Source: a phage
Length of the DNA: 64,000 bases
Reading direction: 5' to 3' (one strand)
NCBI GenBank assembly: GCA_018093385.1
Contig: GCA_018093385.1_4808.1
Positions 1 to 64,000 of this stretch are shown in pieces. Below the pieces are notes generated by a model. That model saw nothing but the letters and a program-made list of their open reading frames with translations, was not told where the DNA came from and did no database searches. Within the stretch, counting starts at the first letter, position 1, and every line of letters begins with the position of its first letter. Both the position numbers and the translations under genes were made by a program.

Positions 1-83
1 AAAAAAACAATTAACTCCATTTTGAATTAATTTAAATTAATTTTTTTCTACATCCTCATACTTATACTAAACTTATATTTATA

Positions 84-140
84 CGTATCATCCGTAAGAT
101 ATAAGTAAAAACAAAGACTTGCGGCAATACGGATGATACG
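84..140. repeat. 13-bp perfect inverted repeat CGTATCATCCGTA (84-96) / TACGGATGATACG (128-140) with 31-bp spacer, preceded by an AT-rich tract (1-83); copy A of an iteron-like element
   Basis: Read directly; same arms and spacing recur at 16034-16089. Confidence 0.8.
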
Positions 141-315
141 TCACGATACGCTTCAACCAGCCAGCAGCGGCTAAGTCATTGATTTGCATAACAAGCGGCA
201 AAAGGGATGGATTTCTTTTATACGTATCAAACAGTACACCACGCACCACGGTCCGCAATTCTATTTGCACTATGATTTGTGTATGTTTATAGCCATAATG
301 AACATCAATCTGCAC

Positions 316-344
316 TTGAATATAATGTCCATCCATTGTATAAT
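316..344 (+). promoter_or_regulatory. sigma70-like promoter TTGAAT-N17-TATAAT upstream of TerS-like gene
   Basis: Consensus hexamers with 17-bp spacer; first 14-bp repeat sits near predicted +1. Confidence 0.5.
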
Positions 345-364
345 TCACACTATTAATTTGCACT

Positions 365-853
365 ATGGGATTTTGCACTATGAGTCAAGATTATGTAGCG
401 ATGCCTGAAGACTTTGAAGACCCGCGATTCGCAGAGCACAATCAGGCTTTATTCGATGAGTTCATTGACCTTGTTATTCAGGGCCATGACATGCGCGCAG
501 CTTTTGCACTAGTATTTGGAATGGAAGTTGCAACGGATAACTACACTGGCCAGCGAATCCTTTGCGCGCAACGCAATCCATACTACAAAATGCGCTTCAA
601 AAAGCGTATGGAAGAGATGCCACTCAAGGATTTGTGGAGCGTAAAAGGCGCAATTCACAATTTGGTTAAGCTTGTGCGTGATCCAGAAGTCGCGGCGTCA
701 GCCAAGCTTAATGCGATTCGTGAACTGAATATCATCTACGGCATCACGATGATTGACGAAAACGGTAACAGCAAGATGGGCCGTTCTATGGACGATTTCT
801 ACAAGGATTTTGGAGAGGCGGCCAAAGAAGGAGAGCAATTCTCCCGCCACTAG
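365..853 (+). CDS. Terminase small subunit-like DNA-binding protein (putative); start may be ATG 380
   Basis: HTH-like N-region and C-terminal AASAKLNAIRELNIIYGI resembling the conserved TerS segment; embedded in repeat array. Confidence 0.45.
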   Translation: MGFCTMSQDYVAMPEDFEDPRFAEHNQALFDEFIDLVIQGHDMRAAFALVFGMEVATDNYTGQRILCAQRNPYYKMRFKKRMEEMPLKDLWSVKGAIHNLVKLVRDPEVAASAKLNAIRELNIIYGITMIDENGNSKMGRSMDDFYKDFGEAAKEGEQFSRH

Positions 854-967
854 CCAATTTGCACTATGAAACGGCCCTAGAACACATTGCCTCCACTTCT
901 AGGGCCATCGGTAATACGACGGGGAAGGTTGCAACCGTAAACGCGTTAGAAAGTGTATTATTATAAG

Positions 968-1231
968 TCATCTTTTAGTCACCTTACGTAACAATTTACG
1001 ACCTTCAACCGTCCAATCGAACGATTCCACCAGCAGATTCGCACTATAACCTAAGACGATGCGCCCTTTCTCGTTATCGACCCGCCAACAAGTCTCGAAT
1101 AGCATTCGATTTGCACTATTAACTATTGCCGCAACTCGCGTAGGATAAGCGCAATTTGCACTATGGTCGTAAAGGGATAAGGTGCGACCACTTCCGATGG
1201 ACAACGTAGCGATGAGAATGAGCGTGTTCAT
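968..1231 (-). CDS. Hypothetical protein (weak; overlaps repeat array)
   Basis: 87-aa ORF, modest SD. Confidence 0.3.
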   Translation of the reverse strand: MNTLILIATLSIGSGRTLSLYDHSANCAYPTRVAAIVNSANRMLFETCWRVDNEKGRIVLGYSANLLVESFDWTVEGRKLLRKVTKR

Positions 1232-1281
1232 AAGCCACCAATTTGCACTATGAAAAGCGACCCCGAAGGGCCGCCATTCGA

Positions 1282-1908
1282 TTAGATAATCTGGAAGGTG
1301 TAGGACTTGTTGCCGAACTCGAAGTTCAAGCGTCCAGCTTCTTTAAGCTTCATGCGGAAGCGAATATGCTTGCTATCCGGTAAGCCCAGCGCGGCGAACG
1401 CTACGCGGACCGATTTGAACTCTCCTACACCCTCGACCATAACGCCGTTACGGGTGAGACGCTTTTGCGCCACTTCCTTATTATCCCAACTTTTTGCAAT
1501 ACCTTCGCTATTCGAACGGCGATGGGAAGGAGTGCCATTTTGCACTACGCAATTTGCACTATCGTTCAGGCCGCTTTTAACGAAGGCTTCATACTCTTCG
1601 TCGGTCATCGCATCGAGTTCTTCCTGAGTCGGCTCGGCCTTTTTAACGACCGCACGCGCCTTATGCGTTTTTACATCGCTGGACACTTCCTCGCGCGGCT
1701 TCGCGTCGGGAATGGGCGATTCGTTGGACGGCTCATCGAGCGCGTTTAAGGACTCGATTAACGCGATTACGCGAGTCTCGGCGGTCCGGCGGTCCGCAAA
1801 CTTCTTAATCGGTTTTGAGCCGGAATTTGCATTATAGAATGCAACGAGGTCGACGGTCTTAGTTGCGATAACGTCGCCGCTAGTCGAGAAACGATTTAAG
1901 CTAACCAT
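1282..1908 (-). CDS. Hypothetical protein
   Basis: 208-aa ORF with AGGAG SD 6 bp upstream of ATG. Confidence 0.55.
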   Translation of the reverse strand: MVSLNRFSTSGDVIATKTVDLVAFYNANSGSKPIKKFADRRTAETRVIALIESLNALDEPSNESPIPDAKPREEVSSDVKTHKARAVVKKAEPTQEELDAMTDEEYEAFVKSGLNDSANCVVQNGTPSHRRSNSEGIAKSWDNKEVAQKRLTRNGVMVEGVGEFKSVRVAFAALGLPDSKHIRFRMKLKEAGRLNFEFGNKSYTFQII

Positions 1909-1988
1909 AATAAACTCCTATTTGTTAGGGCGCTAGGCGCGAAAGAATTTTATTAAAGCGCCGCGCACGACGCTCTAAAAATCCTCTC

Positions 1989-2273
1989 TTACGCTTCGAC
2001 GAGGGAGAAGGTCTCAAATTCTTCTTCGCCCATAACGAGTAAGATATTACCGATTTCGACCGCTTCGAAGAAATATCCGTTAACGTTTACTTCGAAGGCT
2101 TCGCGGTCCGATTCCGGTAACGCCGCGTAAAGTTTAAAAGCCTCGGCGACCGTTACCCCACCAGCCTCGATAGTTTGGTCTACGTTCGCGGCGTAGACTT
2201 CGGATAAAATTTGTTTTACGCCGTAGTTCTCGACGATAGCGTTACGGATAGAAGAAACGTTAAGAATAGCCAT
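1989..2273 (-). CDS. Small hypothetical protein, paralog family member 1 of 3
   Basis: 94 aa, AGGAG SD; related to 2499-2801 and 2909-3199 products. Confidence 0.55.
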   Translation of the reverse strand: MAILNVSSIRNAIVENYGVKQILSEVYAANVDQTIEAGGVTVAEAFKLYAALPESDREAFEVNVNGYFFEAVEIGNILLVMGEEEFETFSLVEA

Positions 2274-2342
2274 TTTAAACTCCTAGTTCTCGACGGGCGT
2301 TAACGACCTATTCGTTAACTCATCCCGTCCCGATATGAGTAC

Positions 2343-2370
2343 ATTATAATATAGTGTAGAAAAAAGTAAA
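2343..2370 (-). promoter_or_regulatory. Promoter TTTACT-N16-TATAAT driving 1989-2273
   Basis: Shares core aaaagtgctttact...tacact...tataatgt with the promoter at 2813-2841. Confidence 0.5.
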
Positions 2371-2414
2371 GCACTTTTTCGATAAAAATGAGATAAATTA
2401 TTTTATCTTTTTTC

Positions 2415-2442
2415 TTTACTTCTTCATACACTCGCGTATACT
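2415..2442 (+). promoter_or_regulatory. Promoter TTTACT-N16-TATACT driving 2499-2801
   Basis: Same promoter family as 2343-2370 and 2813-2841. Confidence 0.5.
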
Positions 2443-2498
2443 TGTTTATATCGAGACGGGCGATGGCCCTTCCTTCTACTAGCATCGGGAGTTTTATT

Positions 2499-2801
2499 AT
2501 GACCACTTTAATCTCTTCTATCCTTACTTACGACGAAGACCGTTTAACCGTTCGCTCTCTTATCGCCGCCGTTAACGCGGAACTAGAATCCACCATTATT
2601 AAGGTCCGCGCGGTCGCTTTCGTCGGCCTTTCCTTCGACGATATTAAGTACGCCGAACGTAGCGCCATCCGCTTCGCGAAGACCGACGACGAAGCCGTTA
2701 CCCTTATCGAGACGGTTACGCCGCGCGGCGAAGCGTTAATTATCGTCGAGTATATCGACGTAGAAGGCGATAAGGCTTATAAATATTTTATTGCAGAATA
2801 A
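2499..2801 (+). CDS. Small hypothetical protein, paralog family member 2
   Basis: 100 aa from internal ATG with GGGAG SD; ORF track gives a longer 2442 start. Confidence 0.5.
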   Translation: MTTLISSILTYDEDRLTVRSLIAAVNAELESTIIKVRAVAFVGLSFDDIKYAERSAIRFAKTDDEAVTLIETVTPRGEALIIVEYIDVEGDKAYKYFIAE

Positions 2802-2812
2802 CGAAAAAGTGC

Positions 2813-2841
2813 TTTACTTCTTCGTACACTAAGACTATAAT
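2813..2841 (+). promoter_or_regulatory. Promoter TTTACT-N17-TATAAT driving 2909-3199
   Basis: Consensus hexamers; third member of repeated promoter family. Confidence 0.55.
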
Positions 2842-2908
2842 GTTTTATATCGAGAGGGGATGAGGTAGCGAATAGGTCGCTACCCGCCCGACCAACTAGG
2901 AGATTATT

Positions 2909-3199
2909 ATGATTACTTTAGCCGCTATCCGTTCCGCTCGCGTCGAGACTTCCGAAAACTCTAACGTATTTGGCGAAACCTTAGAGAGCGTTTATCTCTC
3001 TAACGTAGACGCAACTATCGAACCTATTTATGAGCCGATCAACTTCCTCGACCTTTACAAGTATCGCGACGAGGACATCGTATCATCCCGCGTAACGATT
3101 AACGGCTTCGTCTATACGATTACCGAAATCGGCGGCGAATATCTCGCTGTACCGCAACTCGGCGGCGAAGTAACTTATTTTAAAATTGTCTCCTTATAA
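2909..3199 (+). CDS. Small hypothetical protein, paralog family member 3
   Basis: 96 aa, AGGAG SD. Confidence 0.55.
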   Translation: MITLAAIRSARVETSENSNVFGETLESVYLSNVDATIEPIYEPINFLDLYKYRDEDIVSSRVTINGFVYTITEIGGEYLAVPQLGGEVTYFKIVSL

Positions 3200-3219
3200 T
3201 ATCCTTCCGTTACTAATAG

Positions 3220-3244
3220 GCCGCGCTTAGTCGCGGCTTTTCTT
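3220..3244 (+). terminator. Rho-independent terminator (GCCGCG-loop-CGCGGC followed by TTTTCTT)
   Basis: GC stem plus T-run directly after stop of 2909-3199. Confidence 0.6.
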
Positions 3245-3895
3245 CGTCCCTATCTCGATGCGCTTCTCCGCGAAAACTCCTTTATCCTTCCCTTCGTCGT
3301 CGCATAATCTTCGTCGAGATGCTCCTTAGTTCGCATAACAGGTATTACGTTAAATGGAGAACATCGCGTAAGTCCTTGTTTTATATAGACACCTATATCG
3401 GACCGTTAAGGCGGGTCGCGTAAGTCGTTGTTTTATAAAGGTGCAAAACTTTCCCTTCGTTCCGAACTAAAACGAGAAATATGCCGACCCTTCGCCCGAA
3501 AATAGTACGCATGCGAAATTACACGCATCTAGAATAATCCCCACCGATATTATACTACACGCAATCATTCGCTTTCGAATCATTATGCTTCATATTATTG
3601 TGTATCGAATCATTCGCTTTCGAATTGTAACGCTGGAAACTGTAACGGCGATTGATTATTGCGTTCGTGTGGTTTTTATGGCATGGGTCTTTTGGTGCGT
3701 TTTGGTACTTGATGAAATTTGCAGTACACTAATCAAAATACGACACATTTGGTCCACTAACTTTTCAAGAAAAAGTCCTGGACAGTACCGTACTATTTTG
3801 TGCCCACAGTAAATTTGCAGTACACTCCTGCGCGGCAGGCAAAAGAAAGGGCCGCCACAGCGACCCACGATTCACGGTTAAATCAGCAACACCCA

Positions 3896-4291
3896 CTATT
3901 CGCTCTTATGGGCATCACCAAAGCCATCCGCAATCTGGCTGATCAATGATTCAATGGACACAGTTTTACCAATTGATCGAGCGGTAATAGCAAGCATATT
4001 ATCAATCAAACCATGATTGGATGCATATGGTCCAGGTTTTGAATCATCTTCAGGACAACCAAAAAGCTGGTCGCGCAAACTTTCGAGAGAACGCTCAATA
4101 TTTTCCAGCTTCTCTTCTAAATCAGATTGGCGACGTAAAACCCATGTTAAGTCTCGGTTGCCGACTTCCAACCCATCAGAATCGCAAGCTGGAACGTCAA
4201 TTTTGATGCTGCCACCAAAGGCCATTCCGCTGCCTTTAGTATATGTGTTGTGAATAGAATCATTCTTATTTGACATATCATTACCTTTCAT
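3896..4291 (-). CDS. Hypothetical protein (start may be second ATG at 4276)
   Basis: 131-aa ORF. Confidence 0.45.
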   Translation of the reverse strand: MKGNDMSNKNDSIHNTYTKGSGMAFGGSIKIDVPACDSDGLEVGNRDLTWVLRRQSDLEEKLENIERSLESLRDQLFGCPEDDSKPGPYASNHGLIDNMLAITARSIGKTVSIESLISQIADGFGDAHKSE

Positions 4292-4349
4292 GAGGGTGAT
4301 TAACTTGAATTATAATAAAGCCGCATGGCGCGGCATTCAAATCGATTTA

Positions 4350-4598
4350 TTAATTGTGACGATTTGATTCATCAATCGATACCAATTGTGCAGGGTCGCC
4401 GGATACCGTTGCGCCGACGATACCCATCTGAGAGAAAAATTCTGAATAGACTTCTTTCCAGTACTTGCGCGCTGCTTCCTGGGCTTGACCTTTGCGCTTG
4501 AAGCTTTTGCCTTGAAAGATGAAACGGTCACTTGTCGCGCGATACTCCACCACGCCTTCCAGCCATTGTAAGAATGCTACTGATTCATTTTGATTCAT
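4350..4598 (-). CDS. Hypothetical protein
   Basis: Internal ATG with GAGGT SD; longer ORF-track version overlaps upstream gene. Confidence 0.4.
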   Translation of the reverse strand: MNQNESVAFLQWLEGVVEYRATSDRFIFQGKSFKRKGQAQEAARKYWKEVYSEFFSQMGIVGATVSGDPAQLVSIDESNRHN

Positions 4599-4605
4599 GT
4601 TAACC

Positions 4606-4998
4606 TCAAAGGTCCAAGAAAAATTTAAGCCAGCTTTCCGCAATCTCGCGGCCAGTAGCCAATCGGTCTGTCTTTTCCATAGGTCTGCACACGCCACAGG
4701 GTAATCCTTTCTGTAGGCGTGTACTATTGCCAATTTTTACCCAAACTTGGCCAGCTTGGTCGACATAAGCTTGGCAACCCATGATTTCGAGTCGTTGTAG
4801 ACACTGGCGAATCGTTTTCAGCTTCTCACCGGACCGGATAGAGCGCGGTCGCGACCGCTGACCGTTTTTATTCACTGTACGCTTGGCGACCGGAATATCA
4901 TTGGTGCGCTGCGGCTTGGGTCGGTAATAAGCCTCTTCGCCAGGAGTCGCACCTGGCGTCAGTTCACGCTTAAGCGCCTTTTCAATGTCTATGATCAT
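4606..4998 (-). CDS. Hypothetical basic protein
   Basis: 130-aa ORF, Arg/Lys-rich N-half. Confidence 0.45.
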   Translation of the reverse strand: MIIDIEKALKRELTPGATPGEEAYYRPKPQRTNDIPVAKRTVNKNGQRSRPRSIRSGEKLKTIRQCLQRLEIMGCQAYVDQAGQVWVKIGNSTRLQKGLPCGVCRPMEKTDRLATGREIAESWLKFFLDL

Positions 4999-5092
4999 AA
5001 TTTATGCCGCAGCAGCATGAATTATTGCGTAAACAATTCCTAACAGGGCGACAACGCAAATCGTGCCCCAAAATGCAAAGCGCCGTGCCTCT

Positions 5093-5299
5093 TTATCCAT
5101 TGTCCACTGCTCCAATATCCGTTAAGAACTCGTGCAAAGCACCTTTCTTGTTGAGTTTTTGCATAGTCTTGATATCATCAAGTGATATACTTTGATCGCT
5201 TTGCTGTTTATCAATGCAAACAAGACTGCCTTTGGCCTTGATGGTCATGCCTTTGGCTTCGATACTTTTTACAAAATCTGACAACACTTTAATTTCCAT
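5093..5299 (-). CDS. Hypothetical protein
   Basis: 68 aa, GGAGAAGG SD. Confidence 0.45.
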   Translation of the reverse strand: MEIKVLSDFVKSIEAKGMTIKAKGSLVCIDKQQSDQSISLDDIKTMQKLNKKGALHEFLTDIGAVDNG

Positions 5300-5579
5300 T
5301 AGAGCCTTCTCCGCTGTTAATGTTGTCCAGAATCAAGGTCGGAATTTCATCTTGAGTCCTGACTTTGTAATGAGAAGGCATCTTGCTTTCTAACAATGCC
5401 TGTTCGGCTTCTCCCTTTGTCTCAAAGAGCGGGATGCACCAATCAACTGCGTTGCCATGTTCATTGCCTGTAACGGCTTTCAAAAAGACAAGGCGTTTGT
5501 CTGCAGGGTCGATGCCGCAAATTAAGTATTTTGGAAGAGCCTTTGCTTTCTGAGCCTTATCAACATCTTCAAATTTCAT
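5289..5579 (-). CDS. Hypothetical protein
   Basis: 96 aa, GAGGTG SD. Confidence 0.5.
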   Translation of the reverse strand: MKFEDVDKAQKAKALPKYLICGIDPADKRLVFLKAVTGNEHGNAVDWCIPLFETKGEAEQALLESKMPSHYKVRTQDEIPTLILDNINSGEGSNGN

Positions 5580-5660
5580 AAATCACCTCACTTGTTAACG
5601 TATAATGAGTATAACTTAATTGCGCATAAAGTAAAGGCGCTTTTCAGCGCCTTGAGTGAA

Positions 5661-7994
5661 TTATTTCGCTGATTTCAGCGCGGCTATCTCTGCCTCTAGT
5701 GATTCAACCTTTTTCATCAACTCCTGCACCACGTGCATCGTGTCAAGAAGCATTGGAGTTGTGTCTAGTTGTTTTTGTTCAACCTCTACGCCTTCGCTCG
5801 GATAGAATTTCACCGTTTTTACATACAACGGGTCAATAATCTCTGCTTGTTGAGCGATGACACCCCTTCTTACCCTTTCCTTTTCATCATTGTTGTAAAT
5901 AAATGTCACATATTCCAACGATGAAAGGTTGCTCCATGCTTTTTCAACCGTTCCTGGCTGTATGTCATGCTTCAAATTCTCATCAGAGATGGCATTCTTT
6001 TGAAGAGTATAAAAGCTATCTGATCCAAGAATTGATACAGAGAAAAACACATCATGAGAGTTAGGCTGTATGTTCATCCTTGTCTGGTACTGCGCATTAT
6101 CATCTCCAACGACGAGCCAAGTGCCCTGCGCAAAACTTCCGTTATTGTTGTGGATCAAACCGTGGTGAAGCGTTGTGGCATAACCTGTATCAACCTGTTG
6201 ACCGCCGCTAAAAAGACTGTTGAAAGCATAGTTTTGACCCATTGACTGTCTCACCGTTGCATAGGTGCCGATTCTTGTTCCAGTCTCACTCCAAGACATT
6301 AAGCTTCCATATCTCGCGGCGAATCTGTCGCTGCTAAGAGTTCCTGCATCATCAAATGCAAGGTCTTTAGTCACCCCTTTTGTTTTATTGTACACAGACA
6401 GTATTGCATAATAAAATCCATCCATGTATGCATCGCATCGCAATCCGGCATCAGCTTCAACAACAGTACCAATTTTGTATTGTGCCCTTACTTGCCCTGA
6501 AGACCCCTTAACCCCAGAGCCTGGTCGAACAGAATCCGCATTGATAACTGACCATTGCGTATTCGCGGCAACAAAGCCACCAGATGCACGAATCACCCAA
6601 ACACCGACAAAGTTGCGCGGCACGATTTCAGCCGCTGATCTTCCGTATACAGGGCTTGATCGAGAAGCGTCAAAGTTTGTTTGTATGAATCTTGAACCAG
6701 AACCTGCTGCTGCTGGAGAGTCCCCAGAAGTGATCGACTGAAAAGCGCCATTAGTCGCCACCTGACTTGGCGCAGAAGCCAACGTGACCATTGTGCGCGG
6801 CGCGGAGTAAGTTATATTTGGTGCACCTGACTCAGAAACGACTCCATTTGATGATGGATTGCCTCCATCACCTCGACCGAACAGGGCCTGAATAGAACCC
6901 GTCTGCACGCCGTTTCGGTCCGGCACACGAAATGTTGTCGTTCCGTTACCTAAAGAGTATTTACCGCGTTTCGCTGGGTCCGCTAACCAATCTGCATCTG
7001 CAATAGGTGAAAGCATTTGCGCATACGCCCAAAGTTCAGGCCAGTCAGCGCGGTTTAACAACTGCCCATCAGCAACGACTTCATACGGTTGAATATAAGC
7101 ACGGCTGTCGCGTAAGTGGAAGTCACCGACGCCATAGTTCATAACGCCGTTCATACTTGGTCCAACGGTGCCTGTGTTTACTAAGTTCTCAACCCAACGC
7201 TTGGTCGCGGCATCATGATCGTTTACTGGGTCACCAGCAAGCGGTGTTGCACCTTGTGGACGAATATTCAACCATGCTTGCGCATTGTCGGCTGACCCTG
7301 TGCCGCCCATAGAAGTCGGAACGATGTTTTGATCAGCGACTGTGCCAAATCCAAAAGCGGACTTCATACCCTGAATGGTAGTTTGGCCTGTGCCGCCGTT
7401 GGCGACTGGGATTATGCTTGACTCGGAATAAATCATGACCCAAGGAGACCACGTGCTATTTTGAGCGTTGAATCTTCTTTGGTAAGTATTGTTAATGGAA
7501 TATGATGTGTATTTTTGAATGCAACTTTCGGTCGATACTCCTGTTTGCAACACCTCTAAGACTCCTGCTTGTTCAACAGGATAGTTCAATCCAAAAGAGG
7601 CGGCGCCATCAGAGTTCTGATAATATTGCCCAAACCAGCTGCCGGTAAGAGCATTAAGATTCATGCCGGAAGGAACAGTGCCAAAATTTCGCAAGGTATT
7701 GGTCAAAGTCGCAGCAGTTGTTCGAATGGAAAGCATGTCACCAGCCGCCCATGCACGCGCTGCAGTTCCTTCCTGCGCACGCTGCACGGTTAGCACGTTT
7801 CCAACTACGGCTGTTACTGTGACGATTTCAAATTGGAGGCCTGTTGCAGCGTCGACGATTGTCGCCACTACACGCTCGTTCGCGGCCAAGGTCGGAAAGC
7901 CCGACCCTGAGCGGATTGTGATTGTGGTGTCTGAAGTCGTCGTTGGCTGGGCAAGCGCGACCTCAAAGTTGTTTTTGAATATTAGCCTTGGCAT
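5661..7994 (-). CDS. Tail fibre/tailspike protein with C-terminal intramolecular chaperone (peptidase S74-like) domain
   Basis: C-terminus LKHDIQP...GVIAQQAEIIDP...coiled-coil tail matches the self-cleaving chaperone module; Gly/Ser/Thr-rich body. Confidence 0.7.
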   Translation of the reverse strand: MPRLIFKNNFEVALAQPTTTSDTTITIRSGSGFPTLAANERVVATIVDAATGLQFEIVTVTAVVGNVLTVQRAQEGTAARAWAAGDMLSIRTTAATLTNTLRNFGTVPSGMNLNALTGSWFGQYYQNSDGAASFGLNYPVEQAGVLEVLQTGVSTESCIQKYTSYSINNTYQRRFNAQNSTWSPWVMIYSESSIIPVANGGTGQTTIQGMKSAFGFGTVADQNIVPTSMGGTGSADNAQAWLNIRPQGATPLAGDPVNDHDAATKRWVENLVNTGTVGPSMNGVMNYGVGDFHLRDSRAYIQPYEVVADGQLLNRADWPELWAYAQMLSPIADADWLADPAKRGKYSLGNGTTTFRVPDRNGVQTGSIQALFGRGDGGNPSSNGVVSESGAPNITYSAPRTMVTLASAPSQVATNGAFQSITSGDSPAAAGSGSRFIQTNFDASRSSPVYGRSAAEIVPRNFVGVWVIRASGGFVAANTQWSVINADSVRPGSGVKGSSGQVRAQYKIGTVVEADAGLRCDAYMDGFYYAILSVYNKTKGVTKDLAFDDAGTLSSDRFAARYGSLMSWSETGTRIGTYATVRQSMGQNYAFNSLFSGGQQVDTGYATTLHHGLIHNNNGSFAQGTWLVVGDDNAQYQTRMNIQPNSHDVFFSVSILGSDSFYTLQKNAISDENLKHDIQPGTVEKAWSNLSSLEYVTFIYNNDEKERVRRGVIAQQAEIIDPLYVKTVKFYPSEGVEVEQKQLDTTPMLLDTMHVVQELMKKVESLEAEIAALKSAK

Positions 7995-8032
7995 TTTACG
8001 GTCCTCGTTTTGTCGACAACCGTATTATAACC

Positions 8033-8374
8033 TTAATTTCTTTTGAGAGGAATATGACGGTGGCTGCCATTATTTGGTTTAATAATGAGCATAAAAACGA
8101 TTAGAAAGATGATGGCTGATATACTTAATTCAATCAGCGCGGCTTGAGATATAGATTGATCTTCATGATACTGCTTTTGCATTTCTGCTTTCTTCTGAGC
8201 GCAAACTTCAGGTGATATGTAATCGCCTTTTGAGTTGCCATAATAAATTTCGCCATTCTCAGAAATAAGCCTGCCGCAAATATCCGTTTCAGCCTGTGCG
8301 CTTGACATCATAATAACAGTTCCGATGATAGCGGCGATAGTCCAGATTAACAGTTGTGATAAAGTGTTGTTCAT
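8033..8374 (-). CDS. Secreted/membrane-anchored small protein
   Basis: Start MNNTLSQLLIWTIAAIIGTVIMMSSAQA with AGAGG SD; C-terminal hydrophobic segment. Confidence 0.5.
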   Translation of the reverse strand: MNNTLSQLLIWTIAAIIGTVIMMSSAQAETDICGRLISENGEIYYGNSKGDYISPEVCAQKKAEMQKQYHEDQSISQAALIELSISAIIFLIVFMLIIKPNNGSHRHIPLKRN

Positions 8375-8570
8375 AATAACCTCTTTAAATTCCCTTCCCA
8401 TTTCGGGAAGGGTGATAATTATTTTACGCGAAAGAATAGGCGCGTGCCACACAGCGAGTCCCAACGGCCCTCACCATCCCATATCGACCCAACACCAGCA
8501 GCGATTGGGCCAGCAGAATTGGCGGAATTGGCCCAGGCAAGACGTTTCAACTTCCAACTGCACCATCGAT

Positions 8571-8804
8571 TCACAGTTCATCTCCAGATTGCAAAATAAG
8601 ACCCGCATAGAGGATTGCCAAAGCCAAAGGTGCACCACCACCAGCCTCTCTATTCTCTTTGATTTGAAGAGTATCCTTAAGGAATTGCAACTGAACGTTG
8701 AATTCATTTTCAATTCCAAGAACTCCAGCCAATTCTTTTACAGAATCTGCATATGCCTTGTCTAGCAATTCTTTTGGTACTGTTAAAGTCAATTCATTTG
8801 CCAT
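8571..8804 (-). CDS. Hypothetical protein
   Basis: Internal ATG with GGAG SD. Confidence 0.4.
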   Translation of the reverse strand: MANELTLTVPKELLDKAYADSVKELAGVLGIENEFNVQLQFLKDTLQIKENREAGGGAPLALAILYAGLILQSGDEL

Positions 8805-9015
8805 TTTCTTTCCACTCCACAAATGTGCTGCCGCTTGTTTCTCTATTTAGCAGGTATCTGCCGCGCATTCCATGAAGGCTGAATTCAACCGTCGATGGAT
8901 TAGATTTTGAAAGCCATATAGGCTGCCCGTCGAATGGACCGCCTACGCATGTATATTTCGCTTTTGGCTCACTCCTTTTGGGCTGTTTTGCCCGCTCTTT
9001 TATTGATAGTCTCAT
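8794..9015 (-). CDS. Hypothetical protein
   Basis: 73 aa, AGGTG SD. Confidence 0.45.
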   Translation of the reverse strand: MRLSIKERAKQPKRSEPKAKYTCVGGPFDGQPIWLSKSNPSTVEFSLHGMRGRYLLNRETSGSTFVEWKENGK

Positions 9016-9230
9016 CAGTCTTCACCTTGAGATTCCAGACAAGTAAGGACAAGCCACGTCATCGGAAGAATCAAAACCAGAGAAATGAGGGACCAGATAG
9101 ACCAGCACAAGATGACAGACTTGAATGTGTGAACGTCGCCAAACGCAGCAGTAAAACAGAATCCCATTACAAATGCAATAGCTGTGGAATGGTTATCTAT
9201 GGCTTTGATGGCACGGTCGATGAGTTTCAT
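9015..9230 (-). CDS. Small two-TM membrane protein (holin-like topology, function unproven)
   Basis: 71 aa, GGAGGT SD, two hydrophobic helices. Confidence 0.5.
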   Translation of the reverse strand: MKLIDRAIKAIDNHSTAIAFVMGFCFTAAFGDVHTFKSVILCWSIWSLISLVLILPMTWLVLTCLESQGED

Positions 9231-9256
9231 ATTACCTCCGGTTTTGAGTTAATATG

Positions 9257-9285
9257 ATTATAACGCAGACTTTCAGAAAGGCAAA
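9257..9285 (-). promoter_or_regulatory. Promoter TTTGCC-N17-TATAAT for the 9230-to-3896 minus-strand gene set
   Basis: Hexamers with 17-bp spacer in divergent intergenic region. Confidence 0.5.
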
Positions 9286-9377
9286 CTTTTTGTGAATTTT
9301 AATCAAAAAAATGGCCAGAAAAAATCTGGCCGAAAGATCACCCTTTATCCACTACTAAGCTGGAATCATAATTTTAC

Positions 9378-9407
9378 TTGATATAGCTTGTACAAGCAAA
9401 CTATAAT
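9378..9407 (+). promoter_or_regulatory. Promoter TTGATA-N18-TATAAT upstream of large terminase
   Basis: Near-consensus hexamers; implies terminase start may be ATG 9441. Confidence 0.45.
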
Positions 9408-10868
9408 ATGAATAAAATATTAACACATAATTGGAAATTCATGTACCAGTTGAATCCTGCTTTAAAAGAAGTCTGGAAGACAAAAGCGCGATACAAAGTG
9501 ATATACGGCGGTCGTGCATCTTCCAAATCGCACGATGCCGCTGGTTTTGCTATTTATTTGGCGGCAAACTTCAAATTAAAATTCCTTTGCGTTCGACAAT
9601 TCCAGAACAAGATTTCTGAATCTGTATATACTCTATTAAAAGACAAAATAGAGATTTCTGATTTTAAAGATGAGTTCAATTTATTAAAGAACTCTATCGA
9701 ACACAAAAGAACTAAATCTGAATTTCTATTTTATGGTATCGCACGTAACGTTGATGAAATCAAATCAACAGAAGGCGTTGATGTTCTTTGGCTGGAAGAA
9801 GCGCACGCGCTTACTGAAGAACAGTGGGACATTATTGAGCCGACAATACGTAAAGAAGGGTCCGAAATATGGATCATCTTTAACCCTGATGAAGAGGCCG
9901 ATTTCGTATATCAAAACTTTGTTATGCGACCGCCGAAGAATGCCATTGTTAAAAAGATAAACTGGCAAGACAATCCATTTTTGTCGCAAACGATGCTGGA
10001 CGTTATTGCAGGCATGTACGAGCGTGACCCGAAAAAGGCAGAGCACGTTTATGGCGGCGTGCCGAAGACTGGCGGCGACAAATCTGTAATCAACCGCGCA
10101 TTCGTTAAGGCCGCGCTTAATCTACACAAGCACCCCACGCTGGGCTGGAGTTTGTCAGGGTCTAACCGTATAGGCTTTGACGTAGCGGACGATGGCGACG
10201 ACCTTAACGCCACTGCATTCGTCACAGGAAACGTATTGCGCGGCATCAAGACGTGGGAAGGCCTGGAAGATGAATTGTTGAAATCGGCAAGCGGAGTTTG
10301 GAAAGATGCGCTTACATTCGGCGCTTCCATAACTTATGACGCCATCGGTGTCGGCGCTTTTGCTGGTTCAAAATTTGATGAACTAAACGAGTATGCAATA
10401 CATGAAAATCCATCATTTCCAAGAATCGAATTTAATGCGTTCAACGCGCAAGGGTCTGTTGATGATCCTGATGACGTTTTTCTTGAATTACCACACGTTG
10501 AAATACTCAATAAAGACCATTTCGCAAACATAAAAGCGCAAAAATGGACTGAAATTGCAGAGAGATTCAGAAAGACATACGAATATGCAACTGGGCAAGC
10601 CGTATATCCGACTGATGAATTGATTTCAATCGACACCGATGGTATACCGGAACTTGGGATTCCAGCTTGGACTACTGAAGAGATTGAGACGTTTCTTTTT
10701 GAGATGTCAGCGCCGCGCAAGGATACATCTGTTCTTGGTAAGTTCAAAGTTGAATCTAAAAAGGACATGGCAAAGCGCGGAGTCAAATCACCTAACAAAG
10801 CGGACGCAGCAATCATGGCATTGATGAAACCAATCGTTGCAGCATCCGGCTTCTTCTCTAACCTTTAA
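9408..10868 (+). CDS. terL: Terminase large subunit
   Basis: Walker A-like YGGRASSKS, Walker B VLWLEEAH, nuclease-type C-half; canonical position before portal. Confidence 0.85.
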   Translation: MNKILTHNWKFMYQLNPALKEVWKTKARYKVIYGGRASSKSHDAAGFAIYLAANFKLKFLCVRQFQNKISESVYTLLKDKIEISDFKDEFNLLKNSIEHKRTKSEFLFYGIARNVDEIKSTEGVDVLWLEEAHALTEEQWDIIEPTIRKEGSEIWIIFNPDEEADFVYQNFVMRPPKNAIVKKINWQDNPFLSQTMLDVIAGMYERDPKKAEHVYGGVPKTGGDKSVINRAFVKAALNLHKHPTLGWSLSGSNRIGFDVADDGDDLNATAFVTGNVLRGIKTWEGLEDELLKSASGVWKDALTFGASITYDAIGVGAFAGSKFDELNEYAIHENPSFPRIEFNAFNAQGSVDDPDDVFLELPHVEILNKDHFANIKAQKWTEIAERFRKTYEYATGQAVYPTDELISIDTDGIPELGIPAWTTEEIETFLFEMSAPRKDTSVLGKFKVESKKDMAKRGVKSPNKADAAIMALMKPIVAASGFFSNL

Positions 10869-10871
10869 CAA

Positions 10872-11111
10872 TTAAAGCATTCCGTGCTGAAGGTCTAGTT
10901 TTCTTGCAGCAAATGACCTGGCACGGAATCGCTTACCCGCTCTTACTGCCTGCCGAATCTTCTTTTGCATACACTTACGGTCAAAATCGTTGCGGTCAAC
11001 GGCTTCGAGCAAATCCCGACGCAAAGCACCTAGTGTCGCCTTTTCGGATACTTCTATGCCCAGCGCGGCTGCAACGTCTTTCAAAACATCGAGTTCGGTT
11101 AATGTTCTCAT
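10872..11111 (-). CDS. Small hypothetical protein, basic C-terminus; second gene of inserted 2-gene unit
   Basis: 79 aa, AGGGG SD, ATGA overlap with upstream gene. Confidence 0.5.
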   Translation of the reverse strand: MRTLTELDVLKDVAAALGIEVSEKATLGALRRDLLEAVDRNDFDRKCMQKKIRQAVRAGKRFRARSFAARKLDLQHGML

Positions 11112-11524
11112 TTGATAATCCCCTTGATGTCTGATTCAGCCATAAAAATGGGAGTGCCGTTTCCAGGAACGATTGAGCGGGTAATTTTGTCAAACAGATC
11201 GCCTTCCTCGACATGAATCTTGTAAAAGAGATTCTTGGAGTTCGAAGGGCACAAACCGATGAATTTGCCGATGCCGCGCACGCATTCATCTTCAAAGTAT
11301 ACCGTTTCACCTTCGAGAGATTCGATGCTCTGGACAGGGTATACTTTACGACCCATAAGCCATTCGTCAAGCGTCGCCTGCAACACGTTTCGCGAATCTA
11401 AAATCCATGGGTCAATTTTCGCATCAGGGTATCGCGCGGCTGTCGCCTTTGCCAATTCTTCATATTCGCAGACGTTGACAACTTCGCCTTCGTGGATAAC
11501 TACAAATACAATTGTTGTGCTCAT
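11108..11524 (-). CDS. Hypothetical protein; first gene of inserted 2-gene unit
   Basis: 138 aa, strong AAAGGAG SD. Confidence 0.55.
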   Translation of the reverse strand: MSTTIVFVVIHEGEVVNVCEYEELAKATAARYPDAKIDPWILDSRNVLQATLDEWLMGRKVYPVQSIESLEGETVYFEDECVRGIGKFIGLCPSNSKNLFYKIHVEEGDLFDKITRSIVPGNGTPIFMAESDIKGIIK

Positions 11525-11552
11525 TTCAATCTCCTTTCATTTGGTTAAATAA

Positions 11553-11580
11553 AATATAACTCAAAATGATACAAAAGCAA
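11553..11580 (-). promoter_or_regulatory. Promoter TTGCTT-N16-TATATT for the inserted unit
   Basis: Read on minus strand in AT-rich intergenic region. Confidence 0.45.
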
Positions 11581-11619
11581 AATATTTTATGAACTATTTA
11601 TGATAACCATACATATCAT

Positions 11620-11648
11620 TTGCTTACAAACACATGAATATTTATAAT
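11620..11648 (+). promoter_or_regulatory. Promoter TTGCTT-N17-TATAAT upstream of portal
   Basis: Hexamers with 17-bp spacer, followed by AGGTGG SD. Confidence 0.5.
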
Positions 11649-11685
11649 ATAGATTGATTCCCTTTCACTGTCAGGTGGCGTTACA

Positions 11686-14061
11686 ATGAAAATTCTTGGC
11701 ATAAAACTCTGGGAGAAGACGCAACCAGAAGCCGAACCAGCGGAGATGCCGCCAGGCGACCCATTGGCACCGTTTGAACGCCTTGAAAGGCGCGGCAGCG
11801 GTCAACGCTGGGAAAAGACTGAAAGCAATCGACCGACCTTTAAAACGGTTGATGACTTCCCTTTATATGAGCCTGATATCAACGGGGACGGCGTTGCAAT
11901 CATCAAAGGTCGCTCAGTAGATTCAGCAACCGTATCCAAAAAAGTTATGGATAATGCCTTAAAGAACATCAGTTCAGAAGGGCAGGTGAATCCATACACA
12001 GTGCCTATTCAGTTGCAAAACTGGTACTTGTCGCAGTCATTCATCGGCTATCAAGCTTGCGCCATCATCGCGCAGCACTGGCTGGTGAACAAGGCTTGTT
12101 CCATGGTAGGTCGCGATGCGGTCCGTAAAGGCTGGGAAGTCAAATCCAGTTCTGAGTCGGAATTGTCAGTACAGGCCAGCGAACGCCTAAAGCAAATTGA
12201 TAAAGAATTTAATATCAAAGAGCACTTAGTTGAAGCCGAACGATTCAAGAATATTTTTGGCATCCGCGTCATCATATTTGATGTGCGCAGTGATGACCCA
12301 GAATATTATAGTAAACCTTTTAACATCGATGGTGTGACAAAAGGGTCTTATAAGGGAATCATTCAGGTTGACCCTTATTGGATGATGCCATTCTTGACGT
12401 CTGAAAACACTGCAGACCCTGCGTCACAGCATTTCTATGATCCAGAATACTGGGTTATCAGCGGACAGCGTTATCATCGCAGCCACCTAATCATCTTGCG
12501 CAACGATGAGCCAGCTGATATTCTCAAGCCGACTTATATCTACGGCGGCATTCCTCTGACTCAGCAGATTTATGAACGTATCTATGCCGCTGAACGTACC
12601 GCTAACGAAGCGCCATTGCTGGCGATGTCTAAGCGTACAACCACGCTGCGGACCGACGTTGACAAGGCGATTGCCAATGAGCGGTCGTTTGCCGAACGTC
12701 TGATGATGTGGATTAAGTACCGCGACAACTATGCGGTAAAAGTGCTTGGTCAGAAAGAAGAGATGGACCAGTTTGACATCAACTTGTCAGACTTCGACAG
12801 CATCATCATGAACCAGTACCAGCTGGTGGCTGCAATCGCAAAAGTGCCGTCGACGAAGCTATTAGGGACGTCACCTAAAGGCTTTAACGCCACTGGTGAG
12901 TTCGAGATGGTCAGCTATCACGAAGAATTGGAAACTTGTCAGCAGCACGATTTGACGAAGATTCTGGACCGTCACTATAAAATCCTTTTGAAATCTGAAG
13001 GTGTTGAAGTCGACGTTAAAGTGGCATGGGAGCCAGTTGGTTCACTTACTGCTACTCAGCTTGCAGAGATTAACGACAAACGAGCGAATACTGGTAAGAC
13101 TCTCATTGATGCTGGCGTCATCTCCCCTGATGAAGAGCGCGACCGCATCAAGGACGACAAAAACAGCGGCTACAACCGTTTGCCAGAAGATACAGCAGAA
13201 GAAACCCCAGGGATGTCTCCAGAGAATATGGCATTGCTTGGCAAGTCTGCTGGTGAAGTTCTGCAAGGTAAAGCCGATATTGAACAGGCCAAAGCTGATG
13301 TCGTCAAGATGGGCGGCCAGTTCTATAGTGAGACTGGTATCATGCCGGAAGGTGCCGCGCGCGGTGAGTTGGCAGAAAACCCTGACAGGGCGCCAGTTGA
13401 GATCAACATGGATGATACCGATGACGAATCAAGCCATCAGGTTGATGTCCTAACGCAACTGAAAGAAGGTCTGGAGGGTATTGCTGACTATTACCTTAAA
13501 GAAGGTCAGGATGTGGATTTTGACCCTCAAAAAGACGCAAGGTCTGTGCAGCCGTCTACCCTTCCAAGCGTAAAAGGCAATGTAGTCAACTTGCGCCACA
13601 ATGTAGGGAAGATGGATGCCTCATCGCTGCCTAAGATGAAGTTGCACGGGATGATTCTTGGTATTGAGAATCCTCGCAACAGCATTCGCAGGGGCAACAG
13701 CCTTGATGGTGAATGGGCAGTTAAGATGCCGCACCATTACGGATTTATCAAAGGCACCAAGGGCGCTGATGGTGATGAAGTCGACTGCTTTGTTGGACCA
13801 AATATGAAGTCGCCTAAAGTATTCATCATTAACCAAAATGATAATTATTCTGGCGAATTTGATGAACACAAGTGTATGCTTGGATTTGATTCAGCAGAAG
13901 AAGCGAAAGAAGCTTATCAAGCATCATTTGGTAACGGTTGGAATGGATTTGACTCAATCCACGAATTGGATGTAAACTCATTCAAGGAGTGGTTGAAGGG
14001 TGATTGCTCTCAAGCATATGGAGCACTCAATAATCCTACTAATTCACCGAAGCAAGGTTGA
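11686..14061 (+). CDS. Portal protein with C-terminal inorganic-pyrophosphatase-like segment
   Basis: 791 aa between terL and Mu-F-like gene; C-terminus has HYGFIKGT...DGDEVDC...AEEAKEAYQASF. Confidence 0.65.
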   Translation: MKILGIKLWEKTQPEAEPAEMPPGDPLAPFERLERRGSGQRWEKTESNRPTFKTVDDFPLYEPDINGDGVAIIKGRSVDSATVSKKVMDNALKNISSEGQVNPYTVPIQLQNWYLSQSFIGYQACAIIAQHWLVNKACSMVGRDAVRKGWEVKSSSESELSVQASERLKQIDKEFNIKEHLVEAERFKNIFGIRVIIFDVRSDDPEYYSKPFNIDGVTKGSYKGIIQVDPYWMMPFLTSENTADPASQHFYDPEYWVISGQRYHRSHLIILRNDEPADILKPTYIYGGIPLTQQIYERIYAAERTANEAPLLAMSKRTTTLRTDVDKAIANERSFAERLMMWIKYRDNYAVKVLGQKEEMDQFDINLSDFDSIIMNQYQLVAAIAKVPSTKLLGTSPKGFNATGEFEMVSYHEELETCQQHDLTKILDRHYKILLKSEGVEVDVKVAWEPVGSLTATQLAEINDKRANTGKTLIDAGVISPDEERDRIKDDKNSGYNRLPEDTAEETPGMSPENMALLGKSAGEVLQGKADIEQAKADVVKMGGQFYSETGIMPEGAARGELAENPDRAPVEINMDDTDDESSHQVDVLTQLKEGLEGIADYYLKEGQDVDFDPQKDARSVQPSTLPSVKGNVVNLRHNVGKMDASSLPKMKLHGMILGIENPRNSIRRGNSLDGEWAVKMPHHYGFIKGTKGADGDEVDCFVGPNMKSPKVFIINQNDNYSGEFDEHKCMLGFDSAEEAKEAYQASFGNGWNGFDSIHELDVNSFKEWLKGDCSQAYGALNNPTNSPKQG

Positions 14062-14062
14062 T

Positions 14063-14914
14063 ATGGCTTTTAAAGCTTCGAAAAAACGTGAACGTCGCTC
14101 GCCCGATAGAATCGGGCGCGGCAGTCCGATAATCCCATCCAACGCTATTGCGATGGCCTATCGTCGTGAGATGAAAGGTCTTTGCTATGCGATGATTGAC
14201 GACTATCAAGCAGGAATTGCTGAGTGGCTTGAAAAGAAGCAGGTTAAAAAGTTCTTTGCGCAAGACTCTGCTGATTCAACTTTTCAGACCTTGATGAAGC
14301 GACTGCAACTGAAATGGGCAAAAGCTTTCGCCCGTGTCGGGTCAAAGATTGCCGCAGATTTCATCAAGTCAGTTGAAAAGGGTGCCACTTCTGCTACATT
14401 TGCAAGTCTTAAATCTGCAGGAATAGAAGCGCCAAAAGCCACATATAATAAATTCGTTGAGAACACTCTTAAAACAAGCGAGACGTTCAACACGACTTTA
14501 GTGACTAAGGTTGGCGAAGATATTCACAACAGGGTGTACGAAGCGGTGATGCTTTCGCTTACTTCGCCAGACCCAGCGCAACAAGGCACGTCCGGCATTC
14601 AGGCGGCATTAAGGAATGTAAAACACTTCTCTGCAAAACGCGTAGACCTTATTGCAAAAGACCAAACAAGCAAACTTTATTGCGTATTAAGTGATGAAAG
14701 GATGCGACAGAATGGCGTTGAGGAATTTGAGTGGGCGCATTCAGGAGCAGGAAAAGAGCCGCGAATATCGCATGAGCACGTCGACGGAATGAGATTTAAA
14801 CTTGATGACAAGCGCCTATGGGAAGTTGGCGGCGAATTGAAGTTCAAAAAGGGTGACATCGGTCCTCCTGGATGGGCGATACACTGCAAGTGCAGAAAAA
14901 TACCAATTATCTGA
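14063..14914 (+). CDS. Head morphogenesis protein (Mu gpF / SPP1 gp7-like)
   Basis: Position after portal; Cys/His-containing C-terminal region. Confidence 0.5.
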   Translation: MAFKASKKRERRSPDRIGRGSPIIPSNAIAMAYRREMKGLCYAMIDDYQAGIAEWLEKKQVKKFFAQDSADSTFQTLMKRLQLKWAKAFARVGSKIAADFIKSVEKGATSATFASLKSAGIEAPKATYNKFVENTLKTSETFNTTLVTKVGEDIHNRVYEAVMLSLTSPDPAQQGTSGIQAALRNVKHFSAKRVDLIAKDQTSKLYCVLSDERMRQNGVEEFEWAHSGAGKEPRISHEHVDGMRFKLDDKRLWEVGGELKFKKGDIGPPGWAIHCKCRKIPII

Positions 14915-14921
14915 GGTCATT

Positions 14922-15842
14922 ATGACGATACCAATCAACACATTCCCTCTATCTGGACAAACTCCAGTCTTGCCTGCGGTGTATGCTAATGGCTTGGCAA
15001 TTGTCTCAGAATTCACTTCTGATAAAAACTTGATTGTTCCACTGAGCCCGCCGCTTGCATCAGGGTATAACTCAGTAGGCCAATTCTTTATGATTGGCAA
15101 TGATGGCGATTCGACCAGCAAGCCTAATCTGACATTGTCTGTACCTAAGATGGACATCACAGACGTTCAAACTGGCTTGACTGCATCAACAATCACCATT
15201 GCTTTTGGAGAAGCGGTGATTATAGGAATGGAGTCTGGAGGGTCCAAGAATGCTGTCGCCGTTAAGGTAGTCAAATCCAGCGACAACCAATACACGTTAC
15301 CAGCTGCGACGGCTTCCGTTCTCGGCGGCGTCAAAATAGGAAGCGGAATAAGCGTCGCAGGTGACGGTACAATTAGCGTCACTCAATACTCATTGCCGAT
15401 TGCGTCAGCATCTACTTTAGGCGGCGTAAAGGTCGGTACAACTCTATCAATTGATGGTTCCGGTGTGCTTAACGCAGCGGAAAGCACCGTCCAGAATGCC
15501 ACGAACAGTGTTAGCAATCCTCCAACCACTTTGGTTAATCTGGCAACCTTAAACCTTCCTGCAGGAAAGTGGCTTGTGACGGCAAGTCAGTTGACTGTCG
15601 CGACAGCAGGAATTCAAGCGAACACCGGAATTACAGCCAAATTGTCAACAAGCGATTCAGATATTACGGATGATGCATTTACGATGTCAGCTGGCATTCG
15701 GGCTGCAGGTCGTTTCGGCGGCAATATTCCAACAAAGATAATTACTCTTGCCGCGCCTGGCGATGTGTATCTAAACTATCAATGCACAGATGCGTTGACA
15801 TCTACCGTTTACGGACAGATCACCGCAATCAAGCTGAACTAA
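14922..15842 (+). CDS. Structural protein with internal tandem Gly-rich repeat
   Basis: GAGGT SD; repeated LGGVK(I/V)G...(D)G(T/S)(I/G)...segments. Confidence 0.5.
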   Translation: MTIPINTFPLSGQTPVLPAVYANGLAIVSEFTSDKNLIVPLSPPLASGYNSVGQFFMIGNDGDSTSKPNLTLSVPKMDITDVQTGLTASTITIAFGEAVIIGMESGGSKNAVAVKVVKSSDNQYTLPAATASVLGGVKIGSGISVAGDGTISVTQYSLPIASASTLGGVKVGTTLSIDGSGVLNAAESTVQNATNSVSNPPTTLVNLATLNLPAGKWLVTASQLTVATAGIQANTGITAKLSTSDSDITDDAFTMSAGIRAAGRFGGNIPTKIITLAAPGDVYLNYQCTDALTSTVYGQITAIKLN

Positions 15843-15852
15843 AGAGGAAGTT

Positions 15853-15990
15853 ATGCAAAAGATTATTCAGTCACGTTATGTTAAAGTGCGAAATATTAAT
15901 TGCAACTCTTTGCTTTCTTGGAAATGGGCTGTTTACGACTCGATGTTAATTGGCGTTTTAGTTGCAGGAGTGCTATTTAATATTCACTGA
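15853..15990 (+). CDS. Small membrane peptide (45 aa, one TM)
   Basis: Strong AAGAGGA SD 6 bp before ATG; below ORF-track length cutoff. Confidence 0.4.
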   Translation: MQKIIQSRYVKVRNINCNSLLSWKWAVYDSMLIGVLVAGVLFNIH

Positions 15991-16020
15991 ATTCATCGGC
16001 AAAGGATTGCCGCGAGTTTT

Positions 16021-16300
16021 ATACGTATAATGACGTATCATCCGTATCAAGTAAGTTGTTGTTTTCAAAAGAATCTTACGGATGATACGGATGATACGCA
16101 TTGCCGCCGTACTATATAGGAATTCAAATAAATTAATTTAAAATTATATATCTAATTTAATTTTATTTTTTTATAAACTCTTATATATGAAAAGTATCCG
16201 TATCATCCGTATCATCCGTAGCACACCAGTGATAGCGCGGCTTATACACCGATACGGATAAAAATACGCCTCATTTTATCCGTATCATCCGTATCACACT
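16021..16300. repeat. Iteron-like element copy B: inverted repeat CGTATCATCCGTA (16034-16046) / TACGGATGATACG (16077-16089), AT-rich core (16100-16190), direct ATCCGTATC repeats (16195-16221, 16278-16295)
   Basis: Read directly; identical arms and spacing to 84-140. Confidence 0.8.
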
Positions 16301-16352
16301 AATAAAGGCGCGGCTATATCGGTCGTTATACATATTCAAACCATAATTATTG

Positions 16353-16382
16353 TTTGCCTAAGTTTTTTTCATTAGATATAAT
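16353..16382 (+). promoter_or_regulatory. Promoter TTTGCC-N18-TATAAT upstream of scaffold/capsid genes
   Basis: Hexamers followed by GAGGGTGG SD. Confidence 0.45.
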
Positions 16383-16411
16383 ACACAATACTTATTTGAG
16401 GGTGGATGCGA

Positions 16412-17824
16412 ATGCAAACGGCACGCGAAATTGACAAAAATGGATTCTTGACGATTATGGGTTGTCCAATTTCGTCATTTGGCATTTTTGATTATTCTGC
16501 TGGTCAAGTTGGTCTTGATGGTGATCCGAATCGCATCGTAAAAGTCTATCGCCCTGAGTCAGCGGTGAAAGACCCCGAAGCGATAGATTCATTCAAAAAT
16601 ATCCCTTTCATCGACAATCACGAAATGCTTTCTGGATTTGAAGGTGATGAGGATAACACAGCACCCGAAGAGTATGGAGTTGATGGCGTTCTGACTGGCA
16701 ATGTTTATTATGACAAGCCATGGATGCGCGGCGACCTTAAAGTGTTTAGCCGTCGTCTGAAGAAGGCCATTGATTCTGGAAAGGTTGACTTGTCTTTGGG
16801 CTATGACTGTGAATTCATCATACAGTCTGGAGAGTTTGACGGGCAGCCGTATGAAGTGGTGCAGACAACTCTTCGCGGCAACCACATTGCTCTCGTGGAC
16901 GTTGGTCGAGTACCAGGTGCACGGGTGCTGGATGGTCGTTGCTTTGACCATCTTTGTTTGACGACTGTAACACCATCCAACGAGGATTTAGACATGCCAA
17001 AACCGTTAAAAGGTAAAGCGCGTGATAATGCTGTTGAACAGCTGAAATCACTGATCCCTGCGCTCGAACAATTTCTGAATGAAGAGAGTACTGAAGCTGC
17101 TCATCAGGACGAAGTTGAAGTGAAAGCAGAAGAGAAGGACTCAACCGAAAATCGTGAAGAAGTAATGGTTGATCCAGAAGTCAAGGCAGAAGCAGAAGAA
17201 ACCCCAGAAGGTGAAGAGAAGTTTGAAGTTGAAACTGAATCTCACGCCAGCGGCGAACTTCCGCAATTGATCAGCCAAATCGAAGCACTTATTGCAAAAC
17301 TGAAAGGTGGCGCGGTAGGTGATGAAGAAGAAGTTGAAGCCGAAGTCAAAGACGAAGAAGTTGAAGTCAAGGCTGAAGATGTATCACCTTGCGACAAAGC
17401 TGAAGATGTGGTTAGCGGCCTGCAAAACAGCAACGTAAAGGGGGCTTCGGTCGAAAAAGATGACAAACCGACAAAAGCGGCGAAAGCGTCGCCAGGTCCA
17501 GCAAAAGGGGAACACTCAATGGCATCTGATTCAGCAGTTGCTGCTTTCTACGCTGATTCTGCTCGTAAGAATAGCCTCTACCAGCGCCTGTCTAAAGTTG
17601 TTGGTGCCTTTGATCATGCAACTATGGACTCCAAGTCCGTAGCGAAATATGGCGCTAAAAAGTTAGGCTTGAAGTGCGTTGATGGTGCTGAGTTTGACGT
17701 GGTGGATAATTATCTGCGCGGCGTTGAGCACGGTCAGAAACAGCGTGTAGTCGCAAAACAAAAGGCCGCTGCGGATTCTGCAGCAACTGACGAAGCATTT
17801 GAAGCTTGGTTGAAAGGGGAATAA
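16412..17824 (+). CDS. Scaffolding/prohead maturation protein (acidic repeat-rich)
   Basis: Glu-rich EVEAEVKDEEVEVKAE repeats; immediately upstream of capsid gene; ORF-track start 16406. Confidence 0.55.
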   Translation: MQTAREIDKNGFLTIMGCPISSFGIFDYSAGQVGLDGDPNRIVKVYRPESAVKDPEAIDSFKNIPFIDNHEMLSGFEGDEDNTAPEEYGVDGVLTGNVYYDKPWMRGDLKVFSRRLKKAIDSGKVDLSLGYDCEFIIQSGEFDGQPYEVVQTTLRGNHIALVDVGRVPGARVLDGRCFDHLCLTTVTPSNEDLDMPKPLKGKARDNAVEQLKSLIPALEQFLNEESTEAAHQDEVEVKAEEKDSTENREEVMVDPEVKAEAEETPEGEEKFEVETESHASGELPQLISQIEALIAKLKGGAVGDEEEVEAEVKDEEVEVKAEDVSPCDKAEDVVSGLQNSNVKGASVEKDDKPTKAAKASPGPAKGEHSMASDSAVAAFYADSARKNSLYQRLSKVVGAFDHATMDSKSVAKYGAKKLGLKCVDGAEFDVVDNYLRGVEHGQKQRVVAKQKAAADSAATDEAFEAWLKGE

Positions 17825-17826
17825 AC

Positions 17827-18444
17827 ATGACTTTCCAAACTAGTGTAGGCCGTCAATATACAACTGGCTTTCCTGGCGACATCGTTCGCGACGGCCCACA
17901 GCGTGGGAAGCCAGGCCGAATCGTTAGCGCCAACGACGGTGCAAACGTAAACGCCATCAGCCGTGTGTTTGGTTTTAAAGCTGACGTATCATTAATGGGT
18001 ACTGGCCAAACCAAAACCTTGGGCGCGCAGGACTTTGAAGTTGAACTGGGCGGCACCAATTACTATGGCATCCTTGGCAACAGCAAGCGTTACGCTCTGT
18101 ATGGCAACTCTACTGGTCCTTTGGGCGCCAGCATGGTTCTGCCTCAATATAGCGAAGGCGAGTTCTACGATATGTGCACGGGCCTCGTAGTTGAAGTATT
18201 CAACCCAAGCACCAGTCCGCAGACGCTGAACTACGGCGACCTGCTCGCTTATGTACCTAAAGGCATTTCCAGCGGTAACAACCCGAACAACTTGCCTATC
18301 GGTGCAATTATCGCCTACACTGGCTCACTGCCAACTGGCATGGTTGCCATTCCAGGCGGTATCGTGATTGACCCGACTGCTATTGCCCTTTCCGGCCCAA
18401 GCGTCCAGTCTTCCACTTATACCATTGTACAATTGACTCGTTAA
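17827..18444 (+). CDS. Head structural protein (Gly-rich; decoration or capsid-associated)
   Basis: Internal ATG with AAGGGG SD. Confidence 0.45.
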   Translation: MTFQTSVGRQYTTGFPGDIVRDGPQRGKPGRIVSANDGANVNAISRVFGFKADVSLMGTGQTKTLGAQDFEVELGGTNYYGILGNSKRYALYGNSTGPLGASMVLPQYSEGEFYDMCTGLVVEVFNPSTSPQTLNYGDLLAYVPKGISSGNNPNNLPIGAIIAYTGSLPTGMVAIPGGIVIDPTAIALSGPSVQSSTYTIVQLTR

Positions 18445-18458
18445 TAGGCAGGTGAATA

Positions 18459-19598
18459 ATGACTCGCATTAGCCAAACACACTCTCGCCTCCCAGCGAGC
18501 AAGGTGCGCCCTTTTGATATGCAATCCGTCACTGACGCGGCTGTTTCCCAGCTTGCTCGTATCGGTATTGTGTTTGATTCCGCGATTGTGCGTGATCAAA
18601 TTGAGCACTTAAACCGTGCAGGCGCTTTTCGCGTAGGTGACGCCGCGTTTACTGCGCCGCAGACTACTCCGTCAATCCCGACCCCGTTGCAATTCCTGCA
18701 GCAATGGCTGCCTGGCTTCGTCAAAATCATGACCGCTGCTCGTAAAATCGACGAGCTGGTTGGTATTGATACCGTTGGTCAGTGGGAAGATGCGGAAATC
18801 GTTCAGGGTATCGTTGAACCAGCTGGCACCGCAGTTGAATATGGTGATTTCACCTCTATTCCTCTGGCAAGCTGGAACGTAAACTTTGAACGTCGTTCTA
18901 TCGTTCGTGGCGAAATGGGCATGGCAGTTGGTATGCTGGAAGAAGGCCGCGCGTCTGCTATGCGTCTGAACTCCGCAGAAACCAAGCGCCAGCAGGCTGC
19001 TGTATCTCTGGAAATCATGCGTAACGCAATCGGCTTCTATGGTTGGTACAACGGGAACAACCGCACATTCGGCTTCCTGAATGATCCAAACCTGCCAGCA
19101 GCGATGACTTCCCACACCACTTCCGGCTGGGCTACTGCGACTTTCCAACAGGTAACTGCAGACATCCGTTTGATGGTTCGTCAAATTCGTGTGAACTCTC
19201 AGGACCAGATTGATCCAGAGAAAGTTGACATGACTCTGGCGCTGCCGACTAACTCTATCGATTGGCTGTCCAACACCACTGACTTCGGTATTTCTGTACG
19301 TGACTGGATCACCCAGACTTATCCGAAGATGAAGATCAAATCTGCACCGGAACTCAACGGCGCACTTGGCAGTGACCCGACTTTCTTGAACGTGGCATAC
19401 CTGTACGCTGATCACATCGATTCCTCAATTGATGGTTCAAGCGATGATGGTTCCGTATTCAGTCAGCTGGTTCAAACCAAGTTCATGACTCTGGGCGTTG
19501 AAAAGCGTGCTAAGAGCTACGTTGAAGACTACGCAAACGCAACAGCAGGCGTTCTGCTCAAGCGTCCGTTCGCAGTCGTCCGTATGACTGGTATTTAA
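18459..19598 (+). CDS. Major capsid protein (putative)
   Basis: 379 aa, AGGTGA SD, follows scaffold, followed by hairpin. Confidence 0.6.
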
Positions 19599-19623
19599 TT
19601 GCTGTGATTACACAGTAAAACAC

Positions 19624-19653
19624 ATGGGGCGTGGTCGAAAGGCTTCGCCCCAT
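19624..19653 (+). terminator. Terminator-like hairpin after capsid gene (ATGGGGCG-loop-CGCCCCAT), no clear T-run
   Basis: 8-bp GC-rich stem. Confidence 0.4.
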
Positions 19654-19713
19654 ATCAATAGACCTCAAGGGCTGTAGGGGCTTATCTGAGGCTTATATAA
19701 ATAGGACTACAAA

Positions 19714-20178
19714 ATGTCAAAATACATCGTTTCAACTATGTCTATGTCAGTTAACTACACTTTCTATACGGAAGTGAAAGAAAACCCGAATGCAAAAGCT
19801 GGTTCAGGCGCTCTTCCAAATATTCGCAAACAGATTCTAATCAAAGGCGGCGCTGGTCTTACTTCAGCAACTTCCGGCTTTGGTGAAATGGCAAAAGGCG
19901 CTGACGGTGCACCTTTGTGGACTCCTGAAGGAATCGTCACCGTTGTAAGCGATGCAGATTTTGAGCATCTGAAAGATCATCACGTGTTTAAGCAGCATCT
20001 TGAAAAAGGTTTGGTGAAAGTCGTAAATCACGACATTGTTGGCAATCACAAAGCCGTCGCCAAAGAAGTTCGCAGCATGTCAGACGACCCGTTTGCGCCT
20101 ATGACGCGCGAAACTGCTGACAAGCGCATCAAGGTAAAATTGAGCGGCGACCAAGAAGATGATTTATTCCGCGTTTAA
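19714..20178 (+). CDS. Hypothetical head/neck structural protein
   Basis: 154 aa in structural block. Confidence 0.45.
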   Translation: MSKYIVSTMSMSVNYTFYTEVKENPNAKAGSGALPNIRKQILIKGGAGLTSATSGFGEMAKGADGAPLWTPEGIVTVVSDADFEHLKDHHVFKQHLEKGLVKVVNHDIVGNHKAVAKEVRSMSDDPFAPMTRETADKRIKVKLSGDQEDDLFRV

Positions 20179-20183
20179 ATAAG

Positions 20184-20648
20184 GTGAATGCCATGTCATT
20201 AGATTACGAAAAGTTCAGAATTAAATTTCCACAGTTTGCTGATCAGGTTAAATTCCCTGACACAACACTTCAAGTATTCTATGACATGGCATGTGAATTT
20301 ATTGAATCACAAGACAGTCCTTGTCGTGTTTTAAATGGCAGTAAATTGGAGCTGGCATTGGAATATATGACGGCTCATCTTTTATGCATAGCCGCAGACC
20401 AACAAGTGTCTGTGTCTTCTGGTGACGGAGTTGAACAAGGCGGCTTCGTGACTGGCGCAACAATTGGTGACATCACAGTGAACAAAGTCGCGCCGCCTGC
20501 GAGTGATGGCTGGGAATACTGGTTATCAAGCACTCCATATGGCATGGCGCTGTGGGCGCTTCTTCAAGCACTGGCCGTTGGCGGCTTGTCATTCGGCGGT
20601 CTTCCAGAGCGTGAAGGATTCCGTAAAATTGGTGGGGTATTCTGGTGA
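20184..20648 (+). CDS. Head-tail connector/adaptor-like protein (putative)
   Basis: Position; AGGTG SD. Confidence 0.4.
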   Translation: MNAMSLDYEKFRIKFPQFADQVKFPDTTLQVFYDMACEFIESQDSPCRVLNGSKLELALEYMTAHLLCIAADQQVSVSSGDGVEQGGFVTGATIGDITVNKVAPPASDGWEYWLSSTPYGMALWALLQALAVGGLSFGGLPEREGFRKIGGVFW

Positions 20649-21031
20649 GGATTCCTGGCGTAAACTTATATCGAGTTGCGACAAAGGTTATCGGTCGCCA
20701 ACCGATTCAATATTACATGTACAAGGGGCGCACCCTTGATAAGATGCGCAACTATGTCACTACATATGAAGAACCAATCACCTTACTTGCTTCGGTGCAG
20801 GCTGTACTTCGAAACCAATACGTTGAGCTTGGTTTAGAGCTTCAAAAGAACTATGTCAAAATCTGGGTGGACAAAGACATTGTTGACCTTGACCGCGACG
20901 CTTCCGGCGACTATTTTGTGTTTGGTGGCAAAACGTACAAGATGGAAGATGAAACGACATGGTTTGACCAAGATGGTTGGACGTCTTGCCTTGCCGTGGA
21001 AGTAAAACAAAGCTTTCCAGTGTCTACTTGA
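20645..21031 (+). CDS. Hypothetical structural protein (GTG start)
   Basis: Overlaps previous stop. Confidence 0.4.
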   Translation: MRIPGVNLYRVATKVIGRQPIQYYMYKGRTLDKMRNYVTTYEEPITLLASVQAVLRNQYVELGLELQKNYVKIWVDKDIVDLDRDASGDYFVFGGKTYKMEDETTWFDQDGWTSCLAVEVKQSFPVST

Positions 21032-21038
21032 GGTGTAT

Positions 21039-21614
21039 ATGACAGATGTCGACCTGATTGACATGCTGGCAACGCGAATTGAAGAAGGTCTGTCGGCGTA
21101 TAGTCGTGCAGACCTTTCTGCTGTTCCGGTCCAGAAAAAATACCAACCGACTCAACAGGGAATTCCGACTGGTGATCAGATTTGGTTTAACCTTTTATTC
21201 TCAGTCCCATTCGGTTGGTCAATGAGAAAGAATGAATTTGTCAATGATGAATCTCAATTCGTTAATGGCAAATTTAAAGATATTGAAGATCAGATATACG
21301 CAACACGTTTTCAAATTAGCGGCTTATTCCCAGAAGTCCCTGGCAATCCAGAAAAGCCTACGGCTAATGACGTTTTGACTTATTTGGCAAGATTCATAAC
21401 CCACAAGGCTAATTTAAGGGATTGGTTTAAAAAGCATCAGGCTTCAGTATATAGAGTCGACATGAACAACAATGAAAAGTTCTATGACGACATGTCGCAG
21501 TTTGAATCATTCCCTTCTTTTGATTTGGTAATCCTTCACAGAAACGCAATTTCAATTGACACGCCTGCTGTTGCAAGAGCTGTTAATAACGATTTAGGCG
21601 ATATTCCGGTGTGA
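21039..21614 (+). CDS. Hypothetical neck/tail completion protein
   Basis: GAGGTG SD; alternative GTG start 21033. Confidence 0.45.
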   Translation: MTDVDLIDMLATRIEEGLSAYSRADLSAVPVQKKYQPTQQGIPTGDQIWFNLLFSVPFGWSMRKNEFVNDESQFVNGKFKDIEDQIYATRFQISGLFPEVPGNPEKPTANDVLTYLARFITHKANLRDWFKKHQASVYRVDMNNNEKFYDDMSQFESFPSFDLVILHRNAISIDTPAVARAVNNDLGDIPV

Positions 21615-21615
21615 T

Positions 21616-22101
21616 ATGACAAAATCAAAAATGATAGAAAAACAGATAAAGGCGCTTCAATCAATGAAGGGTCTTACTGTTGAGGCAGGATGGTTCGACT
21701 CTACCAGATACCCTTCAGAAACTGGTGGAGAAGGTATTCTGGTGTCAGAAGTTGCGCGGCTTAATGAGTTTGGTCACATAGCCGTTTTGAACTTTGGACA
21801 AGGACCAGTCAGGGTAGAAGTTCCACCCAGACCATTCATGAGATACGCCTATGAATTATTCGTTAGTGAGCGCAGTGAAATAGAGAATAAAATTGCTAAA
21901 AAGATTTTTTCCGGTAAAATAGACGCTAGACAGGCATTGGGTCAAATTGGGCTTGCGATGGAAGCAAAGATTGTCGAATCAATTAAAAACGGACCGTGGC
22001 AGCCAAACGCCAGATATACTGTACGTGTGAAGGGATTCGACAAACCTTTGATTCACACCAGCCTCATGTGGCAATCTGTCAGCAGCCAAGTCATTAAATA
22101 A
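21616..22101 (+). CDS. Hypothetical tail completion protein
   Basis: 161 aa, coupled start. Confidence 0.45.
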   Translation: MTKSKMIEKQIKALQSMKGLTVEAGWFDSTRYPSETGGEGILVSEVARLNEFGHIAVLNFGQGPVRVEVPPRPFMRYAYELFVSERSEIENKIAKKIFSGKIDARQALGQIGLAMEAKIVESIKNGPWQPNARYTVRVKGFDKPLIHTSLMWQSVSSQVIK

Positions 22102-22113
22102 GAGGACACCGAC

Positions 22114-23652
22114 GTGATCAGTCAATCTCGTTATATTAAAATTGTATCAGGGGTCGGAGCAGGCGCGGCTGTTGCAGTTCGCAAACTGTCGCTTCGCATC
22201 ATGACTTCCAATACAGTTCTGCCGCCAGGCATTGTAGCAGAATTTTCAACTGCTGATGCCGTTGGATCATATTTTGGTTTTTCTTCCGAAGAATACAAGC
22301 GCGCAGCACTGTATTTTGGATTCATCAGCAAGCAAATCAACTCGCCTGATTCAATCAGCTTTTCTCGCGTTGTATCCACGGCGATTCCTGCAATGGTTAT
22401 CGGCGACACTGAGCCTAAAACGCTTGCTACTTTCCAGGCATTCACTGGCGCTATCTTAAGCATCACTTATGACGGCACAGACTACCTGACTGACGCCATC
22501 AACCTTTCAGCGGCAACAAGTCTTGCCAACGTAGCGGAACTCTTGGAAACGGCAATCAACACCAAGTTTGCAGCAGAAGGTGGCACGTCGGTGCCTGCAC
22601 TTGCTGATGCGGAAGTGTATTGGAATGCCAACACCCAGCAGTTCACTTTGGAAGCCGCTCCGTCGACCGCTGGTGCTGGAAACCTTTCGATTAACGTCAC
22701 AGGTCAACCGACAGACCCATCTCAGGCGCTTGGTTGGACGACTACTGGCACCGTTACGGTTGCTGGACAGGGTGTAGCAAGTCCGGTAGAAGCCATCGCG
22801 GCATCTGTGGAGATTTCCAACAACTTTGGCTCATTCCTTTTCGCTGGAGCAGACCGAACGCTGGAAGAAATCACAGCCGTTGCAGCTTGGACTCACTCGC
22901 AGAACAACATGTACATGTATCTGTTCTCGACTGCATTCGCCAACATCGGCTCATACTATACCGCGTTGAAAGGTTACTCAGGCGTTGGTATGATGATCCG
23001 TGCAACTAACCTCGCGAATGATTACATCGACCAGGCACCTGCTGAAATTCTTGCGGCGACAAACTATAACACTGTAAATGCAACTCAAAACTATATGTAT
23101 TATCAGTTTGAAACGCGAAATGTAACCGTATCGACTGATTCACGCGCAGATACTGCTGATCAAAACCGTGCAAACTATATCGGTGCGACTCAGCAAGCTG
23201 GTCAAACTCTCGCGTTCTTCCAGCGTGGTGTTCTGATGGGCGGGTCTACCGCAGCAGTTGACATGAACACTTATGCCAACGAGATGTGGCTTAAATCTGC
23301 TATCACTTCTCAGCTGTTCAGCATGTTCTTGAATCTTGGTCGCGTGCCTGCAAACGAAGAAGGCAAAGCGACTGTCCAAGCCATGATTCAAGTTGCTGTT
23401 GACAATGCGAAGGTTAACGGCACCATCTCTGTCGGTAAGGCGCTGACGGAAATTCAGAAACAGTACATCACGCAAACCTCCGGTGACAACACTGCTTGGC
23501 GGCAGGTTGAGACTATCGGTTATTGGTTGACTGTCGATTTTGACACTGAAACCACTTCCGATAACCGCACCGAATACTATGCAACATACACGCTAATCTA
23601 CTCTAAAGATGATGCTGTGCGTCGCGTTGAAGGTCGTGACGTTCTTATTTAA
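22114..23652 (+). CDS. Tail sheath-like protein (putative; GTG start)
   Basis: 512 aa, AGAGGA SD, directly upstream of tube-like gene. Confidence 0.45.
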   Translation: MISQSRYIKIVSGVGAGAAVAVRKLSLRIMTSNTVLPPGIVAEFSTADAVGSYFGFSSEEYKRAALYFGFISKQINSPDSISFSRVVSTAIPAMVIGDTEPKTLATFQAFTGAILSITYDGTDYLTDAINLSAATSLANVAELLETAINTKFAAEGGTSVPALADAEVYWNANTQQFTLEAAPSTAGAGNLSINVTGQPTDPSQALGWTTTGTVTVAGQGVASPVEAIAASVEISNNFGSFLFAGADRTLEEITAVAAWTHSQNNMYMYLFSTAFANIGSYYTALKGYSGVGMMIRATNLANDYIDQAPAEILAATNYNTVNATQNYMYYQFETRNVTVSTDSRADTADQNRANYIGATQQAGQTLAFFQRGVLMGGSTAAVDMNTYANEMWLKSAITSQLFSMFLNLGRVPANEEGKATVQAMIQVAVDNAKVNGTISVGKALTEIQKQYITQTSGDNTAWRQVETIGYWLTVDFDTETTSDNRTEYYATYTLIYSKDDAVRRVEGRDVLI

Positions 23653-23699
23653 ATAATTGCCGCCGTAACTGGCGGCCATCTCTCTGAGAGGAATCTGTA

Positions 23700-24167
23700 A
23701 TGATTAACGTTTCCGGTTTTGGCGCTTCGATTCGTTTGGTAGCATCAAACACTTTTCCTAATGGTGTGACACTTTCTGATTTTGCAGATGATGCTGATCC
23801 GATTGACGCGCCGGACCTGCAAATCTCTGAGGCTGCAATGGGCCTTAACGGTGACTTAGTAGTGTGGAACCGTGCAAACCCGCTTGAAGTAGGTGTGAAC
23901 ATCATCCCTACTTCTGAAAGTGATGTCAACTTGGACGTTCTTGCAGCTGCAAACCGCGTAGGCAAGCGCAAGAACTCCGCAAAAGATGTGATCACACTTG
24001 TGCTGACTTATCCTTCTGGAATGGTTATCACGCTAAACAAAGGCACCTTGACAACTGGTTCCGTAATTCCTGGCATCCAGTCTCAAGGTCGTGTGAAAAC
24101 ACGTCAATATCGCTTCAAGTTTGAGAACGTAGTCAAAACTGGCGTGAGCAACCAAGAGATTTTATAA
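23700..24167 (+). CDS. Tail tube-like protein, paralog 1
   Basis: Homologous to 25118-25615 product (MINVSGFGASIRLVA vs MVNISGFGTSIRIVAL; shared LITYPxG). Confidence 0.5.
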   Translation: MINVSGFGASIRLVASNTFPNGVTLSDFADDADPIDAPDLQISEAAMGLNGDLVVWNRANPLEVGVNIIPTSESDVNLDVLAAANRVGKRKNSAKDVITLVLTYPSGMVITLNKGTLTTGSVIPGIQSQGRVKTRQYRFKFENVVKTGVSNQEIL

Positions 24168-24496
24168 TGTATCAAATACCACTTGACAGCGTACCTAACC
24201 AGAATATCAGCTTTAACGTTGACGGTGCATATTGGCAGTTGCACATTTTTGCCGCTATCGAGCACATGTGTGCCGACGTATATCGCAATGGTGAACTTTT
24301 GATTCAAGGGGTGCGCTGTTTTGGTGGTATCCCAATGGTGCCTTATAAGTATCTCATGATTGGGTACGGTAATTTCATTTTCGACAGCGTACCTGATTAT
24401 GAAAGTTTTAACTCTGGCGGCTGTAATCTATATTACATGTCAGAATCTGAGTTGGCTGAATTCCAGGCCACTGCTGAAGCGGAGTTTGCAATTTGA
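24167..24496 (+). CDS. Hypothetical tail protein
   Basis: 109 aa. Confidence 0.4.
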   Translation: MYQIPLDSVPNQNISFNVDGAYWQLHIFAAIEHMCADVYRNGELLIQGVRCFGGIPMVPYKYLMIGYGNFIFDSVPDYESFNSGGCNLYYMSESELAEFQATAEAEFAI

Positions 24497-24849
24497 CAAC
24501 TCTAACCATTGAAGTGAACGAAAATAATGACCTTTTTCTACCTGATGGAAGAAACTTAAATATTCTTTCAGGAGAAAAAGCGATGGTGCAAGTAATCAAG
24601 GCCGCGCATCAGATGCGACTTGGTGAAGACTTGTACGATATAGAAAACGGGGTCGATTATTTGGGGACCGTTTTCAAGTCGCCCGTTGACGAAGACGGTG
24701 CGCGAAAGTCGATTGCAGATGCTATTCTGAAGAAAGCAGACGTTGCCGGAATCGACTCATTGACTGTCACCATCCAAAACGGTATCCTTGGATTCACTGC
24801 AGAAGTGGTGACTATTTATGGCGAACGTATAAAGGTGAGTAATCAATAA
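24493..24849 (+). CDS. Hypothetical tail protein (TTG start)
   Basis: 118 aa. Confidence 0.35.
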   Translation: MTTLTIEVNENNDLFLPDGRNLNILSGEKAMVQVIKAAHQMRLGEDLYDIENGVDYLGTVFKSPVDEDGARKSIADAILKKADVAGIDSLTVTIQNGILGFTAEVVTIYGERIKVSNQ

Positions 24850-25115
24850 TGGCACAAGTAATTCATTTTGCAAATGGCGTCATGAAATTTGGCGAAAAAT
24901 TTGAAGACGCATCAGAGCTGTTTAATAAGAAGGTTGAGCCTGTTACAGAAATCAAAGAGCAGGTCGAAGAAAAGTCCGTTGAACAAAAACTCGATTTTGA
25001 TTCCATGAGCGTTTCAGAATTGAAGTCTTACGCCAAAGAAAATGGCATCGACATCAAGGGTCTTTCTTATAAGGATGAAATTCTTGCTGCAGTTAAATCT
25101 GCATCTGCGGAGTAA
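24849..25115 (+). CDS. Small protein with C-terminal HeH/Rho-N-like motif
   Basis: MSVSELKSYAKENGIDIKGLSYKDEILAAV. Confidence 0.45.
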   Translation: MAQVIHFANGVMKFGEKFEDASELFNKKVEPVTEIKEQVEEKSVEQKLDFDSMSVSELKSYAKENGIDIKGLSYKDEILAAVKSASAE

Positions 25116-25117
25116 AC

Positions 25118-25615
25118 ATGGTCAATATTAGTGGATTTGGCACAAGCATTAGAATTGTCGCTCTTCAATCTTTTCCTGTTGGGCTGAATATCAGTTCTTT
25201 GTCTGATGACCAGGATTCGCTAATTATTGAGGAAGTTGAATCAGTAGGTTATCAACTTACTTATGACGGCGGCATTTGCATATACGACAAAGCCGCCGTC
25301 GTTCGCGTATCCATTGCGGTCATTCCAAACACTGAAGATGACATAAATCTTAAGCTTTTATTATCTGCCCGTAAAGGTGGATTCAAGTGGTTGCCAATTC
25401 AGGATGTGACATCGATGCTCATTACATATCCTGACGGTGGAAGGGTGGCATTCTCTAACGGAACGATAATCAGCGGTCCGCTTGGTGACTCCATAGAGCA
25501 ATCAGGCCGTCGCAAGACAAACCGATACACATTTGTGTTTGCCAGCTACGGTGGCGCACAGAGCACGTCTCAAGTTGCCAAGGGCGTGGTGCAGAGCATA
25601 TTGGGGTCCATTTAA
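25118..25615 (+). CDS. Tail tube-like protein, paralog 2
   Basis: Homologous to 23700-24167 product. Confidence 0.5.
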   Translation: MVNISGFGTSIRIVALQSFPVGLNISSLSDDQDSLIIEEVESVGYQLTYDGGICIYDKAAVVRVSIAVIPNTEDDINLKLLLSARKGGFKWLPIQDVTSMLITYPDGGRVAFSNGTIISGPLGDSIEQSGRRKTNRYTFVFASYGGAQSTSQVAKGVVQSILGSI

Positions 25616-26148
25616 TGGCTATCGATTTACTGTCATATAGTCTATCAAACAGAAGCTTCACGATAAAGAGCTTCAACCTTGGAGAAGTATCCACGCTTGG
25701 ATGGGCCATAGTCAACGTCAAAATAAGACTCCAAGCGAAGATATTCAAAAACCAAAGGGAAGACGGCAGCTATATTGTCGATGGCAGAGTAAAGATGCCG
25801 CGAATACTCACTGTCACCGTGATAGCTCAGACGAAAAGCGCATCAGATGCAATAGCTAAGATGTTGCAAAACAGGTCGACTATATACACAATTAATTCCC
25901 GTGGTTTAATATTCGAACGTATGGTGCTGCAAAATAACAACTTCAGCCAGGACGCTGACAATATAACGTCTCAGCCCATACAATTGGTCTTCCATGAGAT
26001 ATTAACACAGCAGGATGTGTCTATTCAAACAGCGCAGGCAGGCGACTCAACAGTAATAGAGCGCGGCATTGCATACATAAAAGAAACTTCTGCCAGCGTC
26101 ACTGGCGTCGCTACAAAGGTGATGAATGGTATCAAGGGGATGTTCTGA
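25615..26148 (+). CDS. Hypothetical tail protein
   Basis: 177 aa. Confidence 0.4.
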   Translation: MAIDLLSYSLSNRSFTIKSFNLGEVSTLGWAIVNVKIRLQAKIFKNQREDGSYIVDGRVKMPRILTVTVIAQTKSASDAIAKMLQNRSTIYTINSRGLIFERMVLQNNNFSQDADNITSQPIQLVFHEILTQQDVSIQTAQAGDSTVIERGIAYIKETSASVTGVATKVMNGIKGMF

Positions 26149-26708
26149 TGGACTTCGTTTCGATTCTGCTTTCTGGTCAATCTTTGACCATAACGAATGA
26201 GTCAACAGGTCTTCCTGTCTGGACAAGGCTTTCACCTGTTTCTGCAGAAATAACATCCCCAGCAGAAACAACTCAATTCCCTCTTGCTGGTACAGCCATG
26301 CAGGTTGTCGAAGTATCAAGCACGTCATCAGTAAGCAATTTACAGGCTGCAAAGGTTGTAATGCCAGCCCATATGGCGTTAAACGTAATTTGCAATGACC
26401 AGTCTACAATTGAAAATATCATAAATTCATTTGATGATGACGAAGTCACATTTTCAATAACTTCACGAAGCATCATTGCCAGTAAAATGTCGATGTCCGA
26501 CGTTGAAATAACCCAGTCAGAAGAAAACTTGAATGGAGTCTCAATAGTAATAACCTTCGAGCAAACGTCATTTAGCATTCAAGGAAGCTTCGACCCTAAA
26601 CAATCTGCAGACGAATCATCAAATGGTGTTGCTATTAAAGAACCAGTCAGTTTGACTACAACTGTGAGTTCGTTATATAATAAAATAAAATCAACAGTAG
26701 GAATATAA
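26148..26708 (+). CDS. Hypothetical tail protein
   Basis: 186 aa. Confidence 0.4.
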   Translation: MDFVSILLSGQSLTITNESTGLPVWTRLSPVSAEITSPAETTQFPLAGTAMQVVEVSSTSSVSNLQAAKVVMPAHMALNVICNDQSTIENIINSFDDDEVTFSITSRSIIASKMSMSDVEITQSEENLNGVSIVITFEQTSFSIQGSFDPKQSADESSNGVAIKEPVSLTTTVSSLYNKIKSTVGI

Positions 26709-26709
26709 A

Positions 26710-27126
26710 ATGAAGATCACCAACAAACAAACTGGTCGTACAGTAGAAATTAAAATCAGCAAAATGACTGCGATGGAAGGATGGAATATTCAGCGTCGCT
26801 TTGTCGAATTTGCAATGTCGAAAGACCCTGCGTTCCGTTCAGAGTATACGATGGAAGTGTTGAGCTTCGCAAAAGTCGAGCTTGATGTGGGCCAAGAAAT
26901 CCCATTAAGCACTGGTGCACTAATTGACAACCATCTTGGTGACTGGGAAAACCTTAAAGAAGTCTTCGAAGCAGTCCTCATGGAGAACGGTATAAACCCA
27001 GATACTCACGCCGAGCGTGAAGGCTACTGGGAACAAGCTGGCGGCGAAATGGCTGCAGCATTCATCGGCGAATCGATGCGATTAATCGCGCCATTCCTCA
27101 GCGGCGAGACTCCAAACAAGGGGTAA
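26710..27126 (+). CDS. Tail assembly chaperone (putative, by position)
   Basis: 138 aa directly upstream of tape measure gene. Confidence 0.4.
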   Translation: MKITNKQTGRTVEIKISKMTAMEGWNIQRRFVEFAMSKDPAFRSEYTMEVLSFAKVELDVGQEIPLSTGALIDNHLGDWENLKEVFEAVLMENGINPDTHAEREGYWEQAGGEMAAAFIGESMRLIAPFLSGETPNKG

Positions 27127-27129
27127 ACT

Positions 27130-29310
27130 GTGTCTGACTCATTAGAAAAATTTGTGCTTCAATATACGGTGGACTTGAAAGAGTCCATCAATCGTCTTGA
27201 GCAATTGCAAGATAAAGTTGATCAGACAAACAAAAAGGCGAAATCCGCTGGAAAAGATTTCTCTGGAGCATTCAAAGATGTTTTTGGCGAGCTAAAGCCG
27301 CTTACTGGTGAGCTAGGGTCAATTGACGGAATACTTGCGCGGCTGACATATCGTTTTGCCGCGCTTGTTCCTGTGGTAGCAGGATTGGCTGTCGTCGTCA
27401 AATCCATCGTTGATGTTCGAAAAGAATACGAAGCGCAAAGAAAGCTTGGTTTTGAAGCCGGACTGTCTCCAATGGGTGTCGAACAACTACAACGACAGTT
27501 GAATGAAAGTTCAGGTGGCATCCTTGGCGCACAGGGGTCGCGCGATTTAATCAGCAAAGCTTCTAATCTGGCATTCAATGCATACACCAACCCCGATGTG
27601 ATGAACAAGGACAACTTGTTGTTGAACAAGATGGGGACAAGTCCTTTCAACAGTAACGGCGGCATCAAAGACACGAATCAGCTGCTTGATGAAATTGGAA
27701 CAAAGCTGAGAAGTGTTAATGAGCAAACCGCTCGTGCCATTGGTGCTTTGGCAGGATTCACGGCTGATGAAGTCCGCGCCCTTCGTGAGCGCAACCAGTC
27801 TGTGAAAGAAAGCACCCGTATAAGCGACGAAGAAACCGCGAAGCTGCAAAGACAGCAAGCTGCTCTTGAGACTATACGAAATAGTATGGGGCAAATTCAA
27901 GAAGATTGGCGGCGTATTGAGTTGGTAATTGGTGAAAATGTCATGCCTGCATTCTCGACTCTTGTCAGCAAAACTGCTGATACAGTCGAAGGATTCCAGA
28001 TGATGTTTCAGAGAATGTCTGACGGATGGAGCGAATTTGTCGACAACTTCATCGCTGACTTGAAACATCCGTTTGACAAGCAGGCCGCTGTCAACGAACG
28101 TCACGAAAGAGCGGTTGACCGATGGATCACCCAAATGGCTGATGGCGATGTTAAACGCCAAAGGAATCAAGAACAGAACGCTGCTGAACAACGTTCTGCA
28201 CAGGCTCTTTTTACTCGTGATATAAATCTTTTTTCAAGTGCTGTGTCAACCTTTGCTGGCGTGATTGATGAGCGTCAAGCTTGGGCGGCATGGGCAGGTG
28301 AAATCGGGCGCAGCGCAGGGCAATCCGCGATGCCTGGAACACCAGCATTGAATACTGGCGCGACCGTAGGGAATAATCTTGGGTCAGGGAATCCGACAGC
28401 ATATGACTCAATATATGAGGAAGCTTCAAAACGCTATGGCATACCTGTAGCGATGATGAAGGCTGTAACTGAAGTCGAATCTGGATTCAATCCAAATGCT
28501 GTGAGCGGAGCAGGCGCGACTGGTTTGATGCAAATCATGCCTTCTAACTTCAAGGGTCTTGGAATAACAGATGGTAATGATCCTCGACAAAACATTATGG
28601 GCGGCGCTCAACTTTTGAAAGAGTATCTTAACGCCGCCAACGGCGATTGGAATCTTGCGCTGACGATGTATCACGGCGGCTACGACCGAAGCGGCTGGGG
28701 CAAGAACACACGCGCGTATCCTGGAAAGGTGATGGCCGCTCTCGACCGACAATCCAATGGCGAGTATGCCACGGCAGCGCCGCAAGGTGCACCAGTTACT
28801 CCAGTACTTAGCGGTAGCGGAGCGGAAGCGCCAAAGGGCCGTTATGCACCAGTACAAGGTCAATCGCGCCAAACGGTGCAATACAGGCAATTGCAAGAAG
28901 CCATTGCAGGATACCTGAACGTACCAGTTGAGCAGTTGATGCAGGGACAAGTCAACAAAGGTGATATTGACTTTGCTCAAACTTACCTTAAGCTTGGCAC
29001 GCAAAGGGATTATATTAAAAACATGCAACTGGCTTCAACTCCAGGTGTAAGACCGAACATTCAAGCCGAAGCTATGAAAAACGCTCGTCTTGCTGCATTC
29101 CAACTTGAAGCATTTCAGAAATACGGCGGCGACCTTTCCGCGAATAGTCGACCTGGTGGGCGTGATATTACTATGGGTCAGAAAAACGTTGTCATCAACG
29201 TCAACGGCGCTCAAGACCCACGCAGCACGGCATTCGAAACGAAACGAGTGCTTGAACAAGATGATATAAACGACATAAACAACCTTACTGCTACACCTTT
29301 GAAGTGGTGA
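27130..29310 (+). CDS. Tail tape measure protein with lytic transglycosylase (SLT) domain (GTG start)
   Basis: Coiled-coil-rich N-half; SLT motif TEVESGFNPNAVSGAGATGLMQIMPSNF. Confidence 0.75.
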   Translation: MSDSLEKFVLQYTVDLKESINRLEQLQDKVDQTNKKAKSAGKDFSGAFKDVFGELKPLTGELGSIDGILARLTYRFAALVPVVAGLAVVVKSIVDVRKEYEAQRKLGFEAGLSPMGVEQLQRQLNESSGGILGAQGSRDLISKASNLAFNAYTNPDVMNKDNLLLNKMGTSPFNSNGGIKDTNQLLDEIGTKLRSVNEQTARAIGALAGFTADEVRALRERNQSVKESTRISDEETAKLQRQQAALETIRNSMGQIQEDWRRIELVIGENVMPAFSTLVSKTADTVEGFQMMFQRMSDGWSEFVDNFIADLKHPFDKQAAVNERHERAVDRWITQMADGDVKRQRNQEQNAAEQRSAQALFTRDINLFSSAVSTFAGVIDERQAWAAWAGEIGRSAGQSAMPGTPALNTGATVGNNLGSGNPTAYDSIYEEASKRYGIPVAMMKAVTEVESGFNPNAVSGAGATGLMQIMPSNFKGLGITDGNDPRQNIMGGAQLLKEYLNAANGDWNLALTMYHGGYDRSGWGKNTRAYPGKVMAALDRQSNGEYATAAPQGAPVTPVLSGSGAEAPKGRYAPVQGQSRQTVQYRQLQEAIAGYLNVPVEQLMQGQVNKGDIDFAQTYLKLGTQRDYIKNMQLASTPGVRPNIQAEAMKNARLAAFQLEAFQKYGGDLSANSRPGGRDITMGQKNVVINVNGAQDPRSTAFETKRVLEQDDINDINNLTATPLKW

Positions 29311-29314
29311 TAAT

Positions 29315-30187
29315 TTGAAAAAGAGAATCCTTAAAGTCACCTTATCTATGCCGGATGGCACAAGCCAAGTGCTTGATGAAGGATTGATGCTTAGATGCCG
29401 AATCAAAAAGGCAGCACTTTCCGTGCAAAATAAGGCCACAATCGAAGTCGCAGGATTGACAGGGTACTTGAGAGAGTACCTGCTTTCCAACTTCACCGCA
29501 TTCAACAAACGTCTGCGTGATCAAGGCCAATTGGCGGCGAATTATGTCAACGTAACAATTGAAGCTGGATATAGAGAAGGCAACGTTGTTAGTAGCAACT
29601 TAGTCTACAAGGGGCAAGTCACAACGGTCGAGATAACAGCGCCGCCGCCGAACATCGTCATACGCATCACTTGCTACACCAACCAGATAAACAGGACTAA
29701 GTTTATCACTCAAGCTGCACCGTCAAACCCAACATTCAAAGAGTTTGTGGAGTGGTCGGCAAAGCAAATGGATATTGATACTGTTATATGCGATACTTCG
29801 ATTAACAATCAGCGCCTTGTTAACCCAGGCCGCACAACATATGTTGCAGCCGCCTTGCTGCTTGAGATTCAGAACTATCAAAGGAACTCTATTGCGGCAT
29901 ATATCGATGATGATACGCTCATCGTCAAGGATAAAGACAAAATTCTGAATCCAGAACAGATAACGGTGATTGAGGAATTTGTCGGAATACCGATGTGGAA
30001 CGAGTGGGGCGCTGACTTCACTTGCATGTATAACGCGGATTTGAAGCTTGCCCAAGGTGTGAAATTCAAATCAGTCTTAAACCCAAGCTTGAACGACACC
30101 ACATTTGTCATCATGCAACTTGAATATGATTTAGCAAGTCGTGATGATATATTTACGGTGACGGGCGGCGTTGCACCATCGGCCTGA
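29315..30187 (+). CDS. Distal tail/baseplate hub protein (putative; TTG start)
   Basis: Position after tape measure. Confidence 0.35.
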   Translation: MKKRILKVTLSMPDGTSQVLDEGLMLRCRIKKAALSVQNKATIEVAGLTGYLREYLLSNFTAFNKRLRDQGQLAANYVNVTIEAGYREGNVVSSNLVYKGQVTTVEITAPPPNIVIRITCYTNQINRTKFITQAAPSNPTFKEFVEWSAKQMDIDTVICDTSINNQRLVNPGRTTYVAAALLLEIQNYQRNSIAAYIDDDTLIVKDKDKILNPEQITVIEEFVGIPMWNEWGADFTCMYNADLKLAQGVKFKSVLNPSLNDTTFVIMQLEYDLASRDDIFTVTGGVAPSA

Positions 30188-30189
30188 AT

Positions 30190-30711
30190 ATGAGAAAGAA
30201 TAAAGTAATTGAGCTGTTTGGAGTTACTTATGAAATACACCAATTCAGCGCAATAGACGCGTTTGAAATGGTTGATGCGATAAGCATATTAACTCCACTT
30301 GAATTATTAAGTGAATGTCATGTTATTAAATATGACGGAACTAAAGTCAGATTAAACTCTGAGAAGGCCATCAGTGAAGAAGTGAAAAGTGTGCCAAATC
30401 ACTTGCCGCCCAACCTTGTATTGAAAGTTCTAATGGAAGCGGTAAAGAAGCACAATTTTGGATTCCTCAGTGATTGGAAAGGCACTAAGATTCCAAATAG
30501 ATTCTTGGCTGACGTCCCGACCGTAGAGCCTAATTATCTTGAGCCGATGGTTGCAAGCCTAATAAACAATGGTCTTGCTTCGTTAAAAGAATTGGAAGAA
30601 TATTATTCATTGCGTGATGCATTCGCTATGTTTGATGGACTAATAGCAAAATCACTTAATGAAGCCTACTCAAACGAAGCTGCCATTAAAGAATCAAAGT
30701 CAAATCGCTAA
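30190..30711 (+). CDS. Hypothetical tail protein
   Basis: 173 aa. Confidence 0.4.
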   Translation: MRKNKVIELFGVTYEIHQFSAIDAFEMVDAISILTPLELLSECHVIKYDGTKVRLNSEKAISEEVKSVPNHLPPNLVLKVLMEAVKKHNFGFLSDWKGTKIPNRFLADVPTVEPNYLEPMVASLINNGLASLKELEEYYSLRDAFAMFDGLIAKSLNEAYSNEAAIKESKSNR

Positions 30712-30715
30712 AATA

Positions 30716-30744
30716 TTGCTTATAGACTCCTTATAGATTATAAT
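30716..30744 (+). promoter_or_regulatory. Internal promoter TTGCTT-N17-TATAAT before baseplate genes
   Basis: Hexamers followed by AGGAG SD. Confidence 0.4.
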
Positions 30745-30768
30745 TTGTTGATCAGATATAAGGAGTCT

Positions 30769-31497
30769 ATGATGGCAGAGAAGTTAACTCAACTTACAAG
30801 CCCCAACCAAACTGACAAATCAAGTATGTTTGCCGCGCTGCAGGGAATGCTGGACCGTGGCAAGTATACCACTGACGGCATGATTCCTGCACAAGTAATA
30901 TCTTATGACCGCAAACAGAATTTAGCAGTCATAAAGCCTGTTATTCATTTCGTAAGTCTTGATGATAAACCAGTGGAGCGTCAACCTCTGGTGTCAATTC
31001 CTGTATTGGCAATCGGCGGCGGCGGCTTTGTAATCAACTTTCCTTTGAAAGAAGGTGATTTGGGCTGGATATTCGCTGGCGACCGCGAGTTGTCGACATT
31101 CCTTGAAGAATTGAAGCCGACCGCGCCCACCAATGGTCGCGCGAAAACTTTCGCTGATGGACTGTTCATACCGGATGTATTTCGAAAATACACCATAAGC
31201 GGAGAGGATGCAGGCTCAATGGTAATTCAGTCCCTCAGCGGCGCTGTACGAATTGCATTAAGTGATGACTCGATAAACATAACCGCATCAGCTGGGGTAA
31301 ACGTGAAAACACCAATCACCACTATCGACCAACAACTGATAGTGAATGGAAAGGCAACATTCAATGGTGGTATAGAAGGGAAAGAAGGAACGACGGCAAC
31401 GCTTCCGACTGGCACCACAATCGGCGGCACAAATGTATCCACTCACGGGCACATAGGTAACGGACCTGGAAACAGAACTGGGGATATGATAGAATGA
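30769..31497 (+). CDS. Baseplate spike/assembly protein (gpV-like, putative)
   Basis: OB-fold-like N-region; start at ATG after AGGAG (ORF track 30745). Confidence 0.45.
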   Translation: MMAEKLTQLTSPNQTDKSSMFAALQGMLDRGKYTTDGMIPAQVISYDRKQNLAVIKPVIHFVSLDDKPVERQPLVSIPVLAIGGGGFVINFPLKEGDLGWIFAGDRELSTFLEELKPTAPTNGRAKTFADGLFIPDVFRKYTISGEDAGSMVIQSLSGAVRIALSDDSINITASAGVNVKTPITTIDQQLIVNGKATFNGGIEGKEGTTATLPTGTTIGGTNVSTHGHIGNGPGNRTGDMIE

Positions 31498-32765
31498 GTG
31501 CACAATATTCTTACATAGTAAGCACTGGTGTAATAACCATCGACACAGCCGATTTGCTGGCTGACGTTCAAAGTGAATGGATTGAGTCATTAGGGGTCGG
31601 GCTTGACGTTGATGCATCGACACCGCAAGGCACCCTAATCGCGACAGAGACTTTGGCAAGAACTTCAGTCATGAAGAACAACGCCGAGCTGGGAAGTCTC
31701 ATCAACCCTAATTATTCATATGGCGTATACCTTGATGCCATCGCGGCATTGCTTGGTATTGAGCGAACGAAAAACATCAGCACGATGTTGAAAGGAATTA
31801 CCGCAGAAGGAACGCCGCTGTTGGAAATTCCTGCTGGAAGTTTGCTGACGGATTCAAACGGCACATACTGGTATGTTCTTGAAGACGTTCAAATCACTTC
31901 GACTGGCAAGACAAGCAACATGACTCTTGCATCAAAAGATTATGGCTCATTTACTGTTGCCCCTGATGAAGAGTTTACAGTGGTGCAAGGTTATGACGTC
32001 ATCGGATGGTCAAGAACGTATTCAACATCATCAACGACGACTGTGCCAGGGACGCAATACATGGGCGACGGAGCGTTAAAGGCCGCACGCGTTAAGCGTC
32101 TTTACCAGCAGGGCATTGCATCGCTTGGTGCCATTCGCGCTCGCGCCATGTCTGTCGACGGCGTGGAATCTGTGATGGTCGTGGAGAACGACACGGGATT
32201 GCCTGGAACGGTACGCGGCATCACCTTTTCAACGCCTAACGGTGTTTGGGTGTGCGCAAGCGGAACTTTCGATAAGCAAGTTTTTGCTGAGACCATTTTC
32301 AAAGCGAAAATGGGCGGCCAGCCGTGGGACTTTGGTGCTGACAACCAGGGCAATCCAGTCAACTCTCCTGATGGAATAGAAGTTGTCGACGAAGAATCAC
32401 AACTGTCTTATTTTGTGAAGTTCAACACTGCAGTAATATATGACTTGTATGTCGATATTACTGTTTCAAGAGGCACCGCAACCGCCGATGCGGAATCTAT
32501 TATTGCCGCTGTGTTGAATTACGGCAATGGCAATTTTAACGGTGAGCAAGGGTATACAGTAGGTCAATCTCAATCTTCTTTTGAAATTGCTTCAGCAGTG
32601 TCTTGCGAGTATCCAGGCTTGTATATTAAAGATTGCAAAATTGCAGCAGTTAAAAGCGGACAGGCAGCGCCAAATTATCCATCCGATTACGGCAGCGAGT
32701 GGATTGCAAATCCTTGGGATAAGGCGAATACTATGCGCGGCTTCATCAACGTTAAATTTGTGTGA
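31494..32765 (+). CDS. Baseplate J-like protein (putative)
   Basis: 423 aa, position. Confidence 0.45.
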   Translation: MSAQYSYIVSTGVITIDTADLLADVQSEWIESLGVGLDVDASTPQGTLIATETLARTSVMKNNAELGSLINPNYSYGVYLDAIAALLGIERTKNISTMLKGITAEGTPLLEIPAGSLLTDSNGTYWYVLEDVQITSTGKTSNMTLASKDYGSFTVAPDEEFTVVQGYDVIGWSRTYSTSSTTTVPGTQYMGDGALKAARVKRLYQQGIASLGAIRARAMSVDGVESVMVVENDTGLPGTVRGITFSTPNGVWVCASGTFDKQVFAETIFKAKMGGQPWDFGADNQGNPVNSPDGIEVVDEESQLSYFVKFNTAVIYDLYVDITVSRGTATADAESIIAAVLNYGNGNFNGEQGYTVGQSQSSFEIASAVSCEYPGLYIKDCKIAAVKSGQAAPNYPSDYGSEWIANPWDKANTMRGFINVKFV

Positions 32766-32771
32766 GGAACT

Positions 32772-35510
32772 ATGCAAAAGTTTGACACAAACCTGTTGCA
32801 AAACCTTAAGTGGATGCAGAACAATGCACCAAACATTACGTCTTTGGTGCAAAAGAAAAGTGACTGGTATGAAAGATACCAAGATCAGTTTTGGGCTGAC
32901 TGGTACAATAACATTTTTAACATTGACACTTGTGATGCAATGGGCATTTATATTTGGTGCGACATTCTTTGCATACCAAGAGACTTTGTGGACTTAAGCA
33001 ATTATGAGCACAACTGGGCGTTTGGACCGACGCGCGACAACTTTGAAGGTGCGGACAACATCGGCGGCAACTTCTTTGGTGCTGGCGGGAAGGTTGTCAA
33101 GAATATCGAAGAAGCGCGCATACTTCTTAAGCTTCGTTATCTGACGCTTACAAGTGATGGCCGCATCGAAAGTATCAACCGCATGCTTAAGTGGATTTTC
33201 AACCGTGGAGAGGCTTGGGATTACTCTTCATCACGCTACGCATATGTGACCGACAATACTCAAGGCGCGGTGTCTTCGTCTGAATCAACCAATGGCTCAT
33301 TCCTTCTGTACGACTGGCAAGGGTCAACTGAGATTCAGCATGATTATAAGCAGATACTTTTAAGCCATGGCAACAACGCCGGACTGACCATCAGCGGAGT
33401 GTCAGGCACCGTGTCACGGATGGCGCACCCAGATTGGTACTCATGGGGAAATGGTTCCGGCACAGGGCTTGTCGGCGGCGACACCAGACAGTATGGTGGG
33501 CCTGATTACTATGGGCAGTTGTGTGGTGATTACCCAGGCGAGGCCATAGAGAATTTTGCCAACGCAGTAAGGGTCATCAAGACGGCTTCAAGCGGTGAGC
33601 CTGTGTATTCTTTGGCCAATAATCCAAGTGCCAAATCAATTTCGCTTCCTTCGCAGGCTGGCGTCAACGTTTGCTATAGCTTCTACATAAAGGTGCTTTC
33701 TGAAAACGTCGCTTCTGTTTCTGTTACAGAGAATAGTGATGCATCGAGTAATGGAAAGCTGTTTGACCCCGTCACTGGCCAGTTCAACTTGGACCCGTCA
33801 TTGAGCTATTTCATCAAAGGCAAATTCGATGGAGTAAGAAGGGAATCAAACCGTGGTGGCATAAAAGCAATTGGCGGCGATTGGTATCGAATCTGGATTG
33901 TAGAGCAGACGGCAACCGCTGCTTCTGGAGTAAGTACCAGCTTTTCAATAGAGTTGAAGGCGACTGCCGCTGGATCAACTCAAACTCGTGAATTGCCTGA
34001 AGGGTCTGATGCTCTTTTGTTTGGATACTCGATTTGCGTCTGCGACCCTGTTCAGAATCCAAATGGACCTGAGCCTTATTTTTATGGAACGCAAAACCCT
34101 CCTTCTGACGGAACAGCAATCCTGTCTGTAACGGCGGGAACACTCAATAACATCTCCTGTGCAAACGGACCGCTGACGACAAGAAACGGTGTAGTTGGCG
34201 AGTCATTCATGCAACCTGGCTCATCACTTGCATACTCTGGCTCAATCGGCGGCCACCCGTACCCAGGGAACGCCACGCTGATTGCAGAGACTGATGGAAT
34301 CAGACGCTCATGGAACGTTAGCAGGCTGGATGGAGTACCGCCGCCGCCGACCGCCGACTATTACATGGAATACGTCATCGGACCTTATTTCGCCAACAAC
34401 CTGTCTGACAACTTTAAGACGCTAGTTGGTGACAGGAATGAAGGATTCTTGCCAGCAAATGCCGGAATACGCTGGCAGCTTTACCAAGAAGTCGCAGACT
34501 TATCTGATATTGATTTGACTGTCAGCGACATAACAGACACGCGCGTAGGATTTGAAACGGAAGGTGTTGCGTGGATTAACACTGACGGTATCATCAGAGT
34601 TGGCGGCATCAACGAGTGGCCGCTGAACAACTTCAACGGTGTGATACGCCAGCTTGAATCTTTGAAAGGTGTAAACCAGGTCGTCGACGGCGCGCTTGTC
34701 AACGACTATTCAATCTCAAAAGCATCAAGAGATGACTTTGGTCGTGAAATACCACGCGCGGCAATCACTAACTATTGGCGCTACACACAGCCAAATGACG
34801 GTACATCTTTTGGCAATATCATTGAGGATGGCGCAAACACTGTCACAGCGACGCCAATCAGCGGTGTGCCCAACCAGTTCCCATCATTCAAGCTTTCCGC
34901 TACAATAGGGACTGTGCCAACGTCCGGTTATGCACGCGCTGTACTTGCTACTAAATACACTGGCACCCTGACTGGCCCTTTGTCATTTATCGCAATAGTC
35001 AAAAACAACACGGTTAACGGTCAAAAACTTTTTGTAACTGTACCGGATGGGATGGGTGGCTATATCCCTAAATTCTACAACATAGGCGCAGGTGATTTGC
35101 AACGTATCGAAATTGACCTTGCCGCTGAGATTGTTGAAGGCGCTACCTGGGATGGATCAACAGGCGGCATCAGCATCGGTTTGATATCAGGGAAAGACTT
35201 GCCGACCGAAGTTGGTACGACTCTTGAACTTGATATTTTAAGCTTGATGCTTGTGTCTGGTAGTACGATGAATGCGCTTGCAATTTCAACAAGCGAAGAT
35301 TTCGCAAAGAAAACTGCGACTTCTATATACATCAAAAACCCAGGATCACTTGCCACTGGAGTTCAATTGATTGCTTCTAATGGTGATGTTGTAGCAACAG
35401 TAAACTTTCCGAGAAGTGCTGCTGGCGGTTATGTTTCAAGCATGAACATAACTGACTTAACTGGTGATTGGGCATCGACCCTTTTATCAAAAATTAAATA
35501 CATCGTGTAG
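32772..35510 (+). CDS. Large tail/baseplate protein, putative host-specificity component
   Basis: 912 aa, Gly/Ser/Thr/Asn-rich. Confidence 0.5.
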   Translation: MQKFDTNLLQNLKWMQNNAPNITSLVQKKSDWYERYQDQFWADWYNNIFNIDTCDAMGIYIWCDILCIPRDFVDLSNYEHNWAFGPTRDNFEGADNIGGNFFGAGGKVVKNIEEARILLKLRYLTLTSDGRIESINRMLKWIFNRGEAWDYSSSRYAYVTDNTQGAVSSSESTNGSFLLYDWQGSTEIQHDYKQILLSHGNNAGLTISGVSGTVSRMAHPDWYSWGNGSGTGLVGGDTRQYGGPDYYGQLCGDYPGEAIENFANAVRVIKTASSGEPVYSLANNPSAKSISLPSQAGVNVCYSFYIKVLSENVASVSVTENSDASSNGKLFDPVTGQFNLDPSLSYFIKGKFDGVRRESNRGGIKAIGGDWYRIWIVEQTATAASGVSTSFSIELKATAAGSTQTRELPEGSDALLFGYSICVCDPVQNPNGPEPYFYGTQNPPSDGTAILSVTAGTLNNISCANGPLTTRNGVVGESFMQPGSSLAYSGSIGGHPYPGNATLIAETDGIRRSWNVSRLDGVPPPPTADYYMEYVIGPYFANNLSDNFKTLVGDRNEGFLPANAGIRWQLYQEVADLSDIDLTVSDITDTRVGFETEGVAWINTDGIIRVGGINEWPLNNFNGVIRQLESLKGVNQVVDGALVNDYSISKASRDDFGREIPRAAITNYWRYTQPNDGTSFGNIIEDGANTVTATPISGVPNQFPSFKLSATIGTVPTSGYARAVLATKYTGTLTGPLSFIAIVKNNTVNGQKLFVTVPDGMGGYIPKFYNIGAGDLQRIEIDLAAEIVEGATWDGSTGGISIGLISGKDLPTEVGTTLELDILSLMLVSGSTMNALAISTSEDFAKKTATSIYIKNPGSLATGVQLIASNGDVVATVNFPRSAAGGYVSSMNITDLTGDWASTLLSKIKYIV

Positions 35511-35520
35511 AGGAACGGCA

Positions 35521-37308
35521 ATGCCAACACTTATTAACAGACCTTTCGCGCAAAGCGGTGATGTATCCGTGGTGCCGGATGCAAGTCCAAGCGGTTATGT
35601 GAACTTCCAGCGCGGCTACACCCCTGACTATGCACTTGCGCTAGAAGCCGGAAACGTAGCCGCGAAAGCAGTTGAACGTGAGTCGATGAACTGGTTGCTG
35701 AATCTGATCACCGACAACCTTATGTTCATACAGGACCACGGCGCTCAACAGTATTTCTCGTCTGACTTGAAGCCAGATGGATACCCGAAAAATGCCATCG
35801 TTGTCAGCAACTCTGGCACCCCTTCAGCGCCTGAATGGCGCATTTTCCAGAGTGTGGTAGACGGCAACACCAGCGCAGTCCCAGCTAACGGCGAAACGGA
35901 ATCTTGGCAGGAATTGACGCTGCCTAGCGAAGCGAGAAAATATATTCCTATGCCTGCTGGCGGCGATGCGCAAAACCCGTATTTTGTTCGCGGACTGATT
36001 TCAAACTTTGTGGACTTTGATAATATCACGACTTCCACAACTATTGTCATTCAATCTGATGCCGTTGCCGCTCTCTGCTCTAACATCCCGAATGCGGTTG
36101 GTGCGACGAAGGTTGCAGGACGTCTCCAGGTTTGCGCTTGGCAGGTTGATGCGCAGACTTTCGCCCTGCAACAATACACGTCAATGAACGGATATGTTTT
36201 CACCCGCTCTTATACGTCTGGTGCTTGGAGTGCTTGGATTCAAAATGCAACTGTTCAAGACGTGCAAATCGGCACGCCGAATCTTGCATCAGGTAAAGGC
36301 GCACAAGATATAATCCTTACCGTTCCGGCAGGTTATGCATGGCCGCCGTCAGCAGGTAGTCGCCTGACAATTGTCAATGATGTAACGACTACCGGACCTG
36401 TTACCGTGACCATTGGTGCAAACAAAGTTGCAGTCCTTGGATTCGACGGCGGCGAGCTGCCAGCAGGGTCCATCGTCGGCCTTCTTCCTTTTACTATTAT
36501 TTATGACGGCACCGTTTGGCGTCTTCTTCAAGCATTCGGCGCGGCGCAAATCGGTGTCGATGCTAGTGAGCCGCAACAGTTTGTTACAAAGCGCCAACTC
36601 GATGCTTTGGCCGCGAAGTTGATCACTATGGGTGATGTGTTCGAAGTCGGTGAGACTCGATTCTTGACTAATGGCACCAACCCAAATACTAAACTGGGCG
36701 CTTACGGTCAGGTATGGACCAGATTGCCTGATAACATGGTCATCAGGACGTCTGGCACGGCAAGAAACGGTCTTGACACTGGAGGTGCAGACTCTGTTAC
36801 TCTTACTGCCGCCATGCTTCCTCTGCACAATCACAGCGTTAACATAACTACGCGACAAAGTGGTCCATGGTCCAATACCACTGGAGACGCAGGCAACCAT
36901 AACCACACAGGCGATACCAGTCAAAACGGTGCTCACGTGCACGGAATGGATTCGGCAGGCAACCACCACCATGACAGTAGCTGGGGTGAGGCGAATACGA
37001 ATGATGCGCGGTATGGCGTGTATGATGGGACGCACAACAACTTCGGAAGTCGAAAGGGCGGCGACTGGGACAACTATAAATACAACACCTCAACTAACGG
37101 CAACCACGTTCACAATATTCAATCTTCTGGGTCACACACTCATGGGTTGAATATAAATTACGCTGGCAATCACAGCCATGGATATACCCTCCCCGCTCAC
37201 ACTCACGATGTGGTCGGTAACACTGGCGATGCAGGGCAGTCCGTCCCAACGGCTGTTTCAACTCTGCCGCGATATGTCGTCTTGAACGGCTGGTACAGAA
37301 GCGCATAA
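35521..37308 (+). CDS. Tail fibre protein with C-terminal His-x-His repeat region
   Basis: HNHSV, NHNHTGD, HVHG, NHHHD, HVHN, HTHG, NHSHG, HTHD repeats; start after GAGGAA SD. Confidence 0.65.
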   Translation: MPTLINRPFAQSGDVSVVPDASPSGYVNFQRGYTPDYALALEAGNVAAKAVERESMNWLLNLITDNLMFIQDHGAQQYFSSDLKPDGYPKNAIVVSNSGTPSAPEWRIFQSVVDGNTSAVPANGETESWQELTLPSEARKYIPMPAGGDAQNPYFVRGLISNFVDFDNITTSTTIVIQSDAVAALCSNIPNAVGATKVAGRLQVCAWQVDAQTFALQQYTSMNGYVFTRSYTSGAWSAWIQNATVQDVQIGTPNLASGKGAQDIILTVPAGYAWPPSAGSRLTIVNDVTTTGPVTVTIGANKVAVLGFDGGELPAGSIVGLLPFTIIYDGTVWRLLQAFGAAQIGVDASEPQQFVTKRQLDALAAKLITMGDVFEVGETRFLTNGTNPNTKLGAYGQVWTRLPDNMVIRTSGTARNGLDTGGADSVTLTAAMLPLHNHSVNITTRQSGPWSNTTGDAGNHNHTGDTSQNGAHVHGMDSAGNHHHDSSWGEANTNDARYGVYDGTHNNFGSRKGGDWDNYKYNTSTNGNHVHNIQSSGSHTHGLNINYAGNHSHGYTLPAHTHDVVGNTGDAGQSVPTAVSTLPRYVVLNGWYRSA

Positions 37309-37316
37309 GGTGATTT

Positions 37317-37961
37317 ATGATTAATGCAAACGTAATATCTAAAGGGACCGGATGCAGCATGGATGTTGCTGAAAAATGGGTCGACCCCTTCAAGCAGGCT
37401 TGTGAGCACTACGGAATCAAAAGCAAGAATGCCATCGCGGCGCTGCTTGCAAACGTAGGAGTGGAAACAGGCAGTCTGAAGACCTTTGTGGAAAACCTGA
37501 ATTATTCCGCTCAAGGTCTTGCTAATACGTGGCCTAGCCGTTACAGCGCCAGCGGTCGTTTCGGTGGCGCACCAAACTCCTTGGCATTGTCGATTGCCCG
37601 TAAACCAATGGAAATCGCCAATAATACATATGCAAACCGAATGGGAAATGGTTCGGTAGCATCTGGCGACGGTTGGAAGTACCGTGGCCGTGGTGCCATT
37701 CAGCTGACTGGAAAGGACAACTATGCAGAGTATTCAAAGCAATCAGGGTATGACGCATTGAATAACCCTGACATTTTGACTGAGCCGAAATACATTGCTG
37801 ACAGCGCGGCATGGTTCTTCAAGAACAGCGGTTGCATTCCACTTGCCGATGCGGGCGCATTTGATTCGACCGTGAAGCGGATTAACGGGGCCGCGCCAAA
37901 TACGGCTAACCATGGGGATTTGCGACGGAAGCGTTACAAGGGAGCACTAGCAGTTATGTAA
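37317..37961 (+). CDS. Endolysin, glycoside hydrolase family 19-like
   Basis: GWKYRGRGAIQLTGKDNY resembles the GH19 core; AAGGTGA SD. Confidence 0.65.
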   Translation: MINANVISKGTGCSMDVAEKWVDPFKQACEHYGIKSKNAIAALLANVGVETGSLKTFVENLNYSAQGLANTWPSRYSASGRFGGAPNSLALSIARKPMEIANNTYANRMGNGSVASGDGWKYRGRGAIQLTGKDNYAEYSKQSGYDALNNPDILTEPKYIADSAAWFFKNSGCIPLADAGAFDSTVKRINGAAPNTANHGDLRRKRYKGALAVM

Positions 37962-37962
37962 G

Positions 37963-37993
37963 AAAAAGGCCCATATGGGCCTTTGTTTATTTT
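37963..37993. terminator. Bidirectional rho-independent terminator (AAAGGCCC-ATAT-GGGCCTTT, T-run after)
   Basis: Perfect palindrome between convergent genes. Confidence 0.75.
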
Positions 37994-38217
37994 ACGGCTT
38001 CAACCTGGACGGGCGGCGCGGAACTTGTATCAATGTCTGGCAAGTCGAAGTAATACCCCGCCATGCCAATCACGCCAACAATCGCGGCCCGTGCCACCTT
38101 GTTGCTAATTGACTCCCCAATAAGCTTTACCAACAGGGACAAGATTTGAGACGTCAAAGCCTTTTTCAGCCTTTTGTTTTCTTCCAAATCTTTCTGCATA
38201 ACTACCACCCATGTCAA
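37987..38217 (-). CDS. Small hypothetical protein with short hydrophobic segment
   Basis: 76 aa. Confidence 0.4.
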   Translation of the reverse strand: MTWVVVMQKDLEENKRLKKALTSQILSLLVKLIGESISNKVARAAIVGVIGMAGYYFDLPDIDTSSAPPVQVEAVK

Positions 38218-38756
38218 CGCACATCCTGTGTCTTAACATTACCTGAAGCATCTCTTAAGGGCAGTGGATAGTAGGCCATTTGGTAGTCTGATACGCCTTC
38301 AACATGATAAAACACGATTACGTCTTTGCTGTTGATGAGCATGTTAACGACATCTGATTTATCTTCTGGAGTGAGTATGAGTGCGCCGCCTGTCCTGCTG
38401 TCTACTGCAACAGGGTATGTCTTGTCGACAAGGCCGCTGTCCAATGTATTATACCTGACAACGATTTCAGGGGCATCAACTTTTGCAATTGACATTCCGA
38501 ACACAAACGACACGACTTGGCGACCGCGATCATTCATTACGCACATCTTTTCCTTGTCAAACCTTTCCTTTATCACATCGTATTTGTTCCAGCAAAATTC
38601 GAACGATTGACCGTTGTTAAAATATCTCGTTAACACTTTGGCATTACTATTTGGCGGCGTAAACATACTTTCAGCCGCTGCACTTTTGGTGAAGAACAAA
38701 ACTGTCAGCATAGCCATGATGATGATCAAAACGATCTTTAAATTTTTCGATTTCAT
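38214..38756 (-). CDS. Secreted protein (signal peptide)
   Basis: Lys-rich start then hydrophobic core ending AAA; AAAGGTG SD. Confidence 0.5.
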   Translation of the reverse strand: MKSKNLKIVLIIIMAMLTVLFFTKSAAAESMFTPPNSNAKVLTRYFNNGQSFEFCWNKYDVIKERFDKEKMCVMNDRGRQVVSFVFGMSIAKVDAPEIVVRYNTLDSGLVDKTYPVAVDSRTGGALILTPEDKSDVVNMLINSKDVIVFYHVEGVSDYQMAYYPLPLRDASGNVKTQDVR

Positions 38757-38832
38757 TATAATTCACCTTTTGATTACGAATATTAATAGTATAGGCCGAA
38801 GGTTTTGAAAGTAAATAAGGCGAAAGGTAAAT

Positions 38833-38860
38833 AAAAGAAAAGCCGGAGATTTCCGGCTTT
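38833..38860 (-). terminator. Rho-independent terminator after ligase gene (GCCGGA-GATT-TCCGGC, U-run on minus strand)
   Basis: Stem plus A-run on plus strand. Confidence 0.65.
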
Positions 38861-38932
38861 ATGTATACACTGTATGTTAAATTCTATAAAACGACGCGAT
38901 AGATTATCCGCACCAATTATTTATCTAGTGTC

Positions 38933-39910
38933 TTAAAAATACTCCATATCGGTAATATCACGGAAGCATTTATACAAAGCAGAGCGCGGCACATCAACAA
39001 TGCCAAAGTTAAAGAATTTATACGTTAGATATTTATCGCGATAGTTCTCGCGATTCTCCCAAAGCATTTTTCTCTCTGCCATAGGCATTGAACCAGCGGA
39101 TACGCGGAAAGGAATCATCTCACCTTTTTCATCCACATATTTTGGATTGACGACTACGAATGAGCCAAGGTGTCCTTTCGCAACTAAACCTTCAGCCTCT
39201 TTTGAACGCTTGGTGCGACCCAATTCGTCAATGAATGCTTCGTTGTTGTTCTCCATCATCTCAACGAAGTCTATGATCAATCCTTCTTCATCGGTCCACG
39301 GCTTGTCCTTCCACACATCACGTGACTTCGGCGTCGCGCGGCCATGCTTGTATTTGCCCGTCCAAGACTTGCCATACAAGCCTTCATATCCAAGCTGGTC
39401 TGCTTCGATTTGCATCGCCGCGTACTGTTCCATATTTTCGATGTTTCGATATTCGAGAGCGCGAAGGAATGGGCGTCGACCATGGTTGATGAGATGTTGA
39501 TTAACTTCAGCAACTCTAGCTCGATAGTTTGCATAACGCTTTTCAAAAGGCAGATCAGGTTCGCTAAAGTCATCAAACACCCACCATGTAAAGTTAGTGA
39601 TTGCATCAGTGTTCATGCATGCAGTATAGGCCTGTTGCATGACGTTCTTGTCATTTGGATTGCCGTCGATTAGCTCTCCATCAAGTCCGTGAATTAATTC
39701 ACCCAAGAAGAGGAACTCTTTTTTGATTTGAATGTTGCGCAGCGCCATGCCGGACGTGCCCATTGGCAAGTTGTCATACGCCATTGCGCGTATGCCATCG
39801 ACCTTGAATGACAATCCGCAAGGCAGCGGCACGTCTTCGCCGCGCTCGATTATTTGCTTACGCTGGCAACCCTTCATTGGTTTTAATGCTTTGATTTCTC
39901 CTGCCATCAC
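38933..39910 (-). CDS. ATP-dependent DNA ligase
   Basis: Nucleotidyltransferase motif I KVDGIR; AAGGAG SD. Confidence 0.7.
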   Translation of the reverse strand: MMAGEIKALKPMKGCQRKQIIERGEDVPLPCGLSFKVDGIRAMAYDNLPMGTSGMALRNIQIKKEFLFLGELIHGLDGELIDGNPNDKNVMQQAYTACMNTDAITNFTWWVFDDFSEPDLPFEKRYANYRARVAEVNQHLINHGRRPFLRALEYRNIENMEQYAAMQIEADQLGYEGLYGKSWTGKYKHGRATPKSRDVWKDKPWTDEEGLIIDFVEMMENNNEAFIDELGRTKRSKEAEGLVAKGHLGSFVVVNPKYVDEKGEMIPFRVSAGSMPMAERKMLWENRENYRDKYLTYKFFNFGIVDVPRSALYKCFRDITDMEYF

Positions 39911-40500
39911 TCAAACTCCTTATTCATCACTTGTTCCAGCGCATAGGCGTAAGCCTGATCAGTCGATTTGATAAACGTGCCGTTGTACATGACGCCTTTG
40001 CGGTCTTTGATGTCTTCGTAGGCAGCTTGCGCACAGTCGGATAAGCGAAGGCCATAATCATGAGCTACGCCGGAAAGGTAATCGACTGCGGCCATGATGG
40101 TGACGTCAATATCCATGGTTTGATTCTTGGCAATAGCATCACCAAGTCGTCCAAGGGTCTTTGCCAGGCGAAGGATAAATGAATGAGGGTGAGCGCCTTT
40201 ATCAGCGCAACCGCCGCCATTAATGTTTTCGATTTCAGCACCGTTTTGCGCTGCCAGGATGGTCAACACGACAAGGCAATCGCCAATGTCGTCCTTAATT
40301 GCGGCTTGCAAGTCACAGATGGCCTGCTCTGTATATCCAATTTCGGGGTCGAAGAACACAAGGTCATGGAGTTGATCAACGTGGTCGGTCAACTCCCCAA
40401 ACTCGCTGATAAGCTTCGGGTATTGGTCCTTAAGGTCGCAACCTTGGATGATGTTACGGTCAGAAGCCCACTGGCGAATGTTTGCATAAATCTGGTTCAT
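39907..40500 (-). CDS. MazG-like nucleoside triphosphate pyrophosphohydrolase (putative)
   Basis: EFGELTDHV...DIGDCLVVLTILA and RLAKTLGRLGD segments resemble MazG helices. Confidence 0.45.
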   Translation of the reverse strand: MNQIYANIRQWASDRNIIQGCDLKDQYPKLISEFGELTDHVDQLHDLVFFDPEIGYTEQAICDLQAAIKDDIGDCLVVLTILAAQNGAEIENINGGGCADKGAHPHSFILRLAKTLGRLGDAIAKNQTMDIDVTIMAAVDYLSGVAHDYGLRLSDCAQAAYEDIKDRKGVMYNGTFIKSTDQAYAYALEQVMNKEFE

Positions 40501-41015
40501 TTATTTTCCTTTGATGCATTGAATTGATCGATTTTTATTTTAGCCTGATTATAAGTATCAATCAAGCTATTAACTTTCTCTTTTAATCGGCTTGTTTCTG
40601 CGGCGAACTGAACAAGAAATCTGACATCTCCTTCTGATAGTCCACAGTTTCCTTCTGGGATAGAGAGGCGTCCAGTGGTCGCAGAGTCGGGCATACTCCT
40701 GAGTAACTCACGGGAGCAGCTGAGTTGCGCGCGCAGCTTGATATTCCCAGACTTGTAACGAGCAATAGTGTCATCAGCAACCAGTTGCGCTTCCTGGCGA
40801 CCTTTCTCATATGCCGATGCCGATTCAACCTGTAAAGATGCAATTTGCTCTTCGAGTGCATTTATCTTGTCCTTACGCTCATTCAGCGATGTCAGATATT
40901 GGTTATCCTTGGCCAGTGATGCGTTGGTTTGCTGCAGGTCTTCAACGTATGATCCAGCGGCAAACGCGCCAACAAGGGCCAGAATCTTCAGGAGCGGTAC
41001 AATTCTTTCTATCAT
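40497..41015 (-). CDS. Rz: i-spanin (Rz-like)
   Basis: N-terminal TM, coiled-coil body, C-terminal resemblance to lambda Rz. Confidence 0.6.
   Translation of the reverse strand: MIERIVPLLKILALVGAFAAGSYVEDLQQTNASLAKDNQYLTSLNERKDKINALEEQIASLQVESASAYEKGRQEAQLVADDTIARYKSGNIKLRAQLSCSRELLRSMPDSATTGRLSIPEGNCGLSEGDVRFLVQFAAETSRLKEKVNSLIDTYNQAKIKIDQFNASKENK
40583..40861 (-). CDS. Rz1: o-spanin (Rz1-like lipoprotein) embedded in +1 frame inside Rz; start uncertain (40861, 40810 or 40774)
   Basis: Basic n-region, hydrophobic LLMTLLLVTSLGI, lipobox-like ISSC, Pro-containing mature part with second Cys. Confidence 0.5.
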   Translation of the reverse strand: MHSKSKLHLYRLNRHRHMRKVARKRNWLLMTLLLVTSLGISSCARNSAAPVSYSGVCPTLRPLDASLSQKETVDYQKEMSDFLFSSPQKQAD

Positions 41016-41024
41016 GATGCACCA

Positions 41025-41056
41025 GATAAATAAAAGGCCGCCAATCGGCAGCCTTG
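41025..41056 (-). terminator. Rho-independent terminator (imperfect GC stem plus U-run on minus strand)
   Basis: AAGGCTGCC-loop-GGCGGCCTT then TTTATTTAT on minus strand. Confidence 0.5.
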
Positions 41057-41072
41057 TTGATTTGATTGTCGA

Positions 41073-41933
41073 TTAAAACTCTTCTGCGTCGGCAGGAGTT
41101 TCATTGACAGGACCAGCGGCACCGCTTGCTTCTTCCTGCTTGCTGCGGTCGATGTTAACGTTGCCGCCCACTACGTCATTGTGGAATGCCTTGGCGACTT
41201 CGTACAGACCTTTGTCCTGCACCAGACCTTCCAGCTCAAACTTCAGAACGGACCAGGTGTTGCCGTCTTTGGACTGGGATGCAGTACCCATGCGAACGAT
41301 GTTCATAAAGGTCGGCGGCGTTTTCAAACCTTGCGGAGTTTGAACTTTCTTCTGCTGCAGCGCGGTCATCAGCATACGAGACGGCTTGATCATCGAAGAA
41401 GTCAAAGACAGCATGGCGCTGCCAAATTCACCCGTTTCTTCGTTCAACAGAATCACGAAGTGGTTACGTGTATCTGCATAGTAAGGAGATTTCTTCTCGT
41501 GCACTTTGCCGTTTTCGTCCGGCACAAATACCTTACCGTTGATCTCAACAGCGCGGCCTGCCGCGACTTCTGCATCAACGTGCTCTTTGGTGAATTCACC
41601 TTTAAAGCCTTTGTCGTCGGACTCGCGACCGCCCCAAAGAATGAAGGTACGTTTGAATGCGCAAGGGATGATCTGCACGCCTTTCTTACCGTCATACAAC
41701 TCACCAGTAACGGTGTTGTAAAGCATGCCAGCTTTTGCGCCAGGAACGTGTTTTGGATCATCTTCGTCGACCATAGGAGACATCTTCTGCAGTACGACGA
41801 TAAAAGGAATGGCATATGCATCGGCATCGGCACCTTCAAAACCAGCGCCAAAATCGGTCATGTCGACAAAATCAGCCATAGCGGACATCTGGGTGTTTTT
41901 CACTGCAACTTCGGTAGTTTCTTTCTTAGACAT
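41073..41933 (-). CDS. Putative ssDNA-binding/recombination protein with acidic C-terminal tail
   Basis: C-terminus ETPADAEEF (acidic, terminal Phe, as in SSB and T7 gp2.5 tails); replication-module context. Confidence 0.35.
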   Translation of the reverse strand: MSKKETTEVAVKNTQMSAMADFVDMTDFGAGFEGADADAYAIPFIVVLQKMSPMVDEDDPKHVPGAKAGMLYNTVTGELYDGKKGVQIIPCAFKRTFILWGGRESDDKGFKGEFTKEHVDAEVAAGRAVEINGKVFVPDENGKVHEKKSPYYADTRNHFVILLNEETGEFGSAMLSLTSSMIKPSRMLMTALQQKKVQTPQGLKTPPTFMNIVRMGTASQSKDGNTWSVLKFELEGLVQDKGLYEVAKAFHNDVVGGNVNIDRSKQEEASGAAGPVNETPADAEEF

Positions 41934-41992
41934 TTGATATTTTCCTATAGTATCAAGTTTCGTGGCAACCTGATTTCAAGATAAAGGTTAAA

Positions 41993-42550
41993 TTACTTTT
42001 TGCTTTTAGGCAAGGTTATTTTAGCTTCTTTGTATTCAAAAACGCTAATATCTTCACTAACTGGATTGCCTGCTTCCAGCTGTTCTTTTACAAATGACTT
42101 CAGTGTAGCAGAATGAACGCCTTGTTTCAATGTGGCTTCAACACCATCTTCACGCAGCGCGGCAACAATCTCTTGCGCCTGTTCGATTTCTTCGCGACCG
42201 AACTCAGCCGTGACGCTGGACTTGATCAGGCCGCCGTAACCGTTGTTGACAAGCCAATCGAAAACTTTTAATTCGTTTTCTTTCTTGATCGAAGCATTCA
42301 CCTTGGACTCGACCTTGATTTTGGTCTTGTCCTCAAGCTTGATCTCAGACACGCCAAGCTCATCCATAACGCCAGGAAGCAGAACAGTTTTGATTTCACT
42401 GATTCGCTGCTTTTGCATATCAGCTTCATCTTCAAGCTCTGTCAAAGCTTCTTGGCGTTCTGCCAGTTCAGATACTAAGCGCGCAAGGCGCTCTTGAATG
42501 CTCTCAGGAGCGACCTGCGGCAAATCATCTTCCCAATTAATATTGCTCAT
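41993..42550 (-). CDS. Hypothetical coiled-coil protein
   Basis: 185 aa, GAAGG SD. Confidence 0.45.
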   Translation of the reverse strand: MSNINWEDDLPQVAPESIQERLARLVSELAERQEALTELEDEADMQKQRISEIKTVLLPGVMDELGVSEIKLEDKTKIKVESKVNASIKKENELKVFDWLVNNGYGGLIKSSVTAEFGREEIEQAQEIVAALREDGVEATLKQGVHSATLKSFVKEQLEAGNPVSEDISVFEYKEAKITLPKSKK

Positions 42551-42810
42551 ATTTTACCTTCTTGCATTAGCCCTTCAACACGGGTCATTTGATAACGTTC
42601 AGGTTTCCAAGCCGCCAAAGCCTTCTCAGCGCCTTTCAAGGTTTTATATGCCTTGATGCCAGGCATAATAACGGTATTCACCCCAGCACCGTTGCCATAA
42701 TCAAACTCTTTAACAACGCGGAACATCCCGTCAATTTCTTTGACCAAAAGACGTTTGAAAGCGATTGCGCCAGTAGCTTCATTTTTGTAACGTTCAAGGA
42801 TGCGTACCAT
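42547..42810 (-). CDS. Hypothetical protein
   Basis: 87 aa, GAGGA SD. Confidence 0.45.
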   Translation of the reverse strand: MVRILERYKNEATGAIAFKRLLVKEIDGMFRVVKEFDYGNGAGVNTVIMPGIKAYKTLKGAEKALAAWKPERYQMTRVEGLMQEGKI

Positions 42811-42842
42811 TTTGTATTCCTCTGTTTCGTTTCGATGAAGTA

Positions 42843-42871
42843 ATTATGACTCATCTTCCGTGACAAGTCAA
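42843..42871 (-). promoter_or_regulatory. Promoter TTGACT-N17-CATAAT; shares about 30 bp with the promoter at 49676-49704
   Basis: ttcgtttcgatga(a/g)gtaa(t/a)tat(g/a)actcatc present at both sites. Confidence 0.45.
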
Positions 42872-42884
42872 ATTATTTTTGATA

Positions 42885-44408
42885 TTAATTCATCTTTTTG
42901 CCGTCGAGGATGTGATCAGCAAGCATAGATTTCATGCTCAGTGAACGCTGAATTTCTTCGTCGATGGTATCAACACCAATAAAATCAACATACAGCACGC
43001 TTGATTTGGTGCCGATGCGGTGATTTCGGTCTTCGGATTGTTTGCGCAACTCGTTGTCATAGTTGCAAGAATAATAGATTGCCAAGTCGGCGGCGGTAAG
43101 CGTGATTCCGATGCCTGCCGCTGCAGCGTGACAAACCAAGACTTGCGTTCCACCGTTCTCGACTGTGTTTTTCTGGAAGTCATCAATCAAGAACTCGCGC
43201 TGCTCTTTTGATGTTTCACCGTTGTACACACCAGTGACCACGCCTTCAGACTCAAGCCAATCCTTAATCTGGTTCATCTCTTCCTTAAAGATGGCCCACA
43301 CAATGAATTTGCGCTCTGGGTCGTCTTCCAGCACCCCTTCCACATAGTCCTTAAAGGCCGTGAATCGTGGGTTGTCTTCCATGTAGACCATCTCATCATA
43401 CACCTTAACAAAGCCTGATGTCACCTGCTTCATCTTAGTGCGAGATGCGATCATCTCAAACTTAACGTTTTCTTCTTCGCCTTTGTACTCCATCAGATAG
43501 TTGTACTCATTCTTGAGTTCATCGTAAACATCGCGTTGTTTAGGCGACAACTCGAAGTCAATAAACTTGTACACCTTCTCTGGAAGGTCCGGCAAGTATT
43601 CCGCTTTTGTCGCACGAAAATAGTGCGGTTCCATCAGCCGGATAAGCTTGTCAAGGTTCTTGTACATCGGTCGGCCAAACTGGTCTTTGCGCGGCACTTG
43701 CGGAATCCCATAGCCATTGCCGCCGATTTTCTTGAGAATGGCCTGCATCTCTGGGTCGTGCGCTTCAAGTAGCACTGTGAATTCAGAGTTGAATGCACGG
43801 AACGATTTGGTGCCAAGCAAGCCAGCTTCAAGGAAGTGGTATTGCATGTAAATATCAGCAGGCGAGCGTGGCAGCGGCGTACCAGAAAGGATTCGACGGG
43901 CCTTTGCCAGCCGTCCCAATTCCACAACCTTGATGGAGCGTTTGGCTGTGTTATTTTTGATACGCGTCGATTCATCAATGATCATCAAACAGCGGTATTT
44001 CTTCAAGACCGACTCAATGTGTTGATAACCGACTGGTGTGTTGACGGTGTCAATGTTGAATGAGAAGATGCGCGCAGGCACTTCGCCTTCAGGGTAGTGA
44101 TCAGCAAACATCTTCTCCCAAAGCGCCTTGCCCTTTTTAGTCTTCATCTTGTCATTGCCGCGCCAGTAATGACCAATCCATTTAATGGAAAGGTGCTCTG
44201 GTGCTTCACGACGAATCCAGTTTGAGTGTACACCGTTAGGAGCGATTACAACCATGGCATCAAACGCGCCAGCAGTGAAATGCTTTTCAAACTCTGCCAA
44301 AGCAGTCCAGGTTTTGCCAAGACCCTGTTCCATGAAATAGGCAAAGTATTTTCTGCGGCCTGCTTTATCAAGCGCCAATAATTGGTGGCGCATTCCTTGT
44401 GTTTTCAT
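42885..44408 (-). CDS. SNF2-family helicase
   Basis: GLGKT Walker A, DEST Walker B-like, helicase C-region. Confidence 0.8.
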   Translation of the reverse strand: MKTQGMRHQLLALDKAGRRKYFAYFMEQGLGKTWTALAEFEKHFTAGAFDAMVVIAPNGVHSNWIRREAPEHLSIKWIGHYWRGNDKMKTKKGKALWEKMFADHYPEGEVPARIFSFNIDTVNTPVGYQHIESVLKKYRCLMIIDESTRIKNNTAKRSIKVVELGRLAKARRILSGTPLPRSPADIYMQYHFLEAGLLGTKSFRAFNSEFTVLLEAHDPEMQAILKKIGGNGYGIPQVPRKDQFGRPMYKNLDKLIRLMEPHYFRATKAEYLPDLPEKVYKFIDFELSPKQRDVYDELKNEYNYLMEYKGEEENVKFEMIASRTKMKQVTSGFVKVYDEMVYMEDNPRFTAFKDYVEGVLEDDPERKFIVWAIFKEEMNQIKDWLESEGVVTGVYNGETSKEQREFLIDDFQKNTVENGGTQVLVCHAAAAGIGITLTAADLAIYYSCNYDNELRKQSEDRNHRIGTKSSVLYVDFIGVDTIDEEIQRSLSMKSMLADHILDGKKMN

Positions 44409-44827
44409 TACAATTCCTCTAAATACTTGATGATGTGATGAATAGTTCCCTTCACGATTATCTCACGTTGAACGTCTGCAGTATTATAACGCTTTAATTC
44501 AATAGAAGGGTGGACTAAATAAAACATCTTCTCAGAATCAACCTTAAGCAGAACAAATGATGGGTATTTCCAATCATTCCACGAAGAAAGAAAGCTGCAT
44601 TGGCCTTTCTCAAATGCATTTCTGAAAGGTGCAGTGGTGGCCCTTGCAGGCCACGATTCAAAGAACTTCATTTCAAGCCAAAAGCCGCGCCCTTTCCGGT
44701 TGGTGCCGATTACGTCCGGCACGCCATCGCCCGTCATTGACTCGATTCGTTGAAGCTTCAATACCGATTCTGAATGCTTCTTCAAAGGCACGAATATGTA
44801 TTTCTGCTCACGGTTATTTGTTGCCAT
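44408..44827 (-). CDS. VRR-NUC domain nuclease
   Basis: GVPD...LEMK PD-(D/E)xK-type motif; adjacent to SNF2 helicase. Confidence 0.6.
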   Translation of the reverse strand: MATNNREQKYIFVPLKKHSESVLKLQRIESMTGDGVPDVIGTNRKGRGFWLEMKFFESWPARATTAPFRNAFEKGQCSFLSSWNDWKYPSFVLLKVDSEKMFYLVHPSIELKRYNTADVQREIIVKGTIHHIIKYLEEL

Positions 44828-47711
44828 CTGGATACACCTGTTTGATCACGTCAACGATGAACATATCAATGCCTTCAAGCTTGCGACCTTTCATCAGGAA
44901 GAATGCGCCGTTCCCGACGTTTTCAGCGATGTACTTCCCGTACTTCTGGAACTTCTCTGGACGAATCCTGAAGCGCATTGGCGAGTCGGTCGAGTCGTCT
45001 TTGCACATAAGGTCGATGAACTGAGTCTCAAGCTTGTTCCCGTACTGGTCAAACTCTGCGTAGCGGCCATCAGCTTGAAGACCCTTTTTAAGCTTGCCGT
45101 GCTTTGTATAGATGCCGCGCTCAAGTCGTTTACGGATGCGTGTTGCTTCGTTCTCGTCCGCAAGCACTTTCTTTGTCAACTTGCCGATTACTATTGCGCG
45201 CTCGTCATCACCGACTTCCTTCATCTGGCGTATTGAAGCGCCGGACGTCACACCAATCAGATACGGGTCATTATACGCCCAGCCGAACTTTGTGTGCATC
45301 TCTGTAAGGTCGCCGTATTTTACTTCAGCATTGGCCAATGCGTCCTTTTGCTTCTGCGTTAAGGTTCCGGCTTCACGCGCTTCGATATACTTCATCGCTT
45401 TCACCATGCCGTACCCTTTCGCATTCATGATGCCGCCGATTAGCTTTCCGTTCGCGATGGTCCAGTTCATTGAAGAGTGATCAGGGTCGATTGGCACATA
45501 ATCCACACCTTCCTTCGCAAGTTCACGTAATATCGCAATCGTCTGGTCTTCGTCCTTAGCAGCGCGTAAGCAGGCTGCGGCAAATTCCAACGGGTAGTGT
45601 CGCTTAAGCCACAAGGTCCAGTAGGTCACGACCGCGTATGACACGGAGTGTGACTTGTTAAAGCCCCATGACCCGAACGTGGCCATCGCTTGCCAAAGCT
45701 TTCTTGCATCCGCTTCCGGTACGCCGTTATTGATTGCGCCTGCAACAAAGTCCTCGCCAAGCTTGTTAAAGTATTCTTCACCCTTACGGCCTGACATCGC
45801 CTTACGCACAGCTGACGTTTTCGCCCAGTCAAATGAACCAATCTCTTTAACCACGGCCATGATTTGCTCTTGGTAAAGAAACACGCCGTAAGTCTCTTTC
45901 AAGTACGGCTCAAGCTGCGGCACGTCGTACTCAATCGGCGCACGTCCTGCCGCGCGTTCAATGTATTTCTGGGCCATACCGGATGACAACGGGCCAGGTC
46001 GACCCAAAGCTGTCAGGTTGTCGATTTTGTTAAAGTTGTCGACGTGCACAAAGTTTGTTACTGAGCGTACAGCATCACCTTCAAACTGGAAGATGCCTGA
46101 CATCTTGTTTTCGTTAAGAATGTCAAGGACGCTTTGATCATCAAGTTTGATTCCGTAGAGCGTTTCAGCATCAATAACGCCTGTATCAGAAATAATGCCG
46201 AGAGTACGAAGGCCCAGCGCATCAAGCTTCAAAAGGTTGAGGTATTCACTGTCAGGCTTATCGATTTGCGCAATCCCTTCTGCAGTTACAGTACAGTAAT
46301 CAGAGATTGGGTCATTACACACAATGATGCCCGCTGCGTGAACACCTGTGTGAGACGGGTGAATCTCAAGGTCACCCATGCAACGCGCGGCGTCAGGATA
46401 TTTCGCCACGAACTCTTGGCCCGTGGTCGTTGTTGCAAAGGTATCCTCCAGGCCGTGACCATAACGGGCGTCACCGGATGAGTATTCAAGCAATGCGTTT
46501 TTAATGTTGGCCGTTTCGTGGTATCCAATGTTGAACTTCTTACCAACCTGCGCCATTACTGAGTTGGCCTTAAGAGTGTTGATGTTGCCAAGCTTCGCAA
46601 CGTTCATTTCGCCGTATTTCTCTTTAAGATAATCAAACACCATATAGCGTTTGGTATCTTCAAAGTCGATGTCGATGTCAGGAAGGTCGGCGCGGCTTAC
46701 GTCGATGAATCGGGCAAACAGCAGCTTATACGGGATTGGGTCCACTTCCGTGATGCCGAGGCAATAGCAAACAAGTGAACCGGCCGATGAGCCGCGAGCA
46801 GGACCGACGAGCATTTTTGTTTTTGCGAATCGTACAAGGTCCGCTACTACCAGAAAGTATGAGTCGAAATCTTTCAGCTGAATCTGGTGAATTTCTTCGT
46901 TGAAGCGGTCCTCGTATTCCTGAGTCCATTCTTTGATGTGACCTGCTTTTAGACGGTACTCCATGCCCTCGCGAGCAAGCTTTACCATGTCACCAGCAAG
47001 TTGAATAATCGGTGCCTTACGCAATTTCAGGTCAAGTCCGACTATGCCGTTTGCTATGTCAACAGCATTGGCCGTTGCCTGATTGAGCTCGTCTTCAGTC
47101 AAGATGCCTTTAAGCTGTTTGCGCAAGTCTTCCGAGTCAACGATGCAGTGCGGCTTGACCGTGTCGCGCACTTCCCAAGCATAAGCGAAGTCAACGTGCT
47201 CAGGAGAAGGCATGTGATTGTATCCGGTTAAAACCAGCGGCCTTCCGTTGCTGCGGTGAGCCAACACCTGGCGCTTAGCCAAAAGGAACGACGATGGGTT
47301 GACGTCTATATAGTCGTAGTCCTCTGGCCGCAGCAGCTCCACGGCACCGCCACAGAATTTAACGACGCCATCAAGCGCACCGAACTCTGCACGGGTAAGC
47401 CCACCGCGCTGCGTTGAAAGTGTTGTAGCGTTGTAAAAAGATTTTAAGTCAAGGGCCAATATCCAAGCCTTCGGTTTGAATCCCTTTTTAGGGTCCGCAT
47501 CAGGGTCGATGATTGGAATCTCCATTCCAAACATAGGCTTAATATCATTTTTCTGGCATTCCTTTTCCCAGCGAACGTGACCCCATGTGTTGTTATCAAC
47601 TAATGCCGCGACTTCGCAGCCCAACTCTTTGAGCCGTGCTATAATTTCAGGATGCCGTCCATAAACTTCTTTGAACGTGTAACCGCTGCGAACTCTCAAT
47701 TGTGGAAACAT
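44814..47711 (-). CDS. dnaE: DNA polymerase III alpha subunit-like replicative polymerase (DnaE-like, PHP domain)
   Basis: 965 aa; PHP-like N-terminus, DIDIDFED segment, polymerase core. Confidence 0.75.
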   Translation of the reverse strand: MFPQLRVRSGYTFKEVYGRHPEIIARLKELGCEVAALVDNNTWGHVRWEKECQKNDIKPMFGMEIPIIDPDADPKKGFKPKAWILALDLKSFYNATTLSTQRGGLTRAEFGALDGVVKFCGGAVELLRPEDYDYIDVNPSSFLLAKRQVLAHRSNGRPLVLTGYNHMPSPEHVDFAYAWEVRDTVKPHCIVDSEDLRKQLKGILTEDELNQATANAVDIANGIVGLDLKLRKAPIIQLAGDMVKLAREGMEYRLKAGHIKEWTQEYEDRFNEEIHQIQLKDFDSYFLVVADLVRFAKTKMLVGPARGSSAGSLVCYCLGITEVDPIPYKLLFARFIDVSRADLPDIDIDFEDTKRYMVFDYLKEKYGEMNVAKLGNINTLKANSVMAQVGKKFNIGYHETANIKNALLEYSSGDARYGHGLEDTFATTTTGQEFVAKYPDAARCMGDLEIHPSHTGVHAAGIIVCNDPISDYCTVTAEGIAQIDKPDSEYLNLLKLDALGLRTLGIISDTGVIDAETLYGIKLDDQSVLDILNENKMSGIFQFEGDAVRSVTNFVHVDNFNKIDNLTALGRPGPLSSGMAQKYIERAAGRAPIEYDVPQLEPYLKETYGVFLYQEQIMAVVKEIGSFDWAKTSAVRKAMSGRKGEEYFNKLGEDFVAGAINNGVPEADARKLWQAMATFGSWGFNKSHSVSYAVVTYWTLWLKRHYPLEFAAACLRAAKDEDQTIAILRELAKEGVDYVPIDPDHSSMNWTIANGKLIGGIMNAKGYGMVKAMKYIEAREAGTLTQKQKDALANAEVKYGDLTEMHTKFGWAYNDPYLIGVTSGASIRQMKEVGDDERAIVIGKLTKKVLADENEATRIRKRLERGIYTKHGKLKKGLQADGRYAEFDQYGNKLETQFIDLMCKDDSTDSPMRFRIRPEKFQKYGKYIAENVGNGAFFLMKGRKLEGIDMFIVDVIKQVYPDGNK

Positions 47712-48253
47712 TATTTACTCCAGATGTCATATACGCCAATTTGTTGGCAGACTTTGTGCAGTAATATTACGTCGTCTAATGCACGGTGCTTCTGTTCATA
47801 TTTTCCGAAATATAATTCATACAGCTCTTGAAGCTTAACTCTTCGGCCAAAAATAGGCAAGGTTTGCTCAACTGTACATATGTTTATTTCTGGAAAATTA
47901 ACATCATCAAGCGTAAGTCCTTCGCGCTGTAGTGCATAATCAAGAATGTTTTTATCGAACGCATGGTTGTGCGCGATAGTTGCATCAGTCTTCTTGAAGA
48001 TTTCTTTTAGCTGCGGGACGAAATTGATGAACGGTGGATTGCACTCAAGGTCTTCATTTGTTAATCCGGTAATCTTTGTGATGATTTCTTCGATCACGAT
48101 TTCAGGATTAATTATGAATTCAAACGTTTCAAGAATCTCTTTGCCGTCTGTCAGCAAGCCTGCAAATTCAATAGGGCGCGGCTGCATTCCAAGCGGCGCT
48201 TTCGGGTGCACGGTTAATCCGGTTGTTTCGAAGTCATAAGGGAGAAATAACAC
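47711..48253 (-). CDS. DnaQ-like 3'-5' proofreading exonuclease (GTG start)
   Basis: Exo motifs YDFETTGL, HNHAFD, HRALDD; AGGAGG SD. Confidence 0.75.
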   Translation of the reverse strand: MLFLPYDFETTGLTVHPKAPLGMQPRPIEFAGLLTDGKEILETFEFIINPEIVIEEIITKITGLTNEDLECNPPFINFVPQLKEIFKKTDATIAHNHAFDKNILDYALQREGLTLDDVNFPEINICTVEQTLPIFGRRVKLQELYELYFGKYEQKHRALDDVILLHKVCQQIGVYDIWSK

Positions 48254-48263
48254 ATTGGCCTCC

Positions 48264-48292
48264 TACAAAAAGGCCGCCCATTAGGACGGCCA
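48264..48292 (-). terminator. Rho-independent terminator between the enzyme island and the exonuclease gene
   Basis: GGCCGTCC-loop-GGGCGGCC followed by TTTTTG on minus strand. Confidence 0.55.
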
Positions 48293-48307
48293 CAGATTCA
48301 CGATTCG

Positions 48308-48859
48308 TTATACAGTGTACGGAGTACCGTCTTGATTTAAGCGCACGATAAACTTCAAATCAACGCCGATGATTTCACGCGTATCAAAGATCACATAGTT
48401 GTAACGACGTTGACCAGCAATGTTCGGGTTGGTATGAGAGTCAGTTACAACTTCCTGTGCAACCTGAATACCTTCTTCGCTAAAGAACTTACGCCATTCA
48501 GCAAGTTCAGCGGCAGTCACGTGCATACCAAGGTGGCTGACCTGATTGTCATGCGCATCGATATATTCGATGTTTTCGTTAATCCAGTTGCAGCCCATTG
48601 TGTAGTCAAGGATTTCAAGCTCAAGAGGCTTACCAGCGCCGCCATCAGTACCGTTGCCAGCCTGATAGTTGAAGCGCAAGTCAGCTTCATTGGTGCAATC
48701 GTCGCGACGACCTTTAAAGTCATCAGCTTCAAATACGCGACCAGTAGCAACAACATGATCATGGAACCATTCTGTCAGGCCGATTTTAGCCAAGAAATCC
48801 TGTGCGCGCTGAGCATCTGGAATTGACAGGGCGATTTGTTCAATTTTAAAATGTGGCAT
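48308..48859 (-). CDS. VOC-fold (glyoxalase/dioxygenase-like) protein, putative
   Basis: Two beta-alpha-beta-like modules; weak motif-level call. Confidence 0.35.
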   Translation of the reverse strand: MPHFKIEQIALSIPDAQRAQDFLAKIGLTEWFHDHVVATGRVFEADDFKGRRDDCTNEADLRFNYQAGNGTDGGAGKPLELEILDYTMGCNWINENIEYIDAHDNQVSHLGMHVTAAELAEWRKFFSEEGIQVAQEVVTDSHTNPNIAGQRRYNYVIFDTREIIGVDLKFIVRLNQDGTPYTV

Positions 48860-48955
48860 TTTGTTTCCTTAATTAAATATTATTGATTAATTACTGTGTT
48901 GTCTTCGTCCTGTTTCTTTTCAGGAGCGGGTGTGACAACTTCAAATGTTCGTGAT

Positions 48956-49639
48956 TTATTTACCAAATGGAATATCAGTACCAGACATAAAGCGCCATGC
49001 GCCTGTAATTAAGATATGGCGAATGAAGTCAGCAATTACTTGCGGCTCAGTCTCCAATCCATTCATCAATGCCTTTTTCTGGTATTCAGCGGCGTATTCA
49101 GGAGTCCAGCCGCGAGTCGCGCAAACTGCATCTTCAATCTGTTTAGACATGCCAGTGCCGCGCAACTTGTTAGGACTAATAGAGAATACCGTGATGCCGT
49201 ACTTAGGCGTAAGTTCGTGAGCCATCTGCTTGCTGATCATAAGCGCAGCGGCCTTGGATGCATTATAACACAAGCTGGACGTCATAGGAATATGCGCAGC
49301 GTTGGAAACGATGTTGATCACAAAGCCTTTGTTGTCGATAAGACTTTTCAGCGCAGCCTGAGTCGTGTTAACGAAAGAGAATGCGTTGGTGTGCATAACG
49401 CGGTTAAACTCTTCATAGTTTACATCTTCAAACCAATTGTTAGAGTTGACACCAGCACAGTTGATCAAGCCTTCAACATCATATGGGCTTAAAATTTCTT
49501 TCATCTGTTTAGCATCGCGGACGTCATATCCGTATGCTGAATCGATGCCAAGCACGTTATGACCGTAAGCGCCAAGGGTGTCAAAAATAGATTTACCAAG
49601 ACCGGAATTGGAACCTGTTACAACAATTACTTTTTTCAT
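48956..49639 (-). CDS. Short-chain dehydrogenase/reductase (classical SDR)
   Basis: TGSNSGLG, NCAG, YNASK motifs. Confidence 0.7.
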   Translation of the reverse strand: MKKVIVVTGSNSGLGKSIFDTLGAYGHNVLGIDSAYGYDVRDAKQMKEILSPYDVEGLINCAGVNSNNWFEDVNYEEFNRVMHTNAFSFVNTTQAALKSLIDNKGFVINIVSNAAHIPMTSSLCYNASKAAALMISKQMAHELTPKYGITVFSISPNKLRGTGMSKQIEDAVCATRGWTPEYAAEYQKKALMNGLETEPQVIADFIRHILITGAWRFMSGTDIPFGK

Positions 49640-49660
49640 TTATTTATCCTTTTTGGACTT

Positions 49661-49704
49661 CGTTTCGATGAGGTAAATATAACTCATCGAAACGCACAAG
49701 TAAA
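49661..49704 (-). promoter_or_regulatory. Promoter TTTACT-N17-TATATT with 12-bp perfect inverted repeat (49661-49672 / 49683-49694) centred on the -10
   Basis: Read directly on minus strand upstream of SDR gene. Confidence 0.5.
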
Positions 49705-50580
49705 CTATTTATTGAAATTAATATTATGGGTGTTTACAAGACGTTCACACATGGCGCTATAAACACCATCGTCGTGTATTGAGTCTTCGTGCTTCAGGCC
49801 GCTGATTGCGAAGCGTGTAAGCTTGACAATCTTAAGCTCGAACAGATGCCACATGTGGTAGTCTTCCGGTGTTTTCAGCGTCACGCCATTAGGGAACAGT
49901 ACCTGCATAACCTGACCTACCATCACAGCGTTATCGCCATAGACAGCGTTGCGCTCACGGAAGGTCGCGGCCATCGCATCAAGAATATCGGCGGCGGTTG
50001 CTGGGCCTTGTGGTTCAACTTCAACAACTTTAGTCTCTTCTTTCCCTGTTGCGCTTGGATCAACTGCTAATTGCTGCACCATTTCACCTGCCTTGCAAAG
50101 ATTAAATGTAAAAGCGATTTTATTTTGAGCAACGGAATTATAATACAAGGCTTCATCTTGCATCGCCGCGAGTACGTCTTGTCGGTCGTCGAATACATTA
50201 ATGATTCGATAATCGCCGTGCCGCAAAGCGTGCGATAGCCATCCAGATTTCATAATAGTTGATGGACGTTTGTCGCCAGAGTCTCTCATCTTGATTGTAA
50301 ATTCATCAAAAGGGAAAACATTGTCCAGACGTTCAAAAGTCACTTGTCTGTATTTTTCTGGCCTTGCAGTCCAATATTCAACCGCCTCACCGCGAAGAGA
50401 TGCCGACTCTACTGCTGATGCAATGTGAGGATAGAACTGATCATAACCAATACCGCTGTGATAGTCATCATAGTCTGACAACGGACCTGCCACCTTGATG
50501 CGGTCTAAGCGCCAACGGTCATCAAACAGCGTTCCGTCAAGGTCGAATACGTTTAAGATTTCGCTGTTTTTAATGCTCAT
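49705..50580 (-). CDS. HAD-superfamily phosphatase-like protein with uncharacterised C-terminal domain
   Basis: HAD motif I DLDGTL near N-terminus. Confidence 0.5.
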   Translation of the reverse strand: MSIKNSEILNVFDLDGTLFDDRWRLDRIKVAGPLSDYDDYHSGIGYDQFYPHIASAVESASLRGEAVEYWTARPEKYRQVTFERLDNVFPFDEFTIKMRDSGDKRPSTIMKSGWLSHALRHGDYRIINVFDDRQDVLAAMQDEALYYNSVAQNKIAFTFNLCKAGEMVQQLAVDPSATGKEETKVVEVEPQGPATAADILDAMAATFRERNAVYGDNAVMVGQVMQVLFPNGVTLKTPEDYHMWHLFELKIVKLTRFAISGLKHEDSIHDDGVYSAMCERLVNTHNINFNK

Positions 50581-51380
50581 CCTTTTGATACTCCATCTTT
50601 AGCAACTGGATTGTTGGTGATTGGCATTGCACTCCAAAACTGGATGCGCAACTCTTCTTGCTGTGCCGTGGTATCCATCCAATCACGATACCAAGGGCAA
50701 TGGGCTTTGCCATGACGAGGAAACGCGCACTTACCCATACCGATGCACTGGGGCTGTAGTAAAGGATTGGCCCACGGGTGCACCTTAAGGACTTCCGCAA
50801 CCATTGCACGGAATACTTCTTGATACTCGCCTTGAGTACGCGTGCACAAGCGGTTAGAGGCCATTTGTTGCAGAGTGCGCAAGTTGAACTTTGCCATGAT
50901 ATGCGTTTGCATATTAGAAGGCAACACGGCACGTGCATCTTGAATCTCTGCGCCAGCCGCGCGAAGTTCTTGGTATAGGGCGTCAATGGTTGCCATTGCA
51001 TCATCCCATTTCTCTGCCAGTTCAGCAGCCTTCTCGTCATGACGAGTCCATCCCTTTGGATCATCCTCTGGGTAAGTAAATTTGGCAGGACGAATCGCAT
51101 CAAATGCTGACGACTCCTGAGCGCGGCTTGTGCGTTCTTGATATGCACCTGTGCGTGTGCGCACCATCTGATGAGTCATATTCTTTGATACATCAGTGAT
51201 GTCAAAGATATAGTCCACAAAGTCAAAAGGCGACTTGATTGTATCAAGCATGTAGCGCCAGTGCTCTTGCTTCTCTGATTCTGTCATCTCAGAGACTGGC
51301 TTACCAGTCATGCGCGTGTTCTTTGTTTCCAGCAAAAGGTCAAGTGCATCTTGGGTGTATCGAATTAATTCAACTTTCAT
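50577..51380 (-). CDS. thyX: Flavin-dependent thymidylate synthase (ThyX-like)
   Basis: VRTRTGAYQERTSR resembles the ThyX RHR...S...R signature. Confidence 0.55.
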   Translation of the reverse strand: MKVELIRYTQDALDLLLETKNTRMTGKPVSEMTESEKQEHWRYMLDTIKSPFDFVDYIFDITDVSKNMTHQMVRTRTGAYQERTSRAQESSAFDAIRPAKFTYPEDDPKGWTRHDEKAAELAEKWDDAMATIDALYQELRAAGAEIQDARAVLPSNMQTHIMAKFNLRTLQQMASNRLCTRTQGEYQEVFRAMVAEVLKVHPWANPLLQPQCIGMGKCAFPRHGKAHCPWYRDWMDTTAQQEELRIQFWSAMPITNNPVAKDGVSKG

Positions 51381-51393
51381 TTTAATTATCCTA

Positions 51394-51840
51394 TTAACGG
51401 TAATTCACTAGTTGCTGATCACCAGAGAAGGTGCAATGATAAACGAATTGTGCGTTATAAAGCAACTGAAAACTTTTCTTTGGTTCATTATTAGAACTCA
51501 TTGATGTAAAGATTTCTGCACCAGAACGGTTTTCACCAATCAGGTTAATAAAGCCGCCAGTTGAACGAGGCTGAACGAAAGTGAAACGCTGCATCCACGG
51601 AGTCCGGTTGGCACCTTTTCCGGTGAATCCCTGAATCTGAATATTCAGACCTTCTTGCTCGTTCACACCGATGTAAGTGGTAATTGTTGCGCCAGTCGTC
51701 GCTGCGGTCTTGCCGTCCATCGCTTCGCAATCGTAAACAGCGATTGAATCGGAAGTACGGACAGCGGCTTCAGTCGCTTCCATATACATGGTTCCGAGAA
51801 TAGCAGTCGCGGCAAGCGCGATTCCAGTGATGCGTTTCAT
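51394..51840 (-). CDS. Secreted protein of unknown function
   Basis: Signal peptide MKRITGIALAATAILGTMYMEATEAA; AGAGGAAA SD. Confidence 0.5.
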   Translation of the reverse strand: MKRITGIALAATAILGTMYMEATEAAVRTSDSIAVYDCEAMDGKTAATTGATITTYIGVNEQEGLNIQIQGFTGKGANRTPWMQRFTFVQPRSTGGFINLIGENRSGAEIFTSMSSNNEPKKSFQLLYNAQFVYHCTFSGDQQLVNYR

Positions 51841-51858
51841 TTTCGTTTCCTCTATGAG

Positions 51859-51905
51859 TTCTGCTTCAATGATTAAAGTATACGCCCATTGAAGCAGAAA
51901 GCAAA
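51859..51905 (-). promoter_or_regulatory. Promoter TTTGCT-N17-TATACT with 13-bp perfect inverted repeat (51859-51871 / 51887-51899) flanking the -10
   Basis: Read directly; same architecture as 49661-49704. Confidence 0.5.
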
Positions 51906-52901
51906 TTATTTATTAGCAATATAAGCAAATTTTTGATAGTTATTTGCTTTGATGAGTTTTTCAACTTCAGCAAGGTCATGAGCGACGTCATCAAGCAAAA
52001 TGTTTCGCCAAGTAGCGAATCGACCGACACTAAATACGTTCAAATCCATAGTCAACTGGAGCAGTAAGGCGTGGCGCAAGTCTTTCGGAATGTCGACAAT
52101 TTTGCCATACTTCTGGTCAACCTTTTCAACTTCTTCCAAAGAGATGTCATTCCATGAAAGACCAAAAGCGGTAAGAACTTCATCCACTTCTGCACGCAGC
52201 TTCATGTCGCGATAACGGGTAATGCCGCCAGCGGCTTCAACTGCTGCCGCGCTGACGCTTACCAATGGAATTGTTTCAATGATCAGCGTGTCACCAGTGA
52301 TTGATGCGCGGTAAGTCCTTACAGAATAGTCAGGGAAGTAAATTGTTTGATAAAGTTCACACTTGCGCTTAATCTTAAAACGATAAACGCGAATATTTGC
52401 CTTATCAAACGAGAAGTCGAGCTTTTGATCAATACCAGCAAGCTTCATCATGACTGGCAGCGGCGATGTGTTGATGATTGGCGTCTCGCTATAGCCGCAA
52501 AGCGTGTCGACCGGAGTATTAAAGAATATACGGTCACCCAGTTTATCGACAAGTTGATCATAAAAGTCATCCGGCGCTATGTAGCGCGTAGCAGTTTGAA
52601 GCTTCATGATTGAGCGGCTGCCAAACTGGTTGGTGACTTTCATAGAGTACATATTGGCAAGGTTAATCGGGCAGTGGCCGTGATAGTAGTTGCCACGAAA
52701 ATACACAGCCTTATCGACTGTCACGGCCTTAAAGGGGATTCCGGTAATACGGCTTACTTCTTCGCCGCGAAATCGTAGCAGCGCCTTGTGCTGCGCGACG
52801 CGTTCGCCTGCTTCGTACACAATAGAGTTCGGAAAGTGACAAGCCGTGATAAGTCCTGCCAGTCCGCCGCCGATAATCATTACAGGTTGTTTCATGTTCA
52901 T
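51906..52901 (-). CDS. FAD/NAD(P)-binding oxidoreductase (UDP-galactopyranose mutase / amine-oxidase-like fold, putative)
   Basis: N-terminal Rossmann IIGGGLAGL; C-terminal GRFATWRNILLDDV resembles the family tail. Confidence 0.5.
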   Translation of the reverse strand: MNMKQPVMIIGGGLAGLITACHFPNSIVYEAGERVAQHKALLRFRGEEVSRITGIPFKAVTVDKAVYFRGNYYHGHCPINLANMYSMKVTNQFGSRSIMKLQTATRYIAPDDFYDQLVDKLGDRIFFNTPVDTLCGYSETPIINTSPLPVMMKLAGIDQKLDFSFDKANIRVYRFKIKRKCELYQTIYFPDYSVRTYRASITGDTLIIETIPLVSVSAAAVEAAGGITRYRDMKLRAEVDEVLTAFGLSWNDISLEEVEKVDQKYGKIVDIPKDLRHALLLQLTMDLNVFSVGRFATWRNILLDDVAHDLAEVEKLIKANNYQKFAYIANK

Positions 52902-52978
52902 TTGTCCTTTGTGGGTGATATGATAAGTATAATAGCTAAATTATCTTACAGCAACAAGTCATTTTATTTAGTACAGAC

Positions 52979-53006
52979 GAAAAAAGACCCACAACTAGTG
53001 TGGGTC
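52979..53006 (-). terminator. Rho-independent terminator (GACCCACA-loop-TGTGGGTC, U6 on minus strand)
   Basis: Perfect 8-bp stem and AAAAAA on plus strand. Confidence 0.7.
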
Positions 53007-53034
53007 AATTACCGCTACATAACCGTCCTAGAGG

Positions 53035-53877
53035 TTATTCTGCTTGATCGTCGTGCTCTTCGGCATCTGCTTCGGATTCAACATCGATGAACTCGATGTG
53101 GCCCATCTCTTCCAGTTTGCTCAGGTAAGAGCGAACTGAAGCGCCAAACAGCTGATCTTTAACTTTTTCACCCAGCTCGTCGATAGACTGCGGCTGACCG
53201 ATTTCACCTTCTTTGATCGCAGCCAGTACGCGACCACGGGTGGAATGTTCTTGCGGCTGGCTCAGGCCGTTTCCGGTGTAAACAAAGTGAGTTGCTTTAG
53301 CGCGACGCTGACCATTAGCTTTCTTGGCGGCTTTACGCTCTGCAATCGCTTTGCGACGCTCTTCAGCTTCTTTCTTACGCTGTTCTTTCTGTTGTTCTGC
53401 AGCTTCTTTCGCCGCGATCTTAGCAGCTTCACGCTCTGCCTTGCGTTTCGCTTTCGCTTCTTCTTTAGCCTTTTCTTTTTCGGCTTTCGCTTCTGCACGG
53501 GCCTGATCACGTTCAGCCTTTTTCGCCGCAGCTTGTTCAGCTTTCAGGCGCTTGGCTTCTTCTTTCGCCTTTGCCTTTTCAATTTCTTTAGCGGCTTTAG
53601 CGGCTTCACGCTCTGCCTTCTTAGCAGCAGCCTTTTCAGCACGCTCTGCAGCCTTCTTAGCGGCTTCTTCAGCACGCTTCTGAGCCTTCTCGTCAGCAGC
53701 CTGCTTGCGTTTCAGCGCAGCTTCTTCACGCTTGGCTTGTTTTTCCTGCTCACGCTTCTGGCGTTTTTCTTCGGCTTCTTTCTTTTTAGCCAGGCGTTTT
53801 TCTTCAGCCACGCGACGACGTTCTGCTGCGGCTGCTTGTTTTTCTTCTTTAGATAATACTTTGATTGCTTCGGCCAT
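53035..53877 (-). CDS. Lys/Ala/Glu-rich low-complexity protein with globular C-terminal domain
   Basis: About 190 aa of KAE repeats then about 85 aa of normal composition; ATG 53877 has AAGGA SD (ORF track 53883 is GTG). Confidence 0.5.
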   Translation of the reverse strand: MAEAIKVLSKEEKQAAAAERRRVAEEKRLAKKKEAEEKRQKREQEKQAKREEAALKRKQAADEKAQKRAEEAAKKAAERAEKAAAKKAEREAAKAAKEIEKAKAKEEAKRLKAEQAAAKKAERDQARAEAKAEKEKAKEEAKAKRKAEREAAKIAAKEAAEQQKEQRKKEAEERRKAIAERKAAKKANGQRRAKATHFVYTGNGLSQPQEHSTRGRVLAAIKEGEIGQPQSIDELGEKVKDQLFGASVRSYLSKLEEMGHIEFIDVESEADAEEHDDQAE

Positions 53878-54036
53878 ATTCACAGTCCTTAAATAAATTA
53901 GTTTATTTTATATTCCCCGTTTGGGATAACTTAATTATGCCTTCAGTCGCCGCCAGTAGCAACTAAAAACTATGGCGGCAATGCCACTTTAATTAAACTG
54001 ATTTTCAGTTTTATTTTTCGTAAATTTACGTCAACA

Positions 54037-55221
54037 TTAACGCGCTTTCAAATCACGGTACACGGTCAGATTCTTCTTAGCACGGGTGATAGCGGTGTAC
54101 ATCATCTTGGAGTACGGAACGCCGCGCAAGATTTCTTCCAGCACGCACACATTGTCCCACTCGCTGCCTTGCGATTTGTGCACCGTGATGACATAGCCAT
54201 AATCCATCCCGCCAACAGCGCGTTGGGCCTCTTTGCGCACTTCCTGATCAGTAGAGAAGGAAAGAGGATTAATCTTAACCTTTATATCTTTGCCATCGGT
54301 AAGCGAGCGCAAATTGACATACATGATTTCATTGGACTCGTCTTCGTCCCTTTCAAAGTCCGGCACTGGCTCATAGCTAATAACAATCCCTTGCTCGCCA
54401 TTACAGAATCCTGGCCCGTGCTGGTTGAAGGTGCAAATAACTTTCTCGCCGATTCCTGGCATTGGCGTTATACGTCCGCTCACTTGCCGTAATAATGAAT
54501 TCCATTTATCTTTGGTGCTATTATAGGAGCAAATAATTTGATCATCTTCGCCCATGAATTTCTTCAATGCAGTAACGCGCGGCGATTCTGCCAATACTTT
54601 GACGTCATCGTATTCACGCGGAGGAAGGCGGTTGCCTTGGCGCACGAAGAAGGAGGCGCGGATTATATTGGACTCTTTCCCTTGCCGCATGATTTCTGTT
54701 AACAGTACGTCAACGGCTTCTTCGGTAAAGTAGGCGGCGGCTTTTACCGGAGGGACTTGTCCAATGTCGCCTAATGCCAGCACAGGGATGCGGTGATCAA
54801 GAAGGCGCTCTGTGTCCCACTCGCCAACCATCGACGCTTCATCGAGTACAACAAGGTGCGGCCTTTCGTCCAGTTTTGACTTTCTCGAAAAGATTGGCTC
54901 ATTGTCGTCATTTACGCCGCGCACGTTATAGATGAACTGGTGAAGGGTCTTAGCGCCACGACAGCCTTTTTGCTTTAATCGGCTTGCAGCCTTTCCGGTC
55001 GGCGCAATATAGATAGCGCCGTACTCACCGACACAGCGGCGCACAATCTCGCGAGCAATAGAGGTTTTACCAGTCCCTGCATAGCCAGCGATGAAAAACA
55101 CGCGCTTCGTCGTTTTACCGTCCTGCAATCGCTTGTACCATGCAACGGCTTTCTCGATGGCGTCGATTTGTTGCGCGTTAAACTGAATCACTGGCTCATC
55201 ATTAAATTCTGGAATGTTCAT
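54037..55221 (-). CDS. SF1B helicase (Dda/RecD-like)
   Basis: Walker A GYAGTGKT, Walker B VVLDEASM, GDIGQVPP, TVHKSQGSEWD. Confidence 0.8.
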   Translation of the reverse strand: MNIPEFNDEPVIQFNAQQIDAIEKAVAWYKRLQDGKTTKRVFFIAGYAGTGKTSIAREIVRRCVGEYGAIYIAPTGKAASRLKQKGCRGAKTLHQFIYNVRGVNDDNEPIFSRKSKLDERPHLVVLDEASMVGEWDTERLLDHRIPVLALGDIGQVPPVKAAAYFTEEAVDVLLTEIMRQGKESNIIRASFFVRQGNRLPPREYDDVKVLAESPRVTALKKFMGEDDQIICSYNSTKDKWNSLLRQVSGRITPMPGIGEKVICTFNQHGPGFCNGEQGIVISYEPVPDFERDEDESNEIMYVNLRSLTDGKDIKVKINPLSFSTDQEVRKEAQRAVGGMDYGYVITVHKSQGSEWDNVCVLEEILRGVPYSKMMYTAITRAKKNLTVYRDLKAR

Positions 55222-55547
55222 TATAACTCCACTACGCTTTCAAGGTCCAGATATACTGGAATAAAATGGCAATCTTCTTTTCGTTCAAACATCTCACCAT
55301 CAACATGGCTGAAGAAAACAGTTGTGTTTGGTATCTTCCATCCTTTCTCGTCGCGCACTAAGTACGCCATGGATTCAACAGGGATGTACAGCGATACCGG
55401 ATTTGCGGCAAAAATAAATTTGATTCTGTCTGGTTGACCCAGGAATCGCATGATTGTCAGGCTTGAATTCAATCTTGTATTAAGGAAGGACTCAACGATT
55501 CCGACGTGTGTTGCACGTTCGCGTTGCTTCGTCTCTTTTTCGTTCAT
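55221..55547 (-). CDS. Hypothetical protein
   Basis: 108 aa, ATGA-coupled to helicase. Confidence 0.45.
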   Translation of the reverse strand: MNEKETKQRERATHVGIVESFLNTRLNSSLTIMRFLGQPDRIKFIFAANPVSLYIPVESMAYLVRDEKGWKIPNTTVFFSHVDGEMFERKEDCHFIPVYLDLESVVEL

Positions 55548-55585
55548 TTCAGGCGACCTTTGTTAGTGCGGAAATATTTTCTGAT

Positions 55586-55614
55586 AGTATAATTGCAGAT
55601 ATAGTATAAAGCAA
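55586..55614 (-). promoter_or_regulatory. Promoter TTGCTT-N17-TATACT
   Basis: Divergent intergenic region. Confidence 0.45.
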
Positions 55615-55650
55615 AGTAAATCGAAATTGTGAACTAAATGGTAAATATTG

Positions 55651-55678
55651 TTGACTTTGTATCACTCAATATTATACT
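55651..55678 (+). promoter_or_regulatory. Promoter TTGACT-N16-TATACT upstream of primase-polymerase gene
   Basis: Hexamers followed by AAGGAAAG SD. Confidence 0.5.
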
Positions 55679-55707
55679 GCAGGTATTGATCACCGAAGGA
55701 AAGAAAG

Positions 55708-56790
55708 ATGGCTAGTTTAAGAGAAGAAGCAAAAATAATTGAAGAGTTTTTAACAGAACTCCAAAGAGGCATCCCAGAAGATGAGCGCGTCATGACGGTG
55801 TTTGCTCCTGAAGCAACGGTGCAGACTGATGAGCGCGGCAAGAAGATCAACAGCAGCTTCTGGCCTAAGCCTTGGAAGTTGGGCAAGCCGCTCATGCAGC
55901 ACCAAAACGGCTATGCGTGCATCAGTTCAATGCGTAAGGCTCCCAACCCAAAGACGGGTGAGATGCGATACTGGCGTACAGAGTCAGCCTTTGGTCACGG
56001 CATGGCGATGATGGTCGACGACATCGGTCACGGTAAAGGGTCCAAAGGCGATTTAGATTTGGAATTCTTTTTTGAGCGACTGAAGCCGACTGTCATCGTC
56101 GAGACTTCACCGAACAATCACCAGCTTTGGTACTTCTTTAAAGAACCGATTGACCATCTTATTCAGTTCAAAGCGTTCCTTGGGTCTTTCGTTAACATGG
56201 TACTCAAGAAGGGCGGCGACAACACGATTAAAGACGTAACGCGCGTGGGTCGTGTTCCTGGGTGCATCAACAACAAGCGTGTGACTCACGACGGCCCCTA
56301 TAAATATGTCGATGAGAACGGCGACCCGTTCCGCTGCCGACTTGTCCATGCAGACTACTCATTGCGCTACACCATCGAAGACATTTGTCAGGCATTTGGC
56401 TTTCACGTCGTCATGCCGCAAAAGCGTGAAATTCAAATTGACGTTGATGAATACAAATACGACGCTGTTTGGTATAAGATAGCCCAGCAAATCCTTGCGC
56501 GCAATAAGATGGGCGAGGGGTCTGATGGCGATGTTGTTGAAAACATGTCGGGCAAGTGCCGCATCATCTGTCCTTGGGGTGAAGAGCATACCAACGGCGA
56601 CCCGTATGGCGCTTACTTTCGCGGCCCTATCCCTGGTGCAGAACATGAGTTTGTGTTCGGTTGCGCTCACGACTGTCACCGGAAAGGGGAAGGCAAGAAA
56701 GGTTGGACTGCTTTTGTTGAAGCAATCGTCATGCCTTATATTGAGAATCAACTTGACATGATAAATCGTCGTGCAGGTGGCATAAAATAG
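55708..56790 (+). CDS. Primase-polymerase (archaeo-eukaryotic primase-like) with Cys/His-rich C-terminal region
   Basis: Motifs MVDDIG, SPNNHQLWYFF, RVPGCINNK; C-terminal CPWGEEH...CAHDCH. Confidence 0.6.
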   Translation: MASLREEAKIIEEFLTELQRGIPEDERVMTVFAPEATVQTDERGKKINSSFWPKPWKLGKPLMQHQNGYACISSMRKAPNPKTGEMRYWRTESAFGHGMAMMVDDIGHGKGSKGDLDLEFFFERLKPTVIVETSPNNHQLWYFFKEPIDHLIQFKAFLGSFVNMVLKKGGDNTIKDVTRVGRVPGCINNKRVTHDGPYKYVDENGDPFRCRLVHADYSLRYTIEDICQAFGFHVVMPQKREIQIDVDEYKYDAVWYKIAQQILARNKMGEGSDGDVVENMSGKCRIICPWGEEHTNGDPYGAYFRGPIPGAEHEFVFGCAHDCHRKGEGKKGWTAFVEAIVMPYIENQLDMINRRAGGIK

Positions 56791-56848
56791 TTTGCTTTTA
56801 TTTTCATAGCAACTATAATCATTTTATGAACTGAAGCAGAGGTGATTC

Positions 56849-56995
56849 ATGCAAAGCGAAGAATTGAACATCGAGGTTGAATGTCTGTTAAAGTCGTTAG
56901 AACCTAAACCAGCAGAGCTTCCGACCCTTCAAGGCGTCATGGCTCACCATCAAGCGGCTGCGGCCAAACACTACTCTGAATTTGTTAAGGAATAA
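56849..56995 (+). CDS. Small hypothetical protein (48 aa)
   Basis: GAGGTG SD; below ORF-track cutoff. Confidence 0.35.
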   Translation: MQSEELNIEVECLLKSLEPKPAELPTLQGVMAHHQAAAAKHYSEFVKE

Positions 56996-56998
56996 AAG

Positions 56999-57289
56999 AT
57001 GAACGAACCAAAAATGATGACCGTTGAAGAAGCGCAAAAGCTTCGTGTTGAAAACGAGCTTAAGCTTGTCAACCAGATTCTCCCCTTGTTTGCAGGATAC
57101 GCAGTGGAGGAAGTTGTTGGTGCAATCCTTAACGTATCCACGCATGTAGCTATGAATCTTCAGGCCGAGCGATTCAACACGCTGCTGACTATTAAAGACC
57201 TTACAGTCAGTGCAACGTTCACAGTTGAGCCAGTCAATTTTGACGAAGCTTCAGCCGCGATTCAACAGCAAAGAGATCAAGAGGTGTAG
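56999..57289 (+). CDS. Hypothetical protein
   Basis: 96 aa, AAGGA SD. Confidence 0.5.
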   Translation: MNEPKMMTVEEAQKLRVENELKLVNQILPLFAGYAVEEVVGAILNVSTHVAMNLQAERFNTLLTIKDLTVSATFTVEPVNFDEASAAIQQQRDQEV

Positions 57290-57290
57290 C

Positions 57291-57554
57291 ATGGGTGCTT
57301 TCCGTAACGAGTTCATCTGGAACGTTACCAGCAATCTCTCGACTTGTCCTAACTGTGCGAGCGATGTTATCAAGGTGCGGCAGCATCGCAACGCGGAGGA
57401 AGGTGCCTGGGAAGATGGCGACCTTGTAGAGTGCCAGTGCTGCTCTCATGAAGGTGTTGTGGAACTTCACGCTGGCGAAGGTTGTCCACCAGCAGAACGT
57501 ACAGCACGCGTTGAATGGGATGCAACAGACTCCATTGGTGATCCTCAACAGTAA
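57291..57554 (+). CDS. Small zinc-ribbon protein
   Basis: CPNC ... CQCC pairs; AGAGGTG SD. Confidence 0.45.
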   Translation: MGAFRNEFIWNVTSNLSTCPNCASDVIKVRQHRNAEEGAWEDGDLVECQCCSHEGVVELHAGEGCPPAERTARVEWDATDSIGDPQQ

Positions 57555-57673
57555 ATTTAGGTATAGATACTTATGAAAGCCGTAAAGAAATACACATTAA
57601 TCATTTCCCTTGTCATCATCCTGGGGCTATTATATGTATTGGATATGGCATATTATTTGGCAGGGGTGAGTGG

Positions 57674-57964
57674 ATGAATATTGTAATTCTTTATGGTGAA
57701 AATATCAGCGATGACGACATCGAAGTTGCCGTTGATGTTTACGGTATCGATGAGGTGAAACGTGTTGAAGAAATTAGTGGCGCAAATCTCAATGAGATTG
57801 TCAAAGAGGCTGGCTGTCCTTCGGAAGAGATTCTGGTGGTTACTAACGATGACCTGTCTTCTATGGATCATTTGCGCCGCATCTTCACCGATTGCCAATA
57901 CCTTCATGCTGTTCAATCAGTAAACAAATTGAGAAAGGCATACGCCAACCAATTTCCTTGCTGA
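57674..57964 (+). CDS. Hypothetical protein
   Basis: 96 aa. Confidence 0.45.
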   Translation: MNIVILYGENISDDDIEVAVDVYGIDEVKRVEEISGANLNEIVKEAGCPSEEILVVTNDDLSSMDHLRRIFTDCQYLHAVQSVNKLRKAYANQFPC

Positions 57965-58015
57965 TAGTTCACCAGTTATATTGCTTTAAATTGAGTTTTA
58001 CTATATTAATATACA

Positions 58016-58040
58016 ACGCCAGATTTCTGGCGTTTATTTA
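58016..58040 (+). terminator. Rho-independent terminator (ACGCCAG-ATTT-CTGGCGT, T-rich tail)
   Basis: 7-bp stem plus TTTATTT. Confidence 0.6.
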
Positions 58041-58100
58041 CCGCACCCTGAAAGGATATATCCATGCAACAATATAACAAAGCCGTATCAGGAGGATTAA

Positions 58101-59771
58101 ATGTCAATTAATAATGACAATCTTCCAGAGGATACAGGTGATGAATTTGGTGCAATCTTTGACGAAATTCAAGATGCAGGCGTTTCGGAAGAAATGCAGG
58201 CAGCAGAGCAGCAAGGCACCAGAGCTAAAATCAGCCTTCAACATAAAGCTGTTGAAAAAGATTCAGAGCGCATGGAATGCTACGGTGAAGAAGACTTGGT
58301 TGAAAGAGCACGCTTGCTCGCCTCACTTCAGGTAATCAAGTTCCCTCACTACAAGCCTACCAAAGATGACTTCGTTCTACAGGCAGACCGGACGAGTGAC
58401 ATGAACCGTTATGCGGTGTTCGACGCGTTGTTTGATAAGGGAAGTGGCGTCGTTCCATTCCCTCACAAAGATACTTTTCGTGGGCGCTTAGTCGACCATC
58501 GCGGCGAAACATTCACCGACCGTACTTTGGAAGTCACAGAGATAGTTGCCGCTGTCGACGCAGCAGGATTGTCCAACCCAAACTCACGTCAGGTCGCTCA
58601 ATCCTATAAGGAATGGGCCATGCGTTATCAGCGCGACGACCTGATGGACTTCTTCTACAAGAAGCTGCCTGAATGGGACGGTACTGCGCGCATCGAGAAA
58701 TACCTTATCGAGCTATTCCGACCGTTCGATACAGAGTTAAACCGACAAATCGGTGTGTATTTTTGGCTATCGCTCTACAACCGCCTGACCAACCCTGGCT
58801 GTCAAGCGCCAATCTCCATCGCGCTCATCGGCGGCCAGAATGCAGGGAAGAGTTATTTTAGCAAGCTGCTTTGCGAAGCTATTATGAACGACCGCCACGC
58901 AACACCGATTCCGTTGAACTTAGCCGCGCAAAACTTCAACCCGTTCTTGCGAGCTATTACGGGTCGCTCAATTATCGCGAACGTTGGCGAGATGACAGGC
59001 TTTAAAAAGGCCGACATCGAAAACATGAAAGCATTCCTGACTAAGACGGAAGATGACCTGGACTTCAAATTTGAAGATACGCAGGTTAAACCACGCCAGT
59101 GGATTGCTATCATGGACGGCAACGAATACGCAGGCATGCAGCGTGATGACACGGGCAACCGTCGTGTGTACCCTATCTTTGTTGGCCAACTCGCCGACAA
59201 GGACGGGCAACCGAACTGGTCGAAAGATTTCCAAGCTGACCTTTCCACTTTGAAAGAAGACGTTTGGCAGTTGATGGCTGAGTGCGCTGCATGGATGGAG
59301 AAGCACGGCGAAGCAGGTTACAATGCATTTGTTGGTGAAACATCTCGCATGCTTACTGAGTTTAGTAAGAACGAAATGGAACGTGCGCGCGGCGTTATTC
59401 GTGATGAGATGGTGGACAACGACCTTGTTGAAGTCGTCATCACCGCGCCTTATGACCGACATCACAGCGGACGCTGGCACATCACCAGTGGTGCTATTGC
59501 TATGGGATTCAGAGCGAAGTGTGGCAAGTCGCCTTTCTCTCGTACCCTTGCGCCGCACATGTCGAAGCTTGGTTTTGAGCCTGCAACCTATCGCAACCAG
59601 CGCGGGTACTTTACGCCGCTGATTAAGAATGAAGCAGGAGAATACATTTCTGATTTGATGACCATCTTAGCGTATCTTATCCGCGATGAGTCTGACCCTG
59701 AAGATATTGAATTCTTGAAGAAGGTTATTGAGCGTAAACGTTCTTTGGGAAGAGATAAGGATGAATTCTGA
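58101..59771 (+). CDS. VirE-like P-loop NTPase (primase-associated helicase-like)
   Basis: Walker A LIGGQNAGKS; GGAGG SD; follows primase-polymerase gene. Confidence 0.55.
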   Translation: MSINNDNLPEDTGDEFGAIFDEIQDAGVSEEMQAAEQQGTRAKISLQHKAVEKDSERMECYGEEDLVERARLLASLQVIKFPHYKPTKDDFVLQADRTSDMNRYAVFDALFDKGSGVVPFPHKDTFRGRLVDHRGETFTDRTLEVTEIVAAVDAAGLSNPNSRQVAQSYKEWAMRYQRDDLMDFFYKKLPEWDGTARIEKYLIELFRPFDTELNRQIGVYFWLSLYNRLTNPGCQAPISIALIGGQNAGKSYFSKLLCEAIMNDRHATPIPLNLAAQNFNPFLRAITGRSIIANVGEMTGFKKADIENMKAFLTKTEDDLDFKFEDTQVKPRQWIAIMDGNEYAGMQRDDTGNRRVYPIFVGQLADKDGQPNWSKDFQADLSTLKEDVWQLMAECAAWMEKHGEAGYNAFVGETSRMLTEFSKNEMERARGVIRDEMVDNDLVEVVITAPYDRHHSGRWHITSGAIAMGFRAKCGKSPFSRTLAPHMSKLGFEPATYRNQRGYFTPLIKNEAGEYISDLMTILAYLIRDESDPEDIEFLKKVIERKRSLGRDKDEF

Positions 59772-60418
59772 TGAATAAAGCAATCAACATCGCTAAATTC
59801 TTTCAACATCTTGGTGAACTGAACAAAGAAAGTGACGTTCACGGCGAAGAAATGAACCGAATGATCTCAACCGTGTTGCGCGGCTTTGGTTATGATAAGG
59901 ACTCAATCACTTGCAAGCGCACAAAGCTTGTCGATGAGTCTTATCTTTACTACGTAGAGCTGCGCATTGGGAAAGATGTGATGATCATTGACCCTAAACT
60001 GGAAGGGGCGCACTGTTTTGGCGCTCACCCTCGTGCGAGTGAATTCAAGGGTCGCGGTCGCAACCGAATCCAGAAGCTTGATGATGCAGGCGACTTGAAC
60101 ATTGCAATGTTCCTCAAAGAGTTCCTTGCTCTTCCAAAGGTTGCATCATCCACGGGCCGCGATGACCCTTGCAAGATTGGCTTCAGAACTAAAGATTTGC
60201 GCAATGCGCTACGCAAGAAGGGATTTGTGCCTTCTTATGACAACGTCGCCGCGCTGATGGCTTCAATGGAGGAAGCTGAAGCGATGGACAAGGTGCGCGG
60301 CTATTTCCTGAATACAGGCTTCACCATGTATGAATGGCACACGAAGGGATTGACTGTCGCCGACTTCATCTATTCATTAGAGCAGAAGTATGTACGCAAT
60401 ATGCAGGCCACAGGATAA
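59771..60418 (+). CDS. Hypothetical protein
   Basis: 215 aa, overlapping start. Confidence 0.5.
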   Translation: MNKAINIAKFFQHLGELNKESDVHGEEMNRMISTVLRGFGYDKDSITCKRTKLVDESYLYYVELRIGKDVMIIDPKLEGAHCFGAHPRASEFKGRGRNRIQKLDDAGDLNIAMFLKEFLALPKVASSTGRDDPCKIGFRTKDLRNALRKKGFVPSYDNVAALMASMEEAEAMDKVRGYFLNTGFTMYEWHTKGLTVADFIYSLEQKYVRNMQATG

Positions 60419-60457
60419 TCATCATCAAAATATTTGCTTTTCTGACGAGGTGATATT

Positions 60458-60682
60458 ATGATTAATTTAGACAGGATTGAGTTAGCACTTAGTACCTTAA
60501 TCAAATATTACCAGTTTGCTTTTAAGGCTAGTTTGTTCGGCTTGTTCAATCCTCATCAAGCAGCAAAGGCGCGAAGCAATGCTAACCGCCTGCGCTGTAC
60601 TGGTATAGTTATCCACGACCGGATATTGACAGAGGGTAGATTCAGCCATGAATACACAAGGGAGAATAACAAAGCAACGTAG
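60458..60682 (+). CDS. Hypothetical protein
   Basis: 74 aa, GAGGTG SD. Confidence 0.45.
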   Translation: MINLDRIELALSTLIKYYQFAFKASLFGLFNPHQAAKARSNANRLRCTGIVIHDRILTEGRFSHEYTRENNKAT

Positions 60683-60857
60683 GGCTTTACAAGTCCTCAT
60701 CCACTACCTGTCACGCCTTTATCCAACGGCGCACGAGCAGAATCCATCAACGGGTCACCTGTTTAAGCGCCGTAACCTTTCATTGAAGACATTCGCTTTA
60801 ATCCAATACGACCGCTACCTGGACGGGCGCTACTGCGGCCCGAAGGACTCGCTATGA
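60648..60857 (+). CDS. Hypothetical basic protein (weak)
   Basis: 69 aa, overlaps upstream gene by 35 nt. Confidence 0.3.
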   Translation: MNTQGRITKQRRALQVLIHYLSRLYPTAHEQNPSTGHLFKRRNLSLKTFALIQYDRYLDGRYCGPKDSL

Positions 60858-61132
60858 TTACTACATACAAAGTGTTCTTTGTCAAGTGCACATCATCTAT
60901 TGATGACCAATTTACTGCTGGTAAAAACTATTGCGTGATTTCCAATCCAAATATCGATATAATCTTGAACGATTATGACATCTATGAACCTATGCCAGCG
61001 ACTGCGTTTGAGGTCGTCGGTCATGTGCGACTCAAGACCAATGTCGAAAATATGCACGACCCGTTGTTTAAGAAGCACATTAAGAATGCCATGCAAGACT
61101 TCTGCGCGGCAATGTTTAAATATTATAAGTGA
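60854..61132 (+). CDS. Hypothetical protein
   Basis: 92 aa, AAGGA SD. Confidence 0.45.
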   Translation: MITTYKVFFVKCTSSIDDQFTAGKNYCVISNPNIDIILNDYDIYEPMPATAFEVVGHVRLKTNVENMHDPLFKKHIKNAMQDFCAAMFKYYK

Positions 61133-61140
61133 GTTGAAGA

Positions 61141-61361
61141 TGAGCAAGAAAACCCTTAAGGCTGGCGACCGTATCCGTTGGGTGTCAGGACAGCACATGC
61201 GTGCGGGCACCATCCTTGAGCTGGATGAATACCTTACCGATTCTCGCGGTCGCAATCATTACCGTGTAAGAATCGATACAGTAAAAGAAGATGACAAGTC
61301 AATGGTTGGTGAAGTGGTCATCGTTACTCCACGTCAAATTAAGGCGGCTTGTGAAGCATGA
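61141..61361 (+). CDS. Hypothetical protein
   Basis: Internal ATG of ORF 60975-61361. Confidence 0.4.
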
Positions 61362-61513
61362 ATAAATATCAATTTAGCGATAATAAAATCAGTAAGGCGG
61401 ATGCAATCAAGCAGCTTCGTCGCGTACTTGAAGCCAGCGGCCATACGAAAGAGCGTGCACGCGTCCTAGCCAAAGAACATTATAAACGTTTTGTGTCACA
61501 AATCAGAGGTTAA
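61358..61513 (+). CDS. Small hypothetical protein (51 aa)
   Basis: ATGA-coupled; below ORF-track cutoff. Confidence 0.35.
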   Translation: MNKYQFSDNKISKADAIKQLRRVLEASGHTKERARVLAKEHYKRFVSQIRG

Positions 61514-61515
61514 TT

Positions 61516-62010
61516 ATGATCATCCATCGCCCTTTAATGTTAAAGAAAGAAGAAGCTAAAGAAATTTTACACGCATTGAGACGTGCAGAAGCAGATGTTA
61601 AACTTCGCGTAAAGGTAAGAGGCTTCATTATGAAGCAGTTCGAAAGTGATGATGTTGACTATGCCATTGATGAATTGCTGAAGCGCAACGTCAAGGGTGC
61701 AACAAGACCTATTTACCATCAATCTCGTTGCGTACAAGCTCCTATCAAGACTTATGTTGATAAAAAGCCGCGCCTTAAGCCTGTTCCGGCTGATAAAATA
61801 GAAGTCGGTGATGTTATCGTCTGCGTCTATTACGGCAGTCAGATTTTCAATGCTGTTGTAGTAAGACGATACAGTATAAACGGCTGCCAATACATGGAAG
61901 TGACAAACGCAAAGAAAGAACCTGGCAGCTTGAACGTGGCTTACGCATTAAGGGAATTCAACAGTCCTTCTTGCACTCTTTATAAGGTACTCGACCATGG
62001 CTCATGTTAA
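61516..62010 (+). CDS. Hypothetical protein
   Basis: 164 aa. Confidence 0.5.
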   Translation: MIIHRPLMLKKEEAKEILHALRRAEADVKLRVKVRGFIMKQFESDDVDYAIDELLKRNVKGATRPIYHQSRCVQAPIKTYVDKKPRLKPVPADKIEVGDVIVCVYYGSQIFNAVVVRRYSINGCQYMEVTNAKKEPGSLNVAYALREFNSPSCTLYKVLDHGSC

Positions 62011-62344
62011 AGACGAAGTGTTGTTTGGCGCAGAGATTAAGAAACGTGTCAGAGAAATGGCAGGAGAAGAAAGAGTGAAGTCGCTGCGAAAAGGTTTTGA
62101 TCACATCAACGGCGTATCCGGCACGAAGGAGATGGGCGTGTTGGTAAAAGACATTCGCATTGGCGATGTCATGGTCATCGACCGACAAGCGCGCGTCGTT
62201 ATCCAGGTACAACCGAACGATGATGAAGGATGTGTCCTATTGAAGCTGAAGAAACTTTCATCCAGCCCAGCGAAAGCCGTGATCAAGAAGGTATGGCCCG
62301 AAGGATTACGCAAACTCATCCGTCGACCCGTGGAGAATGTATGA
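61997..62344 (+). CDS. Hypothetical protein
   Basis: 115 aa. Confidence 0.45.
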   Translation: MAHVKDEVLFGAEIKKRVREMAGEERVKSLRKGFDHINGVSGTKEMGVLVKDIRIGDVMVIDRQARVVIQVQPNDDEGCVLLKLKKLSSSPAKAVIKKVWPEGLRKLIRRPVENV

Positions 62345-62580
62345 TGGAAGATTATATCAACGCTATGTATATGGCATTCTATGTCGTGCAACTTCCGAAT
62401 GGCGCGGTATTCTATGGCGAGTATACCTTTGACGTTCAATATGACGTTTCAGAGCGTACAGTGTTAACAAGGGAGTTGATTTCTGACCTTAAGGACGACA
62501 TCAAACGCGTCGCGCGGCAGCAGTTCAATTTGGATGACACCGTCATCGTTCGAATTACCGGAATAACAGAGGTGCAGTGA
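62341..62580 (+). CDS. Hypothetical protein
   Basis: ATGA-coupled internal start of ORF 62230-62580. Confidence 0.4.
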   Translation: MMEDYINAMYMAFYVVQLPNGAVFYGEYTFDVQYDVSERTVLTRELISDLKDDIKRVARQQFNLDDTVIVRITGITEVQ

Positions 62581-62909
62581 TGACCCGTGATCAGATACTC
62601 GCCGCGCATGAGCGTGGATTAATAAAAGAAGTGTGGAAGAAGGCCAATGCTTTTGCTGATTCTTATTACTTCTTAAAGAAGTGCATAAAAGAAAATGCAA
62701 GAATGGGCAACACAGTATTGACTTTTAATCTTCTGTCTTATGGCGAAAAGCTTAATGCAATATATGCTTGTCGACTAGCCAGCATGAAGTTCGATAGAGG
62801 AAATTACGGAGAGTTGACCATCTATCGATTCTCTCACCGGACGGGTGATACAAAGATAACAAGGACGCGTGACCAGATAGAGATTGACCTACTCCACTAT
62901 GTAAAATGA
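62577..62909 (+). CDS. Hypothetical protein
   Basis: 110 aa, ATGA-coupled. Confidence 0.45.
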   Translation: MMTRDQILAAHERGLIKEVWKKANAFADSYYFLKKCIKENARMGNTVLTFNLLSYGEKLNAIYACRLASMKFDRGNYGELTIYRFSHRTGDTKITRTRDQIEIDLLHYVK

Positions 62910-62994
62910 ATATCAAAAAGGTGAGCTAAATGCTTGCCTTTTCTTTTATCAATACTTATACTCTTTTCATCAAGACTAACAAGTGAGGTGAATT

Positions 62995-63312
62995 ATGATT
63001 TACTTAGGAATGGACGAGGGTGCTTACAAAGACCTTTCAAGGGTGCCAAACGTTAAGTTGGACACAGCTGTACACATCAAGCCTTGGCCAATCGCCCACC
63101 CAGACGTTGTTGTCCCAGTCGCTCCTGGCACGCGTTACGTGGCCATTGATGACGACGGAGTCATTCACTGTTATTCGGAAAAACCAAAGTATATAGAGCA
63201 ATATCACGGTTGGTTTTTGGACGAGCGTGCAATGGCGCGTTACTGCGGCGAAGTCGGTCTGGAAGGCTGGAGCTTCGAGGCTAGTGAATCGTGTGTCGAG
63301 GTGCAATTATGA
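62995..63312 (+). CDS. Hypothetical protein
   Basis: 105 aa, GAGGTG SD. Confidence 0.5.
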   Translation: MIYLGMDEGAYKDLSRVPNVKLDTAVHIKPWPIAHPDVVVPVAPGTRYVAIDDDGVIHCYSEKPKYIEQYHGWFLDERAMARYCGEVGLEGWSFEASESCVEVQL

Positions 63313-63527
63313 ACGCCGCGCTGGGTAAGTTGCCATTCAATAAGCGTAATGAGTTGCGCATGGTATCGCGCTTTCAACAAACGCATTTATCACTAATCAA
63401 GATTGCAAACAAGGCATACTCTCTAAATTGTCCTGAAGAAGAATGGAAAGAATTGAATGAGCGTCGTAAACAATTACAACATGCTGCATTCAAGCTGCAG
63501 CAATATGCTATGGAGTATGCAAAATGA
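63309..63527 (+). CDS. Hypothetical protein
   Basis: Internal ATG with GAGGTG SD. Confidence 0.4.
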   Translation: MNAALGKLPFNKRNELRMVSRFQQTHLSLIKIANKAYSLNCPEEEWKELNERRKQLQHAAFKLQQYAMEYAK

Positions 63528-63808
63528 AGATGCAAAGATGTCCCCATTGCTTGTCCACGATGCGGCTTACTGCTGAAGAATATTTACATCACGTTAACGT
63601 TTGTGATGCTAATCCTGAAAACTCGACACGTTACTATTATCATTATCATGCGGAAGCAGAAGACGGCTCAGGCGCAACAGGCATCGTCACTACGAAAGAA
63701 ATGGTGATCACAAAAAAGGCGTATGAAAGCCTGCTGGATACAATCAAGGAAGTGTCTGGCAAAGAAATAGTCTGCATTAAATCTTTATCTTTCTTGCACG
63801 AGGTGTGA
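63524..63808 (+). CDS. Small Cys/His zinc-binding-like protein, paralog 1
   Basis: N-terminus MKMQRCPHC...HHVNVCDANPENS. Confidence 0.45.
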   Translation: MKMQRCPHCLSTMRLTAEEYLHHVNVCDANPENSTRYYYHYHAEAEDGSGATGIVTTKEMVITKKAYESLLDTIKEVSGKEIVCIKSLSFLHEV

Positions 63809-63809
63809 A

Positions 63810-64000
63810 ATGAGAATGAAGCGTTGCCCTTACTGCCACGATGTGATGCACCTTCCACACGAAGAGTTTGTGCAGCACATGACTAACTGTGATAAGAATC
63901 CTAATAGCGAAAGCCAACTTGAAGAAAGAATGTTCTTGGTGTCATTCAAAGCTTCTGCTTATGAAGTGCAACGTTCTTACGGCGCACCAAGTACGATTTA
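63810..64000 (+). CDS. Small Cys/His zinc-binding-like protein, paralog 2 (3' partial at window edge)
   Basis: N-terminus MRMKRCPYC...QHMTNCDKNPNSE parallels previous gene; GAGGTG SD. Confidence 0.4.
   Translation, partial: MRMKRCPYCHDVMHLPHEEFVQHMTNCDKNPNSESQLEERMFLVSFKASAYEVQRSYGAPSTI

Follow-up and report, generated by a model that had tools for sequence, protein, structure and literature searches.

A compact DnaE-type polymerase and an adjoining DEDDh exonuclease form a probable two-protein replicative core in an Escherichia coli phage of the genus Wifcevirus

[quoted passage not shown] Both genes are listed for the Wifcevirus group (PMC7048862). Essentially the same two genes are carried by phages WFC, WFH, FEC19, vB_Eco4M-7 and Bas98-101, in which GenBank labels the products 'DNA polymerase III alpha subunit' and either 'DEDDH exonuclease' or 'DNA polymerase exonuclease subunit'. 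In Pbunavirus, the PB1-like Pseudomonas phages, the two proteins have been described as homologous to the alpha and epsilon subunits of Pol III (PMC12390725). No experiment on the polymerase–exonuclease pair was found in the literature searched. Annotated and published already, the gene pair matters little as a discovery; its value would be that of a family C replicase minimised by nature and still uncharacterised, in which a DnaE of 965 amino acids (aa) devoid of tau- and clamp-binding modules is combined with a tail-less exonuclease of 180 aa.

We examined this pair in a contig of 64,000 nucleotides (GCA_018093385.1_4808.1 of GenBank assembly GCA_018093385.1), the whole of which is referred to below as the window, from an E. 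coli phage of the genus Wifcevirus. The locus is 94–97% identical at the nucleotide level to known Wifcevirus phages over its whole 3.4 kb, and the polymerase shares 99.7% protein identity with that of FEC19; relative to these phages there is only a few percent sequence divergence, and the architecture is identical. The order exonuclease–polymerase–small open reading frame (ORF)–SNF2 helicase is also conserved in Pbunavirus PA4 and in Kylevirus (Kyle), where the exonuclease and polymerase genes overlap or abut (a 4-nt overlap in the former and a 1-nt gap in the latter). Polymerase identity is 58% (aa) to Pbunavirus PA4 and 66% to Kylevirus, and the exonuclease is 56–68% identical to its counterparts in the two genera. 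The Pbunavirus phages differ in host genus, and their polymerase, encoded by a 3111-nt gene and matched by tblastn in two pieces, exceeds the present one by about 50 aa. Orthologues occur in 359 phage records for the exonuclease and in 374 for the full-length polymerase, with the same host distribution, and the exonuclease is limited to the lineage that has this polymerase subtype.

A sequence-only reading of this DNA had placed two ORFs at 44814–48253, and both lie exactly there, on the minus strand (Table 1); Pfam E-values and thousands of homologues put the pair far beyond chance. The exonuclease start is preceded at 5 nt by a ribosome-binding site, AGGAGG (48259–48264). At the junction, the last A of the exonuclease TAA (47713–47711) is also the first A of the polymerase ATG (47711–47709), and a GGAG at 47718–47721 lies 6 nt upstream. 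The same reading had called the two genes translationally coupled: the TAATG overlap and its GGAG are present, in the layout expected for coupling, and it is from this layout that we infer the coupling itself. Stop/start overlaps continue throughout a tightly packed block of four genes, exonuclease–polymerase–139-aa ORF–SNF2, which is closed by the SNF2 helicase gene, whose start overlaps the stop of the 139-aa ORF (TAATG). The 139-aa product matches PHROG 2165, labelled 'DNA helicase' (2.6e-35), and weakly RecU (E = 0.13), with zero matches in Pfam and NCBIfam and none in a PDB sequence search; its PD...E-M-K motif suggests a PD-(D/E)xK nuclease. A terminator-like hairpin immediately precedes the ribosome-binding site of the exonuclease. 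In a promoter and terminator scan of the region, site counts were not above those of shuffles and this hairpin (48272–48291) was the sole site standing out for strength, while the window gave no match in either a tRNA or an Rfam scan.

Table 1. Features of the polymerase–exonuclease locus, with positions in the window
Feature	Position	Strand	Remarks
Exonuclease ORF	47711-48253	-	180 aa, GTG start
Polymerase ORF	44814-47711	-	965 aa, ATG start
Exonuclease/polymerase junction	47709-47721	-	GGAG, 6 nt, ATG overlapping TAA (TAATG)
PHP domain, aa 1-240	46992-47711	-	alignment to E. coli DnaE
Polymerase core (palm, thumb, fingers), aa 241-745	45477-46991	-	alignment and PDB search
Single HhH region, aa 746-795	45327-45476	-	GGIMNAKGYG at 759-768 aligns to E. 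coli GIGAIKGVGEG
Helical linker, aa 796-834	45210-45326	-	AEVKYGDL (795-802) at E. coli QADMF position
C-terminal OB fold, aa 835-960	44832-45209	-	basic insertion about 853-896
139-aa ORF	44408-44827	-	overlaps polymerase 3' end by 14 nt
SNF2-family helicase/translocase, 507 aa	42885-44408	-	Pfam SNF2-rel_dom 8.6e-22, Helicase_C 5.8e-11
Terminator-like GC-rich hairpin and T-run	48267-48291	-	8 pairs, 7 GC; pattern match only

The large protein is, as judged from profiles and a fold model, a family C (Pol III alpha, DnaE-type) polymerase, nearer DnaE than PolC. The sequence-only reading had named it so, with assignment to another polymerase family as the contrary result; Pfam, PHROGs, NCBIfam, a PDB sequence search and Foldseek (with an AlphaFold model) all give family C. 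The Pfam matches are to DNA_pol3_alpha (PF07733; 3e-63, 214 bits against a cut-off of 23.9) and to the finger domain (PF17657; 1e-37, 129.5 bits against 22), and the protein passes the TIGR00594 superfamily model (475.9 bits, cut-off 434.35). It falls short of the DnaE equivalog NF004226 (496.6 bits against 1002), as of the other DnaE equivalogs, and scores 41–45 bits against PolC equivalogs with cut-offs of 873–1043. In a phmmer search of the PDB, the alpha subunits of Taq, E. coli and Mtb match at E-values near 1e-85. For the AF2 model (pLDDT 87.9, pTM 0.82), the top Foldseek match is Mtb DnaE1 7pu7 (TMq 0.75, E = 6e-50), followed for the full-length model by 2hpi and 3e0d; Taq and E. coli alpha are among the matches. 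The active site is intact: D345, D347 and D484 align with the catalytic E. coli D401, D403 and D555 and are invariant in 85 homologues, as is H688 (E. coli H760).

The N-terminal PHP domain, which had also been read from the sequence, is marginal by Pfam (PF02811; 8e-06, 26.7 bits against a cut-off of 26.4) and is backed by the fold model, the N-terminus of which matches the E. coli PHP–epsilon chimeras 4gx8/4gx9 (Foldseek, E about 1e-7 to 1e-8). At the nine PHP ligand positions, taken from PMC3666897 and followed in column profiles over 85 homologues, the phage polymerase has R6, R8, E15, N40, E64, K81, G122, H166 and P168. E64 alone is a canonical ligand in this phage, and most relatives also have D166, giving one or two of nine. 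Because about one or two of the nine metal ligands remain, this PHP domain, reduced in size, is predicted to be inactive as a nuclease; such ligand loss is reported to have co-evolved with a separate epsilon-type exonuclease (PMC3666897). For the epsilon-binding patch of PHP (K63 and the Trp pocket in E. coli), as defined in PMC3919608, a K58–P59 pair is present in this phage, but the Lys column, which corresponds to the epsilon-contacting K63 of E. coli alpha, varies in the phage family consensus.

Beyond the core, the single HhH has invariant residues G759, G760, I761, N763, A764, K765, G766 and G768, and the segment carrying the second HhH of E. coli is deleted in the alignment. The AEVKYGDL site has no Gln and no hydrophobic residue at motif position 4. 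A conserved Qxx[LM]F, the canonical clamp-binding motif, is absent from the polymerase outside the core QEQIM common with E. coli, and since the tail is variable, no C-terminal clamp motif emerges across homologue profiles. A regular-expression scan returned a single Qxx[SD]L[FM]-like string, QFIDLM (aa 897–902), which resembles the Qxx[SD]LF of the delta subunit; it was ruled out as a clamp motif because it is a buried core beta-strand of the OB fold in both AF2 models. This OB fold, detected by structure alone (the C-terminal 178 aa have no Pfam match even at E = 5), sits C-terminal to the clamp-motif position, as in cellular DnaE1. The polymerase ends about 5 residues past the last OB strand, where E. 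coli continues for ~80 aa, so that the tau-binding C-terminal domain is missing.

The 180-aa protein is by sequence a DEDDh (DnaQ-like) 3'-5' exonuclease consisting of the catalytic domain alone. It matches Pfam RNase_T (PF00929) over aa 6–165 (9.6e-22, 78.7 bits against a cut-off of 24) and PHROG 192, 'DNA polymerase exonuclease subunit' (2e-37). All five DEDDh residues (D7, E9, D100, H156 and D161) are present and are conserved among the 120 homologues listed; D7/E9 (Exo I, DxE), D100 (Exo II, D) and H156/D161 (Exo III, Hx4D) align with D12/E14, D103 and H162/D167 of E. coli epsilon. The best NCBIfam and PDB matches are to generic DEDD or PolC-type exonuclease domains, with the T. maritima PolC exonuclease domain 2p1j as best PDB sequence match. 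In E. coli, the C-terminal segment of epsilon is its tether to the PHP domain of alpha. Aligned with E. coli epsilon, the phage protein ends near the equivalent of residue ~186, and epsilon residues 187–243 have no counterpart; both the clamp-binding motif and the alpha(PHP)-binding helix of this segment are missing. Every epsilon equivalog cut-off in NCBIfam is missed, with scores of 43.8 against 222.7 for TIGR01406 (dnaQ_proteo), 37 against 71.5 for TIGR00573 and 59.9 against 236 for NF004964. The description 'epsilon-like' given by the sequence-only reading thus fits the stand-alone catalytic domain and its five residues, and fails for the C-terminal segment and the equivalog thresholds. 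Given these two shortfalls, it is from the conserved adjacency of the genes that we infer a role as proofreader of the adjoining polymerase; the stop/start overlap and the co-distribution of the two genes are likewise indirect evidence for their association and for proofreading.

The polymerase gene lies in a replication module with the DEDDh exonuclease, helicases, primase and ligase, and the replication proteins of the phage include an AEP-type primase, a VapE/D5-like helicase, SF1/SF2 helicases and an ATP-dependent ligase. A search for clamp and clamp-loader genes elsewhere in the genome, proposed with the sequence-only reading, returned none, either by Pfam and PHROGs in 27 ORFs of the window's non-structural region or, judging from a relative's annotation, in the last ~4–8 kb of the genome, outside the window. 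The sole 'clamp loader' line is a side-match at 0.00067 to the P-loop of a Dda-like helicase. An ORF of fitting size for a clamp (331 aa, 51906–52901) was rejected: it has a GxGxxG dinucleotide-binding motif at its start and no PDB match. A 282-aa ORF (53035–53883) matches other phages over aa 190–268 only, the ORF being labelled 'TolA-like' or 'structural protein' in some of the records. No theta subunit is encoded.

The gene pair is probably the phage's own replicative polymerase, a minimal two-protein core made of a DnaE-type polymerase and a separate proofreading exonuclease. The compact family C polymerase, with its inactive PHP domain, palm, thumb and fingers, one HhH and an OB fold, would perform synthesis, and the DEDDh exonuclease, made in step with it from the same transcript, would associate with it and remove misincorporated nucleotides in vivo. 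With the metal ligands of the polymerase's PHP domain lost, no candidate proofreader other than the exonuclease is left. That the protein is an accessory polymerase of the DnaE2 kind, error-prone or for repair, rather than the phage replicase, is hardly credible: the protein is indeed a non-orthologous DnaE homologue below the DnaE1 equivalog cut-offs, but the DnaE2 model NF004225 gives 331 bits (cut-off 939), less than the 497 bits of the DnaE1 model, neither imuA nor imuB is among the neighbours, the gene is part of the replication module, and this polymerase is the only DNA polymerase annotated in the relative Bas101, the genome of which is complete. It also seems quite improbable that the polymerase is the replicase while the 180-aa nuclease acts alone, for instance in degrading host DNA or RNA, in primer or end processing, or in destroying nucleotide-based defence signals. 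Such a polymerase-independent role is conceivable because the epsilon tail, with its clamp motif, is missing and equivalog scores are far below the cut-offs, the best matches being generic DEDD or PolC-type; yet the gene is immediately upstream of and overlapping the polymerase gene, an adjacency kept across genera at 56–68% identity, it is restricted to the lineage of this polymerase subtype, and the polymerase, with its degenerate PHP site, has no other proofreading site.

Since the tau-binding domain, a canonical clamp motif and an encoded clamp or loader are all missing, the polymerase is probably not integrated into the Pol III holoenzyme of the host in the way that E. coli alpha is; its partners would more likely be the phage primase, helicases and ligase named above. 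It is unlikely to work in a clamp-dependent holoenzyme like cellular DnaE, with a non-canonical motif giving it access to the beta clamp and clamp loader of the host. An aromatic-x-x-Leu pattern does occupy the QADMF position ([FY]799, D801, L802, with L802 invariant), and phages with genomes this small are usually without their own clamps (PMC4889955), but Gln and a hydrophobic residue are lacking at motif positions 1 and 4, the QFIDLM strand is buried and the C-terminus offers no other motif, the tau-binding domain, through which alpha is coupled to the clamp loader, is gone, and the exonuclease likewise has no epsilon clamp motif. The two-protein core may, tentatively, be taken further, to a self-sufficient, clamp- and tau-independent family C replicase in which the tail-less exonuclease docks via an interface different from the contact of epsilon tail and PHP in E. 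coli; we regard this as possible but doubtful. Processivity would then be provided by the OB fold and its basic insertion, or gained through coupling to the SF3-like (VapE/D5-type) helicase and AEP primase. If true, bacterial and archaeo-eukaryotic elements would be combined in one hybrid replisome, and part of the reason for the very short infection cycle that has been reported in Wifcevirus (PMC7048862; PMC11990801) might lie there. The phages are easily grown on E. coli and are now in the BASEL collection, and biochemistry on such a source could show how a polymerase of the Pol III type proofreads and stays processive without holoenzyme scaffolding, and how it acts together with a primase and helicase of archaeo-eukaryotic type.

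Compared with the E. coli Pol III core, the phage pair shares the polymerase fold, the catalytic triad, the HhH motif, the OB fold, a variant, non-metal-binding PHP domain and a separate DEDDh exonuclease. Its polymerase is shorter than cellular DnaE, as had been noted from the sequence, by 195 aa (965 against 1160 aa in E. coli); in the comparison of domains its PHP is smaller, (HhH)2 is reduced to one HhH, and both a QADMF-type clamp motif and the tau-binding C-terminal domain are missing, and the exonuclease has neither the clamp motif, the Q-linker nor the alpha-binding helix of E. coli epsilon. The DnaE1 enzymes of T. aquaticus and M. tuberculosis, with active PHP proofreading, are the best structural matches to the full-length phage model; they keep all nine PHP ligands (for Taq, PMC3666897) and proofread by PHP, whereas the phage keeps about one or two of nine and has a DEDDh nuclease as a separate protein. 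With Firmicutes PolC, the phage polymerase shares the family C core, and the phage exonuclease is closest to PolC-type exonuclease domains. In PolC, however, the exonuclease is inserted in PHP and the OB fold is N-terminal, whereas the phage has its exonuclease in a gene of its own and its OB fold at the C-terminus, and the Foldseek E-values of the phage polymerase are weaker against PolC than against DnaE by about 20 orders of magnitude.

The larger of the two genes encodes a family C, DnaE-type DNA polymerase with an intact active site. Pfam DNA_pol3_alpha matches residues 243-500 (3e-63) and DNA_pol3_finger residues 519-663 (1e-37), a PHP domain is recognized marginally at residues 5-96 (26.7 bits; cut-off 26.4), and PHROG 405 ('DNA polymerase') covers the protein end to end (1e-270). 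Comparison with PDB sequences by phmmer paired residues 211-798 with 255-872 of E. coli alpha, the Pol III polymerase subunit, and residues 257-784 with 373-914 of Taq alpha, both at E ~1e-85. An AlphaFold2 model, for which an alignment of 85 homologues served as input, is confident (pLDDT 87.9, pTM 0.82); in Foldseek the top places go to Mtb DnaE1 and to the alpha subunits of Taq and E. coli (E = 1e-42 to 6e-50; TMq <=0.75), with PolC far lower (E ~1e-26). In an alignment with E. coli DnaE (NC_000913.3), D345, D347 and D484 correspond to the catalytic D401, D403 and D555, and H688 to H760, all four being invariant in the 85 homologues. These lines of evidence agree with the family proposed by the sequence-only reading and point to no other polymerase family.

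Both genes were recovered in the ORF listing where that reading had placed them, on the minus strand. At their junction (...TGG AGT AAA TAA TG TTT...) the last base of the exonuclease TAA stop is the first base of the polymerase ATG, with GGAG 6 nt upstream of the polymerase start and AGGAGG 5 nt ahead of the exonuclease start. The translational coupling proposed earlier is thus a reasonable deduction from this stop/start overlap. Tight packing extends downstream of the polymerase, whose 3' end is overlapped by 14 nt by a 139-aa ORF; the SNF2 helicase gene start overlaps the stop of that ORF, again as TAATG. A terminator-like hairpin separates the VOC-like gene from the ribosome-binding site of the exonuclease and lies just upstream of that site, so that the exonuclease-polymerase-nuclease-SNF2 block would depend on read-through or on a promoter of its own that escaped recognition. 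The whole 64-kb window contains no tRNA genes and no Rfam families at the gathering threshold.

Features of the window around the polymerase and exonuclease genes
Feature	Coordinates	Strand	Remarks
ATP-dependent ligase	38933-39910	-	Pfam/PHROGs
MazG-like	39907-40500		label from Bas101 annotation only; no Pfam match in window
Two Pam3-like ORFs	41073-42550	-	Pfam 'Pam3 gp34-like' (4e-86), 'Pam3 gp33-like' DUF7307 (3e-37)
SNF2 helicase	42885-44408	-	Pfam/PHROGs
139-aa ORF	44408-44827	-	PD...EMK motif
Polymerase	44814-47711	-	965 aa, ATG start
Exonuclease	47711-48253	-	180 aa, GTG start
Terminator-like hairpin	48267-48291	-	8 bp, 7 GC, then TTTTT; strong
Metabolic-looking gene run	48308-51380	-	VOC/glyoxalase-like (sub-threshold, E = 0.004), SDR/FabG-like reductase, HAD-PNKP phosphatase-domain protein, ThyX
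HAD-PNKP phosphatase	49705-50580	-	
ThyX	50577-51380	-	flavin-dependent thymidylate synthase
331-aa ORF	51906-52901	-	GxGxxG motif
282-aa ORF	53035-53883	-	
Dda-like SF1 helicase	54037-55221	-	
RepB-type AEP primase	55708-56790	+	archaeo-eukaryotic type
VapE/D5-like helicase	58101-59771	+	

Several neighbouring ORFs deserve mention. The 139-aa ORF bears a PHROG-based label, 'DNA helicase' (phrog_2165), but is too small for a helicase; its GVPD...(13 aa)...EMK motif is characteristic of PD-(D/E)xK (VRR-NUC/RecU-like) nucleases, its sole profile hint is RecU (E = 0.13), and the label is probably a propagated mis-annotation. The two ORFs adjoining the SNF2 helicase belong to families named after cyanophage Pam3 and without assigned function. 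Directly upstream of the exonuclease, the metabolic-looking run might serve nucleotide or DNA modification. The 331-aa ORF near ThyX starts with MKQPVMIIGGGLAGL, a GxGxxG dinucleotide (FAD/NAD)-binding motif, and has no match in Pfam, NCBIfam or PDB; as a core gene it recurs in 362 records of PB1-like and Wifcevirus phages, nearly all of which label it 'hypothetical', and it may encode a flavoenzyme. The 282-aa ORF matches other phages over residues 190-268 alone, a conserved C-terminal domain of ~80 aa, and its annotation in relatives varies between 'TolA-like', 'structural protein' and 'transcription initiation factor'.

The 3.4-kb locus is 94-97% identical to that of the E. coli Wifcevirus myophages SP13, F13, Bas98-101, vB_Eco4M-7, WFC and FEC19. 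The block of exonuclease, polymerase, small ORF and SNF2 helicase is also kept in Pbunavirus PA4, where the first two genes overlap by 4 nt, and in Kylevirus, where 1 nt separates them. Family C polymerases were found in 1267 of 50,697 phage records (2.5%). Full-length orthologues of the present polymerase account for 374 records and the exonuclease occurs in 359, with the same host distribution; the other ~900, which include actinophage, Bacillus and Rhizobium phages, match the polymerase core alone and have no orthologue of the exonuclease. [quoted passage not shown] A metagenome-scale search returned >5,800 polymerase homologues, the best 120 of which are mostly ~930-1000 aa long, many on 60-74 kb contigs. 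Some members of the family, such as P0115 (1232 aa) and P0095 (1215 aa), are ~250 aa longer; the former has an intein-splicing domain (PF14890), indicating that inteins have entered this phage DnaE in some lineages, and the latter has no intein match.

The smaller protein was described as epsilon-like, after the Pol III exonuclease subunit DnaQ, and this holds at the level of the DEDDh/DnaQ-like superfamily. It matches Pfam RNase_T (1e-21) and PHROG 192 'DNA polymerase exonuclease subunit' (2e-37), the PDB sequence closest to it comes from the T. maritima PolC exonuclease domain, and D7/E9, D100 and H156/D161 align with D12/E14, D103 and H162/D167 of E. coli epsilon, the DEDDh residues being conserved among the 120 homologues listed. 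It is not an epsilon orthologue: none of the NCBIfam epsilon equivalog or subfamily thresholds is reached, and the protein stops where epsilon residue ~186 would lie, so that three parts of epsilon have no counterpart: the Q-linker, the clamp-binding motif and the C-terminal helix by which epsilon is anchored on the PHP domain of alpha (PMC3919608). Independent action of this exonuclease is improbable. It probably proofreads for the polymerase, since the adjacency and overlap of the two genes are conserved, since it is confined to the same phage lineage, and since the polymerase has no other proofreading site. At nine PHP metal-ligand positions, E. coli has R10, H12, D19, F44, D69, H83, G134, D201 and R203 (PMC3666897), and the phage polymerase R6, R8, E15, N40, E64, K81, G122, H166 and P168 (R, R, variable, variable, E, variable, G, D, P across its family). 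With at most two of nine ligands canonical, the site is more degenerate than that of E. coli and the PHP domain cannot be a nuclease, which fits reports that PHP domains lost their ligands in co-evolution with a separate DEDDh nuclease (PMC3666897; PMC12926913). His166 (window 47214-47216), an Asp in 79 of 85 relatives, is a minor lineage-specific change within this already degenerate site.

Pfam and PHROGs, run on 27 ORFs of the window, revealed no sliding clamp, clamp loader or SSB; the final ~4-8 kb of the genome, which lie beyond the window, were covered through a relative's annotation alone. Unknown ORFs of clamp-compatible size were considered and are not clamps. The result agrees with a published finding that it is mostly phages with larger genomes that have clamps and loaders (PMC4889955). 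The polymerase itself has no canonical clamp-binding motif, reading AEVKYGDL at the position of E. coli QADMF, and its C-terminal tail is variable among homologues. That the polymerase borrows the clamp of the host by way of some non-canonical motif, a reading otherwise compatible with a phage-specific replicase, appears unlikely. The complete annotated Bas101 genome has the same layout and a single DNA polymerase, and a repair enzyme is very hard to credit. We consider it likely that the pair forms a minimal phage replicase core, in which the polymerase would carry out DNA synthesis, the co-translated DEDDh nuclease would proofread in complex with it, the OB fold and HhH would touch DNA, and the phage's own primase and helicases would be the partners, rather than host tau, clamp and loader. 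DnaB and DnaG were not detected in the window, and the replisome is a hybrid of a bacterial-type family C polymerase with an archaeo-eukaryotic-type primase, VapE/D5-like and Dda-like helicases and an ATP-dependent ligase. A more tentative and somewhat doubtful proposition is that, within the hybrid replisome, the minimal family C replicase works independently of a clamp and its two proteins meet at a new kind of alpha-exonuclease interface.

The pairing of a DnaE-type polymerase with a separate exonuclease was correctly recognized and is already known. GenBank labels these genes Pol III alpha and DEDDh or epsilon-like exonuclease, PB1 (NC_011810) is annotated with a '3'-5' exonuclease', and a published description treats the Pbunavirus pair as homologous to Pol III alpha and epsilon (PMC12390725); no biochemical study of the pair was found in the literature searched. 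The polymerase passes only the NCBIfam superfamily model (TIGR00594, 476 against 434 bits) and falls far under the cut-offs of all DnaE and PolC equivalogs and of the DnaE2 subfamily model; it is therefore homologous but not orthologous to cellular DnaE. It is indeed shorter, with 195 residues of E. coli DnaE missing in four places, among them the PHP domain, which is smaller (~240 aa), and the HhH region, where a single motif, GGIMNAKGYG (759-768), is present and the segment carrying the second E. coli HhH is deleted. Unlike E. coli DnaE, it keeps the OB fold without the CTD. The domain-level picture of dead PHP, single HhH, missing clamp motif, retained OB fold, missing CTD and tail-less exonuclease is what the present analysis adds.

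Follow-up and report, generated by a model that had tools for sequence, protein, structure and literature searches.

A conserved operon beside the DnaE replicase genes of Wifcevirus phages as a candidate for sugar-type thymidine hypermodification

The base J pathway consists of a JBP thymine dioxygenase and a glucosyltransferase. Thymidine hypermodification in phages M6, ViI, SP10, PhiW-14, and PaMx11 relies on a ThyA-type dUMP hydroxymethylase, a 5-hmdU DNA kinase, and aGPT-Pplase transferases (Lee et al.; PMC8989533). In the virion DNA of the Pbunavirus phages F8 and 14-1, sugar-type thymidine derivatives replace about one-quarter of T; the adducts are a tetritol or a pentose on thymidine, correspond to nucleosides of 362 and 390 Da, occur at TG sites, and differ between the two phages (PMC12191111). 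Biosynthetic genes for this modification have not been recognized (PMC12191111, END-nuclease preprint). Wifcevirus phages Bas98-101 resist the tested restriction-modification systems by a mechanism left unexplained, and phages of this genus are insensitive to all tested defense systems except EcoP1_I (PMC11990801). Nothing on Wifcevirus DNA chemistry was found in the literature searched.

The window analyzed here is a stretch of 64,000 nucleotides from a Wifcevirus, an E. coli myovirus, with 96% identity to Bas101. An initial annotation had described an island of six consecutive minus-strand enzyme genes with their own promoters, unusual for a phage replication block. All six open reading frames are present as described (Table 1). 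Profile searches supported the VOC (weakly), SDR, HAD, and ThyX assignments; the two-domain fusion encoded by the HAD gene had been missed, and the 148-amino-acid protein, which is limited to Wifcevirus, carries no enzyme signature. Strong terminator hairpins lie at both ends of the block, at positions matching terminators annotated in phage Mansfield, and the one dividing the block from the exonuclease gene bears out the earlier reading. The promoters did not hold up, as 11 sigma-70-like sites were counted versus 9.8 +/- 2.8 in shuffled sequences. Nor is the block a foreign island: its GC content (0.44 to 0.47) equals that of the flanks, five of its six genes belong to the syntenic core of the lineage, and the replication module of this lineage includes it as a fixed component. 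The architecture is that of a tight operon: terminators flank it, and the last 4 nt of the ThyX gene are shared with the HAD-DUF6378 gene.

Table 1. Features of the six-gene block and its flanks (window coordinates)
Feature	Coordinates	Strand	Size and motifs	Evidence
DnaE-type Pol III alpha	44814-47711	-	after DnaQ gene	
DnaQ-like exonuclease	47711-48253	-	directly downstream of module	
Intrinsic-terminator-like hairpin between VOC and DnaQ-like exonuclease genes	48272..48291	-	GGCCGTCC-TAAT-GGGCGGCC then TTTTTGT	
Divergent VOC-superfamily (glyoxalase/dioxygenase fold) protein	48308..48859	-	183 aa	Glyoxalase_4 E=0.004, weak
Classical short-chain dehydrogenase/reductase (SDR)	48956..49639	-	227 aa; TGxxxGxG; N85-S112-Y125-K129; Asp33	adh_short 2.6e-31; phrog_3142
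HAD-DUF6378 gene	49705-50580	-	291 aa, two-domain fusion	
DUF6378 four-helix domain, C-terminal	49705..50013	-	four helices in AF2 model	PF19905
HAD domain, T4 Pnkp-type phosphatase, N-terminal	50056..50580	-	DxDxT = D13, D15	PF25109
ThyX-clade flavin-dependent thymidylate-synthase homologue	50577..51380	-	267 aa; variant motif R74-T75-R76	Thy1 1.2e-30
148-aa protein	51394..51840	-	signal-peptide-like N-terminus	N-terminus judged from sequence
FAD-type flavoprotein, UGM/protoporphyrinogen-oxidase/amine-oxidase fold class	51906..52901	-	331 aa	phrog_4828
Intrinsic-terminator-like hairpin upstream of block, after K/E/A-rich gene	52986..53006	-	GACCCACA-CTAGT-TGTGGGTC then TTTTTT	

In this block, Wifcevirus has its own form of an ancient collinear operon, which lies directly ahead of the DnaQ-DnaE replicase genes. 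In all 56 IMG/VR viral loci that carry the flavoprotein, DUF6378, and DnaQ, retrieved via one protein family, the genes follow on one strand in the order UGM-like flavoprotein, ThyX, HAD-DUF6378, optional SDR then VOC, DnaQ, and DnaE, and ThyX lies downstream of the flavoprotein gene in 57 of 57 loci. The module proteins are about 40 to 60% identical to the window copies, and neighboring slots turn over, but gene order and strand within the module do not change. An operon made up of five of the six genes is thus conserved beside DNA polymerase genes in a large phage group, with the reservation that the 80 loci are phylogenetically nonindependent and that the synteny partly reflects shared ancestry. 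The SDR and VOC genes are gained or lost as one unit, both being found in 38 loci, neither in 16, and a single one in 2; besides Wifcevirus, the pair is carried by Serratia and Xanthomonas phages. The related Pbunavirus phages F8 and 14-1 have the orthologous core genes in the Wifcevirus order (ORF65, flavoprotein; ORF59, ThyX; ORF57, HAD-DUF6378; then DnaQ and DnaE). They differ in that the SDR and VOC genes are missing from Pbunavirus, whose modified product is known.

A similar enzyme set lies beside DnaE in three actinophage genera, represented by Gordonia, Mycobacterium, and Microbacterium phages. All three have a FAD-Rossmann protein, a HAD nucleotidase, and an SDR, with ThyX elsewhere in the genome, and Microbacterium phage RikSengupta was the only one of them found to encode a VOC and a DUF6378 homologue. 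Similarity between the actinophage flavoproteins and the window family is confined to the N- and C-terminal flavin motifs (hhalign probability, 49% and 62%). A methyltransferase gene is added in the Gordonia and Mycobacterium copies, and a glycosyltransferase gene in the Microbacterium genome; these varied sets look like a diversifying biosynthetic pathway.

The first gene of the conserved module encodes a flavoprotein (median identity to the window copy, 43%) whose closest class comprises UDP-galactopyranose mutase (Glf/UGM) and the protoporphyrinogen-oxidase/amine-oxidase flavoproteins. Catalysis by UGM-type enzymes proceeds through a flavin-N5 adduct at the anomeric carbon, with opening of the sugar ring. 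A genuine UGM serves DNA glycosylation in another phage (PMC13326640). The 148-amino-acid protein encoded next gave no Pfam, PHROG, or NCBIfam match; by tblastn it was found only in 29 Wifcevirus records, with no plasmid match, and it is missing from all non-Wifcevirus loci. It is an insert specific to this genus and lies outside the conserved module, in a slot between ThyX and the flavoprotein gene that varies among loci and is filled by unrelated small open reading frames.

The ThyX homologue was examined by alignment to Thermotoga maritima ThyX and with a clade-wide residue table of 69 sequences. Like T. maritima TM0449, it has a full-length Thy1 domain; Q75, R78, R80, R90, R147, R165, and R174 are invariant across the 69 sequences, and the N163 and E182 equivalents are also conserved. 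Unlike the T. maritima enzyme, the clade has R(T/S)R in place of the RHR signature, Ile in 68 of 69 sequences at H53, the residue that stacks on folate, V or A at Y91, and R at H178. The window protein scores 83.1 with TIGR02170, below the equivalog cutoff of 87.9, and its gene is always paired with that of the UGM-like flavoprotein. With every dUMP- and FAD-binding residue kept, the protein may simply be a thymidylate synthase.

The HAD domain exceeds the PF25109 cutoff (34.5 versus 27.6 bits) and matches the profiles of Pnkp1 (4xrp, 7.6e-8) and T4 PNK (1ltq, 1.6e-5). It resembles the phosphatase domain of T4 Pnkp and the NT5C-type 5'(3')-deoxyribonucleotidases in having a HAD fold with DxDxT, and the HAD protein of the Mycobacterium phage module passes the NT5C cutoff. 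Unlike T4 Pnkp, the 291-amino-acid protein lacks a kinase domain and is fused to DUF6378, and GenBank labels such as "polynucleotide kinase/phosphorylase" overstate the evidence. The AF2 model has a pLDDT of 89.8. DUF6378 is the most conserved segment of the block, with a median identity to the window copy of 59% versus 43% for the flavoprotein, and PF19905 matches 11 of 15 family members (best E, 4e-6).

The SDR had been suggested to be an alternative folate/pteridine reductase. Its gene co-varies with VOC and not with ThyX, and every NCBIfam match falls below the subfamily cutoffs, the best being sugar, polyol, and 3-oxoacyl reductases. Asp33 is typical of NAD rather than NADPH enzymes. Moreover, ThyX yields tetrahydrofolate, and a dihydrofolate reductase is therefore unneeded; taken together, these points leave the suggestion unsupported. 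Among VOC family members, Glyoxalase_4 matches 20 of 39 (best E, 6.7e-6); Q8, E82, H109, and D167 are conserved, and no PDB sequence relative was found. Both the SDR and the VOC assignments also draw on invariant residues.

The initial annotation had also found no named pathway to fit the gene combination and had raised DNA modification as one possibility. The conserved operon and the Pbunavirus modification strengthen that idea and leave it unproven. With gene identities, operon boundaries, synteny, co-variation, and clade-specific active-site changes as direct results, the circumstantial case points tentatively to an operon that makes a sugar-type thymidine hypermodification, with the SDR and VOC as a tailoring pair, a proposal to which we give somewhat less than an even chance. 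What we infer is the connection with DNA modification, together with all the catalytic roles given here. The operon would be a pyrimidine-nucleotide and sugar pathway, and its adduct would be of the same kind as the F8 and 14-1 tetritol or pentose. The ThyX-clade enzyme would act on C5 of dUMP by flavin-mediated carbon chemistry, the UGM-like flavoprotein would handle the sugar, the HAD domain would take the phosphate off a sugar-phosphate or nucleotide intermediate, and DUF6378 may be an essential nucleotide-handling partner. The SDR and VOC would supply optional redox and isomerization steps.

Several lines of evidence underlie this proposal: the collinearity, the SDR-VOC co-variation, the actinophage recurrence, the tight operon, and the altered ThyX clade, in which the RHR motif and the folate-stacking His are lost. 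F8 and 14-1 carry the core genes and a modification without recognized genes, and their HAD-DUF6378 proteins diverge (79% identity and a 16-amino-acid indel, versus 94 to 99% for the neighbors), as do their adducts. Bas98-101 are restriction resistant despite 19 EcoRI and 6 EcoKI sites in the window. There is chemical precedent both in the UGM that serves phage DNA glycosylation and in the exocyclic-methylene intermediate of ThyX-type enzymes, which nucleophiles can capture (discussed in PMC8989533). Lastly, the ten largest unannotated open reading frames of the window gave no Pfam enzyme-family match (E <= 0.01), and ThyA-type, TET/JBP, kinase, and glycosyltransferase families, specifically sought in those ten, were not found.

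The proposed outcome resembles base J in placing a sugar-bearing thymine derivative at a subset of T positions, but the window yielded neither a TET/JBP dioxygenase nor a glycosyltransferase, and flavoenzymes would replace the Fe/2-oxoglutarate enzyme. With the M6- and ViI-type pathways it would share partial, context-dependent T replacement with a bulky, restriction-blocking C5-methyl adduct, as well as the involvement of flavoproteins and exocyclic-methylene chemistry. The hydroxymethylase, kinase, and aGPT-Pplase of those phages were not detected in the window, however, where the module consists of ThyX, the UGM-like flavoprotein, HAD-DUF6378, and the optional SDR and VOC. Some observations count against the proposal. 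Free nucleotides are the normal substrates of ThyX and HAD nucleotidases, whereas the TG specificity of the Pbunavirus modification implies a step acting on DNA, and no DNA-recognizing component was identified. F8 forms a sugar-alcohol adduct without SDR or VOC, which are therefore not required for reduction in that phage. EcoRI cuts F8 DNA (PMC12191111) but Wifcevirus resists EcoRI in vivo (PMC11990801), so the phenotypes differ, as their causes might.

The main rival, which we consider rather unlikely, is that the block serves the DnaE replicase as an ordinary module for nucleotide supply and pool sanitation. In that case, ThyX would make dTMP, HAD-DUF6378 would hydrolyze unwanted dNTPs and dNMPs, the flavoprotein would aid ThyX, e.g., by flavin reduction or one-carbon supply, and the SDR and VOC would be auxiliary metabolic or detoxifying enzymes, any virion DNA modification being encoded elsewhere. 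Other phages have dUTPase, dTTPase, and dNMPase activities, and the intact dUMP- and FAD-binding residues and full-length Thy1 match of ThyX, the nucleotide/polynucleotide phosphatase families of the HAD domains, including the NT5C-passing Mycobacterium phage copy, the universal DnaE association, and a Rhizobium phage in which the module is located with dUTPase and ribonucleotide reductase genes all agree with such a role. It leaves unexplained, however, the invariable coupling of a UGM/PPOX-fold flavoprotein to ThyX, the loss of the folate-stacking His and the RHR His, and the tailoring-like coming and going of SDR/VOC, methyltransferase, and glycosyltransferase genes, and it offers no candidate genes for the Pbunavirus hypermodification or the Wifcevirus restriction resistance.

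That there is no single pathway, only independent accessory genes kept adjacent by vertical inheritance of the replication module, seems improbable to us. The retrieval of all loci via one protein family, from related DnaE-type phages, would fit this, as would promoter evidence no better than chance and a flavoprotein/ThyX slot filled by unrelated small open reading frames such as the Wifcevirus-only protein. Nevertheless, none of the 56 loci departs from the common order and strand, despite protein identity of about 40% and turnover in adjacent slots; SDR and VOC come and go as a pair, and three actinophage genera have a comparable set. Furthermore, a classic sign of functional linkage is seen in HAD and DUF6378, which form one fused protein in proteobacterial phages and are encoded by separate neighboring genes in the Microbacterium phage. 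There, a standalone DUF6378 homologue directly follows the VOC gene. Least probable of all is a counterdefense module, in which pyrophosphatase or phosphatase action and then redox and isomerase steps would destroy an antiviral small molecule or nucleotide made by the host, e.g., a chain-terminating or signaling nucleotide. A phosphatase, a putative nucleotide-binding helical domain, and oxidoreductases could make such a degradative route, and the broad defense insensitivity of Wifcevirus would suit it. Yet the coupling to ThyX and DnaE, which never varies, suggests DNA-precursor metabolism and not signal degradation, and there is no likeness to known anti-defense enzymes, a weak point given that PADLOC and anti-defense libraries lay outside the comparison.

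If the operon does make a thymidine hypermodification, this would account for the resistance of Wifcevirus to restriction-modification systems, and the SDR and VOC would give Wifcevirus and the Serratia and Xanthomonas phages an adduct unlike that of Pbunavirus. The operon is the best available candidate for the enzymes that add sugar-like groups to thymine and so shield the DNA of these phages from restriction enzymes.

All six minus-strand ORFs at 48308-52901 lie exactly where the initial annotation placed them, and they are collected in the table with neighboring and comparable features. Wifcevirus genomes, about 68 kb in size, belong to myoviruses of E. coli and Shigella. Compared with 29 of them, the block showed 92 to 96% identity, the closest being Bas101 at 96.3%. 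The genus is distantly related to the PB1-like phages of Pseudomonas, Pbunavirus (PMC11990801). On the coding strand the block has a strong terminator-like hairpin at each end, and the annotation of phage Mansfield has terminators at both positions; the proposed terminator between the block and the exonuclease gene was thus borne out. The suggestion that the set has its own promoters found no support, as 11 sigma-70-like matches were found against 9.8 ± 2.8 in shuffled sequence. Nor is the block a foreign island, because its GC content (0.44 to 0.47) equals that of the rest of the window and its genes are syntenic core genes. The original observation was largely right, and its island framing was wrong.

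Coordinates and assignments of the block genes, neighboring features and comparable regions in other phages
Feature	Coordinates	Strand	Assignment or content
VOC gene	48308-48859	-	Weak Glyoxalase_4 match, E=0.004
SDR gene	48956-49639	-	Classical SDR, adh_short 3e-31
HAD-DUF6378 gene	49705-50580	-	N-terminal Pnkp-type HAD phosphatase, PF25109; C-terminal ~100 residues initially without a profile match
ThyX gene	50577-51380	-	Thy1 1e-30
148-aa protein gene	51394-51840	-	No match in Pfam, PHROG and NCBIfam profile searches
Flavoprotein gene	51906-52901	-	No Pfam match; phrog_4828, function not known
Hairpin, flavoprotein end of block	53006-52986	coding	Terminator-like
Hairpin, VOC end of block	48291-48272	coding	Terminator-like
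phrog_4765 gene	53035-53883	-	282-aa Lys/Glu/Ala-rich low-complexity protein with a short globular C terminus
Conserved pair, replication region	41073-42550	-	Pam3 gp34-like (PF23977, E=4e-86) and gp33-like (DUF7307)
MazG-like gene	39907-40500	-	Pyrophosphatase
Ligase gene	38933-39910	-	ATP-dependent DNA ligase
Mansfield, ORF between VOC and SDR genes	6573-6788		Additional 71-aa ORF
14-1, HAD-DUF6378 gene	9276-10292
F8, HAD-DUF6378 gene	7772-8836
Microbacterium phage RikSengupta	3779-7094		FAD-Rossmann protein, HAD phosphatase, SDR, VOC, standalone DUF6378; followed by DnaE
Gordonia phage Gibbin	2632-6684		FAD protein, NT5C-type 5'-nucleotidase, SAM methyltransferase, small protein, SDR; followed by DnaE and ThyX
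Mycobacterium phage Benzema	4515-7711		Gene set as in Gibbin; followed by DnaE and ThyX

The ThyX stop and the HAD-DUF6378 start overlap by 4 nt (window 50577-50580), and at 47711 the start of Pol III alpha directly adjoins the stop of DnaQ, which suggests translational coupling in the module and in the replicase pair. The window has a 96-nt gap where Mansfield carries an additional ORF, and small insertions inside the block also occur in Bas98 and several further Wifceviruses. Directly upstream of the flavoprotein gene, and kept there across PB1-like phages, is the phrog_4765 gene, which gives its kilobase a strong AT skew (-0.38); its product may be a histone-H1-like DNA binder. Besides the block and the replicase genes, the only further recognizable nucleotide enzymes are the MazG-like pyrophosphatase and the ligase.

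Conservation was assessed by tblastn with the window proteins against 80 IMG/VR loci carrying a flavoprotein homolog (39 to 98% identity), and the synteny counts that follow are uncorrected for shared ancestry. Gene order and strand are identical in every locus covering the interval (56 of 56): flavoprotein, ThyX, HAD-DUF6378, an optional SDR and then VOC, DnaQ, and Pol III alpha. Wherever the flank extends to 4 kb or more (57 of 57 loci), ThyX is downstream of the flavoprotein, at a median gap of 388 nt. The SDR and VOC genes occur together in 38 loci, are both missing in 16, including Pbunavirus, and are split in 2. By tblastn, the 148-aa protein is confined to Wifcevirus; its slot is variable, and in Pbunavirus it holds five unrelated small ORFs. 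Annotated phages infecting Pseudomonas, Serratia, Pantoea, Erwinia, Xanthomonas, Xylella, Luteibacter, Burkholderia, and Aeromonas share this arrangement, and in a 206-kb Rhizobium phage, genes for dUTPase and ribonucleotide reductase lie in one cluster with those for the flavoprotein, ThyX, and a HAD-DUF6378 fusion. We infer that the block forms one conserved operon, linked to ThyX and the DnaE replicase.

Three actinophages have comparable gene sets beside DnaE (see the table). Downstream of DnaE, RikSengupta carries a GT2 glycosyltransferase and ThyX, and among the three it is this Microbacterium phage that has VOC and DUF6378 homologs. Among themselves, the actinophage flavoproteins share 36% identity; in profile comparison with the window family, only the flavin motifs at the two termini (N and C) align. 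Full homology was rejected on that ground, and we regard them as positional equivalents that may be distant homologs.

The Thy1 domain of the window ThyX is full length (PF02511, E=1.2e-30, profile positions 2 to 191 of 191), and the protein scored 83.1 bits against the NCBIfam ThyX equivalog TIGR02170, just under the cutoff of 87.9. The clade was compared with Thermotoga maritima ThyX by HMMER alignment and then in a 69-sequence alignment, with residues numbered on what we take to be the T. maritima sequence, checked against the HMMER alignment. Nine residues, Q75, R78, R80, R90, R147, N163, R165, R174, and E182, are invariant or nearly so in the 69 members; in T. maritima they bind the dUMP phosphate, uracil, and FAD. 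The RHRx7S signature is absent from the window protein, which reads R74-T75-R76...T84. Throughout the clade RHR has become R(T/S)R, the His position being T, S, N, or Q in all 69 sequences and the Ser position T (51), S (15), or A (3). H53, which stacks on folate in published structures, is Ile in 68 of 69; further changes are H59 to F, Y91 to V or A, and H178 to R. Judged by its sequence, the window protein is a genuine ThyX-fold nucleotide enzyme, and it could be a plain thymidylate synthase. At its C terminus it has a Cys cluster (C212, C218, and C228, with His nearby) that may be a metal site; the cluster occurs in about half of the clade, and canonical ThyX is without it.

The flavoprotein belongs to a family of more than 1,100 protein clusters, and Arg, Lys, and Tyr are invariant at many of its positions. 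Pfam searches for UDP-galactopyranose mutase (UGM) family membership gave no family (GLF or NAD_binding_8) at E<=0.1, and PDB phmmer and profile searches matched the GxGxxG segment alone. PDB sequence and profile searches were likewise uninformative for the VOC and DUF6378 domains.

The HAD domain of the fusion scored 34.5 bits against PF25109 (cutoff, 27.6), and D13 and D15 of its DxDxT motif are invariant. A 56-sequence profile matched the phosphatase domains of Clostridium thermocellum Pnkp1 and T4 Pnkp, with PDB matches 4xrp, 5uj0, and 1ltq. The GenBank label, polynucleotide kinase-phosphatase, was rejected: the protein has no P-loop 5'-kinase domain, and its C-terminal half is DUF6378 (PF19905). 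PF19905 matched 11 of 15 family members (best E, 4.1e-6), the window copy falling under the HMMER reporting filters. The structure model (pLDDT 89.8) shows a bundle of four helices for the C-terminal domain, and a fold search with the fusion model returned HAD matches only. A MazG-like pyrophosphatase was considered for DUF6378, and hhalign against the window MazG and a Gordonia phage MazG found nothing. No other part of the block is as well conserved as DUF6378: across the loci, its median identity with the window copy is 59%, whereas the flavoprotein reaches 43% and the HAD domain 31%.

The SDR has the TGSNSGLG (TGxxxGxG) and NCAG (NNAG-like) motifs, and its N-S-Y-K tetrad (N85, S112, Y125, and K129) is invariant in 46 sequences. 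Asp33, conserved in at least 90% of sequences, suggests NAD(H) as the probable cofactor. It had been proposed that the SDR might be an alternative folate or pteridine reductase. This idea was rejected, since FolM or PTR1-type reductases were not among the top 25 NCBIfam matches, Asp33 is conserved, and the gene is missing in 16 of 56 loci that keep ThyX, covarying with VOC instead. The VOC family comprises 690 proteins, and Glyoxalase_4 matched 20 of 39 members (best E, 6.7e-6), with the window protein at 17.8 bits, against a gathering cutoff of 27. Three positions (Q8, E82, and H109) are invariant and a fourth, D167, is kept in at least 90% of sequences, a pattern that, with positions read from sequence alone, resembles a VOC metal site, presumably like the Gln/Glu/His/Glu site of human glyoxalase I. 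We infer that the SDR-VOC pair is an optional reductase and isomerase-like unit.

DNA chemistry is documented for Pbunavirus. [quoted passage not shown] This sugar-type thymidine modification is unprecedented and governs END-nuclease sensitivity, and the authors of the 2025 preprint stress that these phages have no known modification genes (PMC12191111). By our mass arithmetic, 362 corresponds to 5-hmdU plus tetritol minus water or to dU with a 1-deoxypentitol chain, and 390 to 5-hmdU plus pentose minus water or to dU with a C-hexosyl group; the alternatives at each mass are isomers that mass alone cannot separate. The core genes, ORF65 (flavoprotein), ORF59 (ThyX), and ORF57 (HAD-DUF6378), are in both phages. 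Their HAD-DUF6378 proteins are 79% identical with a 16-aa indel, and flanking proteins are 94 to 99% identical. This suggests that the gene lies behind the 362 versus 390 Da difference, in a comparison that is not decisive because it was limited to this region.

The restriction resistance of Wifcevirus was flagged as unexplained by the BASEL study (PMC11990801). Our literature search found no published Wifcevirus DNA chemistry or restriction digests, and no paper linking these genes to thymidine modification. The window contains 19 EcoRI, 3 EcoRV, 6 EcoKI, and 84 EcoP1I sites. Per strand, several sites are rarer than base composition predicts (XbaI, 1 versus ~18; BsaI, 1 to 2 versus 13; EcoRV, 3 versus 18; GATC, 110 versus 247 across the whole window), HindIII is commoner (51 versus 18), and the TA dinucleotide has an observed/expected ratio of 0.68.

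Known 5-hmdU-based hypermodification clusters differ from the block in having a ThyA-type dUMP hydroxymethylase, a 5-hmdU DNA kinase, and aGPT-Pplase. The Bas101 annotation lists none of these, and Pfam and PHROG searches of the largest window ORFs lacking annotation (at least ~130 aa) found none either; ThyA-type, TET/JBP, kinase, and glycosyltransferase families were likewise not found in that annotation or in the ten largest unannotated window ORFs. Because the scans found none of the modification-enzyme families sought, the block genes are the only visible candidates for a sugar-bearing thymidine. The thymidine-oligosaccharide system of Carin-5 and YerA41 was rejected as a match, being different and ThyA based.

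Of the roles proposed at the outset, a novel DNA-modification route is now the best supported, its link to modification being circumstantial. We tentatively favor the block as a thymidine-hypermodification operon of PB1-like phages, a reading that falls somewhat short of an even chance. UGM works through a covalent flavin-N5 adduct at the anomeric carbon of a ring-opened sugar. ThyX works through a covalent flavin-N5 methylene adduct (PMC8989533). The presence of two flavoenzymes whose known relatives form such carbon adducts, together with a phosphatase and the optional SDR-VOC pair, favors this reading. The SDR-VOC pair, the methyltransferase, and the glycosyltransferase come and go, as would be expected of a tailoring pathway that diversifies under arms-race selection, and the adduct difference between F8 and 14-1 also fits. 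The same reading predicts that Wifcevirus carries a related adduct, differently tailored. Two points weigh on it: TG specificity requires a DNA-level step to which no block gene is assignable, and F8 makes its sugar alcohol without an SDR or VOC. The module might instead serve nucleotide supply and sanitation for the replicase beside which it lies, with ThyX perhaps a plain thymidylate synthase; the retained dUMP- and FAD-binding residues are compatible with this role, and the Pbunavirus nucleosides fall outside it. We regard it as rather unlikely. Less likely still are independent accessory genes kept adjacent by vertical inheritance and, least of all, a counter-defense module.

For the hypermodification operon, a specific chemistry can be sketched, which we consider speculative and improbable in its details. 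The ThyX-clade enzyme and the UGM-like flavoprotein would jointly perform a new flavin-dependent nucleobase alkylation, placing a sugar carbon unit at or through C5. The sugar-derived unit would join C5 of uracil or thymine as a flavin-N5 sugar iminium, or a sugar hydroxyl might capture the exocyclic methylene intermediate. A phosphorylated intermediate would be processed by HAD-DUF6378 and the sugar varied by SDR-VOC, and the products would be the thymidines with a pentose or tetritol adduct that Pbunavirus DNA contains. If true, this chemistry would be widespread, extending over more than 1,100 protein clusters, to PB1-like phages of many Proteobacteria, and possibly to three actinophage genera, and the restriction resistance of Wifcevirus would be explained.

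Pbunaviruses rank among the Pseudomonas phages most often used in therapy, and Wifceviruses are candidate biocontrol phages for E. coli O157. One small conserved operon is now a candidate for both the Pbunavirus adduct and Wifcevirus resistance. If confirmed, it would represent a ThyX-based, flavoenzyme-driven hypermodification route, unlike the routes built on ThyA, a kinase, and a transferase. It would also give functions to the flavoprotein family and to DUF6378, and provide a genomic marker predicting modified DNA in uncultured phages.

Follow-up and report, generated by a model that had tools for sequence, protein, structure and literature searches.

The sequence analysed here is a stretch of 64,000 nucleotides of phage DNA, referred to below as the window. 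Over the 2 kb around the locus of interest it shares 93-98% identity with some 30 myophages of Escherichia and Shigella that belong to the genus Wifcevirus, among them WFC, WFH, ECML-117, FEC19, vB_Eco4M-7 and Bas98-101, and judged by these matches the window is that of an E. coli myophage of this genus (family Lindbergviridae, a placement taken from one database record). Wifcevirus is a distant relative of Pbunavirus (BASEL paper). The locus, called site A here, is the 65-nt gap between a gene for polynucleotide kinase/phosphatase (PNK) and a downstream SDR/FabG-like gene (Table 1). It lies in a replication and nucleotide-metabolism module, all of whose genes are on the minus strand. Beyond the 3' end of the SDR gene there is a further gap of 96 nt (48860-48955), left over from an ORF for a small membrane protein that phages kaset and Bas98 still have intact; a deletion between short AAATTTGAAGTT repeats accounts for its loss.

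Read on the minus strand from 49707 to 49637, site A runs TAG-TTTACT-tgtg-CGTTTCGATGAG-t-TATATT-tac-CTCATCGAAACG-aagtccaaaaAGGAtaaataa-ATG. The PNK stop codon TAG (49705-49707) adjoins the -35 hexamer, so that an AT-rich stretch and the upstream stop codon stand just 5' of the -35, and the Shine-Dalgarno sequence (SD) and start codon of the next gene stand at the 3' end (...AATATTAATTTCAATAAATAG-TTTACT...AAGGAtaaataaATG). An earlier reading, made from the sequence only, had described TTTACT-N17-TATATT upstream of the SDR gene, together with a perfect 12-bp dyad centred on the -10 element. Both are present, the promoter on the minus strand between the PNK stop and the SDR gene, and the dyad with its centre 1 nt from the centre of the -10. 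The description of the promoter as symmetrically flanked holds in part: the arms do bracket the -10, but the whole promoter is not flanked, the 5' arm being within the -35/-10 spacer and the 3' arm forming the discriminator and start region. The 3' arm doubles as a conserved CTCATCGAAAC box, within which the predicted start site falls. Judged by spacing, transcription would begin at about 49669 (an A, 7 nt after the -10); the 5' arm is upstream of this position, and would therefore be absent from transcripts of this promoter.

Table 1. Features of site A and of the related sites in the window
Feature	Position	Strand	Evidence or remark
PNK gene (upstream of site A)	49705..50580	-	ORF list, Pfam HAD_PNKP, annotation in relatives
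SDR/FabG-like gene	48956-49639	-	Pfam adh_short, E = 2.6e-31
SD of SDR gene, AAGGA	49647-49651	-	sequence
Site A -35, TTTACT	49699-49704	-	TTTACT also used by this phage's early promoters
Site A -10, TATATT	49676-49681	-	17-nt spacer to -35
Site A dyad, 5' arm, CGTTTCGATGAG	49683-49694	-	fills 12 of the 17 spacer positions
Site A loop, 10 nt, TTATATTTAC	49673-49682	-	sequence; holds the -10
Site A dyad, 3' arm, CTCATCGAAACG	49661-49672	-	12/12 complementary to 5' arm
Copy B -35, TTGACT	42866-42871	-	promoter scan
Copy B -10, CATAAT	42843-42848	-	N17 spacing
Copy B box, TTCATCGAAACG	42828-42839	-	match to site A
Copy B own 9-bp spacer hairpin, TGACTTGTC-acggaa-GATGAGTCA	42847-42870	-	two G·U pairs; register unlike that of site A
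Site C -35, TTTGCT	51900-51905	-	16 or 17 nt to -10, by the hexamer read
Site C 13-bp 5' arm, TTCTGCTTCAATG	51887-51899	-	unrelated to the site A arms
Site C -10, TATACT, in 15-nt loop (ggcg TATACT ttaat)	51877-51882	-	sequence
Site C 3' arm, CATTGAAGCAGAA	51859-51871	-	complementary to TTCTGCTTCAATG
Site D -35, TTGCTT	30716-30721	+	upstream of baseplate spike gene
Site D 14-bp 5' arm, ATAGACTCCTTATA	30722-30735	+	perfect dyad
Site D -10, TATAAT, in 21-nt loop (gat TATAAT ttgttgatcaga)	30739-30744	+	sequence
Site D 3' arm, TATAAGGAGTCTAT	30757-30770	+	holds AAGGAG and the first two bases of ATG (30769-30771)

The promoter at site A matches the consensus at 9 of 12 positions. This is weak alone, as 26 such matches were found where 20 were expected from shuffles, and the support for the promoter therefore comes from its conservation across genera. 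In Pantoea phage Kyle, whose helicase is 71% identical, the SDR junction reads TTGACG cctcttccaaaggggcg TATTCT tat CTCATCTTAAACGAA, and in the Serratia-type L006 and L007 it reads TTGACT gcaggccaaggatggcc GATAAT. The hexamers and the 17-nt spacing are thus kept in these genera while the spacers are unrelated to that of site A, which bears out the promoter reading and suggests that site A is an active promoter. Each of these promoters also has a hairpin of its own. In Kyle this is ACGCCTCTT-cca-AAGGGGCGT, located in the spacer and followed by a T-rich tail and -10 region, and in L006 and L007 it is GGCCA-agga-TGGCC. No promoter was found at the SDR junction in the more distant relatives L008-L013, because there the SDR gene abuts the PNK gene. 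The CTCATCGAAAC box of site A is found in addition at copy B, a second promoter in the window, in the SDR promoter of Kyle (CTCATCTTAAACGAA) and in L008 (CTCATCGAAAG).

Within Wifcevirus, 18 genomes were compared and 29 records were screened at site A. The hexamers and their spacing are invariant in all but one of the 29 records, the exception being phage TH35, in which the -10 is TATCTT (TAnnnT being kept). The -35 TTTACT is invariant in the 19 Wifcevirus sequences read, and the 61-nt match of the 29 records has at most two mismatches. Just two substitutions are found in the arms, in Bas99 and Bas101, and both are C-to-T changes opposite a G, which leave a G·U pair in the sense RNA but an A·C on the other strand. 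The other changes are in the loop (where the position adjoining the 3' arm is polymorphic, C or T), in the 4-nt flank or in the A-run before the SD. Across these 18 genomes and 29 records there is nearly no covariation at sites A and C, the genomes being too similar and site C invariant. The evidence from covariation described below consequently comes from a homologous promoter other than site A, and from other genera.

The whole window was scanned for inverted repeats with perfect arms of at least 12 bp and loops of 3-24 nt. There are four, whereas 20 dinucleotide shuffles gave 0.05 on average and never more than 1. In three of the four the loop contains a promoter-like -10, preceded at a distance of 17 nt by a -35-like hexamer (at site C the distance is 16 or 17 nt), and both lie on the same strand as the gene that follows; for random positions, a promoter-like -10 in a loop of such size is found in 1-3% of cases per site. 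These three, sites A, C and D, have a common layout, with the -35 abutting or nearly abutting the 5' arm, the 5' arm in the spacer and the -10 in the loop. Site C is upstream of ORFan 51394-51840 and is invariant in 18 Wifcevirus genomes. The design of site D is kept in L114 and L115 (47% amino-acid identity), which have unrelated arms (TCTCTCCCGGTG/CACCGGGAGAGA) in a 12-bp dyad, with TATAAT in a 21-nt loop and the SD in the 3' arm. Site D therefore points to a role at the RNA level for dyads of this phage family that have the -10 in the loop.

The four short gaps in which sites A, B, C and D are found (57-74 nt) all have a hairpin embedded in a promoter. Longer gaps are organised differently. 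In the 133-nt gap upstream of 51906-52901, a GC-rich terminator with a T-run stands by itself ahead of a promoter, and canonical terminators are also present in the gaps of 120 and 176 nt of the same module. The ORFs behind sites C and B (51394-51840 and 42547-42810) have no homologue in Kyle or in L006-L009, and in Kyle the conserved promoter of site C stands before an unrelated ORF. Sites A, B and C are all followed by accessory or variable genes.

Copy B is upstream of ORFan 42547-42810. The sequence-only reading had noted that about 30 bp recur here and that the dyad is only partial, and both observations stand: positions 42826-42855 and 49659-49688 are identical at 27 of 30 positions, and of the dyad just GATGA/TCATC is kept. 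Copy B has instead the spacer hairpin listed in Table 1, and its sole variable base among relatives (C, T or G) falls in the loop of this hairpin. The best reading of the likeness between A and B would be a common promoter family, with a core from the -35 to about +13, and not a common operator; the 30 bp or so that the two have in common extend from about -17 to +13.

Comparison of these two promoters provides clues as to how the perfect dyad came about. They are homologous over about 52 nt save for 7 consecutive differences (gcgtttc in A, cacggaa in B). Six of the seven differing bases of A are exactly complementary to GAAACG, which is conserved downstream, and the outer 6 nt of the 5' arm (CGTTTC) are in this block. 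At site C, the part that is conserved is the spacer sequence TTGCTTTCTGCT, and the complementary downstream arm is an insertion relative to Kyle; the orthologue in Kyle, which has TTGCTTTCTGCT in common, folds as GCTCA-agga-TGAGC within its spacer. One arm copied onto the other is the signature of template-switch (quasipalindrome) mutation. The perfect dyad of site A most likely arose by a templated mutation of the quasipalindrome type, in which the outer 6 nt of the spacer were rewritten as the complement of the ancestral GAAACG. Long perfect dyads thus appear to have arisen twice and independently in the Wifcevirus lineage, at promoters A and C, with one side copied onto the other in each case.

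It could be argued that this is all there is to explain: a template switch perfected a short GATGAG/CTCATC repeat in a B-type promoter, and the resulting long dyad has no function and persists in young and similar genomes. The block of seven differences and the inserted arm of site C would both be accounted for, as would the perfection of the arms, which is as expected for young repeats, and the Wifcevirus genomes are indeed 93-98% identical. However, random template switching does not predict that three of the four long dyads should bracket a -10 in like geometry; junction hairpins are kept in every genus examined despite complete turnover of their sequence; and both of the arm substitutions are compatible with pairing. 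We therefore regard a functionless by-product as unlikely.

The conservation of pairing can be examined most directly at the promoter that follows the helicase gene, represented by copy B and its orthologues. A gapless alignment was made for eight phages, namely the window, Kyle, two Serratia-type phages, L008, Pbunavirus LBL3, L016 and Xanthomonas FoX6; in LBL3 the promoter reads TAGCCG-N17-CATAAT. A helicase-anchored search was widened to 80 IMG/VR loci; beyond about 40% identity the gene order differs, and these loci were left out. Burkholderia BCSR52 was left out of the covariation count, its hairpin being shifted by 2 nt. The alignment has a 9-bp helix that extends from the second base of the -35 to the second base of the -10, with 91.7% of cells paired, compared to 31-49% when the partner is slid. 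Changes on both sides are seen in six of the nine pairs and in 14 cells. None of 500 shuffles reached the values of the helix on four of five measures, and on the fifth, the number of pairs changed on both sides, 2 of 500 did so. Seven internal cells are G·U on the gene strand, and there is no internal A·C cell. In L017, L018 and L024 the -10 is inside the hairpin instead. Pairing that is conserved while the sequence turns over, with G·U pairs on the sense strand, is by this comparative evidence the signature of base pairing and not of recognition by a protein.

This bears directly on the function that had been proposed for the dyad, that of a repressor operator with a dedicated regulator. On such a model a dimeric protein of phage or host would bind two CTCATCGAAACG half-sites, cover the -10 and shut off the SDR unit, with weaker binding at copy B. 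In its favour, the dyad is perfect and is centred on the -10, one half-site recurs at copy B, and a diverged form of it is found at the promoters of Kyle and L008; the conservation of this non-coding box extends across genera, so that a factor that binds the box would still be conceivable. Operators that overlap the -10 are well known (LexA boxes, lac O1 and lambda OR), and they resemble site A in having dyad symmetry centred on the core promoter. True operators are however conserved in sequence and are common to the promoters they regulate, whereas here it is the pairing that is conserved and not the sequence, as the orthologous promoters show. This geometry recurs at sites C and D although their arms are unrelated, so that three different regulators would be needed, and copy B has the promoter core but not the dyad, its own hairpin being in another register. 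A search of the whole window for the half-site gave 10 matches with at most two mismatches, compared to 6.9 expected; beyond site A (twice) and copy B the matches are at chance level, and the half-site is thus not enriched elsewhere. With 22 bp between their centres, the half-sites are widely spaced for a simple dimer operator, and both natural mutations in the arms keep the RNA pairing yet alter one half-site only. Pfam scans for regulators in 30 proteins detected no DNA-binding domain; the same result for 20 small early proteins is a weak negative, as these are mostly ORFans. The operator proposal thus fits the data poorly, and we consider it very unlikely.

If base pairing is what is conserved, it could take place either in RNA or in DNA. 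Several observations favour a hairpin in the sense RNA: the asymmetry of the G·U pairs; the better folding of the sense strand, which is seen at 13 of 20 promoter sites by a mean of 1.9 kcal/mol (Wilcoxon p = 0.015, a modest value for sites that are not fully independent); the changes in Bas99 and Bas101; and site D. It would follow that the hairpin acts in sense RNA rather than in DNA. The alternative is a switch at the level of DNA, in which extrusion of a cruciform takes the -10 out of the duplex and ties promoter activity to superhelical density or the state of replication. There are precedents for this, since the early promoters of phage N4 are extruded hairpins, and Horwitz and Loeb (1988) reportedly controlled an engineered E. 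coli promoter by cruciform extrusion. The perfect arms and the AT-rich centre of site A (TTATATTTAC) would favour extrusion, and there is little difference in folding between the two strands at A and C, where the arms are perfect. However, the wobble pairs are all on the sense strand, and the other strand would carry A·C mismatches; Bas99 and Bas101 tolerate asymmetric changes; a loop of 10-21 nt is unfavourable for extrusion; and site D points to a role in RNA. A cruciform switch therefore seems highly improbable.

Site A is in our view best explained as a cassette of promoter and stem-loop of the PeSL type (promoter-early stem-loop), in which a promoter of the sigma-70 type for the SDR gene is overlapped by a hairpin-forming repeat. 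We hold this explanation with moderate confidence. The arms of the repeat would be placed where sigma-70 does not read the DNA, one in the 17-nt spacer and the other around the start site, the loop holding the -10. A transcript initiated at the promoter of site A would lack the 5' arm and would stay open. Read-through RNA from the PNK gene would have both arms, which would pair to give a 12-bp hairpin with an energy of about -18 to -22 kcal/mol; the fold calculated for site A is -21.7 kcal/mol, with z = -5.4. Because the 5' arm is upstream of the predicted start, only RNA arriving from upstream could form the hairpin. The hairpin would therefore act on the upstream transcript, possibly as a site of polymerase pausing or attenuation, as a block to 3' exonucleases or as a processing site. 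It would mark the end of the upstream transcript, and the promoter would restart transcription for the downstream accessory gene.

Two other functions were considered for the hairpin and rejected. Classical intrinsic termination is unlikely because there is no U-tract: the loop is 10 nt, the tail AAGUCCAAAAAGG (AAGUCC...) has no run of U, and the site is absent from the terminator scan. Masking of the SD is rejected because the hairpin ends 21 nt short of the SDR ATG, and the SD is outside the stem.

Processing by RNase III, or another double-strand-specific enzyme, would be a sub-variant of the RNA reading. The read-through hairpin would be cut, separating the PNK and SDR cistrons and leaving stabilising stem-loops, as do the R sites of T7. 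Stable perfect stems of 12-14 bp exactly between cistrons are consistent with this, as is the lack of a U-tract, which makes termination unlikely at A and C. The natural sites of E. coli RNase III are however about 20 bp long, against which these stems are short, and the spacer hairpins of relatives are only 5-10 bp. Nor is there a match to a curated RNA family: a search of the whole window against Rfam 15 gave no match at the gathering threshold, and near site A there was one miRNA match at chance level. We consider such processing to be quite unlikely.

The closest match to site A among known systems is provided by the PeSLs of T4-like phages (phi1/RB49, PST/T4 and nt-1/KVP40) (Arbiol et al. 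2010, PMC2839356; Comeau et al. 2014, PMC4122927). In common with these, site A has a promoter of the sigma-70 type in a short gap between co-directional genes (PMC2839356; PMC4122927). The upstream stop codon is in an AT-rich stretch next to the -35, and the 12-bp stem-loop overlaps the promoter, with a helix that covaries across the family. There are also clear differences. The phage belongs to the Lindbergviridae and is not T4-like, and site A is in a replication module and not in hyperplastic regions. The cassettes are few and have low mutual similarity, only A and B resembling each other (27/30 across the core). PolyG/polyC stems are not seen; at A, C and D the stem, of 12-14 perfect pairs, encloses the entire -10 and is not followed by a U-rich tail. 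PeSLs serve as sites of homologous recombination and bound the indels that distinguish close relatives, whereas the one indel observed among the Wifcevirus genomes (between the SDR gene and 48308-48859) is the deletion between short AAATTTGAAGTT repeats, and recombination between cassettes was not observed; at the level of genera, the promoter of site C is kept while the ORF that follows it has been replaced.

A second point of comparison is provided by the T4 genes e, soc, 49 and I-TevI, which have an inhibitory hairpin with a promoter inside it (PMC3014915). As at the sites described here, the promoter is in the region encoding the 5' strand or the loop of the hairpin, so that the long read-through RNA folds and the promoter-proximal RNA does not. 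Site D agrees with this arrangement in every respect, the SD and the beginning of the start codon being included in its 3' arm (PMC3014915). Site A differs in that its SD is free and there is no masking of translation, and in that its inner promoter resembles a sigma-70 promoter rather than a T4 late promoter (TATAAATA). An arrangement of intrinsic terminator followed by restart promoter shares with site A a hairpin right after the stop codon. The embedded hairpins of Kyle meet the terminator consensus, and its two rank second and third among the terminator-like sites in the terminator scan; site A, by contrast, has a 10-nt loop and no U-tract.

It is worth adding that 26 sigma-70-like promoters have been mapped in Pbunavirus 14-1 using ONT-cappable-seq, and that some of those tested are active in E. 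coli (PMC10914365). In the vB_Eco4M-7, JG024 and BASEL papers, which deal with Wifcevirus or PB1-like phages, promoter-hairpin elements of this kind are not described.

The design of promoter and stem-loop first described in T4-like phages would thus recur, accompanied by clear covariation, in the unrelated family to which Wifcevirus and the therapeutic Pbunavirus phages belong, and the attractive but unsupported operator reading of site A is corrected. What is modestly new is the family-wide covariation and the apparently templated origin of the perfect dyads, which provides two clean natural examples of perfect palindromes made inside promoters. For annotation and engineering, the implication is that short gaps before accessory genes may serve two purposes, ending or marking one transcript and starting the next, and that changes which look harmless for the promoter hexamers may still alter expression. 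A much bolder idea is that promoter-embedded hairpins are a regulatory grammar common to the Lindbergviridae, in which folding of read-through RNA or extrusion of DNA couples internal promoters to upstream transcription or supercoiling, and that the perfect dyads of Wifcevirus are switches that time its unusually fast infection cycle. If true, this would imply a mechanism beyond simple termination or masking. We regard it as speculation, with little chance of being right.

Several other elements were noted in the course of the analysis. The fourth long perfect dyad of the window (16251-16286) is within a cluster of GTATCATCCGTA repeats at 16035-16293. This sequence has eight exact copies in the window, compared to 0.23 expected, and they form two clusters: at 85-139 there is an inverted pair 31 nt apart, and at 16035-16293 the copies are in both orientations, in a 300-bp AT-rich non-coding stretch before the structural genes. 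The GTATCATCCGTA copies look like iterons or operators, and would be a better candidate for the target of a dedicated regulator than is the dyad of site A. A second repeat, TTGCACTATG, has nine copies (six exact and three with one mismatch) within 1.3 kb (265-1563), all on the plus strand, and at least one of these (358-367) overlaps the ATG of the ORF starting at 365. The total number of TTGCACTATG copies in the window is not above chance, and it is their clustering and single orientation that are striking.

The early promoters at 2274-2380 (minus strand) and 2800-2908 (plus strand) have in common GTGCTTTACTT...TATAAT...TATATCGrGA, together with a hairpin in the 5' leader. The inner stem of this leader hairpin covaries between the two, being GTTAACGA-atagg-TCGTTAAC in the first and GGTAGCGA-atagg-TCGCTACC in the second. 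Upstream of gene 53035-53877 (at 53878-54036) there is a dyad that brackets the -35 (TTGCTA) and not the -10. It has two mismatches in the window, and is a perfect 10-bp dyad in FEC19 (TCGCCGCCAG/CTGGCGGCGA; L004 5630-5664). Finally, the distant relative L008 has at 6783-6876 a promoter of the site A family, with TGTrCGTTT in the spacer and the CTCATCGAAAG box. Its spacer pairs with a different downstream segment (TGTACGTTTG/CAAACGTACA), to form 10 bp with a 27-nt loop that holds the -10 and the box, and this hairpin has only the CGTTT:AAACG core pairing in common with that of site A.
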